A stretch of DNA of 64,000 bases, taken from contig JALOTL010000005.1 of NCBI GenBank assembly GCA_025457915.1, forward strand, positions 132,852 to 196,851. Direction: 5' to 3'. Shown here one piece after another: positions 1 to 64,000 of this stretch. The notes beneath the pieces were generated by a model, which was not told the DNA's origin, did not search any database, and saw only the letters and a list, made by a program, of their open reading frames with translations. The stretch is from Spirochaetota bacterium. Lineage in GTDB: Bacteria > Spirochaetota > UBA4802 > UBA5550. The translations under genes were made by a program, and so were the position numbers. Numbering within the stretch: position 1 is the stretch's first letter; each line of letters opens with the position of its first letter.

Positions 1-351
1 GTAGGAGTGCAGTTTTTTTATATATTCAATAAGTTCTTTGAGCTTGCTGTTTTTTCTTTCTATCTTGGCCCTTGAATCGGTTATGACCATTTTGAGAAGT
101 TCGGAAAGTCTGGCGACCCTGGACTGAAGCGCCAGCGCGGCGTCATAGTACTCCCGGTTTACTTTCTGGAAATCAATTCTTGCAAGGATTACCTTGTCCC
201 TTTCGCTGTCCTTCTCTATCGATTCAAGGATTTCATTGATCTCCCGGATGGAAAAGAGGTCATTGGTGGAGGTCTGGATCCACTTTTTACCTTCCTCGTC
301 GGTGAATTCCTTCGAGCTCGGTATGCTGATTTTTTTCTGTTTTTTTATCAT
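1..351 (-). CDS. Hypothetical protein, 5' part only; the gene runs off the window start. Start is at 351 or 366.
   Basis: Reverse-strand ORF not in the supplied track because it has no stop inside the window. Translation begins MIKKQKKISIPSSKEFTDEEGKKW... and is coil/charged-rich. No family recognised. Confidence 0.35.
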   Translation of the reverse strand, partial: MIKKQKKISIPSSKEFTDEEGKKWIQTSTNDLFSIREINEILESIEKDSERDKVILARIDFQKVNREYYDAALALQSRVARLSELLKMVITDSRAKIERKNSKLKELIEYIKKLHSY

Positions 352-466
352 TTCCGCTGAAGGGGACATCCCCGGTTATAAATATCGGCAGATAGCATAT
401 TATGCCTTAATCAAGTTTGCCTGTTTCAGTGTAAATGCGATGTCCGTCGGGCATGTAACGAAAAGA

Positions 467-1270
467 TTATTTGAAAACGTTATTCTCTCCAGGAAACCTG
501 CCATCCTTTACTTCCCTGTCGTATTCGGATATCGCGTTTTTAACCGCGTCATGAAGGCTGGCGTATTTTTTAAGAAATTTCGGATTGAATTCCTCATTCA
601 TGCCCAGCATGTCGTTTATCACGAGCACCTGTCCGTCGCAGTATCTCCCCGCCCCGATGCCGATGGTTGGTATGGACAGGGCGCCGCTTATCTCGCAAGC
701 GAGCTGTTCAGGCACCATCTCAAGTACAAGGGCGAAAACCCCCGCCTCCTCGAGAATTTTAGCGTCCTCAAAAATTTTTTTTCTCTGGTCCCCGTCCCTT
801 CCCTGGACCGAGTATCCCCCGATTTTATGTATGGACTGGGGAGTCAGTCCGAGGTGACCGCAGACCGGGATCGATGCCCTTACCAGCGCCTCAACCACGC
901 CCCTGAACTCCCTTCCTCCCTCGAGCTTGACCGAATTGGCACCGCTTTCCTTCATGATTCTTCCTGAATTTGTCAGCGCTTCCTCGACGGAAACCTGATA
1001 GCTCATGAAGGGAAGGTCGGCTATTATGAATTTGGAAGGCGCGCCGCGTCTAACAATTTCAGAATGATAGATCATCTGGTCGACTGTTACCGGAAGCGTG
1101 CTTGAATATCCCGCAAAAACCATGCCGACCGAATCCCCGACGAGAATGACGTCAGTTTCCGTCCCCTCAATAATCCTTGCGAAGGCGTAGTCGTAGCAGG
1201 TGATCACGGAAATCGTTTTTTTTTCGTTTTTCGCCTTTTTGAAATCATTGATGTTTTTTATCGATGGCAT
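467..1270 (-). CDS. panB: 3-methyl-2-oxobutanoate hydroxymethyltransferase (ketopantoate hydroxymethyltransferase)
   Basis: 267 aa. N-terminal ITCYDYAFA...VGDSVGMV and overall PanB-like sequence. Overlaps folK stop by 26 bp on the same strand. Confidence 0.9.
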   Translation of the reverse strand: MPSIKNINDFKKAKNEKKTISVITCYDYAFARIIEGTETDVILVGDSVGMVFAGYSSTLPVTVDQMIYHSEIVRRGAPSKFIIADLPFMSYQVSVEEALTNSGRIMKESGANSVKLEGGREFRGVVEALVRASIPVCGHLGLTPQSIHKIGGYSVQGRDGDQRKKIFEDAKILEEAGVFALVLEMVPEQLACEISGALSIPTIGIGAGRYCDGQVLVINDMLGMNEEFNPKFLKKYASLHDAVKNAISEYDREVKDGRFPGENNVFK

Positions 1271-1730
1271 GTCCGCCTCCTTGACTGATTATCTCCGCGT
1301 ATTTTTTTTTTGTTTTCGGATCAGCTAATTCAGGCTCGATCTCAACCAGGTGGTCGAGTATGAACCGCCTGTTTTTGACGGCCGGATGCGGCAGGATGAG
1401 ATCATCCGTCTCCATGACGATATTTTCATACAGCAATATATCAAGGTCGATCAGCCTCGGTCCTTTCGGAAGGGAGGGTTTCCTGCCCATTTTTTTTTCT
1501 ATGCCTTTAAGGAATCCAAGAAGATCGGCCGGGGCCAGCATGGTGCTCAGCCGAATTATCCGGTTCAGAAAACGGGGCTGATCAATATAGTCCACCGGTT
1601 CCGTGTCGGCCGTTGAGCTGCGACTGATGATGACGCACCTCCAGTCGGACTGTATCAATCTTTCCGCCTCGGACAGGTTTTGCGCCCTGTCGCCTATATT
1701 GGATCCGAGTCCGACGAATGCGATGGCCAT
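1245..1730 (-). CDS. folK: 2-amino-4-hydroxy-6-hydroxymethyldihydropteridine pyrophosphokinase (HPPK)
   Basis: 161 aa. IAFVGLGSNIGDR start, LIDLDILLY and PHP motifs typical of FolK. Start overlaps the stop of the upstream DnaC-like gene (ATGA at 1730). Confidence 0.85.
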   Translation of the reverse strand: MAIAFVGLGSNIGDRAQNLSEAERLIQSDWRCVIISRSSTADTEPVDYIDQPRFLNRIIRLSTMLAPADLLGFLKGIEKKMGRKPSLPKGPRLIDLDILLYENIVMETDDLILPHPAVKNRRFILDHLVEIEPELADPKTKKKYAEIISQGGGHAIDKKHQ

Positions 1731-2539
1731 CAGAGCCTGTTCCTGTAATCCTCACCGCTGATTTCGATTATTTTACACATCTCCTTGATCCTTGACAGGA
1801 TCCTGCCCTGTGAAAGCTCCGCCAGTGCCTTATGCGGGTTGTTATTGGATGTAAAAATCGTGAATCTCTCGCTTTCATATCTCGCATCGACGAGATTGTA
1901 CAGCGTTTCCTGTTCCCACGCGGAGTCCCTCTGGATTCCGAAATCATCGACCACCAGAATGTCCACCTCGGATAGCTCTTTTTCTATCTTGCTCGATTCC
2001 CCGTACGTATCGGACCCTTCAACGAAGGTGGCCTTCAGCCTGTTGAAGAATGTTCTCGAGATTTTTATAAATCGTCCTTCGGCCGCGTGCCTTATAATCA
2101 GCTCGGTAAGGATGATGGAAGAGAGAAGCGTCTTGCCGGTTCCCGGGTTGCCCCATAAGAAAAGGCCTTTTTTTACATCCGGGAAGTTGTTCACTATTTC
2201 ATACGCGGCGTTTTTAGCCTCATTGGCAAGTTTGTTTTCGGCCCTGAAGTCGTTAAAGCTTTTCCATTGAAATTTTTTTTCTATGCCGGATTTTGAATAG
2301 ACGGTATTTATCCTGTCGATCCTCATCCTGATGTCGCGGCAATAGCATTCTTTTATTGAGCCGTTTTCGGAATAATAATACGGTTCCTCGCCTCCGCAAA
2401 GGCACTTATCCAGGACGCATTTCGGACATGGTGTAAGGGCGGATTCGCCCATTTCGTTGAAATACGGGTTTCTTATGATCCCCGTTTTATCGCAATGTAT
2501 GCAGAATGTTGATTTTACCGCTTCTTTATTTTTAGTCAT
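1730..2539 (-). CDS. DnaC/DnaI/IstB-like AAA+ helicase-loader ATPase with N-terminal Cys-rich zinc-ribbon
   Basis: 269 aa. Walker A GNPGTGKT, Walker B ILVVDDFG, and N-terminal CIHC...CPKC...CLC cysteine cluster as in DnaI-type loaders. Confidence 0.7.
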   Translation of the reverse strand: MTKNKEAVKSTFCIHCDKTGIIRNPYFNEMGESALTPCPKCVLDKCLCGGEEPYYYSENGSIKECYCRDIRMRIDRINTVYSKSGIEKKFQWKSFNDFRAENKLANEAKNAAYEIVNNFPDVKKGLFLWGNPGTGKTLLSSIILTELIIRHAAEGRFIKISRTFFNRLKATFVEGSDTYGESSKIEKELSEVDILVVDDFGIQRDSAWEQETLYNLVDARYESERFTIFTSNNNPHKALAELSQGRILSRIKEMCKIIEISGEDYRNRL

Positions 2540-2957
2540 TTTGTTTATGGGATCAGGTTAAGAACCATTCATGGAAGGATTTTAAATTGGGTGAAATATT
2601 TATTATTGGCTTCTCTATAAATTAGATTTTTCATTGTAAAACCGCTGAAAAAATCTAATTGATAAATTGAAAGTGCCCACAAGTGAACATCCAGATTTGA
2701 TTATTAGAGGTTCCCTTGTGTCAATCATTTAAAATATAATAACTGTTAAAATTAACCGGTATAAATTTCATCTTTTTATAATGTTTTATTTCATTTTTAT
2801 GGACATTGATATTATTATGTATATATAGATTTGTTTGAAAAATACATATTTATTATAATTAAAAAGTAAATAAAGGAGGAAAAAAAATCAATTTTCAATG
2901 GTTTAAAACCGATAATTATCATGACGAATCCAGATAATGATTTAAGGGGATGTACTT

Positions 2958-3812
2958 ATGAAATCTAGAAATTTGGTATGGATAGTATGCACTTCACTGG
3001 TTGTCCTTTTTGGATTGTCCCAGATGACGGGCGCGCAGGAAAAGACCGAGCCCAAGAAAGACGACAAGGTTATAAAAGAAGGCATGATGGAGCCGGAGGA
3101 TATTGGCTGGAGGGTTAGGGATTTCAAACCTTATATCCAGGCATTGAGGGACCTTGAAAAACTCAACAAGGAATATTCGGATAACCTTTTAAAGCTGGCA
3201 ATAGATGAATACTCGACCGGTATCGACATACTCGAGGACATGGAAAATGATGTATTGAAGGCGATGACCGCCAACAAGAGCAAGAAATTTCTCAATGAAA
3301 GGTTTTACTGGCAGGAGATCGACAGGAAAAACCAGGAGGTCAGGCAGGTATGGATGAAGAAGCAGGAGGCCAAAATGAAGTCCGTCACATACTTGACCAA
3401 GGCCATCAATTATCTCGACCAGATACAGAATATTGAGGTCAAACAGGAGCCTAAATTCATAAATTTTCAGACGAGGCTTTTCCAGGTATATGTTTCCACG
3501 CAGTACGACCTCCAGAATTTCAAGCCGTGCATTCCCATTCTGGAAAGGTATGTCACACTCAGCGACAAGAGCAAGAAAGACATGTGGGCGTACAAGTACA
3601 TGTCAAGCTGTTATGGCTACATGGAGAAGGTCCTCGCCAAGTACAGGCACGCGAACGAGGATGTGATCAACGATTTCAGGAACAAAAAGAACAGCTCCAT
3701 GCTGACAGCCGTTGAGATAAAGTACGGAATCGAATCTCCGCAGTACAAACATCTCCAGGAGATAGTGGAGCTGGATGAAAAGAGAGCGGAAAGGATCAAT
3801 GATTACAAGTAA
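2958..3812 (+). CDS. Secreted hypothetical protein (signal peptide), Lys/Glu-rich
   Basis: 284 aa. N-terminal hydrophobic signal MKSRNLVWIVCTSLVVLFGLSQMTGAQE. RBS-like AAGGGGA upstream. No recognisable domain. Confidence 0.55.
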   Translation: MKSRNLVWIVCTSLVVLFGLSQMTGAQEKTEPKKDDKVIKEGMMEPEDIGWRVRDFKPYIQALRDLEKLNKEYSDNLLKLAIDEYSTGIDILEDMENDVLKAMTANKSKKFLNERFYWQEIDRKNQEVRQVWMKKQEAKMKSVTYLTKAINYLDQIQNIEVKQEPKFINFQTRLFQVYVSTQYDLQNFKPCIPILERYVTLSDKSKKDMWAYKYMSSCYGYMEKVLAKYRHANEDVINDFRNKKNSSMLTAVEIKYGIESPQYKHLQEIVELDEKRAERINDYK

Positions 3813-3835
3813 TCCCTGAGAAGATGATATAATGA

Positions 3836-3866
3836 AAAAGCCCGGCAAAACCGGGCTTTTTTTATT
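3836..3866. terminator. Bidirectional rho-independent terminator between convergent genes
   Basis: aaaaaGCCCGGcaaaaCCGGGCttttttt: 6-bp GC stem, 5-nt loop, flanked by an A-run and a T-run. Confidence 0.6.
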
Positions 3867-3867
3867 G

Positions 3868-4704
3868 TCATGGTTTCCCCGATTTTTTTCTGGCCTTCCT
3901 GTATTCCGAGTCCATTATCATATGTGCGATCCCGGGAAGGTATCGTGTTATTCTCCACAAGAGGCCGGCTTGACCCGGCAGTATATAAAATTTTTTCCGT
4001 GCAATGCCCGCCAGGAGTTTTTTGGCTACTTTTTCCGAGGGGAGCAGGCCGCCGCCCTCGGACATTATGGAAAGCTCTTCAGGCTTCGTCTTGTTTTCAT
4101 TTTCAAAGCCCGGGGTATCGGTGTCGGGCGGATACAATACTGAAAATTCTATATTGTATGGTTTCAGCTCGTGCCTGAGGGATTCGGACAGTCCCACGAT
4201 GGCGAATTTTGTCGGTGTATAGGTCGAATATCCCATAAGACCCATGTATCCTGAAACCGACGAGCAATTTACTATGTAACCGCCTCCTTTTTTCATGAAG
4301 TACGGCAGCAGGACAAGAATGGGCGCGAGCTGGCCGTAATAGTTAATATCCATGTTTTTTTTAAAGTCTTCCATATGCAGATTTTCAATATATTGCGGGT
4401 ATGCATATCCGACGCAATTTATAAGAAAATCAGGCACCCCGTGTTTTTTTATGTATTTTTGAAGAAGCGGTTTCAGCTTGTTTATGCTGGATGTATCGCA
4501 GGATATCAAATCGACGGTCTGGGTATGTTTCAGCCTGTGATCATTGATCTCCTCCATGGCGTTTTTTAATGTTTTTTTATCCCTGGCTATGATGCACACG
4601 CTGCCGCCATTTTTTATTATTTCAATAGCGACTGCTTTTCCTATGCCCCTTGAGCCGCCGCAGACGATTGCCATTTTTCCATTGAACGTCTTTTTTAAGT
4701 TCAT
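3868..4704 (-). CDS. 3-ketodihydrosphingosine reductase-like short-chain dehydrogenase (KDSR family SDR)
   Basis: 278 aa. Rossmann motif CGGSRGIGKAV; YxxxK catalytic region. The KPYNIEFSVLYPPDTDTPGFENENKTKP block matches the KDSR signature YPPDTDTPGF almost exactly. Confidence 0.8.
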   Translation of the reverse strand: MNLKKTFNGKMAIVCGGSRGIGKAVAIEIIKNGGSVCIIARDKKTLKNAMEEINDHRLKHTQTVDLISCDTSSINKLKPLLQKYIKKHGVPDFLINCVGYAYPQYIENLHMEDFKKNMDINYYGQLAPILVLLPYFMKKGGGYIVNCSSVSGYMGLMGYSTYTPTKFAIVGLSESLRHELKPYNIEFSVLYPPDTDTPGFENENKTKPEELSIMSEGGGLLPSEKVAKKLLAGIARKKFYILPGQAGLLWRITRYLPGIAHMIMDSEYRKARKKSGKP

Positions 4705-5198
4705 ATCCAGACCTCGATTTTTATGAAAATTTATTTATAATCCGGGGTTTTATTATTATGATGCATTCCCTTGTGTAATCCAAACCCAATTTAAAGCGGA
4801 ATGTGATAATATTTTTAATCTCACAGCAGATATGCAATTTATTTTTTTTGTCAATATAATTTGACAATTTATTGATGTTTTTTAAAATACAATTTTAACG
4901 ATTCGGCATGTTGTTTAATTTTTTATGTTGCATAAATGATACATAGTATAAATTTTGTAGTCTATTTTTGTAAAAATAAAAAAACGGCAGCGAAAAAATT
5001 TTTTACCCTGATATCACAGGAGTTACGAATCATAAAAAATATTTTTGGTATGATAATTGCATAATATAACTGAAATCAGGAGCCTGGCTCTGTTTTGAAC
5101 TTTTCTTATTTTATTTTGGCTTGTTTTTTTCAAGCCGTTAATTTAATCCGTATGTTTTTTAATGGTATTATACAAATTTTAACAAAGGGTTTAAAAAA

Positions 5199-7046
5199 AT
5201 GAATTCAATTTTAATCGACAGCAAACTTGCTCACCAGAAAAATACCGTGGCTTATACCCTCAAGGCAAAAACTCTGGTTGAATCCCTGGAAAGCCGTCTT
5301 GAATCGAAACAGGATTTTCTTTATATGATGGACAGCAGGAACAGAGAACATCCTTTACCGGTGCCGGTTATAGTCGAGGAGGCCAGGGCGGTCGCCCAGT
5401 TCCTCATGGCAAGAGGACTCGTGAAGGACGACAAGGTCGTGGTCATGCTTCCGACAAGCGCTGATTTTGTTTATATTTACTTCGGGATACTCATGGCAGG
5501 CGGTATTCCAGTACCGGTAAGCCAGCCAGCGGGAACGAATAATCTTGAAAAATATATTGATAATCTAAAACATATTATCGCGAACAGCGAAGCGAAATTT
5601 TTTATTACCTACACCAAGATCAAGGCCATAATTGCCGGGATGGTTGATTCATCAAGCATAAAGGGAAACTTCCTTTTTACAAGCGACATCTTCGAAAACC
5701 CGGTACCTAAAAGCAGTTACAGGGATTACCCCGAGCTTAAAAGCACCGACACCGCCCTGATACAGTATACATCCGGTACCACCGGCATGCCGAAGGGCGT
5801 GGTATTGACCCATGAAAACCTGATCCATAACATACACGGTATAGGCGTTGCCAGCGGAATGAATGATGATTACGTGGGAATAAGCTGGCTGCCTCTTTAT
5901 CATGACATGGGATTGATAGGCGGTCTGTTCACATGCATGTACTGGGGCCTCAAGCTTGTCCTGATGATGCCCGAAGCCTTTCTGCTGAAGCCGCTGTGGT
6001 GGCTTGAGAACATCACCAAATACAGGGTCACGATAGCAGTGGCCCCGAATTTCGGCTACCATTACTGCGTATCCAGGATTTCAGACGAGGACATCTGCGA
6101 TCTTGACCTGAGTTCATGGCGGATAGCGCTTAACGGGGCGGAACCCATCGACAGGGTCACCCTGATGCGGTTCATCGATAAATTCAGATCAAGCGGCCTC
6201 AGAGACGATATTTTCATGCCGGTATACGGGATGGCTGAAAACAGCCTCGCGGCGACATTTCCCGCGATGGAAAATCCTACTGTCGTAAGAAGGTTTCTTC
6301 GCGACGCGCTCGAAGAAGAGCACGTGGCTATTGATACGGACAGCGACGACATAAGGGTGTACGTGGATCTGGCGGCAGTGGGATACCCGCTACTGGGACA
6401 GGAAGTGAGGATCGTCGATGAACACGGCAACACCAGGAAGGAGAGGGAAGTTGGACAGATACTCGTGAAGAGCCCGAGCCTGACTAAAGGATATTACAAA
6501 AACGAAAAGGCTACGCAGGATGCCATAAGGGACGGCTGGCTGTATACGGGCGACATGGGTTTTATAATCGATGAAATGCTTTTCATCTCGGGAAGAATGA
6601 AGGAATTGATAATCAAAAGGGGCAAGAATATATATCCCTATGACGTTGAAAGGATAGCGCAGACGGTGAAGGGAGTGAGGCTCGGGTGCTGTGCGGCTTT
6701 TGCCGTGCCTAACCAGAACCAGGGTACGGAAGACCTCGTGATGGTCTGTGAAAGCCTTTATGAGGACAGGGCGGACCTCGAGGAGCTTGAGAGGAACATC
6801 AGCAGGGAAATAGTCGCGAGACTAGGCATCAGTCCTGATGCGATACTCCTGGTTCCGAAGGGGACTATTCCGAAAACATCCAGCGGGAAGATACAGAGGG
6901 TCCTTTGCAGGAGGAATTACATTGAGGGCAGGCTCATACAGAGCAGGAAATGGAATACAGTGATCCTTTTAAAGACCATCATAATGAGCTACCTTCAGCT
7001 TTTCCGTTTAAAGATAGGCAGACTGATCAATGTTTACGAAAACTGA
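5199..7046 (+). CDS. Fatty acyl-AMP ligase / acyl-ACP synthetase (adenylate-forming enzyme)
   Basis: 615 aa. AMP-binding core YTSGTTGMPKGV; YGMAEN and GDMG motifs; FAAL-like length. Confidence 0.85.
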   Translation: MNSILIDSKLAHQKNTVAYTLKAKTLVESLESRLESKQDFLYMMDSRNREHPLPVPVIVEEARAVAQFLMARGLVKDDKVVVMLPTSADFVYIYFGILMAGGIPVPVSQPAGTNNLEKYIDNLKHIIANSEAKFFITYTKIKAIIAGMVDSSSIKGNFLFTSDIFENPVPKSSYRDYPELKSTDTALIQYTSGTTGMPKGVVLTHENLIHNIHGIGVASGMNDDYVGISWLPLYHDMGLIGGLFTCMYWGLKLVLMMPEAFLLKPLWWLENITKYRVTIAVAPNFGYHYCVSRISDEDICDLDLSSWRIALNGAEPIDRVTLMRFIDKFRSSGLRDDIFMPVYGMAENSLAATFPAMENPTVVRRFLRDALEEEHVAIDTDSDDIRVYVDLAAVGYPLLGQEVRIVDEHGNTRKEREVGQILVKSPSLTKGYYKNEKATQDAIRDGWLYTGDMGFIIDEMLFISGRMKELIIKRGKNIYPYDVERIAQTVKGVRLGCCAAFAVPNQNQGTEDLVMVCESLYEDRADLEELERNISREIVARLGISPDAILLVPKGTIPKTSSGKIQRVLCRRNYIEGRLIQSRKWNTVILLKTIIMSYLQLFRLKIGRLINVYEN

Positions 7047-7066
7047 GCGATACTGAGGGATTATTA

Positions 7067-7318
7067 ATGGCGGATTTCAGGGAAAAGATACAGAATGAAC
7101 TTTTTAAAATCATAGCCAGGCTTGCCGGCACTTCGCCGGACAAGCTCAAGCCTGAAACAAATCTCAGGGACGATCTGGGTTTCGACAGTCTTAAGAGCAT
7201 GGAAGCGATATCCAGGATAACGGAACTTTATGATATAGAACCCGATCTTGACGAGATCGCGGACATCAAGATTTTGAAGGATATCATCGATTATCTCGAA
7301 AAAAAACTTTCCAGCTAG
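7067..7318 (+). CDS. Acyl carrier protein (dedicated ACP)
   Basis: About 83 aa from the ATG at 7067 with a GAGGGA RBS. Phosphopantetheine attachment motif LGFDSLKSME. The 6950 track start overlaps the FAAL gene and is rejected. Confidence 0.8.
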   Translation: MADFREKIQNELFKIIARLAGTSPDKLKPETNLRDDLGFDSLKSMEAISRITELYDIEPDLDEIADIKILKDIIDYLEKKLSS

Positions 7319-7412
7319 AAATCGGCCGCAAAAACGATCCCGTCGCCTTTTTACCGGCAATCAACAGGCGTAGGCGCGGTTCGATTAAAACAATTCATCG
7401 TGGGATAGAAAA

Positions 7413-8603
7413 ATGGCTTTAATCAATGAAACCATAAAAAAACAGTCGGAACTCGTAACGCTTCTGAAAAAGGAGAACATATACACCTACAGTCTCGAGG
7501 TGGGCTCCGCCTGCGAGAACCATATAACAGTAAACGGCAAGGAATGCATCAATTTCATATCCAACAATTACCTGGGGTTCTCAACGCATCCGGCCGTGCT
7601 GGAGGCCGTATCCACCGCGCTCCAGAAATACGGTCTCGGGATCGGCGGCTCTCCACTGGCCTGCGGAACGACCGAGATCCACTACAGGCTGATGAACAGG
7701 ATAGCCTCCGTCTACGGACAGGAGTCGTGCGTACTGTACGCAAGCGGATACCAGGCAATGCTCGGCTCGGTCCAGACGGCCCTGGGCAAGGGCGACGTTG
7801 CCGTTCTCGACGCGCTCGTCCACAGGAGCATTCTTGACGGGGTGATTCTTTCCGGATGCGACACGAGGATGTGGCTCCATAACGACATCGAGGACCTGGG
7901 ATCCCTTCTTGACAGGCTCAAGAAAAAATACCGCAGGATGCTCATCATGGTCGATTCGGTTTACAGCATGGACGGCGACTGGGCCAATCTCCCCGAGCTT
8001 TACAGGCTGAAAAAGGAGCACGGAGCGCTGATTATGATCGACGAGGCGCACAGCCTCGGAGTCCTGGGCAAGACGGGACGCGGGCTCCCGGAGCATTTCG
8101 ATATGCCGAATGCCCCGGACATCATTTCCGGTACGTTTTCAAAATTCGCCGGCGCGATAGGAGGATTCGTGGCCGGACCGTATGAATTCATCGATTACAT
8201 GAAGCATACTGCGTCGCCTTATGTTTTTTCGGCATCGCTCTCTCCACTTATCTGCGCGGGGGTTCTCAAATCTTTCGACCTTCTCGATGAGGAACCTGAA
8301 TGGCGTCAGAGGCTTTGGGAGAACATCAAGTTTTTTCTTTCCGGCCTCGCCGGCCTTGGATTCGATACGGGGCCTTCGAAAACCGCGGTTGTTCCGCTGA
8401 TAATAAGGGACACGATCAAGACGATGCTCTTTAACAGGAAGATATTTGAAATGGGGGTCTATGCCTCACCGATAGTCCACCCGGCGGTGCCGCCGGCAGA
8501 ATCCAGGATAAGACTGGGGGTCATGGCCACACACACGCGGGAGGATCTTGAAAAAACCCTTGACGTTTTTGCGAAGGTGGGAAAGGATCTCGGCATCATT
8601 TAG
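7413..8603 (+). CDS. Serine palmitoyltransferase-like alpha-oxoamine synthase (PLP-dependent acyltransferase)
   Basis: 396 aa, AONS/KBL/SPT family. PLP-lysine motif SGTFSKFAGAIGGF; DEAHS motif; GS-rich glycine loop. Confidence 0.85.
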   Translation: MALINETIKKQSELVTLLKKENIYTYSLEVGSACENHITVNGKECINFISNNYLGFSTHPAVLEAVSTALQKYGLGIGGSPLACGTTEIHYRLMNRIASVYGQESCVLYASGYQAMLGSVQTALGKGDVAVLDALVHRSILDGVILSGCDTRMWLHNDIEDLGSLLDRLKKKYRRMLIMVDSVYSMDGDWANLPELYRLKKEHGALIMIDEAHSLGVLGKTGRGLPEHFDMPNAPDIISGTFSKFAGAIGGFVAGPYEFIDYMKHTASPYVFSASLSPLICAGVLKSFDLLDEEPEWRQRLWENIKFFLSGLAGLGFDTGPSKTAVVPLIIRDTIKTMLFNRKIFEMGVYASPIVHPAVPPAESRIRLGVMATHTREDLEKTLDVFAKVGKDLGII

Positions 8604-8647
8604 CCGTTTTACTTGAATTCCCCCGTCATTTCGGGGTAGATGTCGAG

Positions 8648-10192
8648 ATGTTAAAGCCCCTCATTGTTTTGATCATAATCGTATTTTCCCTGCCATGCGC
8701 GGCGGAACCCTTCAGCCCCTGCGGAAGCGACAAGAGCTATCCGGACAGGGGGGTCGGTTTTTACATTGATAAAACCGCTTCCATTAAAATAGAAGAAGCC
8801 CGCAAACAGGTTTATCTACCCCTTAAGTGCGGATTTCTGAAATTCGGCCATACTCCGCATGTGGTCTGGATTAGGATGGAGATCCTTAAAAACTGCCCCG
8901 ATGGGGTCCTTCTTGAGGTTCCAAAACCCATAATTGAAAGCGTCAGTCTCTACAGGATCGATAAGGGAAGGCTTGCATATGAAAGGAACGATGTAGGCGA
9001 TGCCCACCCTTTTTCAAACAGGGAGGTTGATCACAGGAGGATAATATTCAACCTGGCTGACGGGCCTTACGTCATGGAATATTTCCTGAGAATAGAAGCC
9101 GAAACCTATATCAATTTTCCATTGATTTTCTGGTCAAAAAAAGCCTTCGAACACGACGAGATTATCCAGCTTGCCCTGATCTGGATATATGTCGGGCTCA
9201 TGTCGATACTGGCCCTGTACAATATCCTCAGTTATATAACAATAAGGGACAGGGAACATCTGTTCATATTTTTCCTTACTGCCGGTTATGCCCTTCAGAT
9301 GATCGCATGGCAGGGCATAGGGCTGCAGCTGATATGGCCGGAGACTACCGGGTGGACCCACATCCTTCATACGACAATGGCTTCCTACCTTGGAATCATT
9401 CTGCTCTACCTTTCAAAATATTATCTCGACATCAGGAAGTTTTTTTCGCCTTTATCCGTTCTTTTTAATTTCACTGCTGCAGTCGTGGTCTTGAACGTGG
9501 CCGCGGTGTTCTTTTTTTCCTCAACCCTGCTCTATGATTTCATGCATGTCGTGACATTTACAACAGCCGTAGTGATCACGGTTTATTCGCTTATAAAAGC
9601 GCTTAATGGGGCAAGGCACTTGTGGTATTTCCTTACTTCAATATTCGTGTTTCTTGCCGGATACAGCATTTATCTTTCCTATGTCTGGGGTATGATAAAC
9701 GTGCCGCTTATCGAGCAGACCCTGATACCCCTTATGTCGATTATACAGGTTGTTCTGCTGTCTTACGGCCTCACGAGCAAGCTCGGAGTCATGATAAGGG
9801 ACATCGAAAGGTTTTCAAGAAAGCAGAAACTGTCCCGTTCTGATGCCTTGGCGTCGCCCGCCGAGGAAAAGATAAAGAAGGCCATTGAATACATCAACTC
9901 GAACTACAGGTCTGAGATTTCCCGCGAAGGTCTTGCGGCTGAATGCGATATGAATACGGATTATTTCAGCAGGCTTTTTAAAATCTACACCGGAAAAAAG
10001 ATCAGCGATTACATAAACGAGCTCAGGGTCATTGAGGCCGCGGGAATGCTTCGCGAATCCGGGGAGAACATACTTAACATTGCCTACAATGTGGGTTTCG
10101 AAAACCTGAGGACTTTCAACAGGGCCTTTCTCAAGGTTATGAACGTAACCCCTTCCGATTACAGGACCGCAAAAAGCGCCGATAGTATATGA
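8648..10192 (+). CDS. 7TMR-DISM sensor (periplasmic DISMED2 + 7TM) fused to a C-terminal AraC-type HTH domain
   Basis: 514 aa. Signal peptide; about 170-aa periplasmic region; seven hydrophobic helices; C-terminal AraC signature (INELRVIEAAGML...NIAYNVGFENLRTFNRAF). Confidence 0.7.
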   Translation: MLKPLIVLIIIVFSLPCAAEPFSPCGSDKSYPDRGVGFYIDKTASIKIEEARKQVYLPLKCGFLKFGHTPHVVWIRMEILKNCPDGVLLEVPKPIIESVSLYRIDKGRLAYERNDVGDAHPFSNREVDHRRIIFNLADGPYVMEYFLRIEAETYINFPLIFWSKKAFEHDEIIQLALIWIYVGLMSILALYNILSYITIRDREHLFIFFLTAGYALQMIAWQGIGLQLIWPETTGWTHILHTTMASYLGIILLYLSKYYLDIRKFFSPLSVLFNFTAAVVVLNVAAVFFFSSTLLYDFMHVVTFTTAVVITVYSLIKALNGARHLWYFLTSIFVFLAGYSIYLSYVWGMINVPLIEQTLIPLMSIIQVVLLSYGLTSKLGVMIRDIERFSRKQKLSRSDALASPAEEKIKKAIEYINSNYRSEISREGLAAECDMNTDYFSRLFKIYTGKKISDYINELRVIEAAGMLRESGENILNIAYNVGFENLRTFNRAFLKVMNVTPSDYRTAKSADSI

Positions 10193-10502
10193 CGCAATTT
10201 TTCAATTGCCCATAATTCTGTTTTTTAATCTCGATCAACTTGATGTATTTATTAGATTTTCACACGGGTTTTATATTGGAAAATTTAATTGATAAAAGTG
10301 AACATAATGTATTTTTGTTCATATTGCTTAATATTTCAAACCGGTTTTTTTAATCAAAATCCAATTTTAGTTAAAATTCGCCCTGATCTTCGTGAAACAA
10401 CTACCTTAATAAAGACAATTTCGTAGTATATATGAATTTGTCGAGACAAGACCGTCCGGACGTTTTATTATCAGTCATTCAATTTGCAGTATTGGGGAGG
10501 TA

Positions 10503-11522
10503 TTGGGGATGAAGAGATTTATGGGAATTATTTGCATGCTCTTGATTGTATTAATTTTTACCCTGCCTCTTGTGGCGGGTGGGGACAGCACTCCCTGCAG
10601 GACCAAATATCCAATCGTACTCATCCATGGATTTTTATTCAAATCTGATAATCTGCTGGGCATAGATTACTGGTGGGGGATTCCAGGCGCGCTCAGCAGC
10701 GAGGGGGCGCAGGTATATCAGACAACTTCGAACAGCACTTTCAACCACGCACTGAAAAGGGCCGAATCCGACAGGGCGGAGCTTCTTTACCTGTTCGCCG
10801 CCTGTCCGGAATGGGGTAAATATGAAAAAATAAACATTATCGCGCATTCACAGGGCGCCCAGGACAGCAGGATCCTCATACACGACGGCATTAAAGGCAT
10901 CATTGGTGGAAAGGCCATACAGATCAAGATCGCTTCACTTACCACCATAAGCGGCGTCAACAACGGGAGTCCGGTGGCAGACGCCATTTTCAAGCTTTTA
11001 CCTGAAGGATCTTTCCAGAGACTGCTGGTTTCAGAGGCAATCAACGCCTTCTGCTGGCTGTTCTATTTCGATGATAAAAACGCCGACAGCCTTTCTGCAT
11101 GCAGATCCATGAGCGTCGATTACGTTGTAAACGTGCTCAACAAGAATTATCCCGCCGGCAATCCGGCCGTCAGCCCGTCTGGATATACGTCCACTCCAGT
11201 CAACGGCCCGGTTTATATACAGAGTTATGCGGGCAGGATAAGGAACGCGCTTCTGGCTCCGCTTGATGTCATGATTGCGGTTCCCCTCTGGCTTTTCGTA
11301 AAGTCAGTCCCCGAGAGCCTTATGGGAGGGGAGAATGACTGTCTCGTCGGCGTAAATGCCGCAAAATGGGGCAGGTACAGGGAAACGCTTGAAGGCCCGG
11401 CATGGGGCGGGGGGGTCACGCACTTCAACGAGATAGGGCATTTTTTCGGCATAACACCGTGGTTCAACGCGCCCCAGTTTTACGTAAAGGTGGTGCGGGA
11501 ACTTAAGACCATGGGCTTTTAA
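10503..11522 (+). CDS. Secreted triacylglycerol lipase (alpha/beta hydrolase, family I-like)
   Basis: 339 aa. Signal peptide; PIVLIHGF oxyanion region; nucleophile pentapeptide AHSQG. Confidence 0.75.
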   Translation: MGMKRFMGIICMLLIVLIFTLPLVAGGDSTPCRTKYPIVLIHGFLFKSDNLLGIDYWWGIPGALSSEGAQVYQTTSNSTFNHALKRAESDRAELLYLFAACPEWGKYEKINIIAHSQGAQDSRILIHDGIKGIIGGKAIQIKIASLTTISGVNNGSPVADAIFKLLPEGSFQRLLVSEAINAFCWLFYFDDKNADSLSACRSMSVDYVVNVLNKNYPAGNPAVSPSGYTSTPVNGPVYIQSYAGRIRNALLAPLDVMIAVPLWLFVKSVPESLMGGENDCLVGVNAAKWGRYRETLEGPAWGGGVTHFNEIGHFFGITPWFNAPQFYVKVVRELKTMGF

Positions 11523-11569
11523 TTCATAACTTTAGAGATATATAGAGGGGGAAATATACAGAAAACAAT

Positions 11570-11604
11570 GCCCTGCCGTAAATAAACGGCAGGGCTATTT
11601 TTTT
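11570..11604. terminator. Rho-independent terminator (bidirectional)
   Basis: GCCCTGCCG-taaataaa-CGGCAGGGC followed by tattttttt. Confidence 0.6.
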
Positions 11605-11654
11605 AAAACCGGTCTTTTATAATTTTTTTGAAACTGGAACCCGCGATTGGTTTT

Positions 11655-12353
11655 TCATTCCGGCCTGAAACTGTTTTTAACCCATGTATATTTAAAAAGG
11701 GTGATTTCTTCAGAACTGTTGCTATGCCCCGGATCGACAATAAGTTTTACCGTGTTTTCTTTCGGCGATAATTTATAAACCACCGGATAGGTGTCGCCGC
11801 AGAATTGCCTGTTCATTTTTTTCAGGTATTCCTTTTTTATCCTGTCCTGCGGGACCTCCCCGATCATGTTTTTGGAGATGTCTTTCCATGTTTTTCCGTT
11901 AAGTTCATAGAAGGCGAGGTTTGTCGAGCACAGCCTGCCGCATTCAGACGGTCCGCAATTGGTGTTAAAGACGGCTATAATGTCCCCGCCGCCGGTTTTT
12001 TTGAAAACCTTGATTTCCGCGTAGCTTTCAAGAAATCCTGCATCATCGGTCAGAAAATTTTCCAGCCTTAGATAACCGTTTTCCGTATCTTTTATTCTGA
12101 CGGCTTTCATCCTGCTTTCCTGGACGGACGTGAATTCGTGCGGCTTTTTATATATCGATTTGAAAAAGTCCCGGGGCATCAGCAGGTAATAATCCATTAC
12201 GTCTTTCTGCTTTTTGTCAAAGAGGGCGGTATCGGGTTTGTAGGATGATTCCTGGGCAAAAAGAGCTATACCGGTCTGATCGGCCGGGTAATAACCGACC
12301 GAGAACAGTAAGGAAAAAAATAATGCCGCTGCGATGCAGGATGATTTTTTCAT
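11655..12353 (-). CDS. Secreted hypothetical protein
   Basis: 232 aa. N-terminal signal MKKSSCIAAALFFSLLFSVG. No recognisable domain. Confidence 0.5.
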   Translation of the reverse strand: MKKSSCIAAALFFSLLFSVGYYPADQTGIALFAQESSYKPDTALFDKKQKDVMDYYLLMPRDFFKSIYKKPHEFTSVQESRMKAVRIKDTENGYLRLENFLTDDAGFLESYAEIKVFKKTGGGDIIAVFNTNCGPSECGRLCSTNLAFYELNGKTWKDISKNMIGEVPQDRIKKEYLKKMNRQFCGDTYPVVYKLSPKENTVKLIVDPGHSNSSEEITLFKYTWVKNSFRPE

Positions 12354-12432
12354 ATCGACCCCCGGGTATTTTGTTTCGGGATATTATACCGGTGTAGACG
12401 GAAAAATCAATGAAATTTAAATACGGCGATGA

Positions 12433-12855
12433 TCAGCTTTCAATGTCTATGGAGGCCCCGGACATGGCGTTTACGGGACACGCAACCTTGCATAGCCCGC
12501 AGGCCACGCATTTTTCCGGATAGAAATTGACTTCCATCGTGCTCCTGTCGATGAAAAGCGCGTCAACCCTGCAGACCGAAGTGCAGGCCCCGCAGTGGAC
12601 GCACCTGTCGTCGTCCCTGTATATCCTGTCCGCAAGCACCTCGATGGTCACGCCCTCGTTCTTCAGGTATATTATGCTTTTTTCGATATCATCATCCGAG
12701 CCCCTCAGCTCAAGGATTATTCTTCCCTCCAGCTTGGGGAATATTTTGGCCTCGAGCACATTGAATATTACATCAAAATCCTTCGCCAGCCTGAATATTA
12801 TCGGTTTATACATGATGTTCTTGTTGAAGATAAGAAGGATGTTTTTCGATTTCAT
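12433..12855 (-). CDS. NIL-domain / 2x[4Fe-4S] ferredoxin (MA1822-like homocysteine-biosynthesis partner)
   Basis: 140 aa. N-terminal NIL-like beta-alpha domain, then two CxxCxxCxxxCP motifs (CVHCGACTSVC, CVACGLCKVACP). Start overlaps the stop of the upstream gene. Confidence 0.7.
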   Translation of the reverse strand: MKSKNILLIFNKNIMYKPIIFRLAKDFDVIFNVLEAKIFPKLEGRIILELRGSDDDIEKSIIYLKNEGVTIEVLADRIYRDDDRCVHCGACTSVCRVDALFIDRSTMEVNFYPEKCVACGLCKVACPVNAMSGASIDIES

Positions 12856-13598
12856 TCACGGGCTCCTTTTTTTAAATCAATCAGTTCAACGTTCCCCTGA
12901 ACGGCCATCCTGTCCCTGCATATGACGATTGCGCCGTCCGCGCCGTTTTTCATCGCGAAGGCAACCGCTTCCTCTGCCATCTCCTCGGATTTTACAAGGT
13001 TGCACGCCGCGGTGGCAAGGGCGTCGGCGAAGGCCGCGTCTTCCGCGATTATCACGGCCGCATCAGCCCTTCCGAAGCTGAAGGAGTGGCCGAGTTTTCC
13101 TGAAGAAGTGCAGATCCCGCAGGGGGTTTTGTCCGGAGTGATTTTAATTCCGATCATATCCTTGAATGAGAACTCGCCGCTGTAGACGCAGACGACCGCG
13201 GGATCGGCAAGCCTCATCCATATGTCCCCGCCGTTTTCTATAATCATCTCCGGGGTTTCATCAAGCAGCGATTCGCCCAGCGCCCTTGCGATAGCTCCCG
13301 CGACCGAGGCCATCGGTCCGACTCCCGCTCTCTCGGAGGCTTCATACATCATGCCGACGACCACGGGATATTCAGCGGTCCTTTCGACCGGGTCGAACGA
13401 TGTCAGAAATGAAGGCTGGATTTTGATATGCCTCCTGATGGATTTCCTCAATTCACAGAGTATCGCCGCCGCCCTTTCGGCCACTTCGCATCCGGACCTG
13501 ATATACAGGTCGCTTGTTTCGATTTTCACCCTGAAGGTTTTCCACCTCGCGGTATCCTCGAAATCCCGGTAAAGTCTTTCCCTGTATCTGGCGTTCAT
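12852..13598 (-). CDS. COG2122 / UPF0280 (ApbE-like, MA1715-like) protein
   Basis: 248 aa. Recognised as the UPF0280 family that co-occurs with COG1900. Translationally coupled (ATGA overlaps) on both sides. Confidence 0.6.
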   Translation of the reverse strand: MNARYRERLYRDFEDTARWKTFRVKIETSDLYIRSGCEVAERAAAILCELRKSIRRHIKIQPSFLTSFDPVERTAEYPVVVGMMYEASERAGVGPMASVAGAIARALGESLLDETPEMIIENGGDIWMRLADPAVVCVYSGEFSFKDMIGIKITPDKTPCGICTSSGKLGHSFSFGRADAAVIIAEDAAFADALATAACNLVKSEEMAEEAVAFAMKNGADGAIVICRDRMAVQGNVELIDLKKGARE

Positions 13599-14773
13599 TT
13601 TTTTAACGGTACAGTCGGGAACTGAATCTGCGGTTCTCCTATTGTGAAGCCGTTTACTATCCAGTCCTTTATCGCCGCGGCGATTTTTTTTGCCATCGGA
13701 TAACTGGACAGCGGAGCGGTCTGAACCGTCCTTCCCATTAATTCAAATTTTCCGGATTTAAGCTCTGCGTAGCTGACTTCGCCGAGCCTCCTGGGTTCCC
13801 CGTTCGGATAGTCGCTGCCGTAATCTATGACCTGGCAGAAGATGTCCCTGTCGGACTGACCGGTAAAATACGCCATTTCCTCGTTGATTATCGGTACCGG
13901 TATGCCGAGTCCGACCATGAGCGAACAGCCGTATCCGGCGATTGAAGCGCCCCTGATGTATTCATGGCTCATCTCCTTCAGGTTGCCGGTGACGGCGATC
14001 GTGCCGGAGCCCTCCCTGGGTATCCCGTTATCGCCCCTCGTTGAATCTGGCGAATGCTGTGTTCCCTGCCAGGAAACCGCGCCGACGGCTCCGCCGAGAA
14101 AGATCTTGGTCCCGACGCCGATGGTCCAGTAATACGGGTCGTTGAGGAGCGGGCTTAGCATTCCGGCCGAGGAATATGTGGCATTTCCCATTTCGGGCCT
14201 CAATATGCCCATGTAGGTGTATATGGTTTTCTGCGACATGTTCACGGCGCAGTTATAGTTCTGGTATGAATTCCTGGGATTGTATAAAAAGGCGTCCCTG
14301 AGGTCCTTCATGGTTATTGTCTTATCGAATTCCTTCAGGGGATAGCAATCGGTTCCGTATGAAGTCGCGTATAGCTTTACCTCCCTGCCGGATATCAGGT
14401 CTTCAATCACGTGTCCTCCCCCGTATGTGAATTTTCCCGGATGGACCATGTTGAGGGGATCGTTTTCCCTTACCTGGGTGGCTCCGATATAGCAATCCAC
14501 TGCGGCGATGCCCGCATAGGCCTCGACGTCATTAAGCCATACCCTTGATGCCTTCATTTTGGGCCTTGTATGACCGAAATTGATAAAGGCGCCGGATGAG
14601 CACATTATTCCGAAGGTGCCTGTCGTGACTACGTCCACCTTTTTAAAAGCGTTTTTGACGCCCTCGTCCGATACAATTTTAGGCATTTCGTCCGCTGTAA
14701 CGACAACGGCCCTGCCGTCTTTTATTTTCCTGTTTATTTCATCGTAGCTTTTTTTTATTTCGAAATCGGACAT
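13595..14773 (-). CDS. COG1900/DUF39 sulfide-dependent homocysteine biosynthesis enzyme (MA1821-like)
   Basis: Track ORF extends to 14857. Preferred start is Met at 14773 (MSDFEIKK...) with a GGGGTGG RBS. Pattern VVVTADEM...TTGTFG...GGGHVIEDL typical of the DUF39 family. Confidence 0.75.
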   Translation of the reverse strand: MSDFEIKKSYDEINRKIKDGRAVVVTADEMPKIVSDEGVKNAFKKVDVVTTGTFGIMCSSGAFINFGHTRPKMKASRVWLNDVEAYAGIAAVDCYIGATQVRENDPLNMVHPGKFTYGGGHVIEDLISGREVKLYATSYGTDCYPLKEFDKTITMKDLRDAFLYNPRNSYQNYNCAVNMSQKTIYTYMGILRPEMGNATYSSAGMLSPLLNDPYYWTIGVGTKIFLGGAVGAVSWQGTQHSPDSTRGDNGIPREGSGTIAVTGNLKEMSHEYIRGASIAGYGCSLMVGLGIPVPIINEEMAYFTGQSDRDIFCQVIDYGSDYPNGEPRRLGEVSYAELKSGKFELMGRTVQTAPLSSYPMAKKIAAAIKDWIVNGFTIGEPQIQFPTVPLKK

Positions 14774-15120
14774 GTTTAACCACCCCGGCTTTAAATCAGA
14801 AGACAGGTATAATCCCATCACGGATATATTCAAACATTTTTTTAATAAAGCGAGCATGTAAAAATCTTATTTTATAAGGAGTAAATAATAATCCTCACGC
14901 GCCGTTTTATACCGGATAAAAGGCCCGAAATGGACGCCGTCAGTGTATATTGATCTCAGCCTGATATAACCCCCGCCGGGTCTTGCGGGATAATTTTTGT
15001 TTTGTTCATCTTGAAAAGCTTTAAAGACTGATGATTGAGCCGATGATTCGCATGCATTATTTATTTATTGACTAATCGCGCGGTTTTTATATAAGGGGAA
15101 CCTGAATAATTATTTTATTA

Positions 15121-15150
15121 AAAAAGCCGGTTTGCCGGCATAACCGCCGC
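15121..15150 (-). terminator. Candidate intrinsic terminator/attenuator inside the 5' leader of the COG1900 operon
   Basis: Minus-strand sense GCCGGcaaaCCGGC followed by TTTTTTaataaaat. The stem is only 5 bp, so this is weak. Confidence 0.3.
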
Positions 15151-15365
15151 GGAGTCAGGCAGCCGGTGTTTTAAAACTGTTTTACCCCGGATAATTCGTG
15201 AAATCTCCAGGAAAAAAGAAAATATGACGGCTCACCGTATTGATTTTTGGTTACCTGTTTTCTGTCTTTATCATGAATAATCCTGAAACGGTTTTTTTTC
15301 ACCGGGGAGCGCATGGTTCAATGGCATCTATAGATTTATGAGATCCGGATCAGGTCAAGGTTGAT

Positions 15366-16133
15366 TTGAATGTGATGTCTGAAAATATAAAAATTAAAAA
15401 AAAGATTCATCTGACGGTGCGCCTGGCAGCTGTCGCTGCCGCGTTGTTTGCCGCGGCTGACTGCTATGCTTACGGACTTGGAGCCTATTTCAATTTCGGA
15501 GAAGCATCCTACAAATCAAAAGGCGGTTCTGAAATCGCCGGAATGCAGCTTAACGTTACATCCGTTACGATTTTAGGCGGCGGTCTTATGTTTGATTCAT
15601 GCCTTTTCAAGGACAGACTGATAAATTACAGGCTTGGAATAAACTTCGGTTCGTACGCCGGGGTATTCAGCTACGGTTTTTTCAACACCCTTGGATTCGG
15701 GTTAATCAGATCCGAAAGCATCAGGCTCTGGGCGGGCCCGCAGATAGGATTGAGGATGATACAGGACACACAATCCACCCAGGCATATTATAATGTGCCA
15801 GCGCAATCAGTCAATTATATCGATGGTGTTTTTGACGCCGGACTCGCTTTCGGTACCAATGTCAGGCTGTCGAAGAATATCGCTTTCATTCTTGAGGGCG
15901 GATTCAGGTACGGATTCCATTTCGGTGTTAAAAACGTCAAAAACGATTCACGGCTCAACGGATACGAGGGATATATCAACATCGGACTGGCCATACCTAT
16001 AAATGACGGGTATGCCGGGGTTGCCTCGTCCGATGACGATCTCCCGGTCGAAATGGAAAAAAAGTCGGAAGAAAAGGTAATCGACCAGGGCACTTACGAA
16101 CCAAAGGACAGGGAATCCGAAAAGGATGAATAG
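15366..16133 (+). CDS. Putative outer-membrane beta-barrel protein (hypothetical)
   Basis: 255 aa. Signal peptide LTVRLAAVAAALFAAADCYA; alternating Gly/aromatic beta-strand pattern; acidic C-terminal tail. Confidence 0.45.
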   Translation: MNVMSENIKIKKKIHLTVRLAAVAAALFAAADCYAYGLGAYFNFGEASYKSKGGSEIAGMQLNVTSVTILGGGLMFDSCLFKDRLINYRLGINFGSYAGVFSYGFFNTLGFGLIRSESIRLWAGPQIGLRMIQDTQSTQAYYNVPAQSVNYIDGVFDAGLAFGTNVRLSKNIAFILEGGFRYGFHFGVKNVKNDSRLNGYEGYINIGLAIPINDGYAGVASSDDDLPVEMEKKSEEKVIDQGTYEPKDRESEKDE

Positions 16134-16232
16134 AAATGAAGATTGATTTCAGAAAATAATCCGGTGAAAGAACTGAATGGGAGTTTCCTGTTTTTTCCGG
16201 GCACAGGCAACTGTATATATTAAAAAAAATTT

Positions 16233-17915
16233 ATGGAGAGAGTCATGAAAAAATTATCCGTGGTTTTGATCAGCATCATGTTTTTTTCCATGGTGAACGC
16301 ACAGGAAAAACCCAATCCTGCGGAATCGCTCACGCCATCCTCGGCTATTTTATACATGAAGACTTCAAGGGTGAAGAAGCTGTTGAGGTCGGTCAACTAC
16401 CTGATAGATAATCTCCTGAGCAAGGAGCAGAGGGACGGCTTCAACAAGGAAAGAAACGAATTCAAAACGAAGACCGGAATTGACTTCCTGGGACCGGAGT
16501 CCCTGAAACAGGCGGGGATTGACCTCGACGGCACGATCAATCTTGCATACTTCAAAAAGGGCAGCGCCGGGCAGGAGAACGTTATTGTATATATTCCGGT
16601 TCTCGACGTTAAAAGGTTTCCGCTCAAGTTCGTGGAGATCATTAAAAATTTCAACAAGGACAGGAATGAACTGGACGTGTATCCAGTGATAACTGATTAC
16701 AAGGGATACAGTCTCTACCAGATACAGAAGGATGTCTTCTGCGTTTCGCTCGACGGATATTTTCTCATAGCCTCCAATGCGGATCTCGTAAAGGGAGTGG
16801 TTGACATTAAGATTTCCGGGAAGGGCGATATAACCTCCGACAAGTATTACCTGGAATATGTTAAAAACGCGAGGCGGGATTATGATTTGAATTTTTTCGC
16901 CAAGAGGGATTTCCTGAAGGAGATGACCTCGCAGGGAAGGAAGGAGGGAAACCAGGATGTCCCGGTCGGGCCCAGCTCTTCGAATCCGTCCGTCAGATAC
17001 GTTTCGCACGAAGGTACAACCCTGGCGCAGAATGAAAAAGGCGCTGAACAGCCAAAAAAGGAATACGCGTTTGAAGAAATAGATTATGCCACTCTCGGCG
17101 CGGAGGTTGAATCAGGCAGGCTCAGGGGGAGCCTTGGAGTCAGCCTGAATAAAAGCAACCAGTCGGTTAGCAATTCGATCGATGTCATAGGAACCGGCAT
17201 GGACGGAAGGGCGGTTTTTTCTGAAAAGATGAAATCCTACATCTACCTGTCGCTGAATTTCAGCGCGATAGAGAACATGTGCAACGAGAAGGGGCCCGTC
17301 TGCAGCGGCTACCAGGAATTCAAACAGAAGCTTTCCCAGGAAATGGGATTAGACTTTTCAAAGGATTTTGTTCCGTATTACACCGGCGTTATCAATATTA
17401 TTGCGGGAAAAAAAGCTGAAATCAAGGAGGGCCGTCCGCAGGCAGGATTCGCGGCCATGCTTCCGATGACAGATGCCTCAAGATCCGCAGCTGTCGTTTC
17501 AAAATGCGGGGAATTTTTAAAGAAGAAATTCAAGGAAAAATCCGGAAAGGAATCCGTCTCCGGTGTGAACATGTTCTGGTACATTGACGAAACCGGCGAC
17601 AAGATGTATCTCTGTTCCGACAGGCGGGGGATATATCTGGGCAACGACAGGGCTATGATGGAGACCATGATAAAATCCGAGGACCTCCAGAAGGCCAGGA
17701 CCAGGAATGCCTTCATGAAAAAATTCAATGAAAAGGTGTTTTTCCTCGCATTCGTGAAGAACGCCGGCTCCACGGTGTCCGAGCTCCAGCTCGCCCCCCC
17801 GGATTCCGGAATGGGGGGATTCATGAAAAGCATAGGTGACGTTTTTCTGATCGGAGAAAAATCAGGCAGGCTGCTGACCCTCGACATCGAGATCGAGATT
17901 AAAAAAGCCAGGTAA
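16233..17915 (+). CDS. Secreted hypothetical protein
   Basis: 560 aa. Signal peptide MKKLSVVLISIMFFSMVNAQE. No recognisable domain. Confidence 0.5.
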   Translation: MERVMKKLSVVLISIMFFSMVNAQEKPNPAESLTPSSAILYMKTSRVKKLLRSVNYLIDNLLSKEQRDGFNKERNEFKTKTGIDFLGPESLKQAGIDLDGTINLAYFKKGSAGQENVIVYIPVLDVKRFPLKFVEIIKNFNKDRNELDVYPVITDYKGYSLYQIQKDVFCVSLDGYFLIASNADLVKGVVDIKISGKGDITSDKYYLEYVKNARRDYDLNFFAKRDFLKEMTSQGRKEGNQDVPVGPSSSNPSVRYVSHEGTTLAQNEKGAEQPKKEYAFEEIDYATLGAEVESGRLRGSLGVSLNKSNQSVSNSIDVIGTGMDGRAVFSEKMKSYIYLSLNFSAIENMCNEKGPVCSGYQEFKQKLSQEMGLDFSKDFVPYYTGVINIIAGKKAEIKEGRPQAGFAAMLPMTDASRSAAVVSKCGEFLKKKFKEKSGKESVSGVNMFWYIDETGDKMYLCSDRRGIYLGNDRAMMETMIKSEDLQKARTRNAFMKKFNEKVFFLAFVKNAGSTVSELQLAPPDSGMGGFMKSIGDVFLIGEKSGRLLTLDIEIEIKKAR

Positions 17916-17948
17916 CAGCGACAAAACGGTCAGGTACGGGCACTGGCG

Positions 17949-18881
17949 ATGAATAAATATCTTTTCGGCCCTGTAAATTCCAGGAGACTCGGGAGATCGC
18001 TCGGCGTCGATATTGTTCCGTTTAAGACATGCCCCCTGAACTGCGTTTATTGCGAGTGCGGCGCCACGACCCGGCTTACCACTGAATTATCGGAATACGT
18101 GCCCACGGAGGAAGTCGTCGCCGAGCTCGACGATTTCCTGTACGCGGGTATTGATCTCGACGTGGTGACCTTTTCCGGCGGAGGGGAGCCGACGCTTCAT
18201 TCCGGCATAGGCCGGATGATATCCTTTCTGAAGGAAAAATATCCTGAATACAGGATCGCGGTACTGACCAACGGCGTCCTTTTATGGAAGCCCGAGGTCA
18301 GGAGGTCTCTTGAAAAGGCAGATATCGTTATGCCGTCCCTGGACGCGGTCGGAGAGGACGCCTTCAGGAAGATACTCAGGCCGGCGAAGGGCATCACCCC
18401 GGGCATCGTGGTCGAAGGAATCAGGGAATTCAGGAAGGAATTCAAGGGTTCGCTAGTGATTGAAATATTCATACTCCCCGGAATAAATGATTCGGAAGAG
18501 GAGCTGGGAAGGATAAAAAAGGCGTGCCTTGAGATCAATCCGGAAAAAATACAGTTGAACAGCCTCGACAGGCCTGGAACCGAATCCTGGGTTGTCCGGG
18601 CGGGCGAGGACAGGATGATTTCCATCATGGAGTATCTCAGTCCGCTCAACGTCGAGATAATAGGGAAGAGCGTCGAGAAGAACCGGCATGACGGAAATGC
18701 AGTTGCGGCTGTTGATGGGATAAAAGCGACTCTGTTGAGAAGGCCGATGACGATTGAGGACCTGCAGGAATATACCGGTTATAACAGTAAAGATCTGGTG
18801 AGGATCCTTGAAGAATTGCATGATAAGAAAATCGTGAAGGTAGAAAATACACCGACCGGATCTTTCTACAGGCTGGCCTGA
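17949..18881 (+). CDS. Radical SAM protein with C-terminal winged-helix-like domain
   Basis: 310 aa. CPLNCVYCEC (CxxxCxxC) cluster; GPVNSRRLGRSLGVD N-terminal motif; GGGEPTL glycine-rich SAM motif. Confidence 0.75.
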   Translation: MNKYLFGPVNSRRLGRSLGVDIVPFKTCPLNCVYCECGATTRLTTELSEYVPTEEVVAELDDFLYAGIDLDVVTFSGGGEPTLHSGIGRMISFLKEKYPEYRIAVLTNGVLLWKPEVRRSLEKADIVMPSLDAVGEDAFRKILRPAKGITPGIVVEGIREFRKEFKGSLVIEIFILPGINDSEEELGRIKKACLEINPEKIQLNSLDRPGTESWVVRAGEDRMISIMEYLSPLNVEIIGKSVEKNRHDGNAVAAVDGIKATLLRRPMTIEDLQEYTGYNSKDLVRILEELHDKKIVKVENTPTGSFYRLA

Positions 18882-18884
18882 AAC

Positions 18885-19541
18885 TCAGCCCAGGGGAACG
18901 AGGATTTTAGCGTAGGTTTTGTTTTCCCCGTCAGTTGTTATCATGAAATTCCTGTGAGATATGTTTATGTTTTTCAGCAAAACCACGATCATTGAAATGC
19001 CCAGGCCCATTCCTTCGGCCTCGGGATCGGGATTCTCCATGTAGAATTCGGCGATGTTGTCGTATTTCGAGGATTTTTCGATCCTATCGTTGATTTTTCT
19101 TTTTTCCTTGTCAGAGAGAGGGAGGTTGTTGATCACTTCTATAATCAGATTTTTATTATAGAGCTTGAAATAAATCCTGGTCTGCAGGTGGTGCTCTTTC
19201 GCCTTTAACCCGTATTCCAGTATCGCGTCCTCGTTGAGTATGGATCTCACCTTTGCGATGACGTCGATGATATCCTCGGGATCCTTAATTTTACCCTCTT
19301 CGATCATTATTTTTTTTGCGTTTGCCTTTGTCGCGTTTGCGATAAGTTCCTTTATGCACGATAATATCGGCGTGAATATCTCCTCCTTCTGGTGCATCTC
19401 GAGGATTTTTGCAAGAACGAATTTTATTTTTTCCTCGGTGTCCTCTATGCATGAATATGATATAATAACGATATTACTCATGTTTTTCAGGGCGGTGAGG
19501 ACTTCCATCTGGAAGTTTTTGTCTGTTTCCTGTCTGATCAT
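18885..19541 (-). CDS. Hypothetical GHKL/HATPase-like ATP-binding protein (stand-alone)
   Basis: 218 aa. N-box-like ELIANATKA and G2-box-like GMGLGISM. No HisKA or other domains. Confidence 0.4.
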   Translation of the reverse strand: MIRQETDKNFQMEVLTALKNMSNIVIISYSCIEDTEEKIKFVLAKILEMHQKEEIFTPILSCIKELIANATKANAKKIMIEEGKIKDPEDIIDVIAKVRSILNEDAILEYGLKAKEHHLQTRIYFKLYNKNLIIEVINNLPLSDKEKRKINDRIEKSSKYDNIAEFYMENPDPEAEGMGLGISMIVVLLKNINISHRNFMITTDGENKTYAKILVPLG

Positions 19542-19700
19542 TCTACGGTCCGGTTAATTTTATTGTATATTATCTGTTAATTTATTGATTTTTTTCAAGT
19601 ATAAAATAGTTTTTGAGCATATAAAGATGGTTTAAGCTGTTGCTGGTGAGACCCCGGCCGAAATCATCTGGAAAAAAATTTAATTGAAAATGGAGCTGAA

Positions 19701-20582
19701 ATGCTGGATCTGATATTTCCGTCAATATGGGCCGTATTGAGTCTGACCGCATTCGGGGCGATTTTCGGCCTGATGCTATCATTTATTAAAGTCAAGCTCA
19801 ATGTCGAAAAAAACCCCAAAATCGCGGAGGTTCTAGACTGTCTTCCAGGCGCCAACTGCGGTGCCTGCGGAATGCCTGGATGCTCCGCTTATGCGACCAG
19901 AATAGTCGAGGAAAAGTTCGATATAAACCTGTGCCCGGTTGGCGGCGCGGATTCCGCTAAGAAAATCGCGTCAATCATGGGGGTTGATCTCGGCGATGGA
20001 GCGGCAGTTTCCATGAAGGCCAGGGTGCACTGCCAGGGCGGCAGGAGCTTGACTAAAAACCGTTTTGAATACAACGGCCCGCTGTCATGCAGCGCGGCCT
20101 CGGGCGTCATGGGCGGGTTCAAGGTCTGCGAATACGGATGCCTCGGTTTCGGCGACTGCGTCAGGGCGTGTCCTTTCGATGCTATGTATATGGACGGGGA
20201 TTCCCTACCGGTGATAAGATGGGAAAAATGCACTGGGTGCGGATTTTGCGTGAAGGCATGTCCCAGGAACATCATAAGTCTTGAAAAACAGGCTATCGAA
20301 GTGCACGTCATATGCAGAAACAGGGAAAAGGCCCCGACGATGAAGCTCGGCTGTCCGGTCGGATGCATAGCCTGCAAATTATGTGAAAAGGCCTGCAGGG
20401 AGGTTTTTATTAACGAACCTACCGTGGATACTGCGATCGAGGTCAGGGATTTTCTCGCCAGGATCGATTATGACAAATGCATAAACTGCATGAAGTGCGT
20501 GGAGGTTTGCCCGATGCCGGTGATCCACCCGATTACGAAATCAAAGGTATACCTGAAGAAGAATTCGGAAGTTCCCGCATGA
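19701..20582 (+). CDS. RnfB-like polyferredoxin (electron transport complex subunit B homologue), solitary
   Basis: 293 aa. N-terminal TM helix; LPGANCGACGMPGC motif; at least four further 4Fe-4S CxxCxxCxxxCP motifs. No rnfCDGEA adjacent. Confidence 0.7.
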   Translation: MLDLIFPSIWAVLSLTAFGAIFGLMLSFIKVKLNVEKNPKIAEVLDCLPGANCGACGMPGCSAYATRIVEEKFDINLCPVGGADSAKKIASIMGVDLGDGAAVSMKARVHCQGGRSLTKNRFEYNGPLSCSAASGVMGGFKVCEYGCLGFGDCVRACPFDAMYMDGDSLPVIRWEKCTGCGFCVKACPRNIISLEKQAIEVHVICRNREKAPTMKLGCPVGCIACKLCEKACREVFINEPTVDTAIEVRDFLARIDYDKCINCMKCVEVCPMPVIHPITKSKVYLKKNSEVPA

Positions 20583-21592
20583 AGTCGGTTTTCGAAATGA
20601 AGGGGGTCGAAAGGGCCGCGGCCCTGCTAATCGCCCTCGGTCCTTCGATAGCCGCGGATATTTTGAAGTTCCTCGATGAGGACAGTATTGAGCGTCTCAC
20701 GGTGGAAATGTCGAAGATCGACAGGCTCGACCCGGCTGAAAAGGAAGACCTGATCGGCGAATTTATGATCGATCTCAGAAGGGAATCAAGAAGGATATCC
20801 GGGGGAGAAAACAAGGCAAAGGAACTTCTTACCGATGCCTTCGGCAGCGACAGGGCCGATGACATAATGAAAAAATTTTCCGCGAGGGATCTCGTAAGGG
20901 AGTTTGATTTTCTGAAGGAGGCCTCCGACGACATACTCGTTTCATTCCTCAAGGACGAAAACCCCCAGATGCTTGCCGTTACCCTGAGTTTTTTGACGCC
21001 GCAGAAATCCGCCGCGGTTTTAAAAGCGATGTCACAGGAAAACGCAAAGGACGTCGCCCTCAGGATGGCAAAAATGAAGAAGATAAATCCCGAGGCCGTT
21101 TCCAAGATGGCAGTGTCGCTCAAGGAAAAATACAGGAAATACCTGGCCAGCGTTCACGGCGTTTCGTCCGGCGGGATGGATTCCCTCATAAACATACTCC
21201 AGCACATGGAAGGCGACGCGGAAAGGGGACTCCTCTCGAACCTTGAAAAAACCATGCCGGATGTTTCGGAAAAAATCAAGGATGCCATATTTACCTTCGA
21301 GAATCTCGTCAACCTTTCCAACAGGGAGACGAGGATACTCATAGACGAAATAAACGACGACATGATTATCGCCAAGGCCCTCAAGGGTGGCGGCGACGAT
21401 ATAAGATTCAAGTTCATGAGGAACATGAGCCAGAACAGGGCCACTGACATCCTGAATGACATGAAAGCCATGGGCCCGGTTCATATTTCCGATGTGGAAT
21501 ACTGCAGGAGCAGGATCACCGCGGTGGCTAGGATGCTGCATGATAACGGCCTGATATCGATAAAAAAATCCGACGATCAAATTGTCGAATAA
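20580..21592 (+). CDS. fliG: Flagellar motor switch protein FliG (solitary copy)
   Basis: Start chosen at 20580 (MKSVFEM...), overlapping the rnfB-like stop. Track start 20477 is in-frame inside the upstream gene. C-terminal torque-helix region MSQNRATDILNDM. Confidence 0.8.
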
Positions 21593-21693
21593 AATCCCCG
21601 GATAATCAGGACCTGTCATCACGGGATCTTTCACGGATCTGTGAACAAACTGACATGAGGGGACCTCTAATAATCATATAAAGATGCCCATAT

Positions 21694-21721
21694 AAAAAGG
21701 CGGCATTGCCGCCTTTTTATT
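21694..21721. terminator. Bidirectional rho-independent terminator
   Basis: aaaaaGGCGGCattGCCGCCtttttat between convergent fliG and the lipoprotein gene. Confidence 0.6.
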
Positions 21722-21739
21722 GCATACGCTTGAAGTCTA

Positions 21740-22465
21740 TCAGTTGCCCGGGTTTTCTTCCGGGGCCTGCCTGTCCTGCTGTTTTTCTTCAGTCTGCGGG
21801 GTTTTTTTGCCCTCGATCTCGTCCAGCTTTTCCTTCGCCAGGTTCCCGAATAATGTCGATGATTTGGACAGCTCTTTCAATTTATTGAGGGCCTCGTCAT
21901 ATTCCTTTTTACCCTCGGAACCCTTTTTTAATGCAGTGGCGGCTTCTTCGTAGGTCTTTGCGTCCAGTATCAGGTTTTCGTCGGAATTGAATCCTCCCTT
22001 TGCCCACTTGTCGGCGATCCATTGATCCCCGATTTTGCCGGCGTATATTTTAACCCAGCCGCCTTTTTCCTCTATTATGAATGCTATCGTTCCCTTCGGG
22101 ACGGTCGCTGATACCCTGCTCCCTATATTGTTCCTGTCATGAACCTTGGCGTCTTCCGTGAAAACGATCGGTTTATCGGCGAGGCTTGCTGAAAGGGTAT
22201 AACCCGTTGAATCGTCGGAGAGCTTGATGTTGGACAGCTCTACCTGCATTTTCTTTTCGTTTATAAATTTTTCTTCACCCAGCAGATCGACGGACTCGGC
22301 CTTGGAGAGCACTGCAAGCCTTTCCTTTAAATTTTTGTCCTTATATACGAGGACCTGGAATTTCGCATATTTCTTGGCCAGTGATTCCTCTTTCTGCTTG
22401 TCCCCTTTTTTACAACCGGTTACGATCACTGCAGCTATTGCAAAGAGAACGATCAAATTTCTCAT
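21740..22465 (-). CDS. Lipoprotein, hypothetical (Lys/Glu-rich)
   Basis: 241 aa. Lipobox IVTGC after a hydrophobic signal. Confidence 0.55.
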   Translation of the reverse strand: MRNLIVLFAIAAVIVTGCKKGDKQKEESLAKKYAKFQVLVYKDKNLKERLAVLSKAESVDLLGEEKFINEKKMQVELSNIKLSDDSTGYTLSASLADKPIVFTEDAKVHDRNNIGSRVSATVPKGTIAFIIEEKGGWVKIYAGKIGDQWIADKWAKGGFNSDENLILDAKTYEEAATALKKGSEGKKEYDEALNKLKELSKSSTLFGNLAKEKLDEIEGKKTPQTEEKQQDRQAPEENPGN

Positions 22466-22651
22466 ATTTCCTCCGGGTTAAATAAAATAATTTCCGCGAT
22501 CTGTCTTTTCATCACGGTTATCTGGCCTGTTAAACGGAGTGAGTGTGTGAACATCCGTTTATACCGCGGCACTTAAAATGAATAAAGTATTTGGATATCA
22601 GGATTTTGGGAAATGTCAAGAAATAATTACAGGTTGAAAATGAGGAAATTC

Positions 22652-23293
22652 TTACCTGCTGTATATAAGTATGGAGCCGTCCTTTTCGATTTTTTTGTAC
22701 AGCTTTTTAATACTGGGAGTATAATTGCCTTCCCTGCCGTAAAGCGTCATAATTGCGTTTACGTAATCGATCGTCGCCTTGATGGGGGGTATTGAATTAT
22801 TTTTACTCACCCTTCCGAGGCCCGCATGATATGCGGCGAGGGCCAGGGGGATATCGTCCTTGAAATATTTCATTAAGGTTTTAAAATGCCTTGTTCCCGC
22901 TTTTAAGTTTTCAATTGGATCAAGGGGATCCCTGACGCCGTATATTTTTGCAGTATCCTGCATCAGCTGCATCAGCCCCATGGCTCCCGATGTCGATACG
23001 GCATCCGGGTTGAAATCGGATTCTATCTTTATTATGCACTTCACGAGAAACGGATCAAGACCGACTTCTGTTGAAATCCTGTCGATCATTTCATCGTAAA
23101 CGGTTTTTTGTATCGATACCGGTTTCCGTGGTTTCACTTCTTCATTCTTATTGTAATATTCCACGGAACCGTCCCCTGAAATTTTTTTATATATCCTGGC
23201 GTCGGATATGACCGGTTCAATAAGAAAGAATGCCGGTATCAGCAGGGCGGCAAACCATGAAGAATTGAATCTATTTGTTCCGGTAAACAGCAT
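22652..23293 (-). CDS. Lytic transglycosylase (SLT domain)
   Basis: 213 aa. SLT catalytic motif IESDFNPDAVSTSGAMGLMQLM; AYHAG motif. Confidence 0.8.
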   Translation of the reverse strand: MLFTGTNRFNSSWFAALLIPAFFLIEPVISDARIYKKISGDGSVEYYNKNEEVKPRKPVSIQKTVYDEMIDRISTEVGLDPFLVKCIIKIESDFNPDAVSTSGAMGLMQLMQDTAKIYGVRDPLDPIENLKAGTRHFKTLMKYFKDDIPLALAAYHAGLGRVSKNNSIPPIKATIDYVNAIMTLYGREGNYTPSIKKLYKKIEKDGSILIYSR

Positions 23294-23567
23294 GAATTAA
23301 TATATCCCGGGTTTTTGTTTGAAAACCCTGTGATTTTGTTAAGTTGCAATTTTATTAAATACATGAAAATCATGTAAACATTTATATGGAATATCTAACA
23401 ATATAATTTAATCCAGACGAGGGGGATAGCCAAATGAAGCAGGAATTTGAAAAGAATGTCCAGCAAATGATAGAATATATAAAGACGATCCAAGATTAAT
23501 ATTGACAATCCGCCATCCATTAATAAATTAACCAATTAATTAAAAACTTTTTGCAGGAGTTTTACCC

Positions 23568-25163
23568 ATGCAAGGTGCCGGCATAAGGCTCTTACTAATC
23601 CTTATTTTGACGATATCCATAAACAGCGCTGTTTTTTCACAGGATGCCGTAAAAAAAACTGCGGATAAAAAAACCGGGTCTGATAAAAAAGGCGATGCCG
23701 GCGAAAAAACAAACGGAAACACGAAACTTGCCGACCAGCTGAAAAAGGACAAAAAGCTCAGGCTTACCGTCAAAAAGGTCATTGAATACCTGATCAGCAA
23801 CAACCATGATATAAAATCCGCTCTCATAGCATACAAGGGGACCTCGATCGGTCTGCTGAATTTCAACAGTAAATTCGACCCATACCTGACTTCCAGTTAC
23901 ATGCACGGAAAGGCGCAGATCCCGAACAAATCTCAGCAGCTTTTTGCCGGGAAGAGCACTGATTACGACAATTACTGGGTGGGTTTAAGCAAGAGCTTCA
24001 ATACCGGCACCAGGATAGATGCCGGTCTTATAAATGGACAATACCAGGACGTCAACGGGTCCCTGCTCGCCTCCAGCGGGTTTCAGACAGGGGTTTCCGT
24101 CCAGCTGAGCCAGGAACTGCTGAAGAACTGCTTCGGCATTTCGGACAGGCTCACGGAGAGCATGATCGCAAACAGCGCCAGGCTGAACCGCGGCCTGATC
24201 AGAATGAAGCTTTCCGGGCTGATGGTGGAGGCCCTGATAGGGTACTGGAACGTCGCGATAGCGGAGGAGGGACTCAAGACCAGCGAGGTGAACCTTAAAA
24301 GCACGACGGAAATCAGGAACCTCGTTATCAACAAGGCCGGCATAGGACTCTCGGAAAGGGAGGAAATCCTTGACTGGAACGTCAGGGTCCTTCAGAGCAG
24401 CAACTTCAATGAAAAGATGAAAAAGCTCCTTTTCGACACCAGGCTGGCGGTCCTGCGGGTCCTTAACTTCGACTCTGATTTTGAAATAGAGGTCGGGGCC
24501 ACGTTCACGTCCAATCCGCCGGACGTGAACGTCGAAGAGGCCATGAAGGACGCCTTCATCAAGAGGGAGGACTGGAACAACCAGAACATAGCCCTGAAAA
24601 ACGCAGAGATGGAATACCGGGCTGCCTACAACAACCTTCTTCCTTCCCTGAGGTTCAAGGTCGGAGTGGGGAACAAGGATTATTCGTCACGTTCGTTTAC
24701 GGGATCGGTCAACACGTTAAATCCTGAATATAACATAGGGCTGGACCTCGTTTATCCCATAGGAGACAGGGCCGCAGACGCCAGGCTCAGGCAGGCAAGG
24801 CTCGGCATCCAGAACGAGAGCGTCAACAAGAGCAGGCTTGAAAAAGCCATAAGGGACGAGATAGTATCCATAGTAAAGCAGTGCGAAGTCGACTACAAGA
24901 TTTACCAGCAGACCAGGAAGGTGAGGGAAAACGCCCAGAACTACTACACCCATGTCCTGGCCAAGTTCAGGATGGGGAAGTACAACGCGCTCCAGCTGAA
25001 GCTGGCGCTTGACGGCTACATAAATTCAAGGCAGGCGGAACTGCAGTCGCAGGTTGATTACAACATCAGCCTGATAAGAAGGGACCTGGCGCGGAACGTT
25101 ATTTTTGAGAAGCTTGACGTGGATATCAATCAGATTCTAAAGCGGCTGGAAGATTCTAAATAA
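23568..25163 (+). CDS. TolC-family outer membrane efflux protein
   Basis: 531 aa. Signal peptide; two OEP-type repeats with coiled-coil heptads; typical length. Confidence 0.7.
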   Translation: MQGAGIRLLLILILTISINSAVFSQDAVKKTADKKTGSDKKGDAGEKTNGNTKLADQLKKDKKLRLTVKKVIEYLISNNHDIKSALIAYKGTSIGLLNFNSKFDPYLTSSYMHGKAQIPNKSQQLFAGKSTDYDNYWVGLSKSFNTGTRIDAGLINGQYQDVNGSLLASSGFQTGVSVQLSQELLKNCFGISDRLTESMIANSARLNRGLIRMKLSGLMVEALIGYWNVAIAEEGLKTSEVNLKSTTEIRNLVINKAGIGLSEREEILDWNVRVLQSSNFNEKMKKLLFDTRLAVLRVLNFDSDFEIEVGATFTSNPPDVNVEEAMKDAFIKREDWNNQNIALKNAEMEYRAAYNNLLPSLRFKVGVGNKDYSSRSFTGSVNTLNPEYNIGLDLVYPIGDRAADARLRQARLGIQNESVNKSRLEKAIRDEIVSIVKQCEVDYKIYQQTRKVRENAQNYYTHVLAKFRMGKYNALQLKLALDGYINSRQAELQSQVDYNISLIRRDLARNVIFEKLDVDINQILKRLEDSK

Positions 25164-25208
25164 ACCGGCTTATAAACCCTTTAATACTTATATTTCCTTT
25201 TCTGATAA

Positions 25209-25766
25209 TTAAAACCCGGGTGCGTGTATATTGTCACCGCCATTCAATGTATAGGGCCCGACCGCTATTCCTGCGCCGGTATATACGATGTCATAAACCT
25301 GGTTTCCGGCGTTGTATGTGATTGAAAGATCTGCTGCAGGTATGACTGCGGTATAACCCACGCCGTTATAAACTACCTTGATGAAAAAATTCGTGTCAAT
25401 AGTTACGCGTCTGAAAATAATCGCTGAAAAATTGTTGGCCCCGCCGGAAGTTCTATTGTTTACCGCGGCCGCCTGGTACTGGTCCATTCCGGCAAAGCCG
25501 ACGAAGTAGGCCGTATTGCAGATTATGGCAGGGCCGCATGTTTGGCCTCCGCCAACACCACCGAAGGCATACCCCTTGTTCACATTTATCGCCAGGGCGG
25601 AAAATAACTGGTGTTCGGGAAGGAGCTGCTCGACAGGATCGGTAATCGATGTATCGGGATACGCTCCCGGGTTCTTATATCCCCAGACCAGGTTCTGCTT
25701 TTTTTCCTTTTCGCAGGAGGCCAGGAAAGCGGCCGATATTAATATTATGAATATAGTTTTCTTCAT
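25209..25766 (-). CDS. Lipoprotein, hypothetical (Gly-rich beta protein)
   Basis: Track ORF runs to 25880. Preferred start MKKTIFIILISAAFLASC (lipobox LASC) at about 25766. Confidence 0.45.
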   Translation of the reverse strand: MKKTIFIILISAAFLASCEKEKKQNLVWGYKNPGAYPDTSITDPVEQLLPEHQLFSALAINVNKGYAFGGVGGGQTCGPAIICNTAYFVGFAGMDQYQAAAVNNRTSGGANNFSAIIFRRVTIDTNFFIKVVYNGVGYTAVIPAADLSITYNAGNQVYDIVYTGAGIAVGPYTLNGGDNIHAPGF

Positions 25767-25993
25767 CTGATGCTCCATCATTGCCTGCCGGATGTCGGTA
25801 TGGTACTGCAAAAACCCGGCATACCCTGGATAATTGATTTTGGATAATAATCTGGCATTGTTTTTAATGTCAATCATCAATTTTCCAGGGATTGAAATAG
25901 CTTATCGATAAAACCAGGATTAAACCCGGACCGGGCGGCAGCTTTTTACTTGACTTATATGATTTATCAGTTAATGTTCTTTATTGGCAAAGA

Positions 25994-26647
25994 ATGCAAT
26001 GTAACGGGTGTTTTATTTTGAAAAAAATCGTATTTTGTTTTGCCTGCCTGATGATAGTTCCGGCTGTCGTCTATTCCGAGTCGTTTAATCTGCATTTTGA
26101 CGGGATCGGCGGGTACATGGGCACGGGAAAGGCCGGCGGCAAACTCGGATACGGAGCAAATGTCGGCATAGACACGCCCCTGAATGCCAGCCTTATTTTC
26201 AACTACACGTATTCAAAATCGATAACGGACCGGAAAAGCCTTCTCGAAAGGGAATTCAGGCTGGTAAAATACAACGGGGGACTCGAGTATACTCTCCCGG
26301 GATCTGTTCTCCCGTCTCTTTCCAGGTACGGGATATTCCTCAGGGCCGCATTCCTGGCCGGAAAGTCCGTCACTGTCGGGGCATACAAGAATAAAAAATT
26401 GTCATTTGTACCCGGTGATGGTGGACTTCCTTTCCTTCCGATGGCCTTGCTTGCGTACGGGGAAAGGTCCTCCGGATTCGATGTGGCGTTCAAGACCGGT
26501 GTGCTTTTCAGCGTCACCCAGCACCTGTCTTTTTTCCTGGATCTCGGATACGGTTCGGCGACTTATGCCGGTAATATAAGGGGGTTTATCGTGATGGGAG
26601 GATTGAGGCTCTATATGCTGAAAAGCAGGGGGATTACTGACCTTTAA
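25994..26647 (+). CDS. Hypothetical secreted / outer-membrane beta-barrel-like protein
   Basis: 217 aa. N-terminal hydrophobic segment. Gly/Tyr-rich alternating pattern. C-terminus overlaps a convergent gene by 14 bp. Confidence 0.4.
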   Translation: MQCNGCFILKKIVFCFACLMIVPAVVYSESFNLHFDGIGGYMGTGKAGGKLGYGANVGIDTPLNASLIFNYTYSKSITDRKSLLEREFRLVKYNGGLEYTLPGSVLPSLSRYGIFLRAAFLAGKSVTVGAYKNKKLSFVPGDGGLPFLPMALLAYGERSSGFDVAFKTGVLFSVTQHLSFFLDLGYGSATYAGNIRGFIVMGGLRLYMLKSRGITDL

Positions 26648-27677
26648 CCGGAACGAGTGTCTTGCTGCCCATGTTGTCCGCGATTTTTTTCCCGATCAGA
26701 GACAGGTTTGAGGCCGTGATGTTCGACTGCATCCAGATCAATTCCCTGGTTTTCAGGTTGATGCACCTTACCCACGCGTTATTTTTTGCCTTATTCAATC
26801 CCACTATAAGGACAAGATCGGCGTTATAGAAACGCGCGATTCTTTCCATGACGTCCATTTTTGTCTTAAAATAATGTATTTCGAAATTGTCATAAAGCCT
26901 GTTGACATACATCAATGGCGTATCGCCCTTGATCCCCTCCTGCGATTCCGCAAGGACCCTCGATGATTTTTTATCCGGGATGAAATCATAAGAATTATCT
27001 TTCGAACTTATGTACAGACATCTTTCAATGAGCTGCCGGTCTATGCCGCTTAAAAGTGAATTGGCGTTGGTGGATGCGATTTCATATCCCGCGTTCATCA
27101 GGGATATATAGATGTAATTGAGTTCATCACCGGAGAGATTGCTCATGACCGCTATCCTGCTGTTCTTCGGGATGAAGGCTGATTTATAAAACATATCCTC
27201 GCTCATGAACAGTGCCAGTATCTGCGTTATCCTGTCCACGAGTTTGAAAATTTCAACTTCCAGTTTCCCGGTGTTTGAAAAGGTGAATATCTTTTTGCTG
27301 TCGGCCATGTAGAAATTTATGTCAATTTTGATGTTTTTATCCGGAAGCGGGGAAAAGCTGCCCCAGACGAAAAAGTCTGACCCGATTTTATCGCACAGGT
27401 CCGGCAGTTCCTGGAATTTGTAGCTTCTTTCAAGCTTGAGGTTCTTTTTTTTAAGGAGGCTTTCGACTTTTTTATTTTTTATGATTTTGATTCCGAAAGT
27501 GTTCTTGATGGAATTGGCGAAAGAATTCGGGAACATGGTTTCGAGGTAATCATAGTTGAGGTCTTTCGATGCGTTGGTGAAATGACCGAACGCTATTTTT
27601 TGCGACGCCTCCGCGGAATATGCCGCCAGCGTGATGAGCAGTATCAAAACAATTTTTAATGCCGTACGTTTTTTCAT
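26634..27677 (-). CDS. Secreted LpoB/CsgG-like protein (two repeats of the paralogous domain)
   Basis: 347 aa. Signal peptide. Two copies of a module (KIAF..F.N.S.D / SRIAVMSNLSGDE ... VLIVG...AWVRCINLKTRELIW) paralogous to the downstream gene. Confidence 0.45.
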   Translation of the reverse strand: MKKRTALKIVLILLITLAAYSAEASQKIAFGHFTNASKDLNYDYLETMFPNSFANSIKNTFGIKIIKNKKVESLLKKKNLKLERSYKFQELPDLCDKIGSDFFVWGSFSPLPDKNIKIDINFYMADSKKIFTFSNTGKLEVEIFKLVDRITQILALFMSEDMFYKSAFIPKNSRIAVMSNLSGDELNYIYISLMNAGYEIASTNANSLLSGIDRQLIERCLYISSKDNSYDFIPDKKSSRVLAESQEGIKGDTPLMYVNRLYDNFEIHYFKTKMDVMERIARFYNADLVLIVGLNKAKNNAWVRCINLKTRELIWMQSNITASNLSLIGKKIADNMGSKTLVPVKGQ

Positions 27678-28243
27678 TTTCCACCGGTCATGCTTGAAAT
27701 AAAGTATTCCGTAACGGTCTCGATATTGTCGCCCGGACCGGTAGGATGATTGTCGACCCAGATCAGTTCATTGGACCTCAGGTCTATCGCTCTCGCCCAG
27801 CTCGTGTTTTCCCAGTCGCTGAAGGTCATGAGCACCAGGTACTGGACATCGAATTTATTTCTCATTTCGCCGAGTTTTTCCGCTTTCTGGATTTCGGTTT
27901 TGTAAATAAGCATTTTAAACAGGTTGTTGACTGTTCTTTTTGAAACCGGAAGGTTGCTGGATTCGAGCCTGAGAAATTTGTTTTTTTCCCTGTCCGTATC
28001 CAGCTTCGCGAATATTCCCTCCGCGTCCTGCACCCTGAAGCCGGATGACTTCAGTTTCTGTAGAACGCTGTTTTTCATGGTGCTGTCCGCATCGATCAGC
28101 ACCGCTATCCTGGAATTGTTCTGCACCGGCCTTTTGGAGAATTTTATCGATTGCCCGGCGGAGCAGGAGGCGAAAAGAGTAACTGCCAGAAGCGCCGTCA
28201 GGAAGGCCGGGGTTAACTGATGTCTTTTTTTGATCATTGGCAC
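27674..28243 (-). CDS. LpoB/CsgG-like lipoprotein (single repeat), paralogue of the neighbouring gene
   Basis: 189 aa. Lipobox LFASC. SRIAVLIDADS...YLVLMTFSDWENTSWARAIDLRSNELIW mirrors the neighbouring gene. ATGA-coupled to it. Confidence 0.5.
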   Translation of the reverse strand: MPMIKKRHQLTPAFLTALLAVTLFASCSAGQSIKFSKRPVQNNSRIAVLIDADSTMKNSVLQKLKSSGFRVQDAEGIFAKLDTDREKNKFLRLESSNLPVSKRTVNNLFKMLIYKTEIQKAEKLGEMRNKFDVQYLVLMTFSDWENTSWARAIDLRSNELIWVDNHPTGPGDNIETVTEYFISSMTGGK

Positions 28244-28330
28244 CTGGCTCTAAAGCCCCTAAAAAATTTTTACTTCCAGCTATCAAATAGTTGAAGTGTT
28301 TCAACTATCCGTTTTTAATTAAACGGCATC

Positions 28331-28362
28331 GACAATAAAAAGGGATGCATGATATGCATCCC
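28331..28362 (-). terminator. Rho-independent terminator for the SurA_N-like gene
   Basis: Minus-strand GGGATGCAT-atc-ATGCATCCC followed by TTTTTATTG. Confidence 0.55.
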
Positions 28363-28408
28363 TAATATAATCAGCGTTTTATTAATCTGTCAATTAAAAA
28401 TTCAGTGT

Positions 28409-29062
28409 CTACTTTTTGCCCTTTTCCGGCTTATCCTGTTCTTTCTTTTCTTTTTCAGCGCTTTTTTCTTTTAAATGGTTTTTCAGGCCCTCGCGGTTTA
28501 TTTTGTACTGGGCCATCATGTCCATGATGAATTCATTGGATCTCTCTTCGATTTTCTGCATGAAAATCTGCTGCTTGATCCTGTTGATTATGTTTTCGTC
28601 AATCGGAACATTGTTAAAGAGTTTTTTGTTGGAATTATAGAACTGCTCCGCTTCCTGGTCTGTGACTTTGATTTCGTTTTTCAGTCTTTCCATGATGTAG
28701 AAGGTGGATACCGCCTGGAGCTTGGAGAGCTCGACTATCGTATTGAGATCGTCCTTGTTGATGTTTTTATCATCCATGGCCTTTTTATAGAGTATCTTTC
28801 TGCTTATTATAAAATCCAGAAACCTTGCCTTGTTTATGGTCGGATGATTCATCATGGTCGGATCGCCTGAGAGTTTGTCCAGGTCCTTTTTTTCCAGGTT
28901 CAGGAAAAGCTTGTTCTGCAGGTAATAATAATTGTAGAAATCATCCAGGCTGATGACGTCGTCATCTATTTTTGCGGCCCAGTTGTCCTTTTTGCAGGAA
29001 AACAGAATTGATGAAGAAATCAAAACCGCCACCAGCAGTATAAATATTTTTTTTGTGCTCAT
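28409..29062 (-). CDS. SurA N-terminal-domain-like periplasmic chaperone lipoprotein (hypothetical)
   Basis: Track ORF runs to 29110. Likely start MSTKKIFILLVAVLISSSILFSC (lipobox FSC). Helical Lys/Glu-rich body as in SurA/PpiD N-domains. Confidence 0.45.
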   Translation of the reverse strand: MSTKKIFILLVAVLISSSILFSCKKDNWAAKIDDDVISLDDFYNYYYLQNKLFLNLEKKDLDKLSGDPTMMNHPTINKARFLDFIISRKILYKKAMDDKNINKDDLNTIVELSKLQAVSTFYIMERLKNEIKVTDQEAEQFYNSNKKLFNNVPIDENIINRIKQQIFMQKIEERSNEFIMDMMAQYKINREGLKNHLKEKSAEKEKKEQDKPEKGKK

Positions 29063-29120
29063 TTTAAATATCCTTAATAAATAGAATTGGTTGGTTTGCT
29101 TGACATGCACTAAAATGAGA

Positions 29121-32100
29121 TTAAATGAATAGTTGCAACCATTTTTTTATCTCCAGGAGCTTTTTTTCTCCCTCCCTGGCGAGCGGTTTGAATATAAGCG
29201 TCGATTTATCCGACGTGTCGAGTGAAATTCTTTTATCTGTCTGGATGTTTTTTATCAGCTTCTGCATGTTTATCCTGGTTTCCCCGGACATTTTTATGCG
29301 TATGGCCCTTGAGTCTTCCAGTATCTCTTCAATCAGGAGGGAGGAGGCGATGGTCCTGATCCTCTCCAGCTCAACCAGCACGCTTACCTCGTCAGGATAA
29401 TTGCCGAACCTGTCCTTCATTTCCTTTTCGAGGTCATCGATTTCGGAAATCGTTTCGCAGGATTCGAATCTTTTGTAGAATTCTATCTTCTGTCTTTCAT
29501 CGCTGATGTATCCGTCCGGGATGTAAAAATTCGATTTAAGGAACACCGGGGTCCTGTAAATCATCGCCGGCCTCTCGCCCTTCAGGTTTTTTACAGCGTC
29601 CTCGAGCATCTGAACGTAAAGCTCGAAGCCGACTTCCATAATATCCCCGGACTGCTCCCTGCCGAGTATGTTTCCCGCCCCCCTTATCTCGAGGTCCTTC
29701 ATGGCTATTTTGAATCCGCTTCCCAGGTCGGAATATTCGGATATCACCTGCAGTCTTTTCTGGGCCTCCTCGGTCAGCGGCATATGCCTCGGGTAAAACA
29801 GGTACGCATATGCCTTGGTGACTGATCTTCCGACGCGTCCCTTGAGCTGGTATAGCTGTGAAAGGCCGAAGGTGTCCGCGCGGTTTATGATGATCGTGTT
29901 CACGTTGGGCATGTCCAGGCCGGATTCTATAATCGTCGTGCTTGACATGACGTTGTACTTTTCGTTCATGAAATCTATCATTACGTCCTCGAGCTCATGC
30001 TCGTGCATCTGCCCGTGCGCCACGCAGATGGACGCCTCCGGGACCAGCTTTTTGAGGAGCGAGGACTGCGCTTCGATGGTCTGTACCCTGTTATGGACAT
30101 AGAACACCTGGCCGTTTCTTTCGATTTCATTGATGATCGCCATCCTTAAAATGTCCGGATTGTCCTCCAGGACGTATGTTTCGATGGATTGCCTGTTTTC
30201 CGGCGGCGTGGTTATCGTCGACAGGTCCCGTATGCCGGCCAGGGCCATGTGCAGGGTCCTCGGTATGGGGGTCGCGGTCAGGGTCAGTACGTCGACCAGC
30301 GCGCGCATTTTTTTCAGCTGCTCCTTGTGCCTGACGCCGAACCTCTGCTCCTCGTCGATCACGAGGAGGCCGAGGTTTTTTATCGATACGTCCCTTGACA
30401 GAAGCGCGTGGGTCCCGATAATGATGTCGAGTTCCCCTTTCGAGAGCTTCCCCTTTATTTTTTTTATTTCGCCCTGGGTCCTGAACCTGGACAGCATTTC
30501 TATGGTTATGGGATAATCGGCGAAGCGCTTTTTGAACGTTGAGAAGTGCTGCATGGCCAGCACCGTCGTCGGTACGAGTATCGCGACCTGTCTCCCGGCC
30601 ATTACGGATTTGAAGGCCGCCCTTATCGCCACCTCGGTTTTTCCGAACCCTACGTCGCCGCAGACCAGCCTGTCCATAGGCTTCGGGCTTTCCATGTCGT
30701 CCTTGACGTCCTCGATCGCGGTTATCTGGTCCGGCGTTTCCTCGAATTCAAACTTCGACTCGAATTCCTCCTGCCACTGGGTATCCGGCGGATGCTGGAA
30801 CCCCTTCATGCTGCTCCTGGCCGAATAAATCTTTACCAGTTCCTTCGCAATCTCTTCAATGGATTCCCTGACCCTGTCCTTTATCCTGTTCCACGCCGAT
30901 TTTTTTCCCAGGTAGTCGAGCCTGGGTTTTTTGCCCTCGAAACCTATGTATTTCTGGATCATCGTTATCTGGTCCAGTGAAACATAAAGCCTGTCGCTGT
31001 CAGCGTATTCGATCATCAGGAAATCCCTTTCGACCCCGCCGGCCTTCATTCTCTCGATTTTGCTGAAAATGCCGATCCCGTGATTCAGGTGCACAACGAA
31101 ATCTCCGGGTTTCAGGTCGAGGAATGTGTCTATGGGGCGCGAGGTTTTTCTTTTGAACTGCCGTTTTTTCCTGTAGCTCTTGCCGAAGATCTCATGGTCG
31201 GTTATTATCATTACCCCGGGTTCGTGGATTTCCACGCCTTCCTTCAGCGCGCACACGATTATGCTCAGGGGGGAAGACGGATCTGTTTTATCGAAATCCG
31301 ATGAAGGGCTGAACTCGGACAGCAGGTCGAACAGGCGCCTTGCCTGTCCCTCGAAACCGGTGGTTATTATCAGCTTCCAGCCGTCGGAAAGCCTGTTCGC
31401 GATCTCTTCCCTCAACCTCGTTATCTTGCCGTGGAAGTTCTGGATGCTTTTCAGCTGCCACTGCAGTGAATTCATGGACGTGGTGAAGGTCTGGAGCCTT
31501 ATGGCATTATCCCCGATCCTGTCGAAGGACCCGGCGTCCAGAAGGGTATCTGGCGGCAGGCACAGGGTGTCGTTCTTTTTTTTCCTGTACAGCTCGGCGA
31601 ATATTTTTTCAACGGCGCTTTTTTTCGCCATCAGTTCGGCCGCTTCCAGAAAAACGACCCTGGTTTTTTCACCGAAATAGGATTGCAGGCTTTCGGGTTT
31701 GATGACCATCGGGAAGATGTCTTCGATCCCTGGTATCCCGGTAATTTCATCCCTGCTGACCTGCGAGGCGATCTCGTCCGGAAAACCCGATCCCTTTTCC
31801 ATCTCGATTTTCAGCCTGTCGATGAGCGCGTTTTTTTCTTTCTGAAAAAGCAGCAGCTCCCTTCTCGGGAAAATCGTCAGGGAAGGCAGCGGTGACTGGG
31901 AGACCTGTGTTTCAGCGTCGAACTCCCTTATGGATTCGAGGGTGTCCCCGAAGAAATCGAGCCTTACCGGGTTGTCTCGCGACGGGAGGAAGATGTCAAT
32001 TATCCCCCCCTTTACGGCGAACTGTCCGAACGCCTCGACCCTTCCTTCCCTTGTATAACCGTAAGAAACCAGAAGCAACAGGAGATCGTCGAACGGGTAT

Positions 32101-32552
32101 TCTTCCCCCGTAATTATTTCCATGCCTCTCTTCATCAGGAAATCCCTGCCGGGGAGCTTGCGTATCAGCGATTCCACGGACGTTATGATCACGGCCGGTT
32201 TTCCGCTGATCAGCCTGTAAAGGGCCGTAATCCTTTCACGCCCGGTTTTTTCCGTCGCGGATACGTATTCGTAGGGGAGCGTGTCCCATGGCGGGAGCGT
32301 GTATATCAGGCTCTCGTCAATGAAGCAGGAAAGGTCCAGCTGGAATTCATTGATTTTCTGGGAATTTTCCGTGACGATTACCAGCTGGCCCCTCAATCTG
32401 TTGAACAGGGAGGACACGATAACCGGGAATGAGGATTGGGAAACGCCTTCGATGGAAAGGACCTGCCCGGCCGGTTTTACGAGAAGATTTTCCAGCGCTT
32501 TGAATTCCCCGGTTTTTGAATAGGCATCTGTTACCGAACTCAGGATGGGCAT
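29121..32552 (-). CDS. mfd: Transcription-repair coupling factor
   Basis: 1143 aa. UvrB-homology N-terminus; RNAP-interaction domain; superfamily-2 helicase motifs (GDVGFGKTEVA, DEEQRFG); TRCF C-terminus. Confidence 0.9.
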   Translation of the reverse strand: MPILSSVTDAYSKTGEFKALENLLVKPAGQVLSIEGVSQSSFPVIVSSLFNRLRGQLVIVTENSQKINEFQLDLSCFIDESLIYTLPPWDTLPYEYVSATEKTGRERITALYRLISGKPAVIITSVESLIRKLPGRDFLMKRGMEIITGEEYPFDDLLLLLVSYGYTREGRVEAFGQFAVKGGIIDIFLPSRDNPVRLDFFGDTLESIREFDAETQVSQSPLPSLTIFPRRELLLFQKEKNALIDRLKIEMEKGSGFPDEIASQVSRDEITGIPGIEDIFPMVIKPESLQSYFGEKTRVVFLEAAELMAKKSAVEKIFAELYRKKKNDTLCLPPDTLLDAGSFDRIGDNAIRLQTFTTSMNSLQWQLKSIQNFHGKITRLREEIANRLSDGWKLIITTGFEGQARRLFDLLSEFSPSSDFDKTDPSSPLSIIVCALKEGVEIHEPGVMIITDHEIFGKSYRKKRQFKRKTSRPIDTFLDLKPGDFVVHLNHGIGIFSKIERMKAGGVERDFLMIEYADSDRLYVSLDQITMIQKYIGFEGKKPRLDYLGKKSAWNRIKDRVRESIEEIAKELVKIYSARSSMKGFQHPPDTQWQEEFESKFEFEETPDQITAIEDVKDDMESPKPMDRLVCGDVGFGKTEVAIRAAFKSVMAGRQVAILVPTTVLAMQHFSTFKKRFADYPITIEMLSRFRTQGEIKKIKGKLSKGELDIIIGTHALLSRDVSIKNLGLLVIDEEQRFGVRHKEQLKKMRALVDVLTLTATPIPRTLHMALAGIRDLSTITTPPENRQSIETYVLEDNPDILRMAIINEIERNGQVFYVHNRVQTIEAQSSLLKKLVPEASICVAHGQMHEHELEDVMIDFMNEKYNVMSSTTIIESGLDMPNVNTIIINRADTFGLSQLYQLKGRVGRSVTKAYAYLFYPRHMPLTEEAQKRLQVISEYSDLGSGFKIAMKDLEIRGAGNILGREQSGDIMEVGFELYVQMLEDAVKNLKGERPAMIYRTPVFLKSNFYIPDGYISDERQKIEFYKRFESCETISEIDDLEKEMKDRFGNYPDEVSVLVELERIRTIASSLLIEEILEDSRAIRIKMSGETRINMQKLIKNIQTDKRISLDTSDKSTLIFKPLAREGEKKLLEIKKWLQLFI

Positions 32553-32656
32553 TGTCTACTCCGTCCGGACATAAGGAGATGAAGGCGTTATTTTATCAAG
32601 AATTTATTCCCGGTATCCGCCTTCCGCGTCGGCGAACCGGCGGCCGGTCACGGGGA

Positions 32657-33511
32657 TCAGTAATGGTCGGGTTCGGCAAGGTATTTCTCAAGATGCTCGA
32701 TATCGGTAAGCAGACGGTCGATCTCCATCATCGTATTGTTTATGGAGGTATTGGCGTCCTGGAAGAGCTGTTTGTCGTGCTGGGTGGCGTTTTTTACTTC
32801 CTCGATGTTTTTATTTATCATGAAATCCTTGAGCTTGCCCATAATGACTTTCAGGTGGAGGTAGACCTCCTTTATCGTGTTGCTCATCTCGTAATGGTAT
32901 ACGAACTTCATGATCCTTTCCGTGTTGCCGGCCAGGGCCTCTATTATTTTTCTTCCGTTATCGTCCACCTTGGCCTGGTAATAGGTTATCGATCTCGGGT
33001 AATTCACTAGCTCTTTCTGGTAGTTGTCGACCTTGTCGAACATGGCCTCCATGTCTATCTCGTAATCCCTGAATATCTGTTCGAGTTCGTTGGATTCCAT
33101 CTTGTCTTCCAGAATGATGATATTCGAGTTCCTGATGCTCATTATCACGCCCTTTATCCGGTTCCTGTGGGTCCCCATGTTTGAAATGGTCGTGCTGATG
33201 AACCTGTCCGCGTCGAATATTTCACGGGGTTCCTCTTCGGGGGATGATGTATCCGCCGACGTGATTTCATCGGCCCCGTTGGATTCCATCACCCCCATTT
33301 TTTTCCTGGCCAGGAACTGCTTGAGGGCCGCTGCCTCCTTGTCTGTCGCTCTCAGTATTTTGATTATGTCGATTTTTTTCGAGCCGGTGTTGTACTTGAG
33401 ACCGTAGATGTTTCCACGGGCATCTATGTACCTGTTGTTGAGGTCATATACCGATATCTTGGAAGTGTCGATATCCGAAATCTTGCTTATATTTATTATT
33501 TTTCCCTTCAT
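32657..33511 (-). CDS. Hypothetical protein (acidic, coiled-coil rich)
   Basis: 284 aa. No recognisable domain. Likely co-transcribed with the PilZ gene. Confidence 0.45.
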   Translation of the reverse strand: MKGKIINISKISDIDTSKISVYDLNNRYIDARGNIYGLKYNTGSKKIDIIKILRATDKEAAALKQFLARKKMGVMESNGADEITSADTSSPEEEPREIFDADRFISTTISNMGTHRNRIKGVIMSIRNSNIIILEDKMESNELEQIFRDYEIDMEAMFDKVDNYQKELVNYPRSITYYQAKVDDNGRKIIEALAGNTERIMKFVYHYEMSNTIKEVYLHLKVIMGKLKDFMINKNIEEVKNATQHDKQLFQDANTSINNTMMEIDRLLTDIEHLEKYLAEPDHY

Positions 33512-33553
33512 CTTGCCGGTTTATCCGGTGTCGCCTTATTTGTCCTTCGGGCC

Positions 33554-33937
33554 CTATTTAATATCATTTTCGGATATATCGATCTGTTCATTGAATTCAA
33601 CGGCTATGTAAATTTCACCCTTGGACGAGAATTTCAGGAACTTTTTCGCCAGCTCGGTCGGATTGTTTTCCAGCCTGCCTGTCCTGACTATCCTGCCCTG
33701 TATCGAGTATTTTTGTTTTTTGGTGGAAAAGAAAATTCTGACTGGCATGTTCACGGCCACCCTTTGGTTCGAGACCATGAATACGCCGACCCGGCTGATG
33801 TCCAGAATACGGCCCTTGGCCTTGTGAGGCACCGAAATGTCTATGTCGATGTTGTCCGGATTTCCTTCGTAGTAATCGAACTTGACTTTTATCTTGCATG
33901 CGTATCGCGGGTATCTTCTTTTGTCGGACATTTTCAC
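33554..33937 (-). CDS. PilZ-domain c-di-GMP binding protein
   Basis: 127 aa. RRYPRY...DISRVGVF, i.e. the RxxxR / DxSxxG PilZ signature. Confidence 0.7.
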   Translation of the reverse strand: MKMSDKRRYPRYACKIKVKFDYYEGNPDNIDIDISVPHKAKGRILDISRVGVFMVSNQRVAVNMPVRIFFSTKKQKYSIQGRIVRTGRLENNPTELAKKFLKFSSKGEIYIAVEFNEQIDISENDIK

Positions 33938-34234
33938 TCCCCGTTTTTAATCTTTGATTCCATAGTTTTAAAAGTATTGATCCAATATGTCAAGACTTGT
34001 TTGGATTTTGTTGATTAAAAAAGTTTAACTCATTAAAAAATAATTAATTTGACATGGATGAAGATTCCGGATTGATTCTTTGAATATCCTGAATGGAGCG
34101 GCATATCTGATGCCGGCAGCGCCGCCGGTTCGCAATACGCCCGTGCCGGTCCTGATTTATGAACTGTCATGATTTTAAATGGGTCGCCCGATAGGCGTGG
34201 ACACTTTATTAACAATTAACACGGAGGATTTGCC

Positions 34235-35095
34235 ATGATTAACAGGGCTGTTTTCTGCATGCTCATTTCAGTTTTTATCGTTCAGGGATTCATACAGGCA
34301 TCATCCGTCCGCGTGCACGCGGAGACCACGGATGTAATACTGGCGACCACCACCAGCACCCAGGATACCGGCCTTCTGGATGAGCTTCTCCCGGTGTTTC
34401 AGAAAAAAACAGGCTTCAGGATCAAAACCATAGCGGTCGGTTCAGGGCAGGCCATGGCCATGGGGAAGAAGGGGGAGGCCGACGTTCTCCTTGTTCATTC
34501 GCCGGAGGACGAGCTGAAGTTTATGAAGGAAGGCTATGGAAAAACAAGAAGGCTGGTCATGCACAACAATTTCATAATTTCCGGTCCGCCTGAAGACCCG
34601 GCCGGCATTGCGAAATCGGCAAACGCTGCCGGGGCCTTTAAAAGGATTGCCGGGAGCGGGAGTCTCTTTATTTCAAGGGGAGACAATTCCGGGACGCATG
34701 CAAGGGAAAAAGCATTATGGAAGAAGTGCGGCATAAATCCCGAGGGCGGTAAATGGTACCAGCAGACAGGGCTGGGCATGGGGCAGACTCTCAGCGTCGC
34801 AGCAGAGAAAAAAGGATACTGCCTGACGGACATGGCGACCTTTCTGTCGATGAAGGACAGGCTGGGAGTGAAGGCGTTCATGGAGGGCGACGGGAGCCTG
34901 CTCAATATATATCATGTTATCGAACTTGATTCTTCGAGGTTTCCAAAAATAAATTCCCGCGGAGGAAAATCCTTTGCGGATTTCATCGTTTCGCCGGCAG
35001 CGCAGAAGATAATAAATAATTTCGGTAGAGCCAGATTCGGACATCCGCTTTATTATCCGGACGCCGGCAAGACTGAAAAAAGCATAGGCAGATGA
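34235..35095 (+). CDS. tupA: Tungstate ABC transporter substrate-binding protein
   Basis: 286 aa. Signal peptide. ATTTSTQDTGLLD matches the TupA TTTS..D.GLL anion-binding motif. Confidence 0.75.
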   Translation: MINRAVFCMLISVFIVQGFIQASSVRVHAETTDVILATTTSTQDTGLLDELLPVFQKKTGFRIKTIAVGSGQAMAMGKKGEADVLLVHSPEDELKFMKEGYGKTRRLVMHNNFIISGPPEDPAGIAKSANAAGAFKRIAGSGSLFISRGDNSGTHAREKALWKKCGINPEGGKWYQQTGLGMGQTLSVAAEKKGYCLTDMATFLSMKDRLGVKAFMEGDGSLLNIYHVIELDSSRFPKINSRGGKSFADFIVSPAAQKIINNFGRARFGHPLYYPDAGKTEKSIGR

Positions 35096-35099
35096 AGGC

Positions 35100-35798
35100 A
35101 TGGATCTGCTTGCTGACGGAGTGATAAGGGCCTTCCGGCTTATTATAAACCTCGATCCGGAGGTCGCCGAGATCACGCTTCTTTCTCTGCGCATATCCGG
35201 ATCGGCGACCCTTCTCGGTCTGGTAATCGGCATCGCGTCAGGTACCGCCATAGCCCTGGCAAGTTTTCCAGGCAAGAGATTATTAATAAGCGTAATCAAT
35301 ACCGGCATGGGTCTGCCTCCGGTTGTCGTGGGCCTGTTCGTGTCCGTAATGCTTTGGAGGAGCGGACCGCTCGGGTTTATCGGGATGCTTTACACCCCGG
35401 CTGCCATGATAGCCGCGCAGACGATCATTGCCGTACCCATCATCGCCGGGATCACGATAGCGGCCATGCAGAACCTTCCCGAGAACCTGCGGCTCCAGAT
35501 ACTCTCGCTCGGCGCCAGCAGGCCGAGAACGGTATGGATGCTGATGCTGGAGGCCAGGCTGCCGCTTCTTGCAGGAGTGATGGCCGGATTCGGAGGCGCG
35601 GTATCCGAGGTGGGCGCCTCGATCATGGTCGGGGGCAACATCAGGGGTTACTCGCGGGTCCTGACGACGGCAACGGTCATGGAAACCGGCAAGGGCAACT
35701 TCGAGCTTGCCATCGCTCTCGGGATCATCCTGCTGATCCTGGCATTCATCGTAACCGCGGTCCTGACACTCGTCCAGCAGAGGGGAGGCAGAAGATGA
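35100..35798 (+). CDS. tupB: Tungstate ABC transporter permease
   Basis: 232 aa. Five or six TM segments. Position between the SBP and ATPase genes. Confidence 0.75.
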   Translation: MDLLADGVIRAFRLIINLDPEVAEITLLSLRISGSATLLGLVIGIASGTAIALASFPGKRLLISVINTGMGLPPVVVGLFVSVMLWRSGPLGFIGMLYTPAAMIAAQTIIAVPIIAGITIAAMQNLPENLRLQILSLGASRPRTVWMLMLEARLPLLAGVMAGFGGAVSEVGASIMVGGNIRGYSRVLTTATVMETGKGNFELAIALGIILLILAFIVTAVLTLVQQRGGRR

Positions 35799-36895
35799 GC
35801 GATATAATCATCGAAGCCGAGAACCTGATCTCGAGGAGGGGCGCGTTCCGTCTTGACATACCGCGGGTGCGGATTTTTAGCGGCGAAACCCTCGCGCTGA
35901 TAGGACCGAACGGTTCGGGGAAAACCACCTTTCTTCATGCCCTGTCTTTTTTGAAAAAGCCGGAATCGGGCAGGATTTTTTTCCGAGGATTCGAGGTCGG
36001 GACCCGTTCAGACGCCTTCCATGCCAGGAGAAGGTGCGCTATGGTTTTTCAGGATCCGCTTCTTTTCTGCGGGACTGTCGAGGACAACGTTTCCTCGGGG
36101 CTCAGGATAAGGGGGATTCCACGCGCGGAGATAAAAAAAACCGCTGGTGAATTGATGGAAAGGTTCAACCTGTCCCGCCTTGCTTCCAGGCCGTCCCGTG
36201 AACTCTCCGGGGGGGAGGCCAGGAGGACGAGTCTCGCAAGGGCCTTCGCGACCTCGCCGGAAATTATATTCCTTGATGAACCGTTTTCCTCTCTTGACGC
36301 TTCATCGAGAAACGGGCTGATATCATTGTTTAAGATGAACATGAGGGAAGCCGGCATTTCGGCCGTAATTGTCAGCCACGACAGGGAGGAGATACTCGAG
36401 CTTGCGGACAGGACGGCCGTCCTGGAAGACGGAAGGCTGACCGACATGGGGACGACGGAAACCGTCCTCAACAATCCCGTTGATGAATACGTGGCCTCGT
36501 TTTCCGGGATGGACGCCGTTTATTCCGGGAAGGTCATCCGCGGCACCGGCGGCTCAATAACCGTGCGCGTCAACGGCATCGAGGTGGAAGCGGTTTCCGA
36601 CGCGGCGGTCGGCGAGGACGTGGTCATCTGTCTCAGGCCCGAAAACGTGATAGTGTCCACAGTGAGGCAGAAGAAGGGGAGCAGCGTCAGGAATTCACTG
36701 GACGGATCGATAACTGACATCATACAGACCGGGCCTTATTACAGGATCCGCATGGATTGCGGAATAAGGCTTCAGTCCTTTGTGACCCCGGTATCCGTCG
36801 CCAGGCTGCGACTGTCGGTTGGAAAAAGAATAACATCATCCTTCAAGGCGACGTCCGTGCATGTGATACGCAAGGGGCGCCGGTATCCGGTGTAA
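35795..36895 (+). CDS. tupC: Tungstate ABC transporter ATP-binding protein with C-terminal TOBE domain
   Basis: Start ATG at 35795 overlaps the tupB stop (ATGA). Walker A GPNGSGKTT; signature LSGGE; Walker B IFLDEP. The track's 513-aa ORF from 35354 is rejected. Confidence 0.8.
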   Translation: MSDIIIEAENLISRRGAFRLDIPRVRIFSGETLALIGPNGSGKTTFLHALSFLKKPESGRIFFRGFEVGTRSDAFHARRRCAMVFQDPLLFCGTVEDNVSSGLRIRGIPRAEIKKTAGELMERFNLSRLASRPSRELSGGEARRTSLARAFATSPEIIFLDEPFSSLDASSRNGLISLFKMNMREAGISAVIVSHDREEILELADRTAVLEDGRLTDMGTTETVLNNPVDEYVASFSGMDAVYSGKVIRGTGGSITVRVNGIEVEAVSDAAVGEDVVICLRPENVIVSTVRQKKGSSVRNSLDGSITDIIQTGPYYRIRMDCGIRLQSFVTPVSVARLRLSVGKRITSSFKATSVHVIRKGRRYPV

Positions 36896-37030
36896 TTGCG
36901 GCGCCAGGTCCGGGATGAGAGGATGCGTTTCCCGTTATTATTGTTACATCGCGATTAAATTATCCGTGTCATGGAATTTTTTAAGTTTTTTATGTTTACA
37001 TCGGTGTCATTATGTATTATTGTGACATAA

Positions 37031-39138
<2,108 letters not shown>

Positions 39139-39146
39139 ATCCGGGG

Positions 39147-40550
39147 TCAGAAAGAGGACGTCATCCCGATGTATGTGTAGAGGTTGATGTCCGTGGATTT
39201 CACCCTGATGGGAACAATGTTGAAAGTATTCTCCTTTAGATCGCAGTTTGAAAAAAACCGGTCCGTCTTTCCTTTAGTAAAATAAATGTCCGATCCCAGG
39301 AACAGCCTGCTTGACTCGCTCATGAATATGTCGAATCCGAGCATGGAGCCGTATGTGGTGTTATAGCTCTTGGTGATGTCCTGGAAGAGTTTACCCTGTG
39401 AATACTGGCCGGTTTTTATGCTTGAATTCACCATCATGCCGCCGGCGGAAATTGCGAACGATGATGAAAGGCTGAATTCCATGCCGAACCTTAAAACAAG
39501 AACTGGATCGGACGTAATAAGGGTCTTGGTCTTTACAAGGTTGCCCGGATCGCCGCCCAGGGGCATTATATAATCCTTCAGCCTGAATCTCATCGAGGTC
39601 TGGAGCTCGGTTTCAACAACCAGCTTTAAAAAGTCCAGGACCTGGCTGCTTGCGCCCGCGGTGACGGAAATGTCCCTTGCGTAACTGGTGCTGAAATCCC
39701 TTCTTCCATTCAGCTTAAACCCGGGTATGTAATCAGTCATGGTGTTGCTGTATCTGATAAAGCTCAATTTCGTGTCCGAATCGCGCCAGAAAAGCCTGCC
39801 GGATTTGATCATGATCCCGACCTGGTTGCTTCCGTCAGCGTAAAGGTAGCCAAGGGCGAGCTCTGATGAATACTGCCTGGAGATCGTACCTGTTGTGGCG
39901 GTGGATAATTGGTTCCCGTTTAAAATCATTGCCGGCACCAGGTATTTGACCTCCGAGGTCTTCATGTTCATGACGGAATTGCTGTATGCTCCTGACGTCG
40001 TTATCTGCAGGCCAAGGTGGCTTTTTTCAGTGGTTTCGAAGGCCGCTGATATTACGCAGGCGAGGTCCGCTTTTTTGTCTCTGGTCATTTGCTTGTTCAC
40101 TGAAAGCTGTAGATTGGAGCTGCTTGGATCAAGCATGAACATGTTGTACGTGGATTCTGTTTTTTCCATACTCAGGCTGTTGCTGGATTTTGAATTCAGC
40201 CCGATCCCCAGCGTCAGGCCTCCTATCTTTCTGACATATGAAAGATACAGCGAGGGGTTTACCGAGGATTTTTTTTTGACAGCCCCTGTCAGTATACTAT
40301 TGATCATCATGCTGATATTATTGTTGAGTGGCAGGACCCTGAAATCGGCACTGTATGAATAATAGGGAATGTATTTGGCAAGGAATCCGATCGAATTGTT
40401 GTCTTTCTGGAGGCTTATAAGCGCTGGATTTCTCAATACATCAAGAGATCCGTCCTGAATCACGCTTTTCACGCCTCCGGTGGAATAGGAGCTTGCCAGC
40501 GCCTCAATCCCGCCCACTGCGGATAAAATCAATATTATTAGAATTAGTTT
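39147..40550 (-). CDS. Outer membrane beta-barrel protein, hypothetical
   Basis: Track ORF runs to 40595. Likely start MKKLILIILILSAVGG. C-terminal ...YTYIGMTSSF with terminal Phe. Ser/Gly/Tyr-rich. Confidence 0.5.
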   Translation of the reverse strand, partial: KLILIILILSAVGGIEALASSYSTGGVKSVIQDGSLDVLRNPALISLQKDNNSIGFLAKYIPYYSYSADFRVLPLNNNISMMINSILTGAVKKKSSVNPSLYLSYVRKIGGLTLGIGLNSKSSNSLSMEKTESTYNMFMLDPSSSNLQLSVNKQMTRDKKADLACVISAAFETTEKSHLGLQITTSGAYSNSVMNMKTSEVKYLVPAMILNGNQLSTATTGTISRQYSSELALGYLYADGSNQVGIMIKSGRLFWRDSDTKLSFIRYSNTMTDYIPGFKLNGRRDFSTSYARDISVTAGASSQVLDFLKLVVETELQTSMRFRLKDYIMPLGGDPGNLVKTKTLITSDPVLVLRFGMEFSLSSSFAISAGGMMVNSSIKTGQYSQGKLFQDITKSYNTTYGSMLGFDIFMSESSRLFLGSDIYFTKGKTDRFFSNCDLKENTFNIVPIRVKSTDINLYTYIGMTSSF

Positions 40551-40751
40551 TTTCATTATTTTACAAAATAATAAACAAGTATATTCATTTATCAACTCAA
40601 GTCAAATATATTTCTTTGAACAAAAATTATATTTTTTATCAGTTTGCATGCTTATCGGGCATAGGTTATTCCAATAAATTATTATTGATAAAAACAATAT
40701 TGTTTTTTTATCTTGATTTATGTATTTTTTGTTATATATATCATAAATATC

Positions 40752-40789
40752 TATAATAACGGGGTTGCAGGAACAACCCCGTTATTATA
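40752..40789. promoter_or_regulatory. Perfect 16-bp inverted repeat (hairpin/operator candidate) in a divergent promoter region
   Basis: TATAATAACGGGGTTG-caggaa-CAACCCCGTTATTATA. No flanking T-run, so not a terminator. Each arm carries a TATAAT hexamer. Confidence 0.5.
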
Positions 40790-41021
40790 ACGGAACCTCT
40801 ATAAATTATTTTTTATGTTACCTTGCGGCCGCTCCTCTATATCCATGTAGACGCGGCATTAGTGTTTCCGTGCACGTCAGGTATAATACTTGATTAAATC
40901 AGGAGGTATGATTTATAATACCAGGTAAACTCCTGATTTTTTAAATGTACCCATAAAGAGTATTAGTTTTTTTTTCAGATTTTTATATATTTAATACAGG
41001 TAAATTTTATACGGTACGGCC

Positions 41022-42467
41022 ATGGGGATATCGCTTCAGGTAGGTTTAAAGCAGACCCAAAAGCTAGCAATGACGCAATCCCTCAGGCAGGCGATAGAGC
41101 TGTTACAGCTTTCAACCCTGGACTTATACGAGAGGATCACGGCGGAACTGGTTGAAAATCCCGTTCTCGAAGAGGATCTGAGCAGCACTTCGCCCTTCGA
41201 TACCGAGGACATGGAATTAGCGGATCAGCTCGGTAATAATCTGAACGGCGAGGATATCGACGCCGACCGGTATGATTCAAAAGAAGAATCCGGTTATGAG
41301 CCGGAGGGATATTCAAGGGATGTGTCTGACGGGAAAAACCTTGACCTGCTGGAAAAGGTGGTGGCGGACCAGGAGACGCTGGCCGATCATCTGATCTGGC
41401 AGGCGCGCATGACGGCAAAAGACGAGCATGAATTTGAAATATACGAATCGATCATAACCGCGCTCGATGAGAACGGATTCCTCCCCCGAGATGCAGAGAT
41501 CCTCAAGGAGAAGAGGGACAAAAACCCCGGATTATTTGACGGGATCAAGGAAACCATAACGCTTTTCGATCCCGTCGGCTGTGCGGTGACGGGAATCAGG
41601 GAAAGCCTGACGGTGCAGGCGCGTCATTTTTATCCGGAGGATGAGGTGCTTCATAAAATTCTCGGCGATCATTTCGTCGATCTCGAAAAGCTCAATTATG
41701 AAAAGATAGCCAGGGATCTCAGCATCCCGATTCCGGTGGTTTCCGAAAAGAGCAGGGTGATACAGGGCCTGGACCCATTCCCCGGGAGGCAGTATTCATC
41801 GAGAAAAACGAGGTACCTGATGCCGGACATGGAGGTTAAAATCGTGGACGGCGAGATCGTAATCACCATGAACGATGAATGGCTCCCGGAGATAAGGATC
41901 AACGCGTATTACACCAACATGCTCAGAAAAAAAAGCATTGATAAAAACCTCAGGAAATATATCCAGGAAAAAGTGCAGTCCGCCCGATACCTTATCAAAA
42001 ACATCTCGTCGCGAAGAAACACGATCAGGAAGGTTGTCTATGCGATCATGGACCGCCAGATGCAGTTTCTCGTCAAGGGCCCTGGAAATCTCAATCCACT
42101 CACGCACCTGGAGATAGCCCAGGAGGTGGGCATGCACGAATCGACGGTCAGCAGGGTCACAACCAACAAGTACGTCCAGACCGGCTGGGGCGTCTTTGAA
42201 CTCAAGGATTTTTTCGTTTCGAGGCTCAAATCAGGCGGCACGGATGATGACAGGTCTTCGGACCAGGCAATGAGCCTGATCAAGGACATCATCGCATACG
42301 AGAACCCTGAAAGCCCTTTCAGCGACGAGGAGATCGCGGAGAGGCTTGAAAAAGCCGGGGTCAGCGCGGCAAGAAGAACTATCGCAAAATACAGGGGTAT
42401 CCTTAATATCCCGTCATCGAACAGGAGAAAAAAAATAAATTTGATCAAATCAGAGGAGATACTATGA
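41022..42467 (+). CDS. rpoN: RNA polymerase sigma-54 factor
   Basis: 481 aa. N-terminal region I (LKQTQKLAMTQSLRQAIELLQLS); C-terminal RpoN box ARRTIAKYRG. Confidence 0.9.
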   Translation: MGISLQVGLKQTQKLAMTQSLRQAIELLQLSTLDLYERITAELVENPVLEEDLSSTSPFDTEDMELADQLGNNLNGEDIDADRYDSKEESGYEPEGYSRDVSDGKNLDLLEKVVADQETLADHLIWQARMTAKDEHEFEIYESIITALDENGFLPRDAEILKEKRDKNPGLFDGIKETITLFDPVGCAVTGIRESLTVQARHFYPEDEVLHKILGDHFVDLEKLNYEKIARDLSIPIPVVSEKSRVIQGLDPFPGRQYSSRKTRYLMPDMEVKIVDGEIVITMNDEWLPEIRINAYYTNMLRKKSIDKNLRKYIQEKVQSARYLIKNISSRRNTIRKVVYAIMDRQMQFLVKGPGNLNPLTHLEIAQEVGMHESTVSRVTTNKYVQTGWGVFELKDFFVSRLKSGGTDDDRSSDQAMSLIKDIIAYENPESPFSDEEIAERLEKAGVSAARRTIAKYRGILNIPSSNRRKKINLIKSEEIL

Positions 42468-43267
42468 ACATCACTATCACGGGAAGGCATCTCAATGTTT
42501 CGGACAACCTGAAAGAATATGCCGGAAAAAAAATCAAGAAGCTTGAAACCTACTTTTTGCAACTGATGGACGCCCATGTTATTTTTTACAGGGAAAAACT
42601 GGACAACGGCGCCGAGGTCGTGATAAACGGCGACGGGGTGCAGTTCCACGGCAGGGAGATGGCCGCGGACCTGTATTCGGCGATCGACCTTCTTTTTGAA
42701 AAAATGGAAAAACAGATAGCCAGGTACAAGGAAAGACACCAGCAGCACAAGGGGCCGGATAAAATTGGAGCCGTGTCTTTAAGTTATACCGGAAGCAGGG
42801 GCGAAGAACTGAGGCTTAACCAGGTCAGCAGCAAACCGATAGACAGGATCGAGGCGTATCTACAGATGAAGATCGATAACGGAAATTTCATACTGTTCAA
42901 GCAGGATATTTCCGAGATCGACAAGGAGACCGGATTTTCGAACAAGAATTATGCCGTCATTTTCAAGGATAAAAACAGCGTGAAGATGGCCGAAATCCCC
43001 TATGATAAAATAAAGAGCCAGGAATTCTCGCCGGATTCTATCCACGAGTACAGCCTTGAGGTAATAAGCGATTCCCCGGCCAAGCCCGATATAAAATTCA
43101 CCAAGAGCGGCGCTACAGACGTAAAGCCCATGACTGTGGATTACGCGATGTCGCTGATGAAGGACGGCCAAATGGATCATCTCATATTTTTCAACTCCGA
43201 CACGCATTTCTTCAATGTTATATACAAGAACGGAAAGAACCTGGAAGTCATGGTCCCGGCATTTTAA
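42464..43267 (+). CDS. hpf: Ribosome hibernation promoting factor (long HPF) with duplicated C-terminal domain
   Basis: 267 aa. S30AE/YfiA N-domain. Two consecutive copies of the HPF C-terminal dimerisation motif (KPIDRIEAYLQM...NFILFKQ and KPMTVDYAMSLM...HLIFFNS...NVIYKNGKN). Confidence 0.8.
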   Translation: MNITITGRHLNVSDNLKEYAGKKIKKLETYFLQLMDAHVIFYREKLDNGAEVVINGDGVQFHGREMAADLYSAIDLLFEKMEKQIARYKERHQQHKGPDKIGAVSLSYTGSRGEELRLNQVSSKPIDRIEAYLQMKIDNGNFILFKQDISEIDKETGFSNKNYAVIFKDKNSVKMAEIPYDKIKSQEFSPDSIHEYSLEVISDSPAKPDIKFTKSGATDVKPMTVDYAMSLMKDGQMDHLIFFNSDTHFFNVIYKNGKNLEVMVPAF

Positions 43268-43273
43268 CGCGAT

Positions 43274-44233
43274 ATGGAAGAATGTGAAGCCAAAATATTC
43301 ATCGCCGATTTTCTGGGCGATACGGGAAGGATCGACCTGAAGATCCGGCTTGTTGCCGGCGAGAAGGGGGTAAACAAGCTCATAACGGTCCCGGATATAA
43401 ACAGGCCGGGACTTACGCTCGCGGGCTTTTACGATTTTTTCGCCTTCGACAGGATACAGATATTCGGCCTGGGTGAAACGGCATTCATGCGCCAGATGTC
43501 CGACGAGCAGAAGGAAAAAACTTACGGCAGGTTTTTTTCCTATGACGTTCTCTGCTGCATCTTTACTCACGAAGAGAGTCCCGACCGTGTTTTCATGGAA
43601 TATGCCAACAGGAACAACGTGCCGGTATTCGTCACATCCAAGGGGACCACGAGGTTCATCAGCACGCTCATGCACCTCCTGGACGAAGCGTTCGCCCCGA
43701 CCGTCACGCTGCATTCGACACTGGTTGACGTCTACGGCATAGGCGTGCTTCTGATGGGTAAAAGCGGGGTCGGGAAAAGCGAATGCGCGCTTGAGCTGAT
43801 AGAAAGGGGGCACAGGTTCGTTGCGGACGACATGGTCGTCGTGAAAAGGATCGACGAATCGCTTCTGATGGGAGGCGGGAACCCGCTGCTTCTGCACTAC
43901 ATGGAGATAAGGGGGATCGGGATCATCAACATCAAGGACATATTCGGCATCAGGTCCGTGCGGAACAGGAAAAGGATCGAGCTGGCCGTCATGCTCGAGG
44001 AGTGGGACTCCACAAAGATATACGACAGGCTCGGTCTGGAAGAGAGCATGCATAAAATCCTTGACATCGATGTTCCATTCATAACCATTCCGGTAAGACC
44101 AGGAAGGAACATCCCCATAATAGTGGAAACCGCGGCGCTGAACCAGCGATTAAAAAAACTAGGCACCCATTCCGCGCGGGAGCTTGATGAAAGCCTCAAG
44201 AATCTCATCGGCTCCGGGAAAAGCGAAAAATGA
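43274..44233 (+). CDS. hprK: HPr kinase/phosphorylase
   Basis: 319 aa. P-loop GKSGVGKSECALELIERGHRFVADD; GIGIINIKD motif. Confidence 0.9.
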   Translation: MEECEAKIFIADFLGDTGRIDLKIRLVAGEKGVNKLITVPDINRPGLTLAGFYDFFAFDRIQIFGLGETAFMRQMSDEQKEKTYGRFFSYDVLCCIFTHEESPDRVFMEYANRNNVPVFVTSKGTTRFISTLMHLLDEAFAPTVTLHSTLVDVYGIGVLLMGKSGVGKSECALELIERGHRFVADDMVVVKRIDESLLMGGGNPLLLHYMEIRGIGIINIKDIFGIRSVRNRKRIELAVMLEEWDSTKIYDRLGLEESMHKILDIDVPFITIPVRPGRNIPIIVETAALNQRLKKLGTHSARELDESLKNLIGSGKSEK

Positions 44234-44502
44234 CCGAAAGTGTCGTGATCGTAAAGGGCGATGCCGGGGTGCACGCAAGACCGGCAATGATGCTGGTCAA
44301 GGAGGCGATGAAATACGCCAGGTGCAGCGTGGCATTGATCAGGGGCGGCGTCGAGGCCGACTGCAAATCGATCATGTCCGTCCTGGGACTGGCCATTGTA
44401 TCGGGTTCCAAACTTACCGTCAGGGCGGATGGCGACGGCGAGAGGGAAGCCGTTAAAAACATAGTCGCAATGATAGAAAACAACTTTAAGGACAAGAACT
44501 GA
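44230..44502 (+). CDS. ptsH: Phosphocarrier protein HPr
   Basis: 90 aa. Active-site GVHARPA (His15 equivalent). Ser46 region KSIMSVLGL for HprK phosphorylation. Confidence 0.85.
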   Translation: MTESVVIVKGDAGVHARPAMMLVKEAMKYARCSVALIRGGVEADCKSIMSVLGLAIVSGSKLTVRADGDGEREAVKNIVAMIENNFKDKN

Positions 44503-44541
44503 CGACACGGCCGGCGCTTTGATCGCTTCATCCTTCAGCTG

Positions 44542-46338
44542 ATGAAAAGAATTATTAAAAAGAAATTCACACTGCCCGACGAAAGCGGACTACAGGATGT
44601 AATATTCCTTTTCGGCATCTTCGTATTCATATCCATCCTCATCATCGGCCTCTTCCCGGGACAGAGCATGGGTCTCGTGATCAACAAGGAGTTTTTCATT
44701 TACGCCGTGATGACGATACCTGCGATCGCGGCGATTTATTTCATAATAATGTCATTCAGGAGGAACCTCAATTTTGATTCAGCCTTCATACGGTACAGCA
44801 TAAGGAAGAAGATGGCCCTTGCTTTTATTTTCATGGCCGTAGTGCCGGCCCTTCCCATTGTGCTCGCTTCGAACTATCTTATCAGCCAGACCCTTTCGAG
44901 CCTTTTCGTCGGCAAGACCTCCAGCGCACTGAATGAAGCGGTTACCATGACTGACGAGAGCGTATCCGGCGTTAAAGACTCCATCGACAGGGAGCTCAGA
45001 AACCTTGACCAGATGATGAAGTCCGGGTTTTTCAACCCGTATTCCCCCAGGGACCGCGGCGTCCTGATCAAGGGGATGAAGATAAAGGATCTTGATGCCG
45101 CGTTTTTTACATGCGTCCGGGAAGGCGGATACAACAGGATAGCCGGCATGGACGCCCACGACGACCTGCCCGGCGGCATGAGGGAATTTTTCAGGGTGGT
45201 CGAGCTCGCGGACGGAATGCGGACCGACAGGGTGACCCTTTCAGGCAGGGAATACTTCATCGGGTCCCTGTCGGGCGGCGGGTGGCTGGTGGCCGTTTAC
45301 AAAAAGCTTCCCGAGGGCGCTAAAAAAAGGATGAATCTTTTCAATGCGGCCATCGAGGACTATAAAAATCTCGATTACATCAAGACTTATTTCATGGGAA
45401 GGGTCGGCATATTCCTCCTGGGCCTTTCCATCATGGTTATATTCATCGCGGTGCTGATAAGCCTTTACCTGTCCAAGAACATCACGAGCCCGGTGCTCGA
45501 GCTTTCCCGCGCCGCCAGGGAGATCGCCCATGGCAATTTCAACGTCAGGATGCACAGGGACTCGTACGATGAGCTCGGGATGCTTTACGATTCCTTCAAC
45601 CAGATGGCCTTCGACCTTGAAAGGAACAGGAAGACCATGTACCAGAAGCAGAGGCTGGAGGCCTGGAGGGAAATGGCCAGGCGCCTCGTGCATGAGATCA
45701 AGAATCCGCTGACCCCCATCAGGCTTTCCGCGGAAAGAATGAACAAGAGGTTCCTTGAAAAGCACCCCGACATAGAGGAGATAGTGCTGTCCGGAACCAA
45801 GACCATCATCGACGAGGTCGACGTCCTGATGAAGATACTCGAGGAATTCACCAAGTTCGCGAGGCTGCCGGACATGAAACCTGTAAAGACAAGCATAAAC
45901 AGGCTGATCGAAAACTCGCTTGCTTTTTTTGCCGGACACGAACAGGTGAATTTCATCTCCAATCTCGACGGGAGGATCCCGGACATTTATGTCGACAAGG
46001 TCCTGATGAGGCAGACCCTCACCAATCTGATACAAAATGCCGTGGATGCGATCGAGGACAGGGGCACGGTGGAGATCAGGTCTGAGATTTCCGAATCCGA
46101 GGACGTGAAAACCGTAACGGTCAGGGTGATCGACGACGGGACCGGCATAAAGGAAAAGGACATAGACAGGATATTCGATCCCGGGTTCTCAACCAAGCCT
46201 TCCGGCACGGGCCTCGGGCTTGCGATCGTGGAGAAGATCATCCTTGAGCACGGCGGCAGGATTTCTTGCGTTTCGAATCCCGGCGCCGGCACGCAGTTCA
46301 TCATAGAACTTCCCATGGAGGGAGGCGAAAATGGCTAA
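44542..46338 (+). CDS. Sensor histidine kinase (NtrY-like: TM-sensor, HAMP, HisKA, HATPase)
   Basis: 598 aa. TM segments; H-box HEIKNPLTPI; N, G1, G2 boxes (NLIQNAVDA, DDGTGI, GTGLGLAIV). Confidence 0.8.
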   Translation: MKRIIKKKFTLPDESGLQDVIFLFGIFVFISILIIGLFPGQSMGLVINKEFFIYAVMTIPAIAAIYFIIMSFRRNLNFDSAFIRYSIRKKMALAFIFMAVVPALPIVLASNYLISQTLSSLFVGKTSSALNEAVTMTDESVSGVKDSIDRELRNLDQMMKSGFFNPYSPRDRGVLIKGMKIKDLDAAFFTCVREGGYNRIAGMDAHDDLPGGMREFFRVVELADGMRTDRVTLSGREYFIGSLSGGGWLVAVYKKLPEGAKKRMNLFNAAIEDYKNLDYIKTYFMGRVGIFLLGLSIMVIFIAVLISLYLSKNITSPVLELSRAAREIAHGNFNVRMHRDSYDELGMLYDSFNQMAFDLERNRKTMYQKQRLEAWREMARRLVHEIKNPLTPIRLSAERMNKRFLEKHPDIEEIVLSGTKTIIDEVDVLMKILEEFTKFARLPDMKPVKTSINRLIENSLAFFAGHEQVNFISNLDGRIPDIYVDKVLMRQTLTNLIQNAVDAIEDRGTVEIRSEISESEDVKTVTVRVIDDGTGIKEKDIDRIFDPGFSTKPSGTGLGLAIVEKIILEHGGRISCVSNPGAGTQFIIELPMEGGENG

Positions 46339-47686
46339 GATCCTCGTGGTCGACGACGAGATAAACATTATCAAGACCCTCAGCTCCATCCTTCAGGACG
46401 AGGGCCACATTGTCTACCCGGCAAGGTCCGGCGAAGAGGCCCTGGATTTCATGAGGAAAAACGAAATCGACCTGGTCGTCCTGGACGTCTGGCTCCCGGA
46501 CACCGACGGGATAGAAATCCTCGAGCAGGTGAAGAAGCTGAGCCCGGACACGTCTGTGATCATGATATCCGGGCACGGGTCGATCGACATAGCGGTCAAG
46601 TCCACAAAGCTCGGGGCCTTCGATTTCATACAGAAACCGCCGACGATGGAGAGGGTCATAACGGCCGTGTCCAACGCGCTGGAACAGTCGAGGTTGAGAA
46701 GGGAAAACATAAAGCTGAAAAGGGAATTCCATATCGAAGACGAGATGATAGGCGAGTCCCGGAAGATCAACGAGATAAGAAAGATAATCGAGACCGCCGC
46801 GGCCACTAACGCGAGGGTCCTCGTAACCGGCGAAAGCGGGACCGGGAAGGAGCTCGTCGCGAAGGCGATATATCACAAGTCTAAAAGGTTCGACAAGCCG
46901 TTCATCAAGGTCAACTGCGCCGCCATACCCAACGAACTGATCGAAAGCGAGCTTTTCGGGCACGAGAAGGGGGCGTTCACGGGCGCCGTGACCAGGAGGA
47001 TCGGGAAATTCGAGCTTGCGAACAACGGCACGATTTTTCTGGACGAGATCTGCGATATGAGCCTGGCCGCCCAGTCGAAGGTCCTCAGGGTGCTGCAGGA
47101 GCAGCAGTTCGAGAGGGTCGGCGGGAGCGAGACCATTTCGGTGGACGTCAGGGTGATAGCCGCGACCAACATCGACATAAAAAAGGCCATCGAGGAAGGG
47201 GACTTCAGGGAAGACCTGTATTACCGGCTGAACGTCATCCCGATAATCGTGCCGCCCCTGTCCGAAAGGAAGGGAGACATTCCGCTCCTCGTGAATTATT
47301 TCCTGACAAAATTTTCCGAGGAGCACGGACTCGGCGCGAAGGAGATATCAGAGCCTGTCATGGAGACGCTCATGAACCACAACTGGCCGGGCAACGTCAG
47401 GGAGCTTAAAAACGCCATTGAGAGGCTGACAATAATGGTCCCGCGGGATTTCATATCCGAATCGGACATCATCAAGCACCTGGAATCCGCCAGGGACGCC
47501 ATCGGCTATTCCAGGGACATTTCCACTCTCAAAAAGGCGAGGGACGAATTCGAGAGGGACTACATCATAAGGATAATCAAGATGAACGACAAGAACATCA
47601 CCCTCGCGTCCAGGGCCCTCGGCATAGAAAGGACGAACCTTCACCGGAAAATCAAGAATTACAATATCGACCTGGACAAGATATGA
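46331..47686 (+). CDS. Sigma-54-dependent response regulator (NtrC/NtrX family)
   Basis: 451 aa. Receiver domain (DD...D...K); AAA+ sigma-54 activator (GESGTGKE, GAFTGA, ESELFGHEKG); C-terminal Fis-type HTH. Confidence 0.9.
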   Translation: MAKILVVDDEINIIKTLSSILQDEGHIVYPARSGEEALDFMRKNEIDLVVLDVWLPDTDGIEILEQVKKLSPDTSVIMISGHGSIDIAVKSTKLGAFDFIQKPPTMERVITAVSNALEQSRLRRENIKLKREFHIEDEMIGESRKINEIRKIIETAAATNARVLVTGESGTGKELVAKAIYHKSKRFDKPFIKVNCAAIPNELIESELFGHEKGAFTGAVTRRIGKFELANNGTIFLDEICDMSLAAQSKVLRVLQEQQFERVGGSETISVDVRVIAATNIDIKKAIEEGDFREDLYYRLNVIPIIVPPLSERKGDIPLLVNYFLTKFSEEHGLGAKEISEPVMETLMNHNWPGNVRELKNAIERLTIMVPRDFISESDIIKHLESARDAIGYSRDISTLKKARDEFERDYIIRIIKMNDKNITLASRALGIERTNLHRKIKNYNIDLDKI

Positions 47687-47740
47687 CCCGGGGGAAACGC
47701 CCCTGACCCGGCGTTTCCCGGTATTCTCAAGGATACAGGC

Positions 47741-48421
47741 ATGGATAGGAAATTATACGAAGACATCATCGGCATCCTCATGGATAAATTCAGATCGGAC
47801 CGCCTTATAATATGCAGGGGGGAGGGGGAGACCGGGGCGCTCAGGGCGTTTCTCTCCGGCGGACGCCAGTCGTTTGACGAGTTCATCGAAAAAAAGGATG
47901 AAAAAGCCGATGTGGATGAGATCGTCAGGAACTGCGCCAGGTGCGGTCCGGGACTTGATAAGACTTTCGGCCGCGGAACAGGGAAGAACGGTGTCATGCT
48001 TATAATGAACATGCCTTCGATGGTGGCGGGGATAGAGAAAAAATATCTCGGCCCCGAATCCGACGGGCTTCTGCAGAAAATCGTCAGGGCCGCAGAGCTT
48101 GACATTGCCGACTGCTATGTGACCAGCCTCATAAAATGCGAAAAAGGGGACCCGTCTCTGAGACCGAGCCAGCTTTACAAAAACTGCGAGTACATATTGA
48201 AAAAGGAGATTGAATACTACTCGCCGAAAATCATACTCGTTTTCGGGGATATAATACCCCTCCAGAAGATCATCAAGGACAGCGTTGACATCCACTGGTT
48301 CAACATCGACCATCCGATAACCCTTTTGAAAAATCCCGAGCTGAAAAAAAGGGCCTGGGGCACCCTGAAGCTCGCGATGGAAAAATACGGGGAGATGAAA
48401 TCATCCGGTGTCATTCGCTGA
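47741..48421 (+). CDS. Uracil-DNA glycosylase family 4-like protein (divergent)
   Basis: 226 aa. CARC...C cysteines; motif A-like GRGTGKNGVMLIMNMPS; motif YVTSLIKCEKGDP (compare TNIVKCRPP); motif B-like DHPITLL. Confidence 0.55.
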   Translation: MDRKLYEDIIGILMDKFRSDRLIICRGEGETGALRAFLSGGRQSFDEFIEKKDEKADVDEIVRNCARCGPGLDKTFGRGTGKNGVMLIMNMPSMVAGIEKKYLGPESDGLLQKIVRAAELDIADCYVTSLIKCEKGDPSLRPSQLYKNCEYILKKEIEYYSPKIILVFGDIIPLQKIIKDSVDIHWFNIDHPITLLKNPELKKRAWGTLKLAMEKYGEMKSSGVIR

Positions 48422-50363
48422 CGTATACGTGGGCATCCCGCTGGATGAATGCTTCACTTACCGGGTCCCTGAGGGAATGCATGTTTCCCCGGGAATGAGG
48501 GTGAGGGTGGATTTTTCCGGAAGGGCGATGACCGCCTTCGTGCGCAGGGTGCACGGTGAAACTCCCGCGGACTTCGATCCGAAGGACCTGGTGGAGGCCG
48601 TGGACCCCGCGCCCATATTCGACACGCGCCTGCTTGACCTCTGCGGGCGGATATCATCCGACTATCTTTCTTCCGTCGGGGAGGCGCTGTCAATGGCCCT
48701 TCCGTCCGGGCTCAAACCCTCGTTCAGGTTTAAAACGCTTCCCGACCCGTCCGGCCCGGGGATAATCCTGAACGAAGAACAGTCCGCTGTTTACGGCGCC
48801 ATAATGCGCGGCGTCTCCGGTGGCGATCCGTATCACCTGATATTCGGGATAACCGGGAGCGGAAAGACCGAGGTCTACATGGAGCTCGCCAGGAGCGTCA
48901 TTGCCGCGGGGAAATCAGTCATATACCTGGTCCCGGAGATTTCCATCTCCTCCCAGATTTTCGAGAGGCTGGGCAGGGTTTTCGGGAGCCAGCTACTTGT
49001 GTACCACAGCCATCTCACGCCCAACCAGAGGCTCGGGAGCTGGATGAGGTTTTATTCCGGCGAGGCGAAGATAGCGGTCGGTACTAGATCCGCGGTTTTC
49101 CTGCAGTGCCCGGACCTCGGGCTCGTTATCATCGACGAGGAAAACGACGGGTCGTACAAGGAACACAGCACCCCGAGATACAACGCCAGGCGCGTCGCGG
49201 TCTACAGGTGCAGGGACGAGGGTGCGGCGCTGGTCATGGGATCCGCCACCCCGTCCATAGAAACGCTGCACTCGGCGGAGAGCGGGGTCTTCAGGCTCCA
49301 CAGGCTCACCGGGCGTTATGGGGGGGCCAGGCTTCCGGAGATAGAGGTCGTTAAGATGAAATCTTCACGGCCTTCGGACCTCATCACCCCGACCCTGAAG
49401 CTCGCCACGAAAAAGGCGATGGAAAACGGCAAGCAGGCCATTTACCTTCTCAACCGGCGCGGTTTTTCCCCGCTCGTGCTTTGCGGGGACTGCAGGGAGG
49501 CCGTTTCATGCCCCAACTGCAGCATAAGCATGAACCTGCACAGGGACGGAATGCTCTGCCACTACTGCGGGCTCAGGCGCCCGTTCCCGCGCGTCTGCGA
49601 CAAATGCGGGTCCCGGGAGATGCACAGGATCGGGACCGGCACGCAGAGGATGGAGGACCTCCTCGACATGAATTTTCCGGGGGTGAGGTCGTTCAGGCTC
49701 GACCAGGACAGCTCCAGGAAAAAGGGCTCGGTCCCGGATCTCATCGAAAAAATGAAGGAAGGCGAGATAGACATACTGCTGGGGACCCAGATGGTGGCGA
49801 AGGGCTTCGATTTCGGCAACGTTACGGTCGTGGGCGTTATCATGGCGGATATCGGGTTGAAGATGCCGGATTTCCGTTCCTCGGAAAGGGTGTTCGCGCT
49901 TCTCATGCAGGTGGCCGGGAGGTCGGGCAGGAGGGAAAGCCCGGGACGGGTCATTATACAGACGATGAACGACGACCAGGAAATCTTCAGGTTCATAAGG
50001 GACCACGATTATTACGGCTTTTACCGGCACGAGCTTGAACTCAGGAGGGCGATGGAATACCCTCCCTTCGTAAGGATGGCAAGGTTGCTCGTCAGGGGCA
50101 GGGACGATGCCAGGGTTTCCGAGGGTATTTCCAGGCTGGCCGAAGCAGTCAGGGAAGCGGCCGGGACTTCCGGCGCGGACGTGAAGATGCTGGGGCCCTC
50201 GTCGGCCCCGTTCACGAAGATCGGCGGGAACTACCGTCATCACATCATACTCAAATCTAAAAACACCGACGACCTGAAGAGCGTAATCACGCGTTCGAGA
50301 GGGTCGATGACGTTCAGGGACCTGTACCTGGAAATCGACATGGACCCCTATGAAATCATGTAG
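48408..50363 (+). CDS. priA: Primosomal protein N' (replication restart helicase)
   Basis: 651 aa. Walker A GITGSGKTEVY; DEEND(G); Cys-rich zinc-binding insert CGDCREAVSCPNC...CHYCG...CDKCG. Confidence 0.9.
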   Translation: MSFADVYVGIPLDECFTYRVPEGMHVSPGMRVRVDFSGRAMTAFVRRVHGETPADFDPKDLVEAVDPAPIFDTRLLDLCGRISSDYLSSVGEALSMALPSGLKPSFRFKTLPDPSGPGIILNEEQSAVYGAIMRGVSGGDPYHLIFGITGSGKTEVYMELARSVIAAGKSVIYLVPEISISSQIFERLGRVFGSQLLVYHSHLTPNQRLGSWMRFYSGEAKIAVGTRSAVFLQCPDLGLVIIDEENDGSYKEHSTPRYNARRVAVYRCRDEGAALVMGSATPSIETLHSAESGVFRLHRLTGRYGGARLPEIEVVKMKSSRPSDLITPTLKLATKKAMENGKQAIYLLNRRGFSPLVLCGDCREAVSCPNCSISMNLHRDGMLCHYCGLRRPFPRVCDKCGSREMHRIGTGTQRMEDLLDMNFPGVRSFRLDQDSSRKKGSVPDLIEKMKEGEIDILLGTQMVAKGFDFGNVTVVGVIMADIGLKMPDFRSSERVFALLMQVAGRSGRRESPGRVIIQTMNDDQEIFRFIRDHDYYGFYRHELELRRAMEYPPFVRMARLLVRGRDDARVSEGISRLAEAVREAAGTSGADVKMLGPSSAPFTKIGGNYRHHIILKSKNTDDLKSVITRSRGSMTFRDLYLEIDMDPYEIM

Positions 50364-50742
50364 ACCGCCGGCGTCAGGACCGCGAAAAAGCCTGCAATGA
50401 AACCTGTTCCAGGTGCATGGAAAGAGCCGCCAGGGTGGTGGACAGGGAGAAACAGGGCGAACTCGAGGCCGGGGTGAAGGATACGGCAAAGGAGGAGGCC
50501 TGCCAGGCGGCCAGGGACGAATGTGTCAATAATTGTTAGAGGTCCCCGGTTTATTGTATCGATGAATTTCATCACCTGAACAAACAGGCTGGATGTTTGC
50601 CTGGAGCGTCCATAAATATATATTATTGTCTTGACACGGAAGGCCTTTGCTAAAAAATGTTAATCAACGAGCGGTTTTATAATTAAATTTTAAGTATAAA
50701 AAATTTAATAAAAACCGTCAAATTTTTCTGGCAAGGCCTTTA

Positions 50743-53700
50743 ATGAACGCTTCAGTCGAAAAAGAAGCCGGGAGGGATTTCAATGATCTGCTCCTGCCTC
50801 TCGGCGATAGAATCGGCGCTCTTCAGAAGGCTAATAATCTGATCGCCGAATTGAACCACCCGAATATCGACTGGAAGTATGCCGTCGACGGAATCCGCTC
50901 CTACCTTTTCGATTTTTTCCATGACATCGAACCCTACTCTGACAGGGTGATTCCCATACTTCTGCATTTCCTTGAAGATGCCACGGCCCGGGGCAGGTCT
51001 TCCTCCCTGCGCGCTTGCGATACTTATCTGGACAGGTACTCCTTCGTCCTCAGGGAGACGGGTTTTCCGAATCTCGGCCTGGCTTTCAGCGCCCATTTTC
51101 CCGGTTATCTCGACCTGCTTACGGCCGAGTCCGGCAAGGGCCTTTATTTGAGCGGGGTGAACGGGAGGCTGATGGATACAGGATCCCTCTACGAACGCTC
51201 GGGATTGTCCGGGAGGGACGAATACGGCAAACTGGTATCCCTGCTGATATCGCAGTATGAACTTTATATCGGAAGATCGATAATTACGACGGAAAGCGAA
51301 CTGCGGGAACTCGGTGGAACGCCGGAACTGACGGGCCTGCTGTCGGACGTTTCCGCCGAATCATATTCCGGAAGGCTCAGGGAGATCAGGGCGCTCGCGG
51401 ATGCAGGGCGGGGAGATTTTTTCGCCGCGGCCTCGGGGCTGGTTGATTTTTCGCACAATGCGAGGTGCTGGGAAAGGGCCTGCGCGTATGTGAGGAAGGC
51501 CTTCGAAGAAGGAAATATATCAGGAGACCCGGTGATCATGGGGATACTCTCGTACCTCGTTAGGAAGTCGAACGAGGGCGGCGACAGGGACCTCCAGATG
51601 CACATATCCAGGACGGCAGCTGCCGCCTGCTCGATATTCTCCTCCAATACCGACGTTCTCAGGGGTATAATTGACCTGGTAATGCCCGCGCTTCTCGCGG
51701 AAATAGACAGGGGCGGGAATTATTTTTCCGCGTTTTCCACCATATACAACATCGGCAAGACCGTGGTCGGTTCCGGCAAGAAAACGATAATCGACTATTT
51801 CGTAGACTTTCTCGTGAAGTCTAAGTTCTGCTTCCCGGAGTTTTCCGGGATCGCCCAGGACTGGTCCGTGATAGTGAACTCGAGCCACCTGGAAAACATC
51901 AGGACATGGATGAAGCTCATCGAGCTCAACCCGACGCTCATGAAGAGGCTGGCGTCCAGCCTCATAGTCAACCTGAAGCTCGGCGGCGTTTTCCTGAAGG
52001 ACACCGACGTTTTCCAGAGGGACGTGTCGAGGCTCCTGAACAGCGATTACTCTGACGTCTTCTACCTGGTGATATCGCTTGCCGCTGTTTTTCCGGCCTT
52101 CTATCACGACATCGGGGCCACCGGCGACATCAGGTCCTACACCGAAAGGATAGACACGAACCATAAAATGGACGACCTGATCCATTTCCTGCGCAAGCAG
52201 GTGCACGTCGAGTCCTCGAGCAGGACAGTCTACCTTTTCCAGCGGGTGATGGAATTCTGGCTGACCGGCGACAGCGGCCTGCTGGAGGGAATGGTGCCGC
52301 AGGAGGTCTTCGAAAGGCTCGACGGTTTTTTTGAAATGATGAATCTCGACTCGGACCCGGCCGCCCGCGCCGTCCTCGACGGCGCCAGGAGCGTTTTCGA
52401 AGAACTCTCCGGGCTGAGTTTCTGGGATTTCCTGGACAGGGTCGACGGCGGCGCCTTCCTGGAAGCGGCCCGGCGCCTGGAGCCGGCCGGCATAGGTCCC
52501 GGCGAAAAGGAAAGGGCGCTGCGGCATTTCGCCGGGTACTTCGAATCGCGGAACCCGGCGGAGATGACCAAGATGCTGGCCTGCATGAAAAACAGGTTCG
52601 GCATCGACGCGTCAGGCAGGGATATGTGGAAGCGCCTTTACGAGATACCGGACGACGAGTTCAGGGGCCTTTTCGAGGACGTAAAGGGCGAAGAGTTTTC
52701 CAGGGTCAACGTTGAAAAATTCATCACCTTCCTGCACGTGTACAGGATGCTCTTCGACAAGTATAATTTCTCCGAGGTGAGGGGCGTCGAGAAGCTTGAA
52801 TCATACGCCGCGGAAAACCTCTTCGAACCGGGCGCGGGTTTTTTCGAAGCCCTGAGGAAGGGCGGCGCGTTCGAATCCCTCGACGCGCTCCTGTCGCTAC
52901 AGGACTCGCTGAAGTCCGGCGTGCTGCTGGGCGGGAAGACCTTCGAGCCGCTCGATACCATCGAGTTCAAGAGGCACATAGCGTTCGGCATCCCTTCCAT
53001 GTACGGTTCATACAAGGAGAAAAAGTTCGACACCCTCAAGGTTTTTTTTCACACCAACCTGATAATCGTGGGCCTTTTCGAGAGGTCATACGCCTCGCTC
53101 GGCATCATGAAGGGCGGCCCGGTGGATTACGCCGAGACCGCCGGGTTCATCCGGCTGTTTTTCAGGAAGTTCCTGATCGACGGGCTCATGAACCAGGAAA
53201 TGGTCACGGTCATAAGCCTGCTGGAGACGCCGAACCTCAGGATTTCCCAGTTCAGGGACATCGTCAACCACCTGCTCGGAATACACGGGGAGATATCCGA
53301 CAGGTTCAACGAGACCTTCAAGGACGTCTGCCGCGAGGCCATAAAAAACATAGGCATCGAAAGGATTTCCAGGAGGTTCCTGCCCGACGAAAGCGAGAGC
53401 AGCGTCGACGTGGTCGTCGACAGGTTCCTCAGGGACCAGATAATGCAGACGCCCCTCCTCCAGCTTTTCGACAACCTGCTGATAAGGCTCAAGGAGCGCC
53501 TCGCGACCGAGCTGGCGATGAGGGGGGACGGCGTCTGTCTCAACCCGGTTTCAGGTCCCCCGGCAAGGGGCGGGATAGCCTTCCGGATAGGAAAGACCCC
53601 GGCCGCGGGGGTTGCCGCGCCGGTGTGGGAGACAGGCGGGAAGGCGTACGGGCTCCTCTTTGCGTCCGAAATAGAAGGCATCAGGATCCCGGAGGGTTTC

Positions 53701-55101
53701 ATACTTTCATCAGGGCTTTACAAGAGGGTAAAGGACGGCAACCTGAAGAACCCAAGGTTCAGGGAGCGCATGATGGGGCTCCTCAGGAAGGAGATCCCGC
53801 TTTTTACCGGCAACAGGTTCGGCAACATGGACAATCCGGTCCTTCTCTCGGTCAGGAGCGGCGCGGTGTTCTCCATGCCCGGCGTGATGGACACCATAAC
53901 GAACGTTGGGATAACGAAGGACATAATCGATTTCTACGCGGAGAGGGACCCGTGGTTCGCGTATGACTGCTACAGGAGGCTGATCCAGGACCTGGCAATT
54001 TCATCCTACGGGATGGACAGATCGATTTTCGAGAAGCTCATGAGCCAGGCCAAGGAAGAGGCGGGCGTCGCACTCAAGGAGGAGCTGACCTCCGGCCAGA
54101 TGGAGATACTGACAAGGAAGTACCGCTACGCCATAAACTCCCACGGTTTCTCCGTGCCGGAGGACCCGTACGAACAGCTCTTCGAGGCGATACTGTCCGT
54201 GTACAGGTCATGGGAATCGCCTATCGCCAGGAATTTCAGGGATTTCGTCAACATATCCGGCGAGTGGGGGACTGCGGTCATAGTCCAGAGGATGATATTC
54301 GGAAATTACTCTCCTTCCGACATAACCGGGGTCGTATACAGCCAGAACCTCGGCAACGAAAACATCGGCCTCTTCGGAGAATACAAGACCAGGGCCCAGG
54401 GGCACGACATAGTAAGCGGCGTCGCCAGGGTGTTCCCGGTCAGCGAGGAGCAGAAGAGGGTCTACGCCAAATCCAGGGCGTTTCCGTCCATGGAGAAGAA
54501 TTTTCCCGGCCTTTATTCGGCGCTTTACGACGCCGTCAGGAGGATAAGGGAGGGGTGGAGGAACGACGTGGAGATCGAGTTCACGATTGAAAACAACAAT
54601 CTCTACATACTCCAGATCAGGGGAATGACCAGGCACACCTTCGAAATAGAGGAGCTGGAATCAAACAGGGACGAGCTTCATTACTGCCTGCTCGGGCAGG
54701 GCCTCGCCGCCTCGGGCGGAGTGGTGTCCGGCAGGGCCGTCTTCGGCATCGGGAGGATAGATTTCTTCAGGGAAAGGTTCAGGGACGAAAAGATCGTGCT
54801 GGTGAGGCCCGAGACCACGCCGGAGGAGGTCATCGGCATCAAGAAGTCGGACGGCATTCTTACCTGCGTCGGCGGCATGACGTCGCACGCCGTTTTACAG
54901 ATGAGGCGGTTCGAGAAGTCCGGCGTGAGCGATTTTTCCGCGATGAAGATAGACGAATCAAGGAACAGCGCCACGGTCAGGAAGGAGTTTTTCGAAAAAG
55001 ACCACGTGGTGATCAACGAGGGGGACTACATAACCATAGACGGGAATACCGGGAACGTATATCTCGGATATCATAAGACGAAAAAAAAGATTACCCAATA
55101 A
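50743..55101 (+). CDS. Giant multidomain protein: unknown ~850-aa N-terminal region + PPDK-like ATP-grasp nucleotide-binding domain + PEP-utilising phosphohistidine swivel domain (no PEP/pyruvate TIM barrel)
   Basis: 1452 aa. C-terminal about 570 aa align by eye to PPDK residues about 1-530 (GGKAYGL...PEGFILSS, NPVLLSVRSGAVFSMPGVMDTITNVGI, FAYDCYRRLIQ, LLGQGLAASGGVVSGRAVF, GILTCVGGMTSHAVL with catalytic His). Ends after the swivel domain. Confidence 0.7.
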   Translation: MNASVEKEAGRDFNDLLLPLGDRIGALQKANNLIAELNHPNIDWKYAVDGIRSYLFDFFHDIEPYSDRVIPILLHFLEDATARGRSSSLRACDTYLDRYSFVLRETGFPNLGLAFSAHFPGYLDLLTAESGKGLYLSGVNGRLMDTGSLYERSGLSGRDEYGKLVSLLISQYELYIGRSIITTESELRELGGTPELTGLLSDVSAESYSGRLREIRALADAGRGDFFAAASGLVDFSHNARCWERACAYVRKAFEEGNISGDPVIMGILSYLVRKSNEGGDRDLQMHISRTAAAACSIFSSNTDVLRGIIDLVMPALLAEIDRGGNYFSAFSTIYNIGKTVVGSGKKTIIDYFVDFLVKSKFCFPEFSGIAQDWSVIVNSSHLENIRTWMKLIELNPTLMKRLASSLIVNLKLGGVFLKDTDVFQRDVSRLLNSDYSDVFYLVISLAAVFPAFYHDIGATGDIRSYTERIDTNHKMDDLIHFLRKQVHVESSSRTVYLFQRVMEFWLTGDSGLLEGMVPQEVFERLDGFFEMMNLDSDPAARAVLDGARSVFEELSGLSFWDFLDRVDGGAFLEAARRLEPAGIGPGEKERALRHFAGYFESRNPAEMTKMLACMKNRFGIDASGRDMWKRLYEIPDDEFRGLFEDVKGEEFSRVNVEKFITFLHVYRMLFDKYNFSEVRGVEKLESYAAENLFEPGAGFFEALRKGGAFESLDALLSLQDSLKSGVLLGGKTFEPLDTIEFKRHIAFGIPSMYGSYKEKKFDTLKVFFHTNLIIVGLFERSYASLGIMKGGPVDYAETAGFIRLFFRKFLIDGLMNQEMVTVISLLETPNLRISQFRDIVNHLLGIHGEISDRFNETFKDVCREAIKNIGIERISRRFLPDESESSVDVVVDRFLRDQIMQTPLLQLFDNLLIRLKERLATELAMRGDGVCLNPVSGPPARGGIAFRIGKTPAAGVAAPVWETGGKAYGLLFASEIEGIRIPEGFILSSGLYKRVKDGNLKNPRFRERMMGLLRKEIPLFTGNRFGNMDNPVLLSVRSGAVFSMPGVMDTITNVGITKDIIDFYAERDPWFAYDCYRRLIQDLAISSYGMDRSIFEKLMSQAKEEAGVALKEELTSGQMEILTRKYRYAINSHGFSVPEDPYEQLFEAILSVYRSWESPIARNFRDFVNISGEWGTAVIVQRMIFGNYSPSDITGVVYSQNLGNENIGLFGEYKTRAQGHDIVSGVARVFPVSEEQKRVYAKSRAFPSMEKNFPGLYSALYDAVRRIREGWRNDVEIEFTIENNNLYILQIRGMTRHTFEIEELESNRDELHYCLLGQGLAASGGVVSGRAVFGIGRIDFFRERFRDEKIVLVRPETTPEEVIGIKKSDGILTCVGGMTSHAVLQMRRFEKSGVSDFSAMKIDESRNSATVRKEFFEKDHVVINEGDYITIDGNTGNVYLGYHKTKKKITQ

Positions 55102-55115
55102 CGGAAGACGGGAGG

Positions 55116-56273
55116 TTGGAAATGGGAAGCATATCGACGGGCTCGCCGGTCGGGATTTCCGGGATCGGCAGGATAGGAAAGCTGCTGGCGTGGGTTTTAT
55201 CCGCGAGGAAGGAGCAGAAGGAGATCGTCATCTCCACCGGGAGGGGCACCGGGAAGAGGATCGAGGACCTGGCCACGTACCTGGCCTGGGACTCCACTTA
55301 CGGCAAGTACGCGAGGTTCGTCCACGGGTACAGGACTGACAGCGCGATAGAGATAATCGACGGGAGCGTCTACATGAACGGCGTCAGGGTCATCTGGCTC
55401 AACGATCCCAAACACAGGGTCCCGGGGACCATCCCGTGGTCTGAACACGGCGTAGAGCTGGTGTTCGACACGACCGGTAAAATGCTCGACCCGGCGGCGA
55501 ACGACGACAACTCCCTGAGGGGACACCTCAACCACGCCAGGAAGGTGGTGCTTACCGCGCCCTTCAAGGCGAAAAACAAGGGGACACCCGTGCCGGACGA
55601 CTCCGTGACCGTCGTCGGCGGAGTGAATTTCGACAGATACGATCCCGAAAGGCACAGGATCGTGTCCAACGCCTCATGCACCACGAACTGCGTGGCGCCA
55701 CCGATCAAGGCCCTCGTCGACCACTTCGGGGAAAGGTTCATATCGTATTCGCTCACCACGGTGCACGCGGTAACGAATTCGCAGAGCGTGCTTGACGTGC
55801 TTCCTAAAGACGGGGACAGCGACACCAGGAAGAGGAGGAGCATACTCAACAACATGATACCGACGTCGACCGGCGCGGCAAACGCGGTCATAGAGGTGGT
55901 GCCGGAGATCAGGGACCTGGGAATAGGCTCGCAGGCGTCGTCGATAAGGGTCCCGACCAGCACCGGTTCGATCGTCATACTCGACATATCACTGATGGGG
56001 GAATACGACAACGCGCATATTCATGATATATTCAGGACCTACTCCGAGAAGAACCCGGGGATAATGAAGTTCTCGACGGAACAGCTGGTAAGCTCGGACG
56101 TCATAGGCAGCACCTACTCGACGATATACGATTCGCTGTTCACGCACAGGAGGACTTCGAAGAGGGGCGAGCAGTATTACACGATGGTCGACCTGAATTT
56201 CTGGTATGACAACGAGTTCGGCTACGTCAATTCGCTCATGAGGCTCTACGACCGCATGTGCGGCAGGGCGTAA
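55116..56273 (+). CDS. Glyceraldehyde-3-phosphate dehydrogenase family protein (divergent, elongated)
   Basis: 385 aa. NAD-binding ISGIGRIGK; catalytic SNASCTTNCVAP; TTVHA, TGAA, WYDNEFGY motifs. Insertions relative to canonical 335-aa GAPDH. Starts 15 bp after the giant gene. Confidence 0.75.
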   Translation: MEMGSISTGSPVGISGIGRIGKLLAWVLSARKEQKEIVISTGRGTGKRIEDLATYLAWDSTYGKYARFVHGYRTDSAIEIIDGSVYMNGVRVIWLNDPKHRVPGTIPWSEHGVELVFDTTGKMLDPAANDDNSLRGHLNHARKVVLTAPFKAKNKGTPVPDDSVTVVGGVNFDRYDPERHRIVSNASCTTNCVAPPIKALVDHFGERFISYSLTTVHAVTNSQSVLDVLPKDGDSDTRKRRSILNNMIPTSTGAANAVIEVVPEIRDLGIGSQASSIRVPTSTGSIVILDISLMGEYDNAHIHDIFRTYSEKNPGIMKFSTEQLVSSDVIGSTYSTIYDSLFTHRRTSKRGEQYYTMVDLNFWYDNEFGYVNSLMRLYDRMCGRA

Positions 56274-56297
56274 GGCCCGCCCAGGCCGGGGGCCGGA

Positions 56298-57536
56298 TCA
56301 CCTGCCGGCCAGTTCCCGGTCAATGATCCCTTCAAGTATCTCCCGGGGCACCAGCCCGCCGAGCCTTCTGCCGGCGATGAATATCGCCGGGGTCCCCCTG
56401 ATTTTAAGCTTTTCGCCCGCGGCTATGCCGCCGAAAAGCCTGTCGCTGACGGTTTCGGAATCGATCAGCGCGGAGAACCCGCTTTCGTCAGGCGCCAGGC
56501 CGGCCTTCCCGGCGGCCAGCCTGTAGTTTTCCATCATGTCGGTTTTTTCATATCCCCTTGAATACTTTTCGTATGCGGAAAAGTGCGCCACGAGGTATTC
56601 CCTGAAAAGGCCCTTGTCCGAGGCCGCGATTATGGCCCTCGATGCGAGGCAGGAATTTTTGTAAACCGTCCTCGAGACGCCCGGGTTGCACTCCTTGTCG
56701 AGCGGATAGATGTAGTAGACGAATTTTATCCTGCCCCTGTATTTGGAGAGGAGGAACTTTTCCATCTTGAACAGTTCGTAGCAGTGGCTGCAGAGGAAGT
56801 CCGTGAAGACCGTTACGGTCACGGGCGCGTCCGGGTTTCCTATGATCATTTTGCTGTCGGGCAGGTCGGGCTTCTCGACGGCATAATTATAGAAGTCCTT
56901 TATGAATGAAGACACCTCCGCGTCGGACGCGTGCATGTCCTCCGTCTTGAGCCTCAGGTTGAACGAAGCGGAAAAAACCGCGAAGGCCAGAAGGACCGCG
57001 AAGAGCATGAAGGCCGAGATGAACGCCTTCTTGAAATGGTCTCCGGCGCCGATGCTGATGATCCCCCTGAGGTTGCCGGCAAGGTCCGCCATGCCCCAGC
57101 CCTTTTCGATCCTGCATAGCATGAAAAGCGCCGCGAATATGAGGATGCTGATGATGTAGGTCGCGAAGCAAAGCGGGCAGAAGGTGCTTATCACTATCAG
57201 GATGATCCCGAGCGCCAGGTCGGCGGCCAGGGAAAGCGCCGAGAGCGGGAGCAGAATTGCCACGGCGTATCCGTAAAGCTCGCCCTCCGCGTAATCGGCG
57301 ATCAGCACGGTAAAAAGCGTGAAGAGATAAAAAAGGAGCCCGTATGCGGCAAGGGGCAGTCCGAAAATGACCGAATACCTGGATTGTCCGAGCGCGAGGC
57401 ACGGGTTTTCAAGCGCGTCGCCGCATGATATGACGGGCAGCTGTGAGTCCGGATAGTAGTGCTGGAAAAAAAGTATCCCGGACACGGCCGCGCCGGCGAT
57501 TGAAAGCGCGATAAGCGCGTAAATGTATTTTTTCAT
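56298..57536 (-). CDS. Vitamin K epoxide reductase (VKOR) domain fused to DsbA-like thioredoxin domain
   Basis: 412 aa. Five TM helices with a loop Cys pair and TM CPLC (VKOR-like). C-terminal periplasmic thioredoxin fold with CSHC active site. Confidence 0.8.
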   Translation of the reverse strand: MKKYIYALIALSIAGAAVSGILFFQHYYPDSQLPVISCGDALENPCLALGQSRYSVIFGLPLAAYGLLFYLFTLFTVLIADYAEGELYGYAVAILLPLSALSLAADLALGIILIVISTFCPLCFATYIISILIFAALFMLCRIEKGWGMADLAGNLRGIISIGAGDHFKKAFISAFMLFAVLLAFAVFSASFNLRLKTEDMHASDAEVSSFIKDFYNYAVEKPDLPDSKMIIGNPDAPVTVTVFTDFLCSHCYELFKMEKFLLSKYRGRIKFVYYIYPLDKECNPGVSRTVYKNSCLASRAIIAASDKGLFREYLVAHFSAYEKYSRGYEKTDMMENYRLAAGKAGLAPDESGFSALIDSETVSDRLFGGIAAGEKLKIRGTPAIFIAGRRLGGLVPREILEGIIDRELAGR

Positions 57537-58036
57537 GGCAGCTTCCTTTTTAAATGTATTCTCTTTCCGCAGATAACGAGATAAAACTCCCCGTCGGTTT
57601 CGTCAAGCCTTTCAAGCACGTGGAAGGAGGGGGAGCGCCTGAATTTCGCGGTCAGCCTCCCGCCCGACACCATGCAGTACAGCGCGTTGTTTTCCCCCAC
57701 CGAAAGGGTGGCCGGGTCAAGCTCCTCCGCAGCGCCGGTTGACAGGTTCAGGACGGCCTTTTCGAACTCGCCGAACCCCTCGAAAGTCACCCCGGTGACG
57801 AACACCGGCGCGTCCTCGACACTGACCGGGTAAACGTAGTCTCCGTAATGTATCACGTATATTCCGTCGGACGTCACGCCGATCGATTTATTGAAGAAAT
57901 CTATAATGTTTTTGTTTAAAAACGGCTGCCCGTTGTGGAACCAGTTTCCCTCCCTGTCGAGGAATATCCGGTCGTCGAGCCTTCCCGAAATCAGCAGCTC
58001 CCTCAGGTATTCCGGAAGTTCAGGGCAGGCTTCCAT
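57533..58036 (-). CDS. Hypothetical protein (DUF; conserved small cytoplasmic protein)
   Basis: 167 aa. ATGA-coupled to the VKOR gene. Sits 3 bp from the dgt-like stop. No clear family. Confidence 0.5.
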   Translation of the reverse strand: MEACPELPEYLRELLISGRLDDRIFLDREGNWFHNGQPFLNKNIIDFFNKSIGVTSDGIYVIHYGDYVYPVSVEDAPVFVTGVTFEGFGEFEKAVLNLSTGAAEELDPATLSVGENNALYCMVSGGRLTAKFRRSPSFHVLERLDETDGEFYLVICGKRIHLKRKLP

Positions 58037-58038
58037 AT

Positions 58039-59190
58039 CTATACCCTTATCATTGGATCGGTGAGCTTCCTGTGCTCCTCGAGCGCGTACCTGTCGGTCA
58101 TCCCGGCTATGAAGTCCGCGGTTGTCTTGAACACGCCCTCTGACTCTATCCTCGTCTGGTAGTCGTCCGGCAGGGTGTCCGGATGCACCGTGTAAATCCG
58201 GAACAGGTCGATCATCACCTTCTGCGCCTTCATGGACATCCTCGCGACCCTGTAGTGCTGGTAAAGCCTTTCCCTGAGGAACTTCTTCAGCTCGCCGTTT
58301 GCCGATTTGACGGGGTCGTTGAATCCCGTCAGCTTTTCGCCGGCTTTCCTGACGTCGTCCAGGTTCTTTACCGATTTTTTTTCAAGGTTGCCGACGGTGT
58401 GTTTGATGAGGTCGGACACGAGGAGGTTGATTATCGCCCTGATCATGGTCCTGGCGCCTATCCTGCCGTCGGACCCGGAGTCCCCCATGCGGTCCTCAAC
58501 CATCGAGTAGATGGCGAGCCTTTTTATGTCCTCCATTTTTATGAGTCCCGAGGAAAGGCCGTCGTCAAGGTCGTGGTTGTTGTAGGCTATCTCGTCGGCG
58601 ATGTCGATTATCTGCGCCTCGAGGGTCGGCTGTTCCTCCGGCAGGAAATCCGTGAAGACCGCGCGGTCGTACTGCGATGAGTGCTTGATTATGCCCTCCC
58701 TGGTCTCCCAGGTGAGGTTCAGGCCCATGAAGCCGGGGTAGGCGATCTCTATCTCATCCACGACCCTGAGGCTCTGCCTGTTGTGCTCGAAACCCCCGTG
58801 GTCTTTAAGGAGCCTGTTGAGCTCCTTTTCGCCGGCGTGCCCGAACGGCGTGTGGCCGAGGTCGTGGGCGAGGGCGATGCTTTCAGCCAGGTCCTCGTTC
58901 AGCCTGAGGGTCCTGGCGATCGTCCTCGAAATCTGCGCCACCTCCATGGTGTGGGTGAGCCGCGTCCTGTAGTGGTCTCCCTCGTGGTTGATGAACACCT
59001 GGGTCTTGTATTCAAGGCGCCTGAAGGCCCTGGAGTGGATTATCCTTTCCCTGTCCCTCTGGAACTCGGTCCTGTACGGGTGGGGGTCTTCCGGGTGGAC
59101 GCGGCCCCTGGTGCGGGAGGACCTGGCCGCCCATGGAGCGATGCCCATTTCCTCGATCTCCTCGAGGTATTTTCTGTCGGCCGGTATCAT
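58039..59190 (-). CDS. dGTP triphosphohydrolase-like HD-domain protein
   Basis: 383 aa. IIHSRAFRRLEYKTQVF...RLTHTMEVAQI...AHDLGHTPFGHAGE HD motifs typical of Dgt-like proteins. Confidence 0.85.
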   Translation of the reverse strand: MIPADRKYLEEIEEMGIAPWAARSSRTRGRVHPEDPHPYRTEFQRDRERIIHSRAFRRLEYKTQVFINHEGDHYRTRLTHTMEVAQISRTIARTLRLNEDLAESIALAHDLGHTPFGHAGEKELNRLLKDHGGFEHNRQSLRVVDEIEIAYPGFMGLNLTWETREGIIKHSSQYDRAVFTDFLPEEQPTLEAQIIDIADEIAYNNHDLDDGLSSGLIKMEDIKRLAIYSMVEDRMGDSGSDGRIGARTMIRAIINLLVSDLIKHTVGNLEKKSVKNLDDVRKAGEKLTGFNDPVKSANGELKKFLRERLYQHYRVARMSMKAQKVMIDLFRIYTVHPDTLPDDYQTRIESEGVFKTTADFIAGMTDRYALEEHRKLTDPMIRV

Positions 59191-61211
59191 CTTTCCCTGG
59201 AGATCTCGGCCTCGTATGCCTGCATCGCGGTCTTCCTGTTCATCCGGATCTCTTCGCTTGACGGGTCTTCCTCGATCCCCCTGGTGAAGGCCTTCAGTGC
59301 CTTACCGTACTGCTTCTTCTTGTAGTATGCCTTGCCGATGTTGTTGTAGGCCTCGGAGACCATCTTTGAATCGTTGGAGGCCTTCACCACCTGGTAGAAC
59401 GCGTCTATCGCCCTGTCGTACATCTGCTTTTTCGAGTAGATGATTCCCAGCGAATTAAGCGCCTCCGGGTCGCCCGGCTTTATCAGCAGGGCCTTCTGGA
59501 TCTGCTGCATGGACTTTTCCATCGACTCCTCGGTGGCGCCCGTCTTCGCCTGTATCAGGCCGAGGTTGATGTACGCCTTGCGCGAGAGCTCGCTGTTTTC
59601 GTTGATCTCGATCACGCGCTGGTAGGCCCTCTGCGCGTATTCGAGCTGGTTCCTCTTGTAGTAGATCGTGGCCAGCTTGAAATGGCCCTCCTGTATGTTC
59701 GGCCATCTCCTGGCCACCTTCTCGTATTCCTTTTCGGCGAGGTCCGCGAATCCCCTCTCGTAGTAGAGGTCGGCCATCGACAGGAGCGGCTTGGGGTCGT
59801 TGACGTTGAGGTCCGCCGCCTTTCTCCAGGCGTCGACCGCGAGCTCCGGCTTCCCGGCGTGCTTGTACGCTATGCCGAGATTGTAGAGCGCGGTGTCGTC
59901 CTTCGGGCTTATGGCCAGGGCCTTGCTGTATGCCTCCACGGCCTCGTCGAACCTCTGCGCGTCGTCCAGGATGTTTCCCATGTTCAGGAACGCGATCCTG
60001 GCGTTTTCAGTCGCGGGCTCTATGGACGTGATTTTCTTGTACGTATCGTAGGCCCTGTCGAGCTCGCCCTTTTCGTAGTATATCTCTCCAAGTCTCGAGA
60101 GTATCCTCACGTTCCTCGAGTTTATGTTCAGCAGCCTTTCGTAGACTGACTGGCTCCTGTTGTAGTCGCGCATGGCGAGGTACGCGTCGCCGAGGTTTTC
60201 CAGCATCTCGGAGTCCCTCTCGCCGAGCTCTTCGGCCTTTTTGAATTCCTCCGCCGCCTCCTCCTTCTTATTCTGGCGCATGTAGGCTATTCCGAGGTTG
60301 TACCTGTTCAGCGCGTCGGAAGGCCTGATGGAGACCGCCTCCTTCAGGTATTTTTCCGCCATCTCGAAGTTCTTCCTTTCGGTGTACATGACCCCGAGCC
60401 TGGAATAGGCCCTGTGCGCGACTTCGCCTATCCTGTCGGCCGCGGCCGCCTTCCTGAGGTATTCCATCGCGGCGAATTCGTCCCCGGTCTTGAGCATCGA
60501 CATGCCGAGGTTGTACATGACTGCCGCGTTGTCGGGGTTTTCCTTCAGCGCGTCACCGTACTGTTCGGCCGCGTCCTTGAATTTGCCCTGGTCGAAGTAG
60601 ATGTTTCCAAGGAGTATCTTCGAATTGACGTCCTTCGCGTTCAGCGAGATGGATTCCTTCGCTGTGTCCGCCGCCCTGTCGTAGTCCTTCTTGTGCCTGT
60701 ATGCTATGGAGAGGTTCTTGTATATGTCCGCGTTTTTGCTGTCGTATTTCATGGCCCTGGTGTAGTATTCCACGGCCTTGTCGTATTCGTTCCTGTCGTC
60801 GGCGATCATTCCGAGGAAGGCCAGCGCTATACCCTTGTCCCTGTCGCTGGACCCGGACTCCACCACCTCGTTGAATTCCGAGACGGCGTCGTTGTAGTAT
60901 TGTTTGGCGTAGCTTTCCCTGCCGCGCTTGATGTGGATGTTGTCGGAATCGGCGCCCATCTCCTTCACGACCCCGTCGATCGGCTGCATGGCGTTTTTGT
61001 TGGGGGTGAATATCTCCGGCCTTATGTAGACGAACCTGGTGGCGATTATTATGCCGCCGATCAGTACGGCGGCTACGGACGTGAGTATGATTATCTGTTT
61101 CAGCGGGAAGTTTCTCGCAGGCTTTCCCTCCTGTTCAAGGCCGCTGATCCTGCCGTGCTTGACCTCGAAGGGGTCATCGCCCGTATTCATGGGGTCTCTT
61201 CTGCCTAACAC
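59187..61211 (-). CDS. TPR-repeat protein with N-terminal TM anchor
   Basis: 674 aa. One N-terminal TM helix, then about 14 tandem 34-aa TPR units (W-LG-Y / A-F-A-P patterns). Confidence 0.75.
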   Translation of the reverse strand: MLGRRDPMNTGDDPFEVKHGRISGLEQEGKPARNFPLKQIIILTSVAAVLIGGIIIATRFVYIRPEIFTPNKNAMQPIDGVVKEMGADSDNIHIKRGRESYAKQYYNDAVSEFNEVVESGSSDRDKGIALAFLGMIADDRNEYDKAVEYYTRAMKYDSKNADIYKNLSIAYRHKKDYDRAADTAKESISLNAKDVNSKILLGNIYFDQGKFKDAAEQYGDALKENPDNAAVMYNLGMSMLKTGDEFAAMEYLRKAAAADRIGEVAHRAYSRLGVMYTERKNFEMAEKYLKEAVSIRPSDALNRYNLGIAYMRQNKKEEAAEEFKKAEELGERDSEMLENLGDAYLAMRDYNRSQSVYERLLNINSRNVRILSRLGEIYYEKGELDRAYDTYKKITSIEPATENARIAFLNMGNILDDAQRFDEAVEAYSKALAISPKDDTALYNLGIAYKHAGKPELAVDAWRKAADLNVNDPKPLLSMADLYYERGFADLAEKEYEKVARRWPNIQEGHFKLATIYYKRNQLEYAQRAYQRVIEINENSELSRKAYINLGLIQAKTGATEESMEKSMQQIQKALLIKPGDPEALNSLGIIYSKKQMYDRAIDAFYQVVKASNDSKMVSEAYNNIGKAYYKKKQYGKALKAFTRGIEEDPSSEEIRMNRKTAMQAYEAEISRER

Positions 61212-61627
61212 TGTTCATGCTCCTTGATCTCGGATTTTCTGACGGCGTCCAGGATGCCGTTTATGAACTGGCCCGAGCCTTCTCCTCCGTATATCTTGCC
61301 GAGCTCTATCGCCTCGTTGATCGTCACCGGAGCGGGGATTTCAGGGTGGTAAAGAAGAGCGTAGATCGACAGGCGCAGGATGGATTTGTCAACGACGCTG
61401 AGCCTCTCGAATTTCCAGTTTTTTGAATGCCTGACGATGAGTTCGTCAATCTTTTCGATGTTGTCCACGGCGCCCCTGATAAGGTCCTCCGCAAAATCCC
61501 TGATGTCCGGTGGAATGTCCCTGTCGACCCATCCGAGCGAGAGGACCTCGACGATCGGGGGCCTGGAGAGCTCATACATATACAGTCCCTGCAGGGCGTA
61601 TTCCCTTGATCTCCTCCTGTGACCCAT
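61205..61627 (-). CDS. nusB: Transcription antitermination factor NusB
   Basis: 140 aa. RRSREYALQGLYMYEL start and helical NusB-like sequence. Immediately downstream of ribH as in many bacteria. Confidence 0.85.
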   Translation of the reverse strand: MGHRRRSREYALQGLYMYELSRPPIVEVLSLGWVDRDIPPDIRDFAEDLIRGAVDNIEKIDELIVRHSKNWKFERLSVVDKSILRLSIYALLYHPEIPAPVTINEAIELGKIYGGEGSGQFINGILDAVRKSEIKEHEQC

Positions 61628-62091
61628 CAGCCTATCTGTTTGTACAGATTGGCCATCTCGATGGCGGAAAGGGCCGCATCAAAACCCTTGTTGCCGGATT
61701 TCGTCCCGGCCCTCTCGATGGCCTGCTCGATCGTGTCGGTGGTAAGGACCCCGTAGATGACCGGCACCTTTGAATCGAGCCCCACCTGTGCGACGCCCTT
61801 GGAAACCTCGGCCGCGACGTAGTCGAAGTGCGGGGTCGCGCCCCTTATCACCGCCCCGAGGCAGATGACGGCGTCGTATTTCTTGGATTCCGACAGGAGC
61901 TTCGCGGCGGCCGGTATCTCGAACGATCCCGGCACCCATGCCACGGTGACGTCGTCCTCCGCGGCATTGTTCCTCTTGAGGCAGTCCATCGCGCCGGACA
62001 GGAGCTTGTTCGTGATGAATTCATTGAACCTGGAAACGATGATCGCCACTTTCAGCCCGGTAGCGTCGAGTTTGCCTTCTAACAATTTCAT
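61627..62091 (-). CDS. ribH: 6,7-dimethyl-8-ribityllumazine synthase
   Basis: 154 aa. [14 protein letters not shown]...WVPGSFEIP...[14 protein letters not shown] lumazine synthase motifs. Confidence 0.9.
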
Positions 62092-62237
62092 TTTTTTCCC
62101 CGCGGTTTCGGTGAATTTAACGCGTCCCGCGCGTTATAAATTTTTGATATTCAACCAGCTTTTTTTGTTCAAAGTCAAGCCTTTTTTGGCCGGGCGCCGC
62201 GCAGGGACCGCCCGGCCCCATGGATGAGCGCGCGTCC

Positions 62238-63017
62238 CTACTGTCCCATCATCGCGCTGACCATCTCCAGGGTCTTCCTCGTCGCCGGATCGAAGAAGCA
62301 CTTGAATCCCTCCTGCCAGTCCTCGTCCTTCAATCTCTTTCTCATGAGGTCGGCCGTAGGCGTTCTGAAGGAGGTCTTGAGCATCTTGAACGCGCCTCCC
62401 GGGTTGTCCGCCCATGATAAAACGACCTGTTTGGCCCTGGTCATGAGCTCGGCTTCCTCTACGACCTCGTCCACCAGCGCCATTTCCCTGGCCGCGGCCA
62501 CGTCGTGGAGCTGGCCGAAATACATGACGTCCCTGAACTTCTTGTTGCCGTCCAGCCCGAACTTCATTATCTCGGTCTGCACGACTGAAAGCCCCAGGCC
62601 TATCTTTATCTCGCTCATCCCGACCTTTATCTTCGGGTGGTTCTTGATGATCCTGTAGTCGCAGGCCATGGAGAGGATCAGGCCCCCCGCGACCGCGGCG
62701 CCGTTTATCGCGGCCACGACCGGCTTTTTGCACATGAATAAATCAATGAATATGTCCTCCACCTCGGTGAAGAACTTGATGACCTCCGGGTGGTCCTTGA
62801 AGGAGAGGAAAAGGGGAAGGTCGAACCCGGAGCAGAAAGTCCTGCCCGCGCCCGTAAAGACGATCCCCTTGATGGCCGGGTCTTCATTCGCCTTTTTCAC
62901 CAGCGCCTTGAGGGACTGGAGCGTCTCGACGTCGAGCGAGTTATTTTTTCCTTTTTCAAATGTCGCTATCACTATGTTGTCTTCGATCTGTTCTTTCAGC
63001 ATGGCTGTAACCCTCAA
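62238..63017 (-). CDS. Enoyl-CoA hydratase/isomerase (crotonase) family protein
   Basis: 259 aa. FTGAGRTFCSGFDL oxyanion-hole motif and AAINGAAVAGG second motif. Confidence 0.8.
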   Translation of the reverse strand: MRVTAMLKEQIEDNIVIATFEKGKNNSLDVETLQSLKALVKKANEDPAIKGIVFTGAGRTFCSGFDLPLFLSFKDHPEVIKFFTEVEDIFIDLFMCKKPVVAAINGAAVAGGLILSMACDYRIIKNHPKIKVGMSEIKIGLGLSVVQTEIMKFGLDGNKKFRDVMYFGQLHDVAAAREMALVDEVVEEAELMTRAKQVVLSWADNPGGAFKMLKTSFRTPTADLMRKRLKDEDWQEGFKCFFDPATRKTLEMVSAMMGQ

Positions 63018-63139
63018 TTTATGATGCGCGTAAAGTTAACGGGGGGCCTGTCGAGATCAAGTAAAATTTTATGACCGGGACGGTGTTTTCATGAAAAGCA
63101 CCCGGGTCTGAAAAAATACTTGCCGGATTTTCAACTGGG

Positions 63140-63667
63140 ATGTTGTTTTTCATTAGCCGATTAACGGATATTTATATGATAAGAAAATGCGAAAAAGATG
63201 AATCCGGGACCATACTGGAAGTCATAAACGATTCCGCGTCAGCCTACGAGGGCGTCATACCGGCCGACCTCTGGACGAGCCCGTACATGTCCGGGGAATA
63301 CCTTGCGGGTGAAATTGGATCCGGCGTGGTTTTCTGGGGATTTTACGAATCCGGGAAGCTGCTCGGCGTGATGGGCATCCAGGACCTGGGGGAGGTGGTC
63401 CTTTTCAGGCACGCTTACGTGCTTACCGCGATGAGGGGGAGGGGGATCGGGACCGCCCTTTTGAAGCGCCTGTACGCCATGACCGACAGGCCGGTCCTGA
63501 TCGGCACCTGGGCCGACGCCTCGTGGGCCGTGGCCTTTTACCTCAAAAACGGGTTCAGGATCATCACCGGGGACGAAAAGGACGGGCTGCTGCAAAAATA
63601 CTGGAGGCTCCCGGCAAGACAGGTGGAGACCTCCGTCGTGATGGCCGATTGCAGGTACGCCGGATAG
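63140..63667 (+). CDS. GNAT family N-acetyltransferase
   Basis: 175 aa (alternative start at 63176, MIRKCEK). Acetyl-CoA motif RGRGIGTALL. Confidence 0.7.
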   Translation: MLFFISRLTDIYMIRKCEKDESGTILEVINDSASAYEGVIPADLWTSPYMSGEYLAGEIGSGVVFWGFYESGKLLGVMGIQDLGEVVLFRHAYVLTAMRGRGIGTALLKRLYAMTDRPVLIGTWADASWAVAFYLKNGFRIITGDEKDGLLQKYWRLPARQVETSVVMADCRYAG

Positions 63668-63734
63668 CGGTGTACCGGTGTAGCGGTAATTCATGAATTA
63701 CCGGTTACATGAAGTGCAGTTACGGGTGCGGTTG

Positions 63735-64000
63735 CTACGCCTTTTCCAGGAGGTCGGTCATCTCGACCGACCTGCTCTCGAGCCTGTGCGACAGTATCAT
63801 GAGGCTGTTCAGGTTCAGCGACGTCTGCTCCGTCATGCTGGTCATCTTCTCCATCCACTCCAGGATCTGAAGTATCAGCTCGGTCTGCGTGTTGAAGTGC
63901 TCGATCAGGTCCTTCGTGGTCTTTTCTATTTCCGTGTTGGACGAGTGGAGGATCCTGCTCTCTTTGGACTCGTTCTCAGTCCTGGCGCTCAGGTTCATGA
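63735..64000 (-). CDS. C-terminal fragment of a gene continuing beyond the window end; possibly a methyl-accepting chemotaxis protein signalling-domain tail
   Basis: Minus-strand ORF reaches the window edge. Ser/Thr/Glu-rich heptad-like sequence (TEQTSLNLNSL...). No further evidence. Confidence 0.3.
   Translation of the reverse strand, partial: MNLSARTENESKESRILHSSNTEIEKTTKDLIEHFNTQTELILQILEWMEKMTSMTEQTSLNLNSLMILSHRLESRSVEMTDLLEKA

Follow-up and report, generated by a model that had tools for sequence, protein, structure and literature searches.

The locus lies in a 64-kb stretch of DNA (hereafter the window) from an uncultured Leptospira-like (Leptospirales-like) spirochaete, and contains four open reading frames, all of which agree with the JGI gene calls for the same DNA. 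On the reverse strand sits a 278-amino-acid KDSR-type short-chain dehydrogenase/reductase (SDR; 3868–4704; PF00106, E 1.3e-40). Divergent from this, on the forward strand, is an operon encoding a 615-aa AasR-like fatty acyl-AMP ligase (FAAL; 5199–7046; PF00501, E 2.6e-67), a dedicated 83-aa acyl carrier protein (ACP; 7067–7318; PF00550, E 2.3e-11) and a 396-aa PLP-dependent, Spt-like alpha-oxoamine synthase belonging to a subfamily of its own (AOS; 7413–8603; PF00155, E 5.6e-53). The four genes, and every motif quoted for them in a preliminary description of the DNA, are found where that description had placed them, with family E-values far beyond chance. The arrangement SDR(−)/FAAL-ACP-AOS(+) is kept in three spirochaete MAGs (L002, L089 and L096), and the linkage of FAAL and ACP to the AOS clade is kept across four phyla.

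The SDR, to take it first, aligns with human KDSR over 232 aa at 40% identity (E 8e-59; the alignment spans human residues 32–263 only), finds its best PDB match in the 3-ketodihydrosphingosine reductase TSC10 (100.8 bits) and bears the JGI name 3-dehydrosphinganine reductase; its earlier identification as a KDSR homologue thus holds, and we propose that it acts as a 3-keto long-chain-base reductase. The sequence carries GGSRGIG (aa 16–22), YTPTK (aa 162–166), KPYN (aa 181–184) and YPPDTDTPGF (aa 191–200); the YPPDTDTPGF...TKP block, the Rossmann motif and the Tyr-x3-Lys are common to the SDR and to eukaryotic KDSR/FVT1 and fungal TSC10. Unlike human KDSR, the protein has neither an N-terminal signal/anchor nor C-terminal membrane segments, and, unlike its eukaryotic counterparts, its gene adjoins those for bacterial-type Spt-like, ACP and FAAL proteins. 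The SDR gene is not nearby in some loci of the AOS clade (L008, Desulfobacteraceae and Myxococcota).

The FAAL scores highest against the NCBIfam fatty acyl-AMP ligase model NF006624 (431 bits, below the 600-bit cutoff), with FAALs or FAAL-type loading domains as its top PDB matches (7r7g, 3kxw, 3pbk) and the motif YTSGTTGMPKGV at aa 190–201. The ACP, whose phosphopantetheine-site motif GFDSLKSME occupies aa 38–46, falls under all of the housekeeping-ACP cutoffs in NCBIfam. Both proteins have significant homologues in the AasR/AcpR/Spt system of E. coli BL21(DE3), which has been defined by experiments (PMC9386255): the FAAL shares 32% identity with AasR over 561 aa (E 1e-94) and the ACP 27% with AcpR (E 5e-8). 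In all clade loci inspected the ACP gene lies upstream of that for the AOS, and is mostly adjacent to it; in the Myxococcota loci two genes intervene.

The AOS carries SGTFSKFAG at aa 239–247 (with Lys244) and FSAS at aa 272–275. It shares 36% identity with E. coli BL21 Spt (E 2e-73). Compared with solved structures in the PDB, it matches S. multivorum SPT best (303 bits for the single sequence, 431 bits for a profile of the clade); the same profile gives 370 bits for Thermus BioF/KBL, 351–363 for KBL and 160 for CqsA (99 bits with the single sequence), so that CqsA ranks last of the named AOS families. Within NCBIfam our AOS scores highest on SerpalmtaseCFB, yet it reaches no curated SPT cutoff (370.8 bits against 640, 325 against 500 and 241 against 670), where real Bacteroidales SPTs score 684–703 bits on the CFB model and genuine KBL-like proteins equal or exceed the score of our AOS. 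It also lies under the KBL (460) and BioF (426) cutoffs; the AOS forms a separate subfamily that reaches none of the curated SPT, KBL or BioF thresholds. In neighbour-joining (NJ) trees the clade is monophyletic in 300/300 bootstraps; its most frequent sister group is the CFB SPTs (143/300), although support for the AOS–SPT grouping is only about 42–54%.

Might the enzyme instead be a housekeeping KBL or BioF (threonine catabolism/biotin synthesis), with unrelated neighbours? In NCBIfam, the models for KBL and BioF trail the SPT model by only 11–20 bits, and automatic JGI names within the clade read ‘glycine C-acetyltransferase’ or ‘8-amino-7-oxononanoate synthase’. Nevertheless, we regard this as barely credible: in addition to the sub-threshold scores, identity to E. 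coli BioF is 27.5%, the ORFs inspected in the window include neither threonine dehydrogenase nor bioA/B/D, and the FAAL–ACP linkage recurs in each of the four phyla. Clustering with KBL/BioF or with CqsA had been named beforehand as a result that would speak against an SPT-type enzyme; the clade groups with KBL/TIGR01825 (KBL/BioF-like) sequences in only 3 of 300 bootstraps, the low CqsA scores point the same way, and the original reading is not refuted.

Which amino acid the enzyme condenses is a finer question. GTFSK and FSAS (with Ala274) are common to the AOS and SPTs, where KBL has GTLGK and FSNS; and the residues equivalent to Asn52 and Gly80-Ser81 of S. multivorum SPT, which contact serine at its carboxylate or hydroxyl through water (PMC10196870), are kept as N51, G79 and S80. 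Going by homology to Spt and by gene context, serine is the likely substrate; as the AOS forms its own subfamily, and sides with SPTs in roughly one bootstrap in two (with KBL in 1%), we put it no more firmly than that. Cysteate appears unlikely, because the AOS has Ala274 at the position of the signature Lys found in SulA-type enzymes (PMC9304779), this being one signature residue. The preliminary description had left the head group open, and with the scores under the SPT cutoffs and just 2 of 11 SPT-only signature columns matched by the clade we concur, save that the cysteate option it had entertained loses ground. We consider it rather unlikely that the same pathway architecture uses another amino acid (e.g. 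alanine or glycine), in which case the long-chain amino alcohol would be 1-deoxy or atypical in some other way and no true sphinganine. The separateness of the subfamily and its few SPT-only columns would fit such a substrate, as would the KBL-like C84 and R365, the latter part of an RIR at 365–367 near the substrate loop; moreover, 1-deoxyceramides are abundant in anoxic water and have been linked in one study to Desulfobacterota and/or Bacteroidota (PMC11334938), and Desulfobacterales possess the AOS clade with FAAL-ACP. Against this stand the retained serine-contact residues and the SPT-like Ala274. Known SPTs themselves use alanine and glycine poorly, which also counts against it; for the same reason serine and alanine/glycine are not separable from sequence alone.

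Downstream of the AOS the window and its relatives differ. In L002 and L096 the gene directly 3′ encodes a 376-aa protein with 30% identity to E. coli YghO over 375 aa (E 7e-64), and homologues of YghO/CC_1154 also neighbour the AOS subfamily in Myxococcota and Acidobacteriota. yghO/ECD_02850 has been listed with CC_1154 (PMC9386255), and CC_1154/CCNA_01212 is the bacterial ceramide synthase, bCerS (PMC11324152, PMC10865984); a structure model of the relatives’ protein (pLDDT 85) has the form of a tandem-GNAT N-acyltransferase. The absence of bCerS from the window, as reported previously, is borne out by tblastn searches of the 64 kb with a relative’s bCerS-family protein (nothing below E = 4) and with E. 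coli YghO (nothing at E < 1e-5). No homologue of CerR was found in the window or in any other locus examined. The slot that holds bCerS in relatives is filled here by genes for a 514-aa protein in which a 7TMR-DISM membrane sensor is joined to an AraC DNA-binding domain (8648–10192, forward strand; PF07696, PF07695, PF12833) and for a predicted secreted class-2 lipase with a hydrophobic, signal-like N-terminus (339 aa; 10503–11522, forward strand; PF01674, E 1.6e-5), together with a hypothetical gene; a terminator-like hairpin lies at 11570–11595. The lipase gene was not found in the loci of L002, L089 and L096, and its link to the pathway is speculative; that of the sensor gene is uncertain.

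The AOS gene is followed, 45 bp on and in the same orientation, by the sensor gene, and in CqsA-type systems an AOS is paired with its cognate sensor. On this basis the AOS and SDR could be imagined to produce a diffusible signal, an alpha-hydroxyketone or an amino-ketone, much as CqsA or LqsA does together with a dehydrogenase, and the 7TMR-DISM/AraC protein would be the receptor. We find this highly improbable: CqsA matches poorly beside SPT, the sensor gene is missing from that position in all three syntenic MAGs, the slot holds a bCerS-family acyltransferase in relatives, and an AasR-like FAAL, dedicated ACP and KDSR-type reductase fit a lipid pathway instead.

Between the divergent genes we see a putative sigma-54-type promoter element, TGGTATGATAATTGCA (5046–5061, forward strand; −24 GG/−12 GC), the single match in the window to TGGYAYRNNNNTTGCW against a chance expectation of 0.11, its first base 153 nt from the FAAL ATG (5199). 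Such an element lies upstream of FAAL in L002/L003, L089, L096 and Myxococcales L010, being the only plus-strand match at each locus; rpoN and a sigma-54 activator gene are also within the window. About 119 bp upstream of the −24/−12 element is an imperfect palindrome, GTTGCATAAATGATAC (4927–4942, forward strand; one match in the window, chance expectation 0.03), which is kept in 4/4 syntenic spirochaete loci at 114–126 bp from the sigma-54-like element. A conserved sigma-54-type promoter appears to drive the operon, and the palindrome is a candidate site for an enhancer-binding protein.

Taken together, the homologies to KDSR and to AasR-AcpR-Spt, along with the YghO homologue that follows the AOS in syntenic relatives, support the sphingolipid-type reading put forward earlier, and more strongly than the preliminary description was able to; a sphingolipid-type long-chain amino alcohol is the most likely product of the conserved gene set. 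We think it probable that the locus is an operon on the chromosome, conserved by vertical descent, with which a Leptospirales-like spirochaete makes a sphingoid-type long-chain base. From homology and gene context we infer the following chemistry. By analogy with AasR/AcpR, the FAAL would activate a free long-chain fatty acid to acyl-AMP and pass it to the dedicated ACP; from this acyl-ACP and a small amino acid, most likely L-serine, the AOS would then form by condensation a 2-amino-3-keto long-chain base, with loss of CO2; and the SDR, going by its resemblance to human KDSR, would use NAD(P)H to reduce the 3-keto group, leaving a sphinganine-like amino alcohol. In close relatives the bCerS-family (YghO/CC_1154) enzyme may N-acylate this base to a dihydroceramide, whilst in the window genome the product would be the free base, or a base acylated by an enzyme encoded elsewhere.

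Parallels exist with several known systems. In Pseudomonas fluorescens MYb115, SgaAB likewise passes a carrier-protein-bound acyl chain to a stand-alone AOS, so that PKS-derived sphinganine-type bases arise by a route other than the classical Spt pathway (PMC12134224); SgaA, however, is a PKS, and the spirochaete cluster has none, possessing instead a FAAL, a free-standing ACP and a separate SDR. Amongst the Bacteroidota sphingolipid/sulfonolipid enzymes (S. multivorum SPT, the cysteate acyltransferase SulA/CapB, the reductase BT_0972), the CFB-type SPT comes closest to our AOS of all those characterised, and SulA establishes that enzymes of this class can physiologically take their acyl chain from acyl-ACP (PMC9304779); but identity to the CFB type is only about 38%, with a score under its 640-bit cutoff, the signature Lys of SulA is Ala in our AOS, and the Bacteroidota genes are scattered, without a FAAL and dedicated ACP. 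The AasR-AcpR-Spt-CerR and CerS/bCerS cluster of Rhodobacteria (Caulobacter crescentus, E. coli BL21(DE3); PMC9386255, PMC11324152) shares the FAAL-type acyl-ACP synthetase and the dedicated ACP directly 5′ of an Spt-like AOS, all three pairwise homologies being significant, as well as, in relatives of the window genome, the YghO/bCerS-family acyltransferase adjoining the AOS. It differs in having an NAD-dependent epimerase-family CerR in place of a classical KDSR-type SDR, in its SPTs (32–36% identical to the window AOS, which forms a separate subfamily), in its bCerS gene, absent from the window, in the paralogous lptF/lptG that do not adjoin our cluster, and in its hosts, ours being a spirochaete. 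We read the cluster as a variation on the known bacterial ceramide pathway, hosted in Spirochaetota and with a KDSR-type reductase replacing CerR; it combines bacterial-style acyl delivery with a reductase close to the human sphingolipid enzyme KDSR.

The preliminary description had proposed a four-gene cluster, and its gene coordinates prove exact, agreeing with the JGI gene calls made on the same DNA. A KDSR-type reductase (SDR; 3868–4704, reverse strand; 278 aa; Pfam adh_short, E 1.3e-40) is encoded opposite a forward-strand run of fatty acyl-AMP ligase (FAAL; 5199–7046; 615 aa; AMP-binding, E 2.6e-67), ACP (7067–7318; 83 aa; PP-binding, E 2.3e-11) and alpha-oxoamine synthase (AOS; 7413–8603; 396 aa; Aminotran_1_2, E 5.6e-53); each of the motifs originally quoted can be located in the encoded proteins. 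The DNA is metagenome-assembled. An FcpA-like flagellar gene adjoins the cluster and, among the matches listed, the closest species-level genome is that of an ‘uncultured Leptospirales bacterium’, together suggesting a Leptospirales-like lineage. Most of the other ORFs inspected in the window have housekeeping roles (Mfd, FliG, RpoN, HprK, PriA, PyrG and a molybdate-type ABC transporter) and its first 23 kb are collinear with related MAGs, indicating that the cluster belongs to the conserved chromosome and not to an island.

Gene order is kept in spirochaete relatives, whose AOS proteins are 71–72% identical to that of the window: HPPK, DnaC-like, FcpA, SDR (reverse strand), FAAL, ACP, AOS, a variable position that we refer to as the ‘slot’, then NIL/Fer4, AbpE and HcyBio. 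The last three (a NIL/ferredoxin gene, an AbpE-like gene and HcyBio, which is linked to homocysteine biosynthesis and the incorporation of sulfur) lie on the reverse strand of the window at 12433–14857 and are likewise retained in the relatives. GC content varies strongly across the window, from ~0.40 at 2–6 kb, a stretch that takes in the FcpA-like gene, the SDR, the AT-rich DNA that follows and the beginning of the FAAL gene, to 0.55–0.58 at 46–62 kb; the collinearity with relatives argues against a chimeric assembly within the first 23 kb. Further along, at 50743–55101 (forward strand), sits a 1452-aa ORF whose sole recognisable domains are a C-terminal PPDK_N and a PEP-utilising mobile domain, its ~1000 N-terminal residues being without a Pfam match.

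The SDR is 40% identical to human KDSR over 232 aa (NP_002026.1, the exact database entry; E 8e-59). Common to both are the Rossmann motif, Tyr-x3-Lys and the KPYN...YPPDTDTPGF..EN.TKP block; the cofactor and catalytic motifs of the SDR (GGSRGIG, aa 16–22; the serine of NCSS, aa 146–149; YTPTK, aa 162–166) align with their human equivalents. The KDSR-specific residues that the preliminary description called upon are thus present on alignment, in the shared block following the active site. In the PDB, fungal TSC10, a 3-ketodihydrosphingosine reductase, ranks first (100.8 bits), followed by a 604-aa (3R)-hydroxyacyl-CoA dehydrogenase (97.1 bits), with other single-domain SDRs scoring at most 77.5; the JGI annotation reads ‘3-dehydrosphinganine reductase’, and none of the NCBIfam SDR models reached its cutoff. 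Judged by its sequence, the protein is a member of the KDSR subfamily, from which we infer activity on 3-ketodihydrosphingosine. Its C-terminus (window 3868–3990) forms a basic amphipathic tail that could mediate membrane association.

Annotated homologues 57–61% identical to the spirochaete KDSR-type SDR occur in Asgard MAGs (Lokiarchaeota and Promethearchaeota; proteins P0146, P0184, P0196, P0197, P0213, P0214 and P0217), and one Asgard KDSR-like protein (locus L095:10001–10855) is 34% identical to the human enzyme. The contig context of this last gene comprises another SDR and an NAD kinase, with no AOS or ACP; a lipid kinase beside it was considered and rejected, the kinase-like neighbour being the NAD kinase.

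For the FAAL, every one of the leading NCBIfam and PDB matches is a fatty acyl-AMP ligase or a loading domain of FAAL type, and acyl-CoA ligases fall far lower. It is 32% identical over 561 aa (E 1e-94) to AasR of E. coli BL21(DE3), a strain whose sphingolipid cluster has been studied experimentally (PMC9386255) and runs in the order yghO, fatty acyl-AMP ligase (AasR), CerR (the rhodobacterial ceramide reductase), ACP (AcpR), spt. The window ACP, a PP-binding protein with a DSL serine whose gene ends 94 bp before that of the AOS, is weakly, though significantly, similar to AcpR (E 5e-8). Beyond the region aligned with AasR, the FAAL carries a C-terminal hydrophobic/amphipathic extension of ~35 aa (window 6940–7046) that could also mediate membrane association. 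Elsewhere in the family, genes for a radical-SAM enzyme that binds B12 and for a member of the acyl-CoA dehydrogenase family separate ACP from AOS in Myxococcota, and several radical-SAM genes flank FAAL-ACP-AOS in Acidobacteriota (loci L006/L007:6803–11194, L009, L010 and L090:1583–11191), suggesting that in these groups the ACP-bound chain undergoes methylation or desaturation ahead of condensation.

Placement of the AOS required several families to be weighed. It belongs to a tight clade, found in Spirochaetota, Desulfobacterales, Myxococcota, Acidobacteriota and other hosts, whose members are 49–74% identical to the window protein and share an invariant AGTFSKFAG motif; among the matches listed in a scan of genome contigs, mostly ALAS, KBL (glycine C-acetyltransferase) or TIGR01825 proteins, only loci L008–L010 contributed clade members. 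The curated models for serine palmitoyltransferase (SPT) are not reached (NF047600, SPT-CFB, 370.8 against a cutoff of 640; NF047599, 325.2 against 500; NF047603, 241.2 against 670). On the SPT-CFB model, genuine Bacteroidales SPTs clear the cutoff with 684–703 bits and KBL-like TIGR01825 proteins reach 392–412, so that an absolute SPT score is not diagnostic. A KBL or BioF (8-amino-7-oxononanoate synthase) identity fares no better by the same measure (KBL, 359.9 against a cutoff of 460; BioF, 350.6 against 426; TIGR01825, 355 against 535), and the ORFs inspected in the window include no tdh or bio genes, the context that would match it; we therefore reject it.

A profile built from the clade scores S. 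multivorum SPT highest (431 bits), a margin of 61 bits over the next family, with Thermus BioF/KBL at 370, KBL at 351–363, alphaproteobacterial SPT at ~320, CapB at 293 and CqsA at 160. In neighbour-joining trees whose references were the SPTs of S. multivorum and S. paucimobilis (taken from PDB alignments), two Bacteroidales SPTs, and E. coli Spt, KBL and BioF, the clade is monophyletic in 300/300 bootstraps; repeat runs gave a similar outcome. Of the groupings that the preliminary description had set against each other, that with KBL/TIGR01825 appears in 3/300, that with the CFB SPTs in 143/300 and that with all SPTs in 127/300. Signature columns are mixed, the clade fitting 2 of 11 SPT-only and 3 of 12 KBL-only positions: S80, F242 (GTFSK), A274 (FSAS) and R332 are held in common with SPTs, C84 and R365 with KBL.

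One of these residues bears on the amino acid used. The cysteate acyltransferase SulA has an active-site lysine, Lys281', where SPTs have alanine (PMC9304779); the equivalent position is Ala274 in the window AOS, and 14 of 16 clade members likewise have alanine there, which argues against a SulA/CapB identity. An autoinducer synthase of the CqsA/LqsA type was also set aside, NF005526 giving 184 bits against a cutoff of 428, and CqsA structures being the weakest match among the named AOS families (99 bits by single sequence, 160 by profile). On these comparisons of sequence, we take the window enzyme to be an AOS that is Spt-like but forms a subfamily apart, for which L-serine is a plausible amino acid substrate; gene context implies a long-chain acyl-ACP as the donor.

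The strongest new evidence for the pathway is the gene context of the relatives. As the preliminary description had it, the 64 kb hold no bacterial ceramide synthase (bCerS) gene of the YghO/CC_1154 family, nor was a remnant detected in the slot, which in the window (8648–12353) contains a 7TMR-DISM/AraC sensor, a secreted class-2 lipase and a reverse-strand gene for a 232-aa hypothetical protein, with a bidirectional terminator-like hairpin at 11570–11595. In the syntenic spirochaete loci L002/L003 (L002:11276–12403) and L096 (a 4.8 Mb contig; L096:10001–11131) the slot instead holds a gene for a 376-aa protein; in a further such locus, L089 (11197–11216), it is empty. Over its full length the 376-aa protein can be aligned to YghO of E. 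coli (30% identity, E 7e-64), and homologues lie near clade AOS genes in Myxococcota (35%) and Acidobacteriota (30%). Its AlphaFold model (pLDDT 85), compared with the PDB, has a tandem-GNAT fold like that of amine N-acetyltransferases. YghO (ECD_02850) has been grouped with CC_1154 as an acyl-CoA N-acyltransferase required for dihydroceramide (PMC9386255), CC_1154/CCNA_01212 being the CerS/bCerS of the literature. Contigs of matching length recur across the three protein searches, an indication that the AOS, SDR and bCerS-like genes sit on one contig in many spirochaete MAGs; co-localisation with bCerS was the criterion by which a Black Sea study called proteins ‘Spt-like’ (PMC11334938). CerR is a ceramide reductase of the NAD-dependent epimerase/dehydratase family; a tblastn search with that of E. 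coli BL21 (threshold E < 1e-5) found no homologue in the window or in any of the loci retrieved, and the window carries the KDSR-type SDR instead.

The SDR and FAAL genes are separated by 495 bp. Within this region, at 5046–5061, lies the sole match in the 64-kb window to the sigma-54 consensus TGGYAYR-N4-TTGCW (0.11 expected by chance); an element of this type stands upstream of the FAAL gene in 4/4 syntenic spirochaete loci and one Myxococcales locus, each time as the only forward-strand match. A second conserved block, the imperfect palindrome GTTGCATAWATGATAC at 4927–4942, is placed a constant 114–126 bp upstream of the sigma-54-type element and precedes the FAAL operon in all of the syntenic spirochaete loci, the Myxococcales locus having the -24/-12 element alone. 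The window also encodes RpoN and a sigma-54 activator. We infer a promoter function for the former and a regulatory one for the palindrome. A single good sigma-70 candidate, TTGACA-16-TAAAAT at 4861–4888, is not relied on; promoter-like matches showed modest enrichment (25 against 14.7 expected). An Rfam search of 3500–12500 at E <= 1 returned nothing in the intergenic region; its sole matches, to sRNAs and all below threshold, fell close to a convergent gene end.

In the pathway that we propose, the FAAL would charge the dedicated ACP with a free fatty acid, the AOS would join the acyl-ACP to an amino acid, probably serine, to give a 3-keto base, and the KDSR-type SDR would reduce it; bCerS would then N-acylate the base in the relatives, with N-acylation in the window genome being either encoded elsewhere or absent. 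The sequence of the cytoplasmic KDSR-type SDR shows no signal peptide, which suggests that reduction would precede acylation as in eukaryotes, unlike the Caulobacter model with its periplasmic CerR (PMC11087976). A more elaborate reading, which we offer tentatively and consider rather unlikely as a whole, is of a third, mosaic bacterial ceramide architecture in free-living Leptospirales-like spirochaetes: rhodobacterial-style delivery by an AasR-like FAAL and dedicated ACP, an unnamed Spt-like AOS subfamily, sigma-54 control, and a reductase orthologous to eukaryotic KDSR that replaces CerR and so would impose the eukaryote-like order of reduction first and acylation after. Here, the replacement of bCerS in the slot by a sensor-regulator and a secreted lipase would mean that scavenged fatty acids may be turned into free long-chain bases or non-serine (e.g. 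1-deoxy) bases.

Metagenomic work has predicted Spt-like genes in 38 phyla (PMC11334938), and a wide distribution is thus not in itself new. In agreement with the preliminary description, which knew of no account of the pathway in this lineage, a full-text search of the available literature found no paper on such a cluster, or on sphingolipid production, in Spirochaetota; the phylum was also looked for, and not found, in the supplements of the Black Sea study. Nearest among known systems is the rhodobacterial AasR-AcpR-Spt-CerR-bCerS cluster; that of the window has a reductase of another family and an AOS of another subfamily, lacks bCerS within the window and belongs to a different host phylum. 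Because its reductase (CerR) and acyltransferase (bCerS) are not homologous to the eukaryotic enzymes, the bacterial route to ceramide has been described as a case of convergence. The present locus, conserved across a family of uncultured spirochaetes, sets a clear KDSR homologue next to bacterial genes for an Spt-like enzyme, an ACP and a FAAL, joined in relatives by bCerS; a compact set of four to five genes that bears on a KDSR-first order in bacteria, on the amino acid used by this AOS subfamily and on sphingolipids in Spirochaetota, whilst its SDR, with close homologues in Asgard archaeal MAGs, bears on the origin of eukaryotic KDSR.

Follow-up and report, generated by a model that had tools for sequence, protein, structure and literature searches.

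The sulfide-dependent, homoserine-independent route from aspartate semialdehyde to homocysteine has been described in both bacteria and archaea, and the closest systems are found in Desulfovibrio and Methanosarcina. In Desulfovibrio alaskensis, Kuehl et al. (2014) found DUF39 to be required for homocysteine synthesis, with Dde_3007 mutants rescued when given homocysteine and not when given O-acylhomoserines, and the adjacency of ferredoxin and COG2122 genes was already noted in that work. Price et al. [quoted passage not shown] The Desulfovibrio set thus comprises a DUF39 protein (Dde_3007/DvMF_1464/DVU2938), a NIL/ferredoxin (DvMF_0262) and a COG2122 protein (DvMF_0044; DVU1097, solved as PDB 2o34). 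In Methanosarcina acetivorans, the corresponding proteins are MA1821-MA1822 and MA1715, that is to say a COG1900a protein with two signature cysteines, a separate NIL + ferredoxin protein and a COG2122 helper in sulfide trafficking. Another bacterial DUF39-pathway locus is DET0921:DET0919 of Dehalococcoides, made of three consecutive genes (Price et al., 2018). One has to keep in mind that the COG1900 superfamily also includes the MMP16/ComF coenzyme M synthase (COG1900d, TIGR03287), which carries out analogous aldehyde-to-thiol chemistry.

The locus studied here lies in a 64-kb stretch (hereafter the window) on a contig that measures at least 200 kb; the host, known as a metagenome-assembled genome (MAG), belongs to the Spirochaetota and, unlike Desulfovibrio, is not a sulfate reducer. 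The ORF list gives three ORFs on the minus strand, of 420 aa (14857..13595), 248 aa (13598..12852) and 140 aa (12855..12433), and both junctions are 4-bp ATGA overlaps, as read from the list and the sequence. The three products belong to the same three families as the Desulfovibrio set, with scores far beyond chance, and the 4-bp overlaps and family matches together bear out the description of three coupled genes of these families in one tight operon given in an earlier note on this DNA. This compactness differs from the known systems: the three genes of D. vulgaris Miyazaki are apparently scattered, judged by their non-adjacent locus tags, and MA1715 is not adjacent to MA1821-22, judged by its locus number, whereas its counterpart here stands within the operon. 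The same gene order was found in all 55 Spirochaetota, Desulfohalobiaceae and Desulfobacterales loci with enough downstream sequence, and is also present in the locus L062. Judging from the families, the signature residues, and the structure and conservation of the operon established here, it very probably encodes this known route from aspartate semialdehyde to homocysteine; that this reaction takes place and that each of the three proteins is needed for it comes from the published Desulfovibrio and Methanosarcina work. The same note had described a "methanogen-type" module in a bacterium, which is nothing unusual, as the DUF39 route was proven in Desulfovibrio in 2014/2018; the finding is correct but ordinary, the pathway being proven in bacteria and the proteins already named in public databases.

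[quoted passage not shown] Its product matches PF01837 (HcyBio) at E=1.1e-150 and 501.8 bits (cut-off 26.2) over profile positions 1-345 of 349, and shares 100% identity with a 392-aa protein that NCBI lists as "homocysteine biosynthesis protein [Spirochaetes bacterium]"; among its homologues, the name "L-aspartate semialdehyde sulfurtransferase" is used as well as "homocysteine biosynthesis protein". The Pfam profile search found no C-terminal CBS or ferredoxin domain. The Desulfovibrio DUF39 protein likewise has no CBS domain, in contrast to the archaeal L-ASST, in which a CBS domain is proposed to sense SAM (published schematics). No solved structure comes out as a neighbour of the predicted model of gene 1 (pLDDT 74), the DUF39 family being without a solved structure.

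Two cysteines are diagnostic of the subfamily. Cys58 (TGTFGIMCSSG; codon at 14600..14602, minus strand) falls in the column of the essential Cys54 of MA1821, and Cys143 (YGTDCYP; codon at 14345..14347, minus strand) in that of MA1821 Cys131, according to a homologue alignment in which MA1821 was mapped through a CBS-fused 50%-cluster representative, P0122, and the published residue spacing. Indeed, the two cysteines of this DUF39+CBS representative are 77 residues apart, which equals the MA1821 spacing from 54 to 131; the window protein differs from this archaeal-type spacing (P0122 / MA1821) by an 8-residue insertion between them. Both residues are invariant in 30/30 close homologues and are the only two cysteine columns conserved across the subfamily, being kept in COG1900a-like representatives and lost in paralogues of 31-39% identity. 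On this sequence mapping, Cys58 and Cys143 are the equivalents of MA1821 Cys54 and Cys131, both signature cysteines of the homocysteine-type COG1900a; the earlier note had named their loss as evidence against its reading, and both are present when mapped via P0122.

The same residues bear on whether the DUF39 protein could act on another aldehyde, as MMP16/ComF does on sulfoacetaldehyde, and yield a thiol other than homocysteine. [quoted passage not shown] That match, however, reaches 130.5 bits, far under the cut-off of 363.95, and the cysteines of gene 1 stand in the COG1900a columns and not in the COG1900d ones. In MMP16/ComF, the conserved cysteines lie elsewhere and are non-essential, and the ferredoxin is fused; gene 1 differs in both respects, its NIL-ferredoxin partner being separate as in MA1822. 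No coenzyme M biosynthesis genes were found near the operon, and the closest named relatives of gene 1 are Desulfothermus "homocysteine biosynthesis protein" sequences (73-74% identity). Another substrate is, on these grounds, extremely unlikely, and we keep L-aspartate semialdehyde as the substrate.

The initiation codon of gene 1 calls for a correction, as its ORF is open up to the ATG at 14857, where the earlier note had placed the start. In all of the 120 best homologues (93% query coverage; 392-406 aa), the alignment leaves out the 28 codons that open the 420-aa ORF, the identical NCBI protein has 392 aa, a Shine-Dalgarno-like run, GGGGTGG, is read 6 nt upstream of the ATG at 14773 (14780..14786, minus strand), and a promoter-like motif sits inside the extension; for these reasons, the most likely gene is 14773..13595 on the minus strand (392 aa), and the 28-codon extension from 14857 to 14773 is probably not translated. 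The JGI copy of gene 1 is filed under the 420-aa call. The putative promoter (14805..14843, minus strand) consists of an A-tract and a TTGAAT -35 box (14833..14828), a 16-nt spacer and a weak TATACC -10 box (14811..14806), and is supported by motif recurrence: of 54 related loci, 31 have A{4,}N1-6TTG[AT][ACT]N within the 150 nt that precede the DUF39 ATG, while 6% of background segments of that length contain it. The element was missed by a sigma-70 consensus scan, its -10 box having no final T; we infer that the TTGAAT/TATACC element would be the promoter of the operon. A SAM/SAH riboswitch or another structured leader RNA was also considered and rejected: Rfam at the gathering score gave no match in the whole window, nor in 16 related loci, the operon leader had chance-level matches alone at E<=10, its folding was no better than that of shuffles (z-scores +0.95 and +0.29), and blastn against 80 loci returned chance matches only.

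Gene 3 (12433..12855 on the minus strand, 140 aa) is the electron-donating subunit of the MA1822 / DvMF_0262 type, in which a NIL domain at the N terminus precedes two [4Fe-4S] motifs and whose gene accompanies that of the DUF39 protein. The NIL domain matches PF09383 over residues 5-73 (E=1.7e-15, 57 bits for a cut-off of 24), and the C-terminal part matches Fer4 twice, Fer4_21 and Fer4_7 in the Pfam profile search, in agreement with the two CxxCxxCxxxC motifs read in the translation (Cys 85/88/91/95 and 116/119/122/126; 12478..12603, minus strand). In the PDB, the NIL half finds its best matches in C-terminal domains of MetN, although weak ones (E=0.26-0.87), a likeness suggestive of methionine binding.

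Gene 2 (12852..13598 on the minus strand, 248 aa) encodes a UPF0280/COG2122 protein with a short ApbE fold. It matches NCBIfam NF003323 (PRK04334) at E=1e-74 and 251.1 bits, slightly under the equivalog cut-off of 271, and PDB 2o34 (DVU1097) at E=3.3e-37 over residues 20-239 in phmmer; its AF2 model (pLDDT 89.5) agrees with 2o34 at a Foldseek E of 6.6e-22 and a TM of 0.81. NCBI gives the name "UPF0280 family protein [Spirochaetes bacterium]" to a protein with 100% identity to its product, for which the precomputed annotation gives PF27030 AbpE_bact; that family is absent from the Pfam copy that we searched, in which gene 2 had no match at E<=0.01, including with the ApbE model (PF02424). A 30-sequence alignment reveals an invariant C-T-S-S motif, whose cysteine, Cys163 (codon at 13110..13112, minus strand), is aligned to a cysteine in 2o34/DVU1097.

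The fold raises the question of a true ApbE-type flavin transferase that would flavinylate a partner and have no part in sulfur relay, a role first proposed for COG2122 by Kuehl et al. (2014). Gene 2 does resemble ApbE/Ftp flavin transferases in Foldseek (E about 5e-7, TM 0.5-0.58), but with 11-14% identity and 60-80 residues fewer; together with the missing PF02424 match, gene 2 resembles ApbE in fold and is not a member of the ApbE family. Moreover, COG2122 mutants are methionine auxotrophs, with a fitness that tracks that of DUF39 at r=0.98 (Price et al., 2018), and an invariant Cys163 fits sulfur chemistry, so that we hold flavin transfer to be highly unlikely. The product of gene 2 probably passes sulfide or persulfide on to the DUF39 subunit.

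The surroundings of the operon were compared across related loci. The divergent 560-aa protein and the radical SAM genes upstream are conserved in Spirochaetota loci only, with 0/8 in Desulfobacterota-type loci and 0/22 in Syntrophales, and a functional link to the operon was set aside as Spirochaetota-limited lineage synteny. The downstream 232-aa gene, the lipase-like gene, the AraC-type gene and the upstream 255-aa gene were likewise discarded as parts of the system, none being conserved in any related locus. Neither asd nor any met gene lies in the 64-kb window.

Whether the organism depends on this route is a distinct matter. The trio could be a real L-ASST system and yet be redundant or conditional (for example, at high sulfide) if another part of the genome encodes a canonical route by O-acylhomoserine sulfhydrylase or by transsulfuration, the window being 64 kb of the much longer contig. 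This is the case, for example, for M. acetivorans, which carries both routes and in which, a second pathway coexisting, the deletion of L-ASST is without a methionine phenotype; methionine synthesis without MetA/MetX/MetY, as the earlier note concluded, thus does not follow from the presence of the trio. The partial rescue of D. vulgaris mutants by cysteine (Price et al., 2018) also suggests a minor alternative route. Conversely, the DUF39 pathway is the only recognisable one in Desulfovibrio and Dehalococcoides, and the absence of canonical met genes from the window points, weakly, the same way. We regard redundancy as a serious possibility, although not the favoured one; if it were true, the gene identities would stand and the conclusion on the methionine metabolism of the organism would be wrong.

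For the sulfide-dependent route itself, the following scheme can be proposed, in which we infer the persulfide/thioaldehyde chemistry, the role of COG2122 and the feedback through NIL. The UPF0280/COG2122 protein, with its truncated ApbE fold and invariant cysteine, would capture sulfide or relay it to the DUF39 subunit; the DUF39/COG1900a protein would take up sulfur on Cys58 and Cys143 and hand it on to L-aspartate semialdehyde at the aldehyde carbon; electrons from the NIL-ferredoxin, carried by its two [4Fe-4S] clusters, would reduce the thio-intermediate to homocysteine. Feedback control may be exerted via the NIL domain, which is plausible here, as the SAM-binding CBS pair found in the archaeal enzymes is missing from the protein and a riboswitch from the operon. 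A broader joint reading, which we consider rather unlikely as a whole, would make the three proteins an obligate stoichiometric complex in the spirochaete lineage, controlled only post-translationally by methionine on the NIL domain, with an operon that may have moved between Desulfohalobiaceae and Spirochaetota. The overlapping stop/start codons and the gene order fixed across the clade hint at one complex, the missing CBS pair and riboswitch would leave post-translational control, and a transfer is suggested by the DUF39 identity to Desulfothermus (73-74%), which is on par with that to most spirochaetes (72-79%), along with the same gene order.

This operon leaves the knowledge of the pathway unchanged, and its value is mainly one of annotation. 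As a compact set of three genes, with no CBS domain and no fusions, it could suit the in vitro reconstitution and structural study of L-ASST, both of which are still missing. Our search for literature on DUF39 in spirochaetes found only prefix matches, such as DUF39xx, and neither GapMind 2020 nor GapMind 2026 refers to the pathway in its main text. The miscalling of auxotrophs by automated pathway tools was explicitly raised by Price et al. (2018); where such a tool takes no account of the DUF39 route, this spirochaete would be mistaken for a methionine auxotroph.

Three consecutive ORFs on the minus strand encode a DUF39 (COG1900) protein (gene 1, 14857..13595, 420 aa as listed), a UPF0280 (COG2122) protein (gene 2, 13598..12852, 248 aa) and a NIL-ferredoxin (gene 3, 12855..12433, 140 aa), with a 4-bp ATGA stop/start overlap at both junctions; the coordinates and the “translationally coupled” wording of the earlier note are accurate, since these positions and overlaps match them. 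That note also had the three families right, but not the initiation codon of gene 1, which is most likely ATG 14773 (392 aa) and not 14857. Indeed, the best 120 homologues all cover only 92–95% of the 420-aa query and are 392–406 aa long; the identical NCBI protein has 392 aa, 420 aa being the choice of the JGI gene caller; GGGGTGG stands 6 nt before this ATG; and an A-tract + TTGAAx motif, which 31 of 54 relatives carry in the 150 nt before the DUF39 start (versus 6% of background segments), lies in the window at 14843..14828, within the 28-codon extension of the ORF. With this start and motif position, the 5′-UTR of gene 1 would not exceed a few tens of nucleotides. The window, which carries FliG, Mfd, sigma-54, HPr kinase, PriA and CTP synthase, looks like an ordinary spirochaete chromosome. 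The products of genes 1 and 2 are 100% identical to proteins on a 199,828-bp Spirochaetes MAG contig, and the same locus is present on a 153,561-bp JGI metagenome contig.

[quoted passage not shown] Nearly all COG1900a proteins share two marker cysteines, Cys54 (essential) and Cys131 in MA1821 of Methanosarcina acetivorans, those of MMP16 being elsewhere. In an alignment of the window protein with 50%-identity cluster representatives of near-full length (31–56% identity), only two cysteine columns are conserved across the closer members, Cys58 (TGTFGIMCSSG) and Cys143 (YGTDCYP), both lost in the 31–39% identity paralogues and both invariant in 30 close homologues. The mapping to MA1821 was made via the representative P0122 and residue spacing, the equivalent cysteines of P0122 (58 and 135) lying 77 residues apart, just as Cys54 and Cys131 do in MA1821. 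The MMP16 model TIGR03287 gives the gene 1 product 130 bits for a cut-off of 364. The earlier note held that loss of the MA1821 cysteines would speak against its reading; as both are kept and the MMP16 model stays below cut-off, this objection falls, and the sequence places the product on the homocysteine side of the family. Other architectures keep the two signature cysteines as well: P0122 (504 aa) is a DUF39 + CBS pair protein, and in the representatives P0124 and P0130, DUF39 and a 2x[4Fe-4S] ferredoxin form a direct fusion that lacks NIL.

The gene 2 product has no match in the Pfam copy searched; it matches NCBIfam NF003323/PRK04334 (E=1e-74, 251 bits, slightly under the curated 271-bit cut-off) and PDB 2o34 (DVU1097 of Desulfovibrio vulgaris, E=3.3e-37), and is publicly annotated as “UPF0280 family protein”, PF27030 AbpE_bact. 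Its AlphaFold2 model (pLDDT 89.5) superimposes on 2o34 with a TM of 0.81. The description “ApbE-like” is right for the fold only, because the likeness to ApbE/Ftp flavin transferases is limited to a TM of 0.5–0.58 and 11–14% identity, the gene 2 product being 60–80 residues shorter; the protein does not belong to the ApbE family. Its Cys163, invariant in the alignment, is easier to reconcile with sulfur relay than with flavin transfer. In the gene 3 product, two ferredoxin motifs come after a NIL domain (PF09383, E=1.7e-15), and the eight cysteines of the protein form CxxCxxCxxxC twice.

All these features are consistent with the published L-ASST scheme, in which a persulfide forms in vivo on a conserved cysteine of DUF39, the NIL-ferredoxin has been proposed to reduce a thioaldehyde intermediate, and COG2122 is required for efficient sulfide use. 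Since we found no solved DUF39 structure, and the gene 1 model (moderate confidence, pLDDT 74) has no PDB neighbour, its active-site chemistry can only be inferred. The 64-kb window lacks asd and every type of met gene, which says little either way about the earlier note's wider suggestion that this organism would make methionine without O-acylhomoserine chemistry; in M. acetivorans, the DUF39 and canonical routes can coexist.

As for regulation, Rfam scans of the whole window, of the leader (E<=10) and of 16 relatives revealed no known riboswitch; the 5′ intergenic region folds no better than its shuffled versions (z = +0.95 and +0.29) and is not conserved among related loci. Archaeal DUF39 homologues carry a CBS pair proposed to sense SAM, whereas Pfam finds none in the window protein. 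By analogy with MetN, methionine binding has been proposed for the NIL domain, and the best PDB matches of that of gene 3 are MetN C-terminal domains (weak, E=0.26–0.87); feedback control through this domain is thus a reasonable hypothesis. The divergent intergenic region of about 500 nt (14858-15365) contains two terminator-like hairpins, neither of them behind an annotated gene, at 15139-15126 on the minus strand (GCCGGCAAACCGGC + T-run) and at 14972-14989 on the plus strand; it holds only small ORFs (24–47 aa), has no Rfam match, and its folding energy is not unusual.

Our survey covered 80 loci, drawn from contigs of one genome per species. Of the 58 closest (Spirochaetota/Leptospirales, Desulfohalobiaceae, Desulfobacterales), 55 carry DUF39, UPF0280 and NIL-ferredoxin in this order on a single strand, the other three ending at a contig edge; locus L062 has this order too. 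In 21 Syntrophales-type loci, neither partner gene lies within 4 kb of the DUF39 gene. Relatives have short spacers between the trio genes, so the double 4-bp overlap is peculiar to the window genome among those compared. DUF39 of Desulfohalobiaceae/Desulfothermus (67–75% identity) is as close to the window protein as that of most Spirochaetota (68–79%), and the former loci (L031, L036, L042, L045, L047, L048, L050, L051) have the same three-gene order as window 12433-14773; the entire operon may have moved between phyla. Divergent from the operon, 16233-18881 (+) encodes a 560-aa protein without family and a 310-aa radical SAM protein without equivalog, which precede the DUF39 operon in 36 and 31 Spirochaetota loci, respectively, and in no Desulfobacterota-type or Syntrophales locus; their vicinity probably reflects lineage synteny rather than a functional link.

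Elsewhere in the window, an SDR (3868-4704, minus), an AMP-binding acyl ligase (5199-7046) and an alpha-oxoamine synthase (7413-8603; best NCBIfam match serine palmitoyltransferase, 371 bits for a cut-off of 640, with Kbl/BioF close behind) are grouped together and may form a sphingolipid- or aminolipid-type cluster in a spirochaete. At 8648-10192 (+), a single protein joins the extracellular and membrane parts of a 7TMR-DISM sensor to an AraC-type HTH domain and is therefore a one-component membrane-bound regulator. A PBP_like_2 binding protein, a permease and an ABC ATPase with a TOBE domain (34235-36895, +) make up a molybdate/tungstate/sulfate-type importer; the 513-aa ATPase ORF and the permease ORF share about 445 nt, so the listed start of the former probably lies too far upstream. 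At 50743-55101 (+), a 1452-aa protein matches only over its C-terminal ~420 residues (PPDK_N, PEP-utilizers mobile domain), its first ~1000 residues having no Pfam assignment, and 56298-57536 (−) encodes a VKOR domain fused to a DsbA/thioredoxin domain.

The earlier note presented a methanogen-type module in a bacterium; the identity of the module stands, but the surprise does not, bacterial cases having been published in 2014 and 2018. The former study (Kuehl 2014) found the DUF39 pathway in D. alaskensis (Dde_3007), already noting the adjacency to a ferredoxin and COG2122; the latter (Price 2018) showed in D. vulgaris that all three genes of the trio are required, that methionine rescues the mutants and that homoserine dehydrogenase is dispensable for methionine, and gave Dehalococcoides DET0921:DET0919 as a further example. 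The family is large (at least 8000 scored candidates in a word-index search, all E<=1e-20; 878 clusters at 50% identity), and NCBI and JGI name these proteins and thousands of relatives “homocysteine biosynthesis protein”, “L-aspartate semialdehyde sulfurtransferase” or “UPF0280 family protein”. Our literature search found no paper on the DUF39 pathway in spirochaetes, which is a gap in commentary, not in knowledge. The trio is an already known system, and it matters little beyond its correct annotation.

Follow-up and report, generated by a model that had tools for sequence, protein, structure and literature searches.

A barrel-less, solenoid-fused dikinase and its dedicated GAPDH paralogue form a two-gene operon of anaerobic bacteria with a possible role at the 3-phosphoglycerate step

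In the present study we describe a self-contained two-gene operon, located in a 64,000-nucleotide stretch of a Spirochaetota genome (called here the window), which encodes a dikinase with a long N-terminal alpha-solenoid, followed by a glyceraldehyde-3-phosphate dehydrogenase (GAPDH) paralogue of its own. The architecture, conservation and synteny of the pair, as well as its intact catalytic motifs, were observed directly. Our literature searches returned no published description of the dikinase family, so that the combination of a solenoid-dikinase with its own GAPDH is not previously described in the literature found, as the initial annotation had supposed. We give a chance of roughly 35% to a function of the first enzyme as an ATP-to-AMP dikinase that acts between 3-phosphoglycerate and 1,3-bisphosphoglycerate and, in coupling with the GAPDH of the same operon, bypasses phosphoglycerate kinase (PGK). 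The narrower version, a 3-phosphoglycerate, phosphate (or water) dikinase working through phospho-histidine and channelling 1,3-bisphosphoglycerate to a GAPDH of its own that accepts NADP(H), is put forward tentatively.

The features of the dikinase gene were as follows.

50743..55101, + strand: dikinase gene, ATG start, 1452 aa (ORF listing and profile searches)
50743..53577, + strand: N-domain, aa 1-945, no Pfam or NCBIfam family
53581..54651, + strand: ATP-grasp nucleotide-binding domain, PPDK-type, aa ~947-1303 (TIGR01828, 317 bits, profile positions 19-338; alignment to 1kbl)
53848-53883, + strand: ATP-grasp Gly-rich loop SVRSGAVFSMPG
54574-54591, + strand: ATP-grasp motif IEFTIE
54688..55083, + strand: phospho-histidine swivel domain, aa 1316-1447 (Pfam and PPDK alignment)
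54886-54888, + strand: codon of catalytic His1382 in GGMTSHAVL, aligning to GGMTSHAA of 1kbl

The encoded protein, identical to database entry P0001 ('PEP-utilizing enzyme [Spirochaetes bacterium]'), consists, from the N- to the C-terminus, of the alpha-solenoid, a pyruvate phosphate dikinase (PPDK)-type ATP-grasp and a phospho-His swivel domain. Pfam recognised only PPDK_N (PF01326, aa 1030-1303, E=3.6e-19) and PEP-utilizers (PF00391, aa 1349-1437, E=2.4e-12), while phmmer against the PDB aligned aa 965-1297 and 1316-1447 to residues 19-340 and 390-512, respectively, of Clostridium symbiosum PPDK (1kbl). The chain stops 5 residues past the swivel domain, at the equivalent of PPDK residue ~516, and neither Pfam nor phmmer against the PDB detected the C-terminal PEP/pyruvate TIM barrel. 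Thus the initial reading of this 1452-aa ORF as an unassigned N-terminal part fused to a barrel-less ATP-grasp and swivel His, with the catalytic residue in GGMTSHAVL, was correct, but its dimensions were not. The region without known domains covers aa 1 to ~945 rather than ~850, since aa 850-945 still hold family-invariant residues such as F895 and D910, which leaves about 505 aa, and not ~570 aa, for the PPDK-like part.

All family models scored the dikinase below their cut-offs: 317 bits against 843 for PPDK (TIGR01828), 221 against 456 for the truncated, VadK-like PPDK (NF004531, PRK05878), 36-43 against 598-740 for PEP synthase (TIGR01418/NF005057), 15 against 999 for rifampin phosphotransferase (NF041857) and 14-15 against 999 or more for the Rph, PigC and RedH models. 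PADLOC defence-protein models matched neither the dikinase nor the GAPDH paralogue at E<=0.01. Among the closest known enzymes is PPDK (EC 2.7.9.1; C. symbiosum 1kbl/1dik), whose ATP-grasp and swivel His are homologous and whose Gly-rich loop, EFTIE and GGMTSH are all kept. The two presumably share their first half-reaction, ATP (+Pi) -> His~P + AMP (+PPi): by homology, the ATP-grasp would take ATP, load its beta-phosphate onto His1382 and release AMP, while the gamma-phosphate would probably pass to Pi, giving PPi, because the protein is much closer to PPDK (317 bits) than to PEP synthase (36-43 bits). PPDK carries a C-terminal TIM barrel, whereas our dikinase has none and bears instead the 945-aa solenoid at the opposite end; the known route of PEP formation or use is therefore closed to it.

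That the pair is merely a frameshifted or mis-assembled ppdK or ppsA fusion next to a housekeeping gapA is extremely unlikely. The window does come from a metagenome-assembled genome, and nothing else speaks for such an artefact. The same architecture, length and C-terminal end recur in hundreds of independent assemblies, complete genomes included. The rest of the window, including the part that follows the pair, contains neither TIM-barrel coding sequence or fragments nor another piece of a dikinase or GAPDH gene. Homologues that span the full length (1335-1540 aa) are known from Spirochaetota, Desulfobacterota, Nitrospirota, Bacteroidales, Calditrichales and Bacillota, the family extending over hundreds of anaerobic bacteria. 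The architecture and the end point were shared by some 100 full-length proteins of the database, by 73 complete ORFs among the 83 fetched loci plus the window, and by 291 clusters formed at 50% identity, which establishes the fusion as a real gene. Among the database relatives the N-domain was never seen without the dikinase module. Together with the GAPDH scores given below, these results refute the artefact as far as sequence data can.

The second gene and its motifs were located as follows.

55110-55115, + strand: ribosome-binding site GGGAGG, 6 nt upstream of ATG 55122 (read from the sequence)
55122..56273, + strand: GAPDH paralogue linked to the dikinase, 383 aa (start in the mechanical ORF list: TTG 55116)
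55152-55181, + strand: Rossmann motif GISGIGRIGK
55227-55247, + strand: VISTGRG, replacing canonical AINDL
55665-55691, + strand: catalytic Cys186 in SNASCTTNC
55755-55775, + strand: His215 in TTVHAVT
within 55857-55880, + strand: TGAA
55941-55958, + strand: Arg276 in SIRVPT
56139-56156, + strand: clade motif FTHRRT
56202-56225, + strand: WYDNEFGY

This ORF is real, but it had initially been read as 385 aa beginning 15 bp after the dikinase. TTG 55116 abuts the ribosome-binding site, so the start is most likely ATG 55122, after an intergenic gap of 20 bp; translated from there, the 383-aa product is identical to database protein P0121. The expected GAPDH hallmarks GISGIGRIGK, SNASCTTNC and WYDNEFGY are all present and, like TTVHAVT, invariant across the paralogue clade. 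The catalytic pair Cys149 and His176 (canonical numbering) is intact, as expected of a dedicated phosphorylating GAPDH. Alignments to 1hdg, 1cer and the clade showed that Thr179 and Arg231, which we take to be the substrate-phosphate site, and Ser148, Thr150, Thr208-Gly209 and a basic residue 195, presumably the inorganic-phosphate site, are kept as well; the substrate should therefore resemble glyceraldehyde-3-phosphate or 1,3-bisphosphoglycerate. The AlphaFold2 model (pLDDT 88.6) superimposes on GAPDH 1gd1 with a target-normalised Foldseek TM of 0.87.

The paralogue was noted from the start as divergent and carrying insertions, and both the clade-specific insertions, four in number, and the profile scores agree with this. 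On TIGR01534 (type I GAPDH, cut-off 367) it reached 288.7 bits and four relatives 294-326, in contrast to 431-435 bits for canonical gap from the same loci (three sampled of the 7 loci with one), which rules out an ordinary glycolytic gapA. It also remained below the cut-offs for E4P dehydrogenase (TIGR01532, 127 vs 530 bits), ArsJ-associated GAPDH (NF033735, 176 vs 450) and long GAPDH (PRK08289, 175 vs 431). A T-H-x-R-T motif absent from canonical GAPDH is invariant or nearly so in the clade, and Asp181 changed to Ser, a longer S-loop and an FKIK insertion lie near the substrate/cofactor sites. In GAPDH, Asp32 at the end of strand beta-2 is a determinant of NAD+ preference. Here it is replaced by Gly within the clade motif V-x-(N/T)-x-G-R (G40 and R41 invariant), a substitution shared with the D32G enzymes engineered in 1dbv and 3dbv, and the loss of Asp32 suggests that NADP(H) is accepted. 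A second phosphorylating GAPDH beside the canonical one, using NADP(H) and serving gluconeogenesis, is known as GapB in Bacillus subtilis and other bacteria. The changed residue 32 region likens the paralogue to GapB and suggests an anabolic enzyme that uses NADP(H), and the GapB structure 8wwz was among the structural matches of the model. The two differ in that the paralogue is only about 30% identical to solved GAPDHs, has the four insertions and T-H-x-R-T, falls below the TIGR01534 cut-off and is genetically locked to the dikinase.

The link between the two genes is tight. Of 66 informative loci, 56 have the paralogue immediately after the dikinase in the same orientation, and all 5 GAPDH-like proteins that were looked up are preceded directly by the dikinase. 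Pairwise identities among the dikinases correlate with those among the paralogues (r=0.97, 49 loci). On mis-assembly, an ordinary gapA and an unconserved pair alike, the outcome was thus in favour of the initial annotation. No third gene was conserved beside the pair across the fetched loci. In 9 loci the dikinase is embedded in a gap-pgk-tpiA(-secG) operon, with pgk after the module, tpiA in 8/9 and secG in 5/9, and gap, pgk, tpiA and secG are the only recurrent neighbours. Where a canonical gap coexists with the module, as in 7 loci, the paralogue has a role separate from housekeeping; in 3 loci lacking the paralogue, canonical gap is found nearby instead.

This embedding points to the triose-phosphate/3-phosphoglycerate node. 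What we infer in our proposal concerns the acceptor, the reaction direction, the cofactor and complex formation. The solenoid would take the place of the TIM barrel, its two conserved cores (see below) forming a second active site at which His~P passes its phosphate to the acceptor. The most likely acceptor is the carboxylate of 3-phosphoglycerate, because the dikinase nearly always adjoins the paralogue, repeatedly in gap-pgk-tpiA operons. The reaction would be 3-PG + ATP + Pi <-> 1,3-bisphosphoglycerate + AMP + PPi, with the paralogue taking over the labile acyl phosphate and reducing it to glyceraldehyde-3-phosphate, perhaps while the two enzymes are physically associated. By our own calculation from textbook free energies, the dikinase route to 1,3-bisphosphoglycerate costs about +5 kJ/mol, compared with about +19 for PGK. 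If the proposal is true, the dikinase would be a new enzyme of central carbon metabolism and the counterpart of PPDK and PEP synthase in lower glycolysis, bypassing PGK much as those two bypass pyruvate kinase; it could exert a thermodynamic pull on gluconeogenesis in energy-limited anaerobes or, run backwards, conserve PPi energy in glycolysis. Against this stands the presence of pgk beside the module in several genomes, where the module is therefore not needed to replace a missing PGK. A further objection comes from the 10 of 66 loci in which no paralogue follows the dikinase immediately in the same orientation, among them cultured Acetobacterium carbinolicum and one locus with a convergent arrangement.

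The dikinase may instead phosphorylate another small molecule (a different phosphorylated hydroxy or sugar acid such as 4-phosphoerythronate, glycerate or glyceraldehyde), and the matching non-glycolytic acyl phosphate or aldehyde would be the substrate of the paralogue, in a side pathway with glycolysis genes as mere neighbours, which we consider unlikely. Barrel-less members of the superfamily described in the papers retrieved act on acceptors as diverse as rifampin, hydroxyphenylethanones, glucans and prodiginine precursors; rifampin phosphotransferase, PigC/HapC, HpeHI, glucan water dikinase and phenylphosphate synthase follow the same logic of an ATP-grasp, a swivel His and an acceptor domain of their own. 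That domain is central or C-terminal in Rph and similar enzymes, whereas in the window dikinase it is N-terminal and an unrelated solenoid. The paralogue's failure to reach any NCBIfam equivalog cut-off (GAPDH, E4P dehydrogenase, ArsJ-linked GAPDH) and its changes around Asp181, the S-loop and FKIK would suit such a role, but the residues aligning to both GAPDH phosphate sites are conserved, and no genes of another pathway are conserved nearby.

The N-terminal region had been thought to be devoid of recognisable motifs. Family alignments showed two conserved cores with the following motifs:

51727..52332, + strand: N-domain conserved core 1, aa 329-530 (alignments of relatives)
51877-51909, + strand: core 1 motif NSSHLENIRTW
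51997-52026, + strand: core 1 motif KDTDVFQRDV
52186-52218, + strand: core 1 motif FLRKQVHVESS
52690..53532, + strand: N-domain conserved core 2, aa 650-930 (invariant alignment columns)
52969-53031, + strand: core 2 beta-hairpin motif KRHIAFGIPSMYGSYKEKKFD

Cross-phylum tblastn and phmmer matches centre on core 1, in which H382, D420, T421, D422, R464, D471, R484, K485, H488 and E490 are invariant. Core 2 contributes K743, R744, H745, S752, Y754, G755, Y757 and E759 in the hairpin, and K673, Y674, Q836, Q907 and D910 outside it. Overall identity across phyla is just 22-26%, with ~20 invariant charged or polar residues concentrated in the two cores, a pattern that seems typical of a ligand or catalytic site and not of a passive linker. 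In a confident model the domain is predicted to be a solenoid of HEAT/ARM-like type, alpha-helical almost throughout and interrupted by two short beta elements, one at aa 367-378 and one at aa 741-758. At the hairpin tip (aa 744-747) pLDDT falls below 50. No specific solved structural relative was found, all matches being HEAT/ARM-type interaction scaffolds.

Helical-repeat folds of this kind usually serve as scaffolds between proteins and less often house active sites for small molecules, which counts against the PGK bypass and for a protein-directed reading. In this main rival, somewhat unlikely in our view, the solenoid would dock the paralogue (or other glycolytic enzymes) and His~P would phosphorylate a residue of the docked protein, switching or tuning flux at the triose-phosphate node. 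The paralogue's insertions and T-H-x-R-T could be docking or acceptor sites, the T-H-x-R-T loop being a candidate phospho-acceptor, and the strict co-variation of the two proteins fits as well. A precedent is the Mycobacterium tuberculosis kinase VadK (Rv1127c), a barrel-less derivative of PPDK that autophosphorylates on His422 and adjusts flux through the methylcitrate-cycle enzymes to which it binds (PMC13400623). Both VadK and our dikinase keep the ATP-grasp and His domains, have lost the barrel and are tied to specific central-metabolic enzymes; they differ in taxa, in partner (methylcitrate cycle versus GAPDH) and in size, VadK having about 490 aa and no extra domain, whereas the dikinase adds the 945-aa N-domain. 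Transfer from His~P to a protein has another precedent in PTS enzyme I, whose helical subdomain docks HPr and which shares the PEP-utilizers swivel His domain. Enzyme I is charged by PEP via its TIM barrel, whereas the dikinase would be charged by ATP via its ATP-grasp, and no sequence similarity between enzyme I and the N-domain was detected. Against the protein-directed reading, the ~20 invariant charged residues resemble a site for catalysis or ligand binding rather than an interface, and a regulator would not usually take the form of a dedicated 1450-aa kinase that shares one operon with a dedicated enzyme paralogue across six phyla. In addition, some genomes have the dikinase without a nearby paralogue.

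Upstream of the operon, the ~380-bp non-coding stretch reported initially was found at 379 bp, and no Rfam family was detected in it at E<=1.

50364..50742, no strand assigned: gene-free region, 379 bp, no ORF of at least 80 aa wholly inside
50631-50658, + strand: sigma-70-like promoter candidate TTGACA-16-AAAAAT (promoter scan, 10/12 match)

The dikinase gene and the gene of the divergent GAPDH (the paralogue) directly 3' of it, together referred to as the module, occupy the following positions in the window:

50743-55101, + strand: dikinase ORF, 1452 aa
55116-56273, + strand: paralogue, mechanical ORF of 385 aa

Only two domains are recognisable in the dikinase by Pfam, PPDK_N (aa 1030-1303) and PEP-utilizers (aa 1349-1437). 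Compared with solved structures, aa 965-1297 correspond to residues 19-340 and aa 1316-1447 to residues 390-512 of pyruvate, phosphate dikinase (PPDK) from Clostridium symbiosum, and the alignment to PPDK shows that the Gly-rich loop SVRSGAxxSMPG, the EFTIE motif and the catalytic GGMTSH, containing His1382, are kept. The chain stops a few residues after the PPDK-aligned His-domain block, and the PEP/pyruvate TIM barrel is absent from the ORF, from the region downstream and from the rest of the 64-kb window, so that the TIM-less PPDK-like end with its catalytic His, as described in the initial annotation, is confirmed. The boundaries given there had to be moved: the first ~850 aa indeed lack known domains, but this region extends over aa 1 to ~945 (N-domain), because family-invariant residues reach F895 and D910, and the PPDK-like part therefore comprises about 505 aa instead of the last ~570. 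The dikinase scores 317 bits with the PPDK model TIGR01828 (cut-off 843) and 36-43 bits with PEP synthase models. By both architecture and curated score it falls outside every named family (PPDK, PEPS, VadK-like, Rph and PigC), yet it would work like the His-swivel dikinases.

For the N-domain, no family match was obtained in Pfam, NCBIfam or PADLOC. Between phyla, where overall identity is just 22-26%, two cores (aa 329-530 and 650-930) are conserved, in which about 20 charged or polar positions are invariant (H382, D420-T421-D422, R464, D471; R484-K485-x-x-H488-x-E490; K673-Y674; K743-R744-H745, S752, Y754, Y757, E759; Q836, Q907, D910). The K-R-H tip of a conserved hairpin is the sole internal low-confidence loop in the structural model. 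Such a pattern of invariant residues may mark a ligand or catalytic site. This 945-aa solenoid is not covered by any family model, and the two cores set it apart as a new domain family. An anti-phage defence role of the module was also considered and rejected, with no match in the PADLOC scan.

Using aa 1-950 as a query, we found an identical protein, annotated as 'PEP-utilizing enzyme [Spirochaetes bacterium]' and encoded by a 199,828-bp contig, and about 60 full-length Spirochaetota homologues of 1451-1504 aa with 47-57% identity. Second-tier homologues from Nitrospirota, Geobacteraceae and Desulfosarcinaceae (1354-1544 aa, 25-30% identity in alignments covering most of the N-domain) have the same end point, just past the His domain. 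HMMER, run exhaustively against 1.84 billion cluster representatives, yielded 291 clusters at E<=1e-3, whose complete members are almost all 1335-1540 aa long while the shorter ones resemble fragments; thus the N-domain is seen only fused to the dikinase part. Scanning one genome per GTDB species for sequence patterns gave at least 595 confirmed matching stretches which, with up to two patterns possible per gene, means at least roughly 300 genomes, among them Desulfosarcina widdelii PP31, Desulfatitalea alkaliphila, Acetobacterium carbinolicum DSM 2925, a Calditrichales isolate, and Bacteroidales and Lentimicrobiaceae MAGs. Since full-length homologues with the same architecture and the same C-terminal end recur so widely, in several phyla, mis-assembly or a frameshift as the source of the fusion is essentially excluded. 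We found no description of the dikinase family, or of its pairing with a GAPDH, in the full-text literature.

The pairing was analysed in 66 informative loci, each having at least 1.5 kb after the dikinase; the 80 fetched genome loci are the best-scoring of several hundred, with Desulfobacterota over-represented. A GAPDH-like gene lies directly 3' of the dikinase on the same strand in 56 of these 66 loci and is convergent in one more; looking from the GAPDH side, all five cases tried have a 1393-1505-aa PPDK_N + PEP-utilizers gene immediately 5'. The gene pair is accordingly conserved well beyond the window. Pairwise identities of dikinases and paralogues from 49 loci correlate with r=0.97, which fits co-inheritance of the two as a unit, with shared phylogeny adding to this figure. 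Clustering of all ORFs neighbouring the module in the fetched loci revealed no third conserved partner; the flanks otherwise vary, and the most frequent further neighbours (Wood-Ljungdahl genes, rRNA dimethylase, pgk, tpiA) are lineage-restricted. In the 10 of 66 loci (~15%) where a same-strand paralogue directly 3' is absent, a canonical gap is found nearby in three, and dikinases devoid of the paralogue are neighboured by unrelated housekeeping or transport genes. One example is A. carbinolicum DSM 2925 (locus L080, NZ_CP173357.1: 3778091-3793611), in which the 1362-aa dikinase has an amino-acid ABC transporter and an HTH regulator as neighbours and no GAPDH gene occurs within 5 kb of it; this cultured acetogen would be a natural 'solo' case useful for genetics.

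As to the paralogue itself, the predicted 385-aa GAPDH homologue is present as an ORF, but its most likely start is ATG 55122, preceded by GGGAGG at a distance of 6 nt and giving a 383-aa product identical to the database protein P0121. The fold is that of GAPDH (AlphaFold2 pLDDT 88.6; Foldseek target-normalised TM 0.87 to 1gd1), at about 30-35% identity to solved GAPDHs. Throughout the clade we observed the GxGRIGK Rossmann motif, SNASCTT (Cys149 equivalent), TVHAxT (His176 and Thr179), TGAA (Thr208 and Gly209), a basic 195 position, SxRxPT (Arg231) and WYDNE, including residues that align to what we take to be the two phosphate sites of GAPDH. With these catalytic and phosphate-site residues conserved, the paralogue should take inorganic phosphate and a phosphorylated C3-like substrate, as phosphorylating GAPDH does. 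It is a distinct paralogue and apparently active. Although GAPDH-like, it lies below the TIGR01534 cut-off and lacks Asp32. The window paralogue and four relatives reach 289-326 bits against a cut-off of 367, compared with 431-435 bits for canonical gap genes from the same loci. The suggestion that this is not an ordinary gapA holds in so far as the paralogue fails TIGR01534 and is not the housekeeping enzyme in genomes with a canonical gap at the same locus. The canonical AINDL, which carries Asp32, is replaced by V-x-(N/T)-x-G-R, with Gly40 and Arg41 clade-invariant. The engineered Asp32-to-Gly GAPDHs 1dbv and 3dbv, presumably made to admit NADP, are among the closest structures; from both observations we infer that the paralogue may accept NADP(H).

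In nine loci, all from Desulfobacterota, the module resides inside a glycolytic operon, with tpiA after pgk in eight and secG in five of them, and the identities of PGK (phosphoglycerate kinase), TIM and SecG were confirmed by Pfam. The gene orders at these fetched loci, and the positions of further metabolic neighbours, are:

L027, L033, L051: dikinase, GAPDH-like, canonical gap, pgk, tpiA
L016, L020, L028, L029: dikinase, GAPDH-like, pgk, tpiA
L035, L053: dikinase, pgk, tpiA, secG; canonical gap upstream in L053
L012 (Leptospirales MAG), 5723-6739, - strand: canonical gap, divergently upstream of the dikinase, with the paralogue downstream
L021, L023, L025, L037, L040, L067, L069-L072, L076, L081, L083: Wood-Ljungdahl genes upstream of the dikinase

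The closest database relatives of the L012 canonical gap are in Desulfuromonadales and Geobacter (68-75% identity), which hints that this gene, or its region, was horizontally transferred. Used as a query, it retrieved mostly Desulfuromonadales-like GAPDHs, none of them on contigs of the window's genome or of a 4.8-Mb relative; within the 64-kb window there is no second gap. Wood-Ljungdahl genes stand directly 5' of the dikinase in 9-12 related Desulfobacterales loci and encode ACS/CODH beta (CdhC), the CdhD/AcsC corrinoid protein, a pterin-binding methyltransferase and DUF3786. This adjacency could reflect a functional tie to autotrophic gluconeogenesis or merely shared ancestry.

Established for the module are an intact PPDK-type ATP-grasp with its His carrier, the lack of a TIM barrel, a conserved new domain, a dedicated and apparently active paralogue, and a glycolytic operon context; functional readings are drawn from sequence, synteny and predicted structure. 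His1382 would be charged from ATP, with AMP and PPi as the probable products because the dikinase resembles PPDK rather than PEP synthase, and His~P would pass its phosphate on at a site that the N-domain provides. The most economical choice of acceptor would be the carboxylate of 3-phosphoglycerate (3-PG), giving 1,3-bisphosphoglycerate (1,3-BPG), which the paralogue would then reduce to glyceraldehyde-3-phosphate (G3P). We assign this sequence of steps a probability of about 35%, and see a real, if less than even, chance that the module represents a new reaction of central metabolism. According to our calculation from textbook free energies, the dikinase route amounts to about +5 kJ/mol versus about +19 for PGK, and it would turn favourable if PPi is removed, much as PPDK or PEP synthase compares with pyruvate kinase. 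The reverse direction, ATP from AMP and PPi, would also be possible. The carrier groups are anaerobes living mostly on non-sugar substrates and needing gluconeogenesis.

The main rival reading, in which the dikinase is a protein-directed or regulatory kinase, draws on some of the clade-specific features of the paralogue. Besides the replaced AINDL, the latter are about 14 extra aa after DSTYG, a 13-aa SAPFKIK...P-D insertion, Ser in place of Asp181 with an S-loop longer by 4 aa, and, supplanting the canonical T-K-V, a T-H-x-R-T motif, followed by a loop of about 0 to 30 aa, varying between phyla, and then by WYDNE:

56139-56156, + strand: T-H-x-R-T motif, aa 340-345 of the 383-aa paralogue; homologous positions in the fetched loci L001-L087

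R344 is invariant and T341, H342 and T345 are near-invariant. The motif is a candidate docking or phospho-acceptor element. The paralogue-specific insertions and this motif favour a regulatory kinase, and so do the solenoid fold of the N-domain and a precedent: VadK, derived from PPDK and likewise devoid of the TIM barrel, autophosphorylates on His422 and modulates enzymes of the methylcitrate cycle (PMC13400623). We hold this reading to be somewhat less probable than the 3-PG one. A third option, a different small-molecule acceptor for the dikinase, seems slightly less probable again.

What appears to be new in the module is the putative acceptor domain and the seemingly obligate dikinase-GAPDH partnership. 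The PGK and GAPDH steps are usually seen as universal and reversible, forming the core of both glycolysis and gluconeogenesis, and to our knowledge the bypasses GapN and GAPOR skirt 1,3-BPG solely in the oxidative direction. The wide occurrence of a dikinase tied to a GAPDH of its own, often within gap-pgk-tpiA operons, suggests either an unrecognised ATP-to-AMP-driven route or a dedicated control device for this step. The carriers, which include sulfate reducers, syntrophs, acetogens and Leptospirales-like spirochaetes, are relevant to carbon cycling, and the current genome labels ('PEP-utilizing enzyme' or 'pyruvate, phosphate dikinase', and 'GAPDH') mis-assign both genes in metabolic reconstructions.

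The ~380-bp non-coding region reported before the dikinase was found to be 379 bp long, with no ORF of at least 80 aa wholly within it; it holds a sigma-70-like TTGACA-16-AAAAAT at 50631-50658, and an Rfam search of the 5' region gave no riboswitch or other RNA match. Genes flanking the module in the window, upstream a histidine kinase, a sigma-54 response regulator, a UDG-like gene and PriA, downstream a convergent VKOR-DsbA, a dGTPase and a TPR protein, do not recur beside homologues elsewhere:

44542-47686, + strand: HAMP-HisKA-HATPase sensor kinase, then sigma-54-dependent NtrX-like response regulator, 8-bp overlap
47741-50363, + strand: divergent family-4-like uracil-DNA glycosylase (38 bits, cut-off 125) and priA
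56298-57536, - strand: VKOR-thioredoxin/DsbA fusion protein, convergent with the paralogue
59187-61211, - strand: 674-aa TPR protein (NCBIfam MamA, 200.7 bits, cut-off 200)

The best NCBIfam match of the sensor kinase is the Leptospira LIC_11548 family. The glycosylase-like gene runs 14 bp into the start of priA, suggesting that it is co-translated with this replication-restart helicase. Stop codons of the paralogue and the VKOR-thioredoxin/DsbA gene are just 24 bp apart, and no terminator-like hairpin was detected between them. The match of the TPR protein to MamA, a magnetosome protein, is almost certainly a generic TPR-repeat effect and does not indicate a magnetosome gene. GC content in 2-kb bins of the window ranges from 0.40 to 0.58, being 0.53-0.58 in the dikinase region, with low-GC patches at about 2-6 kb, 22-24 kb and 40-42 kb.
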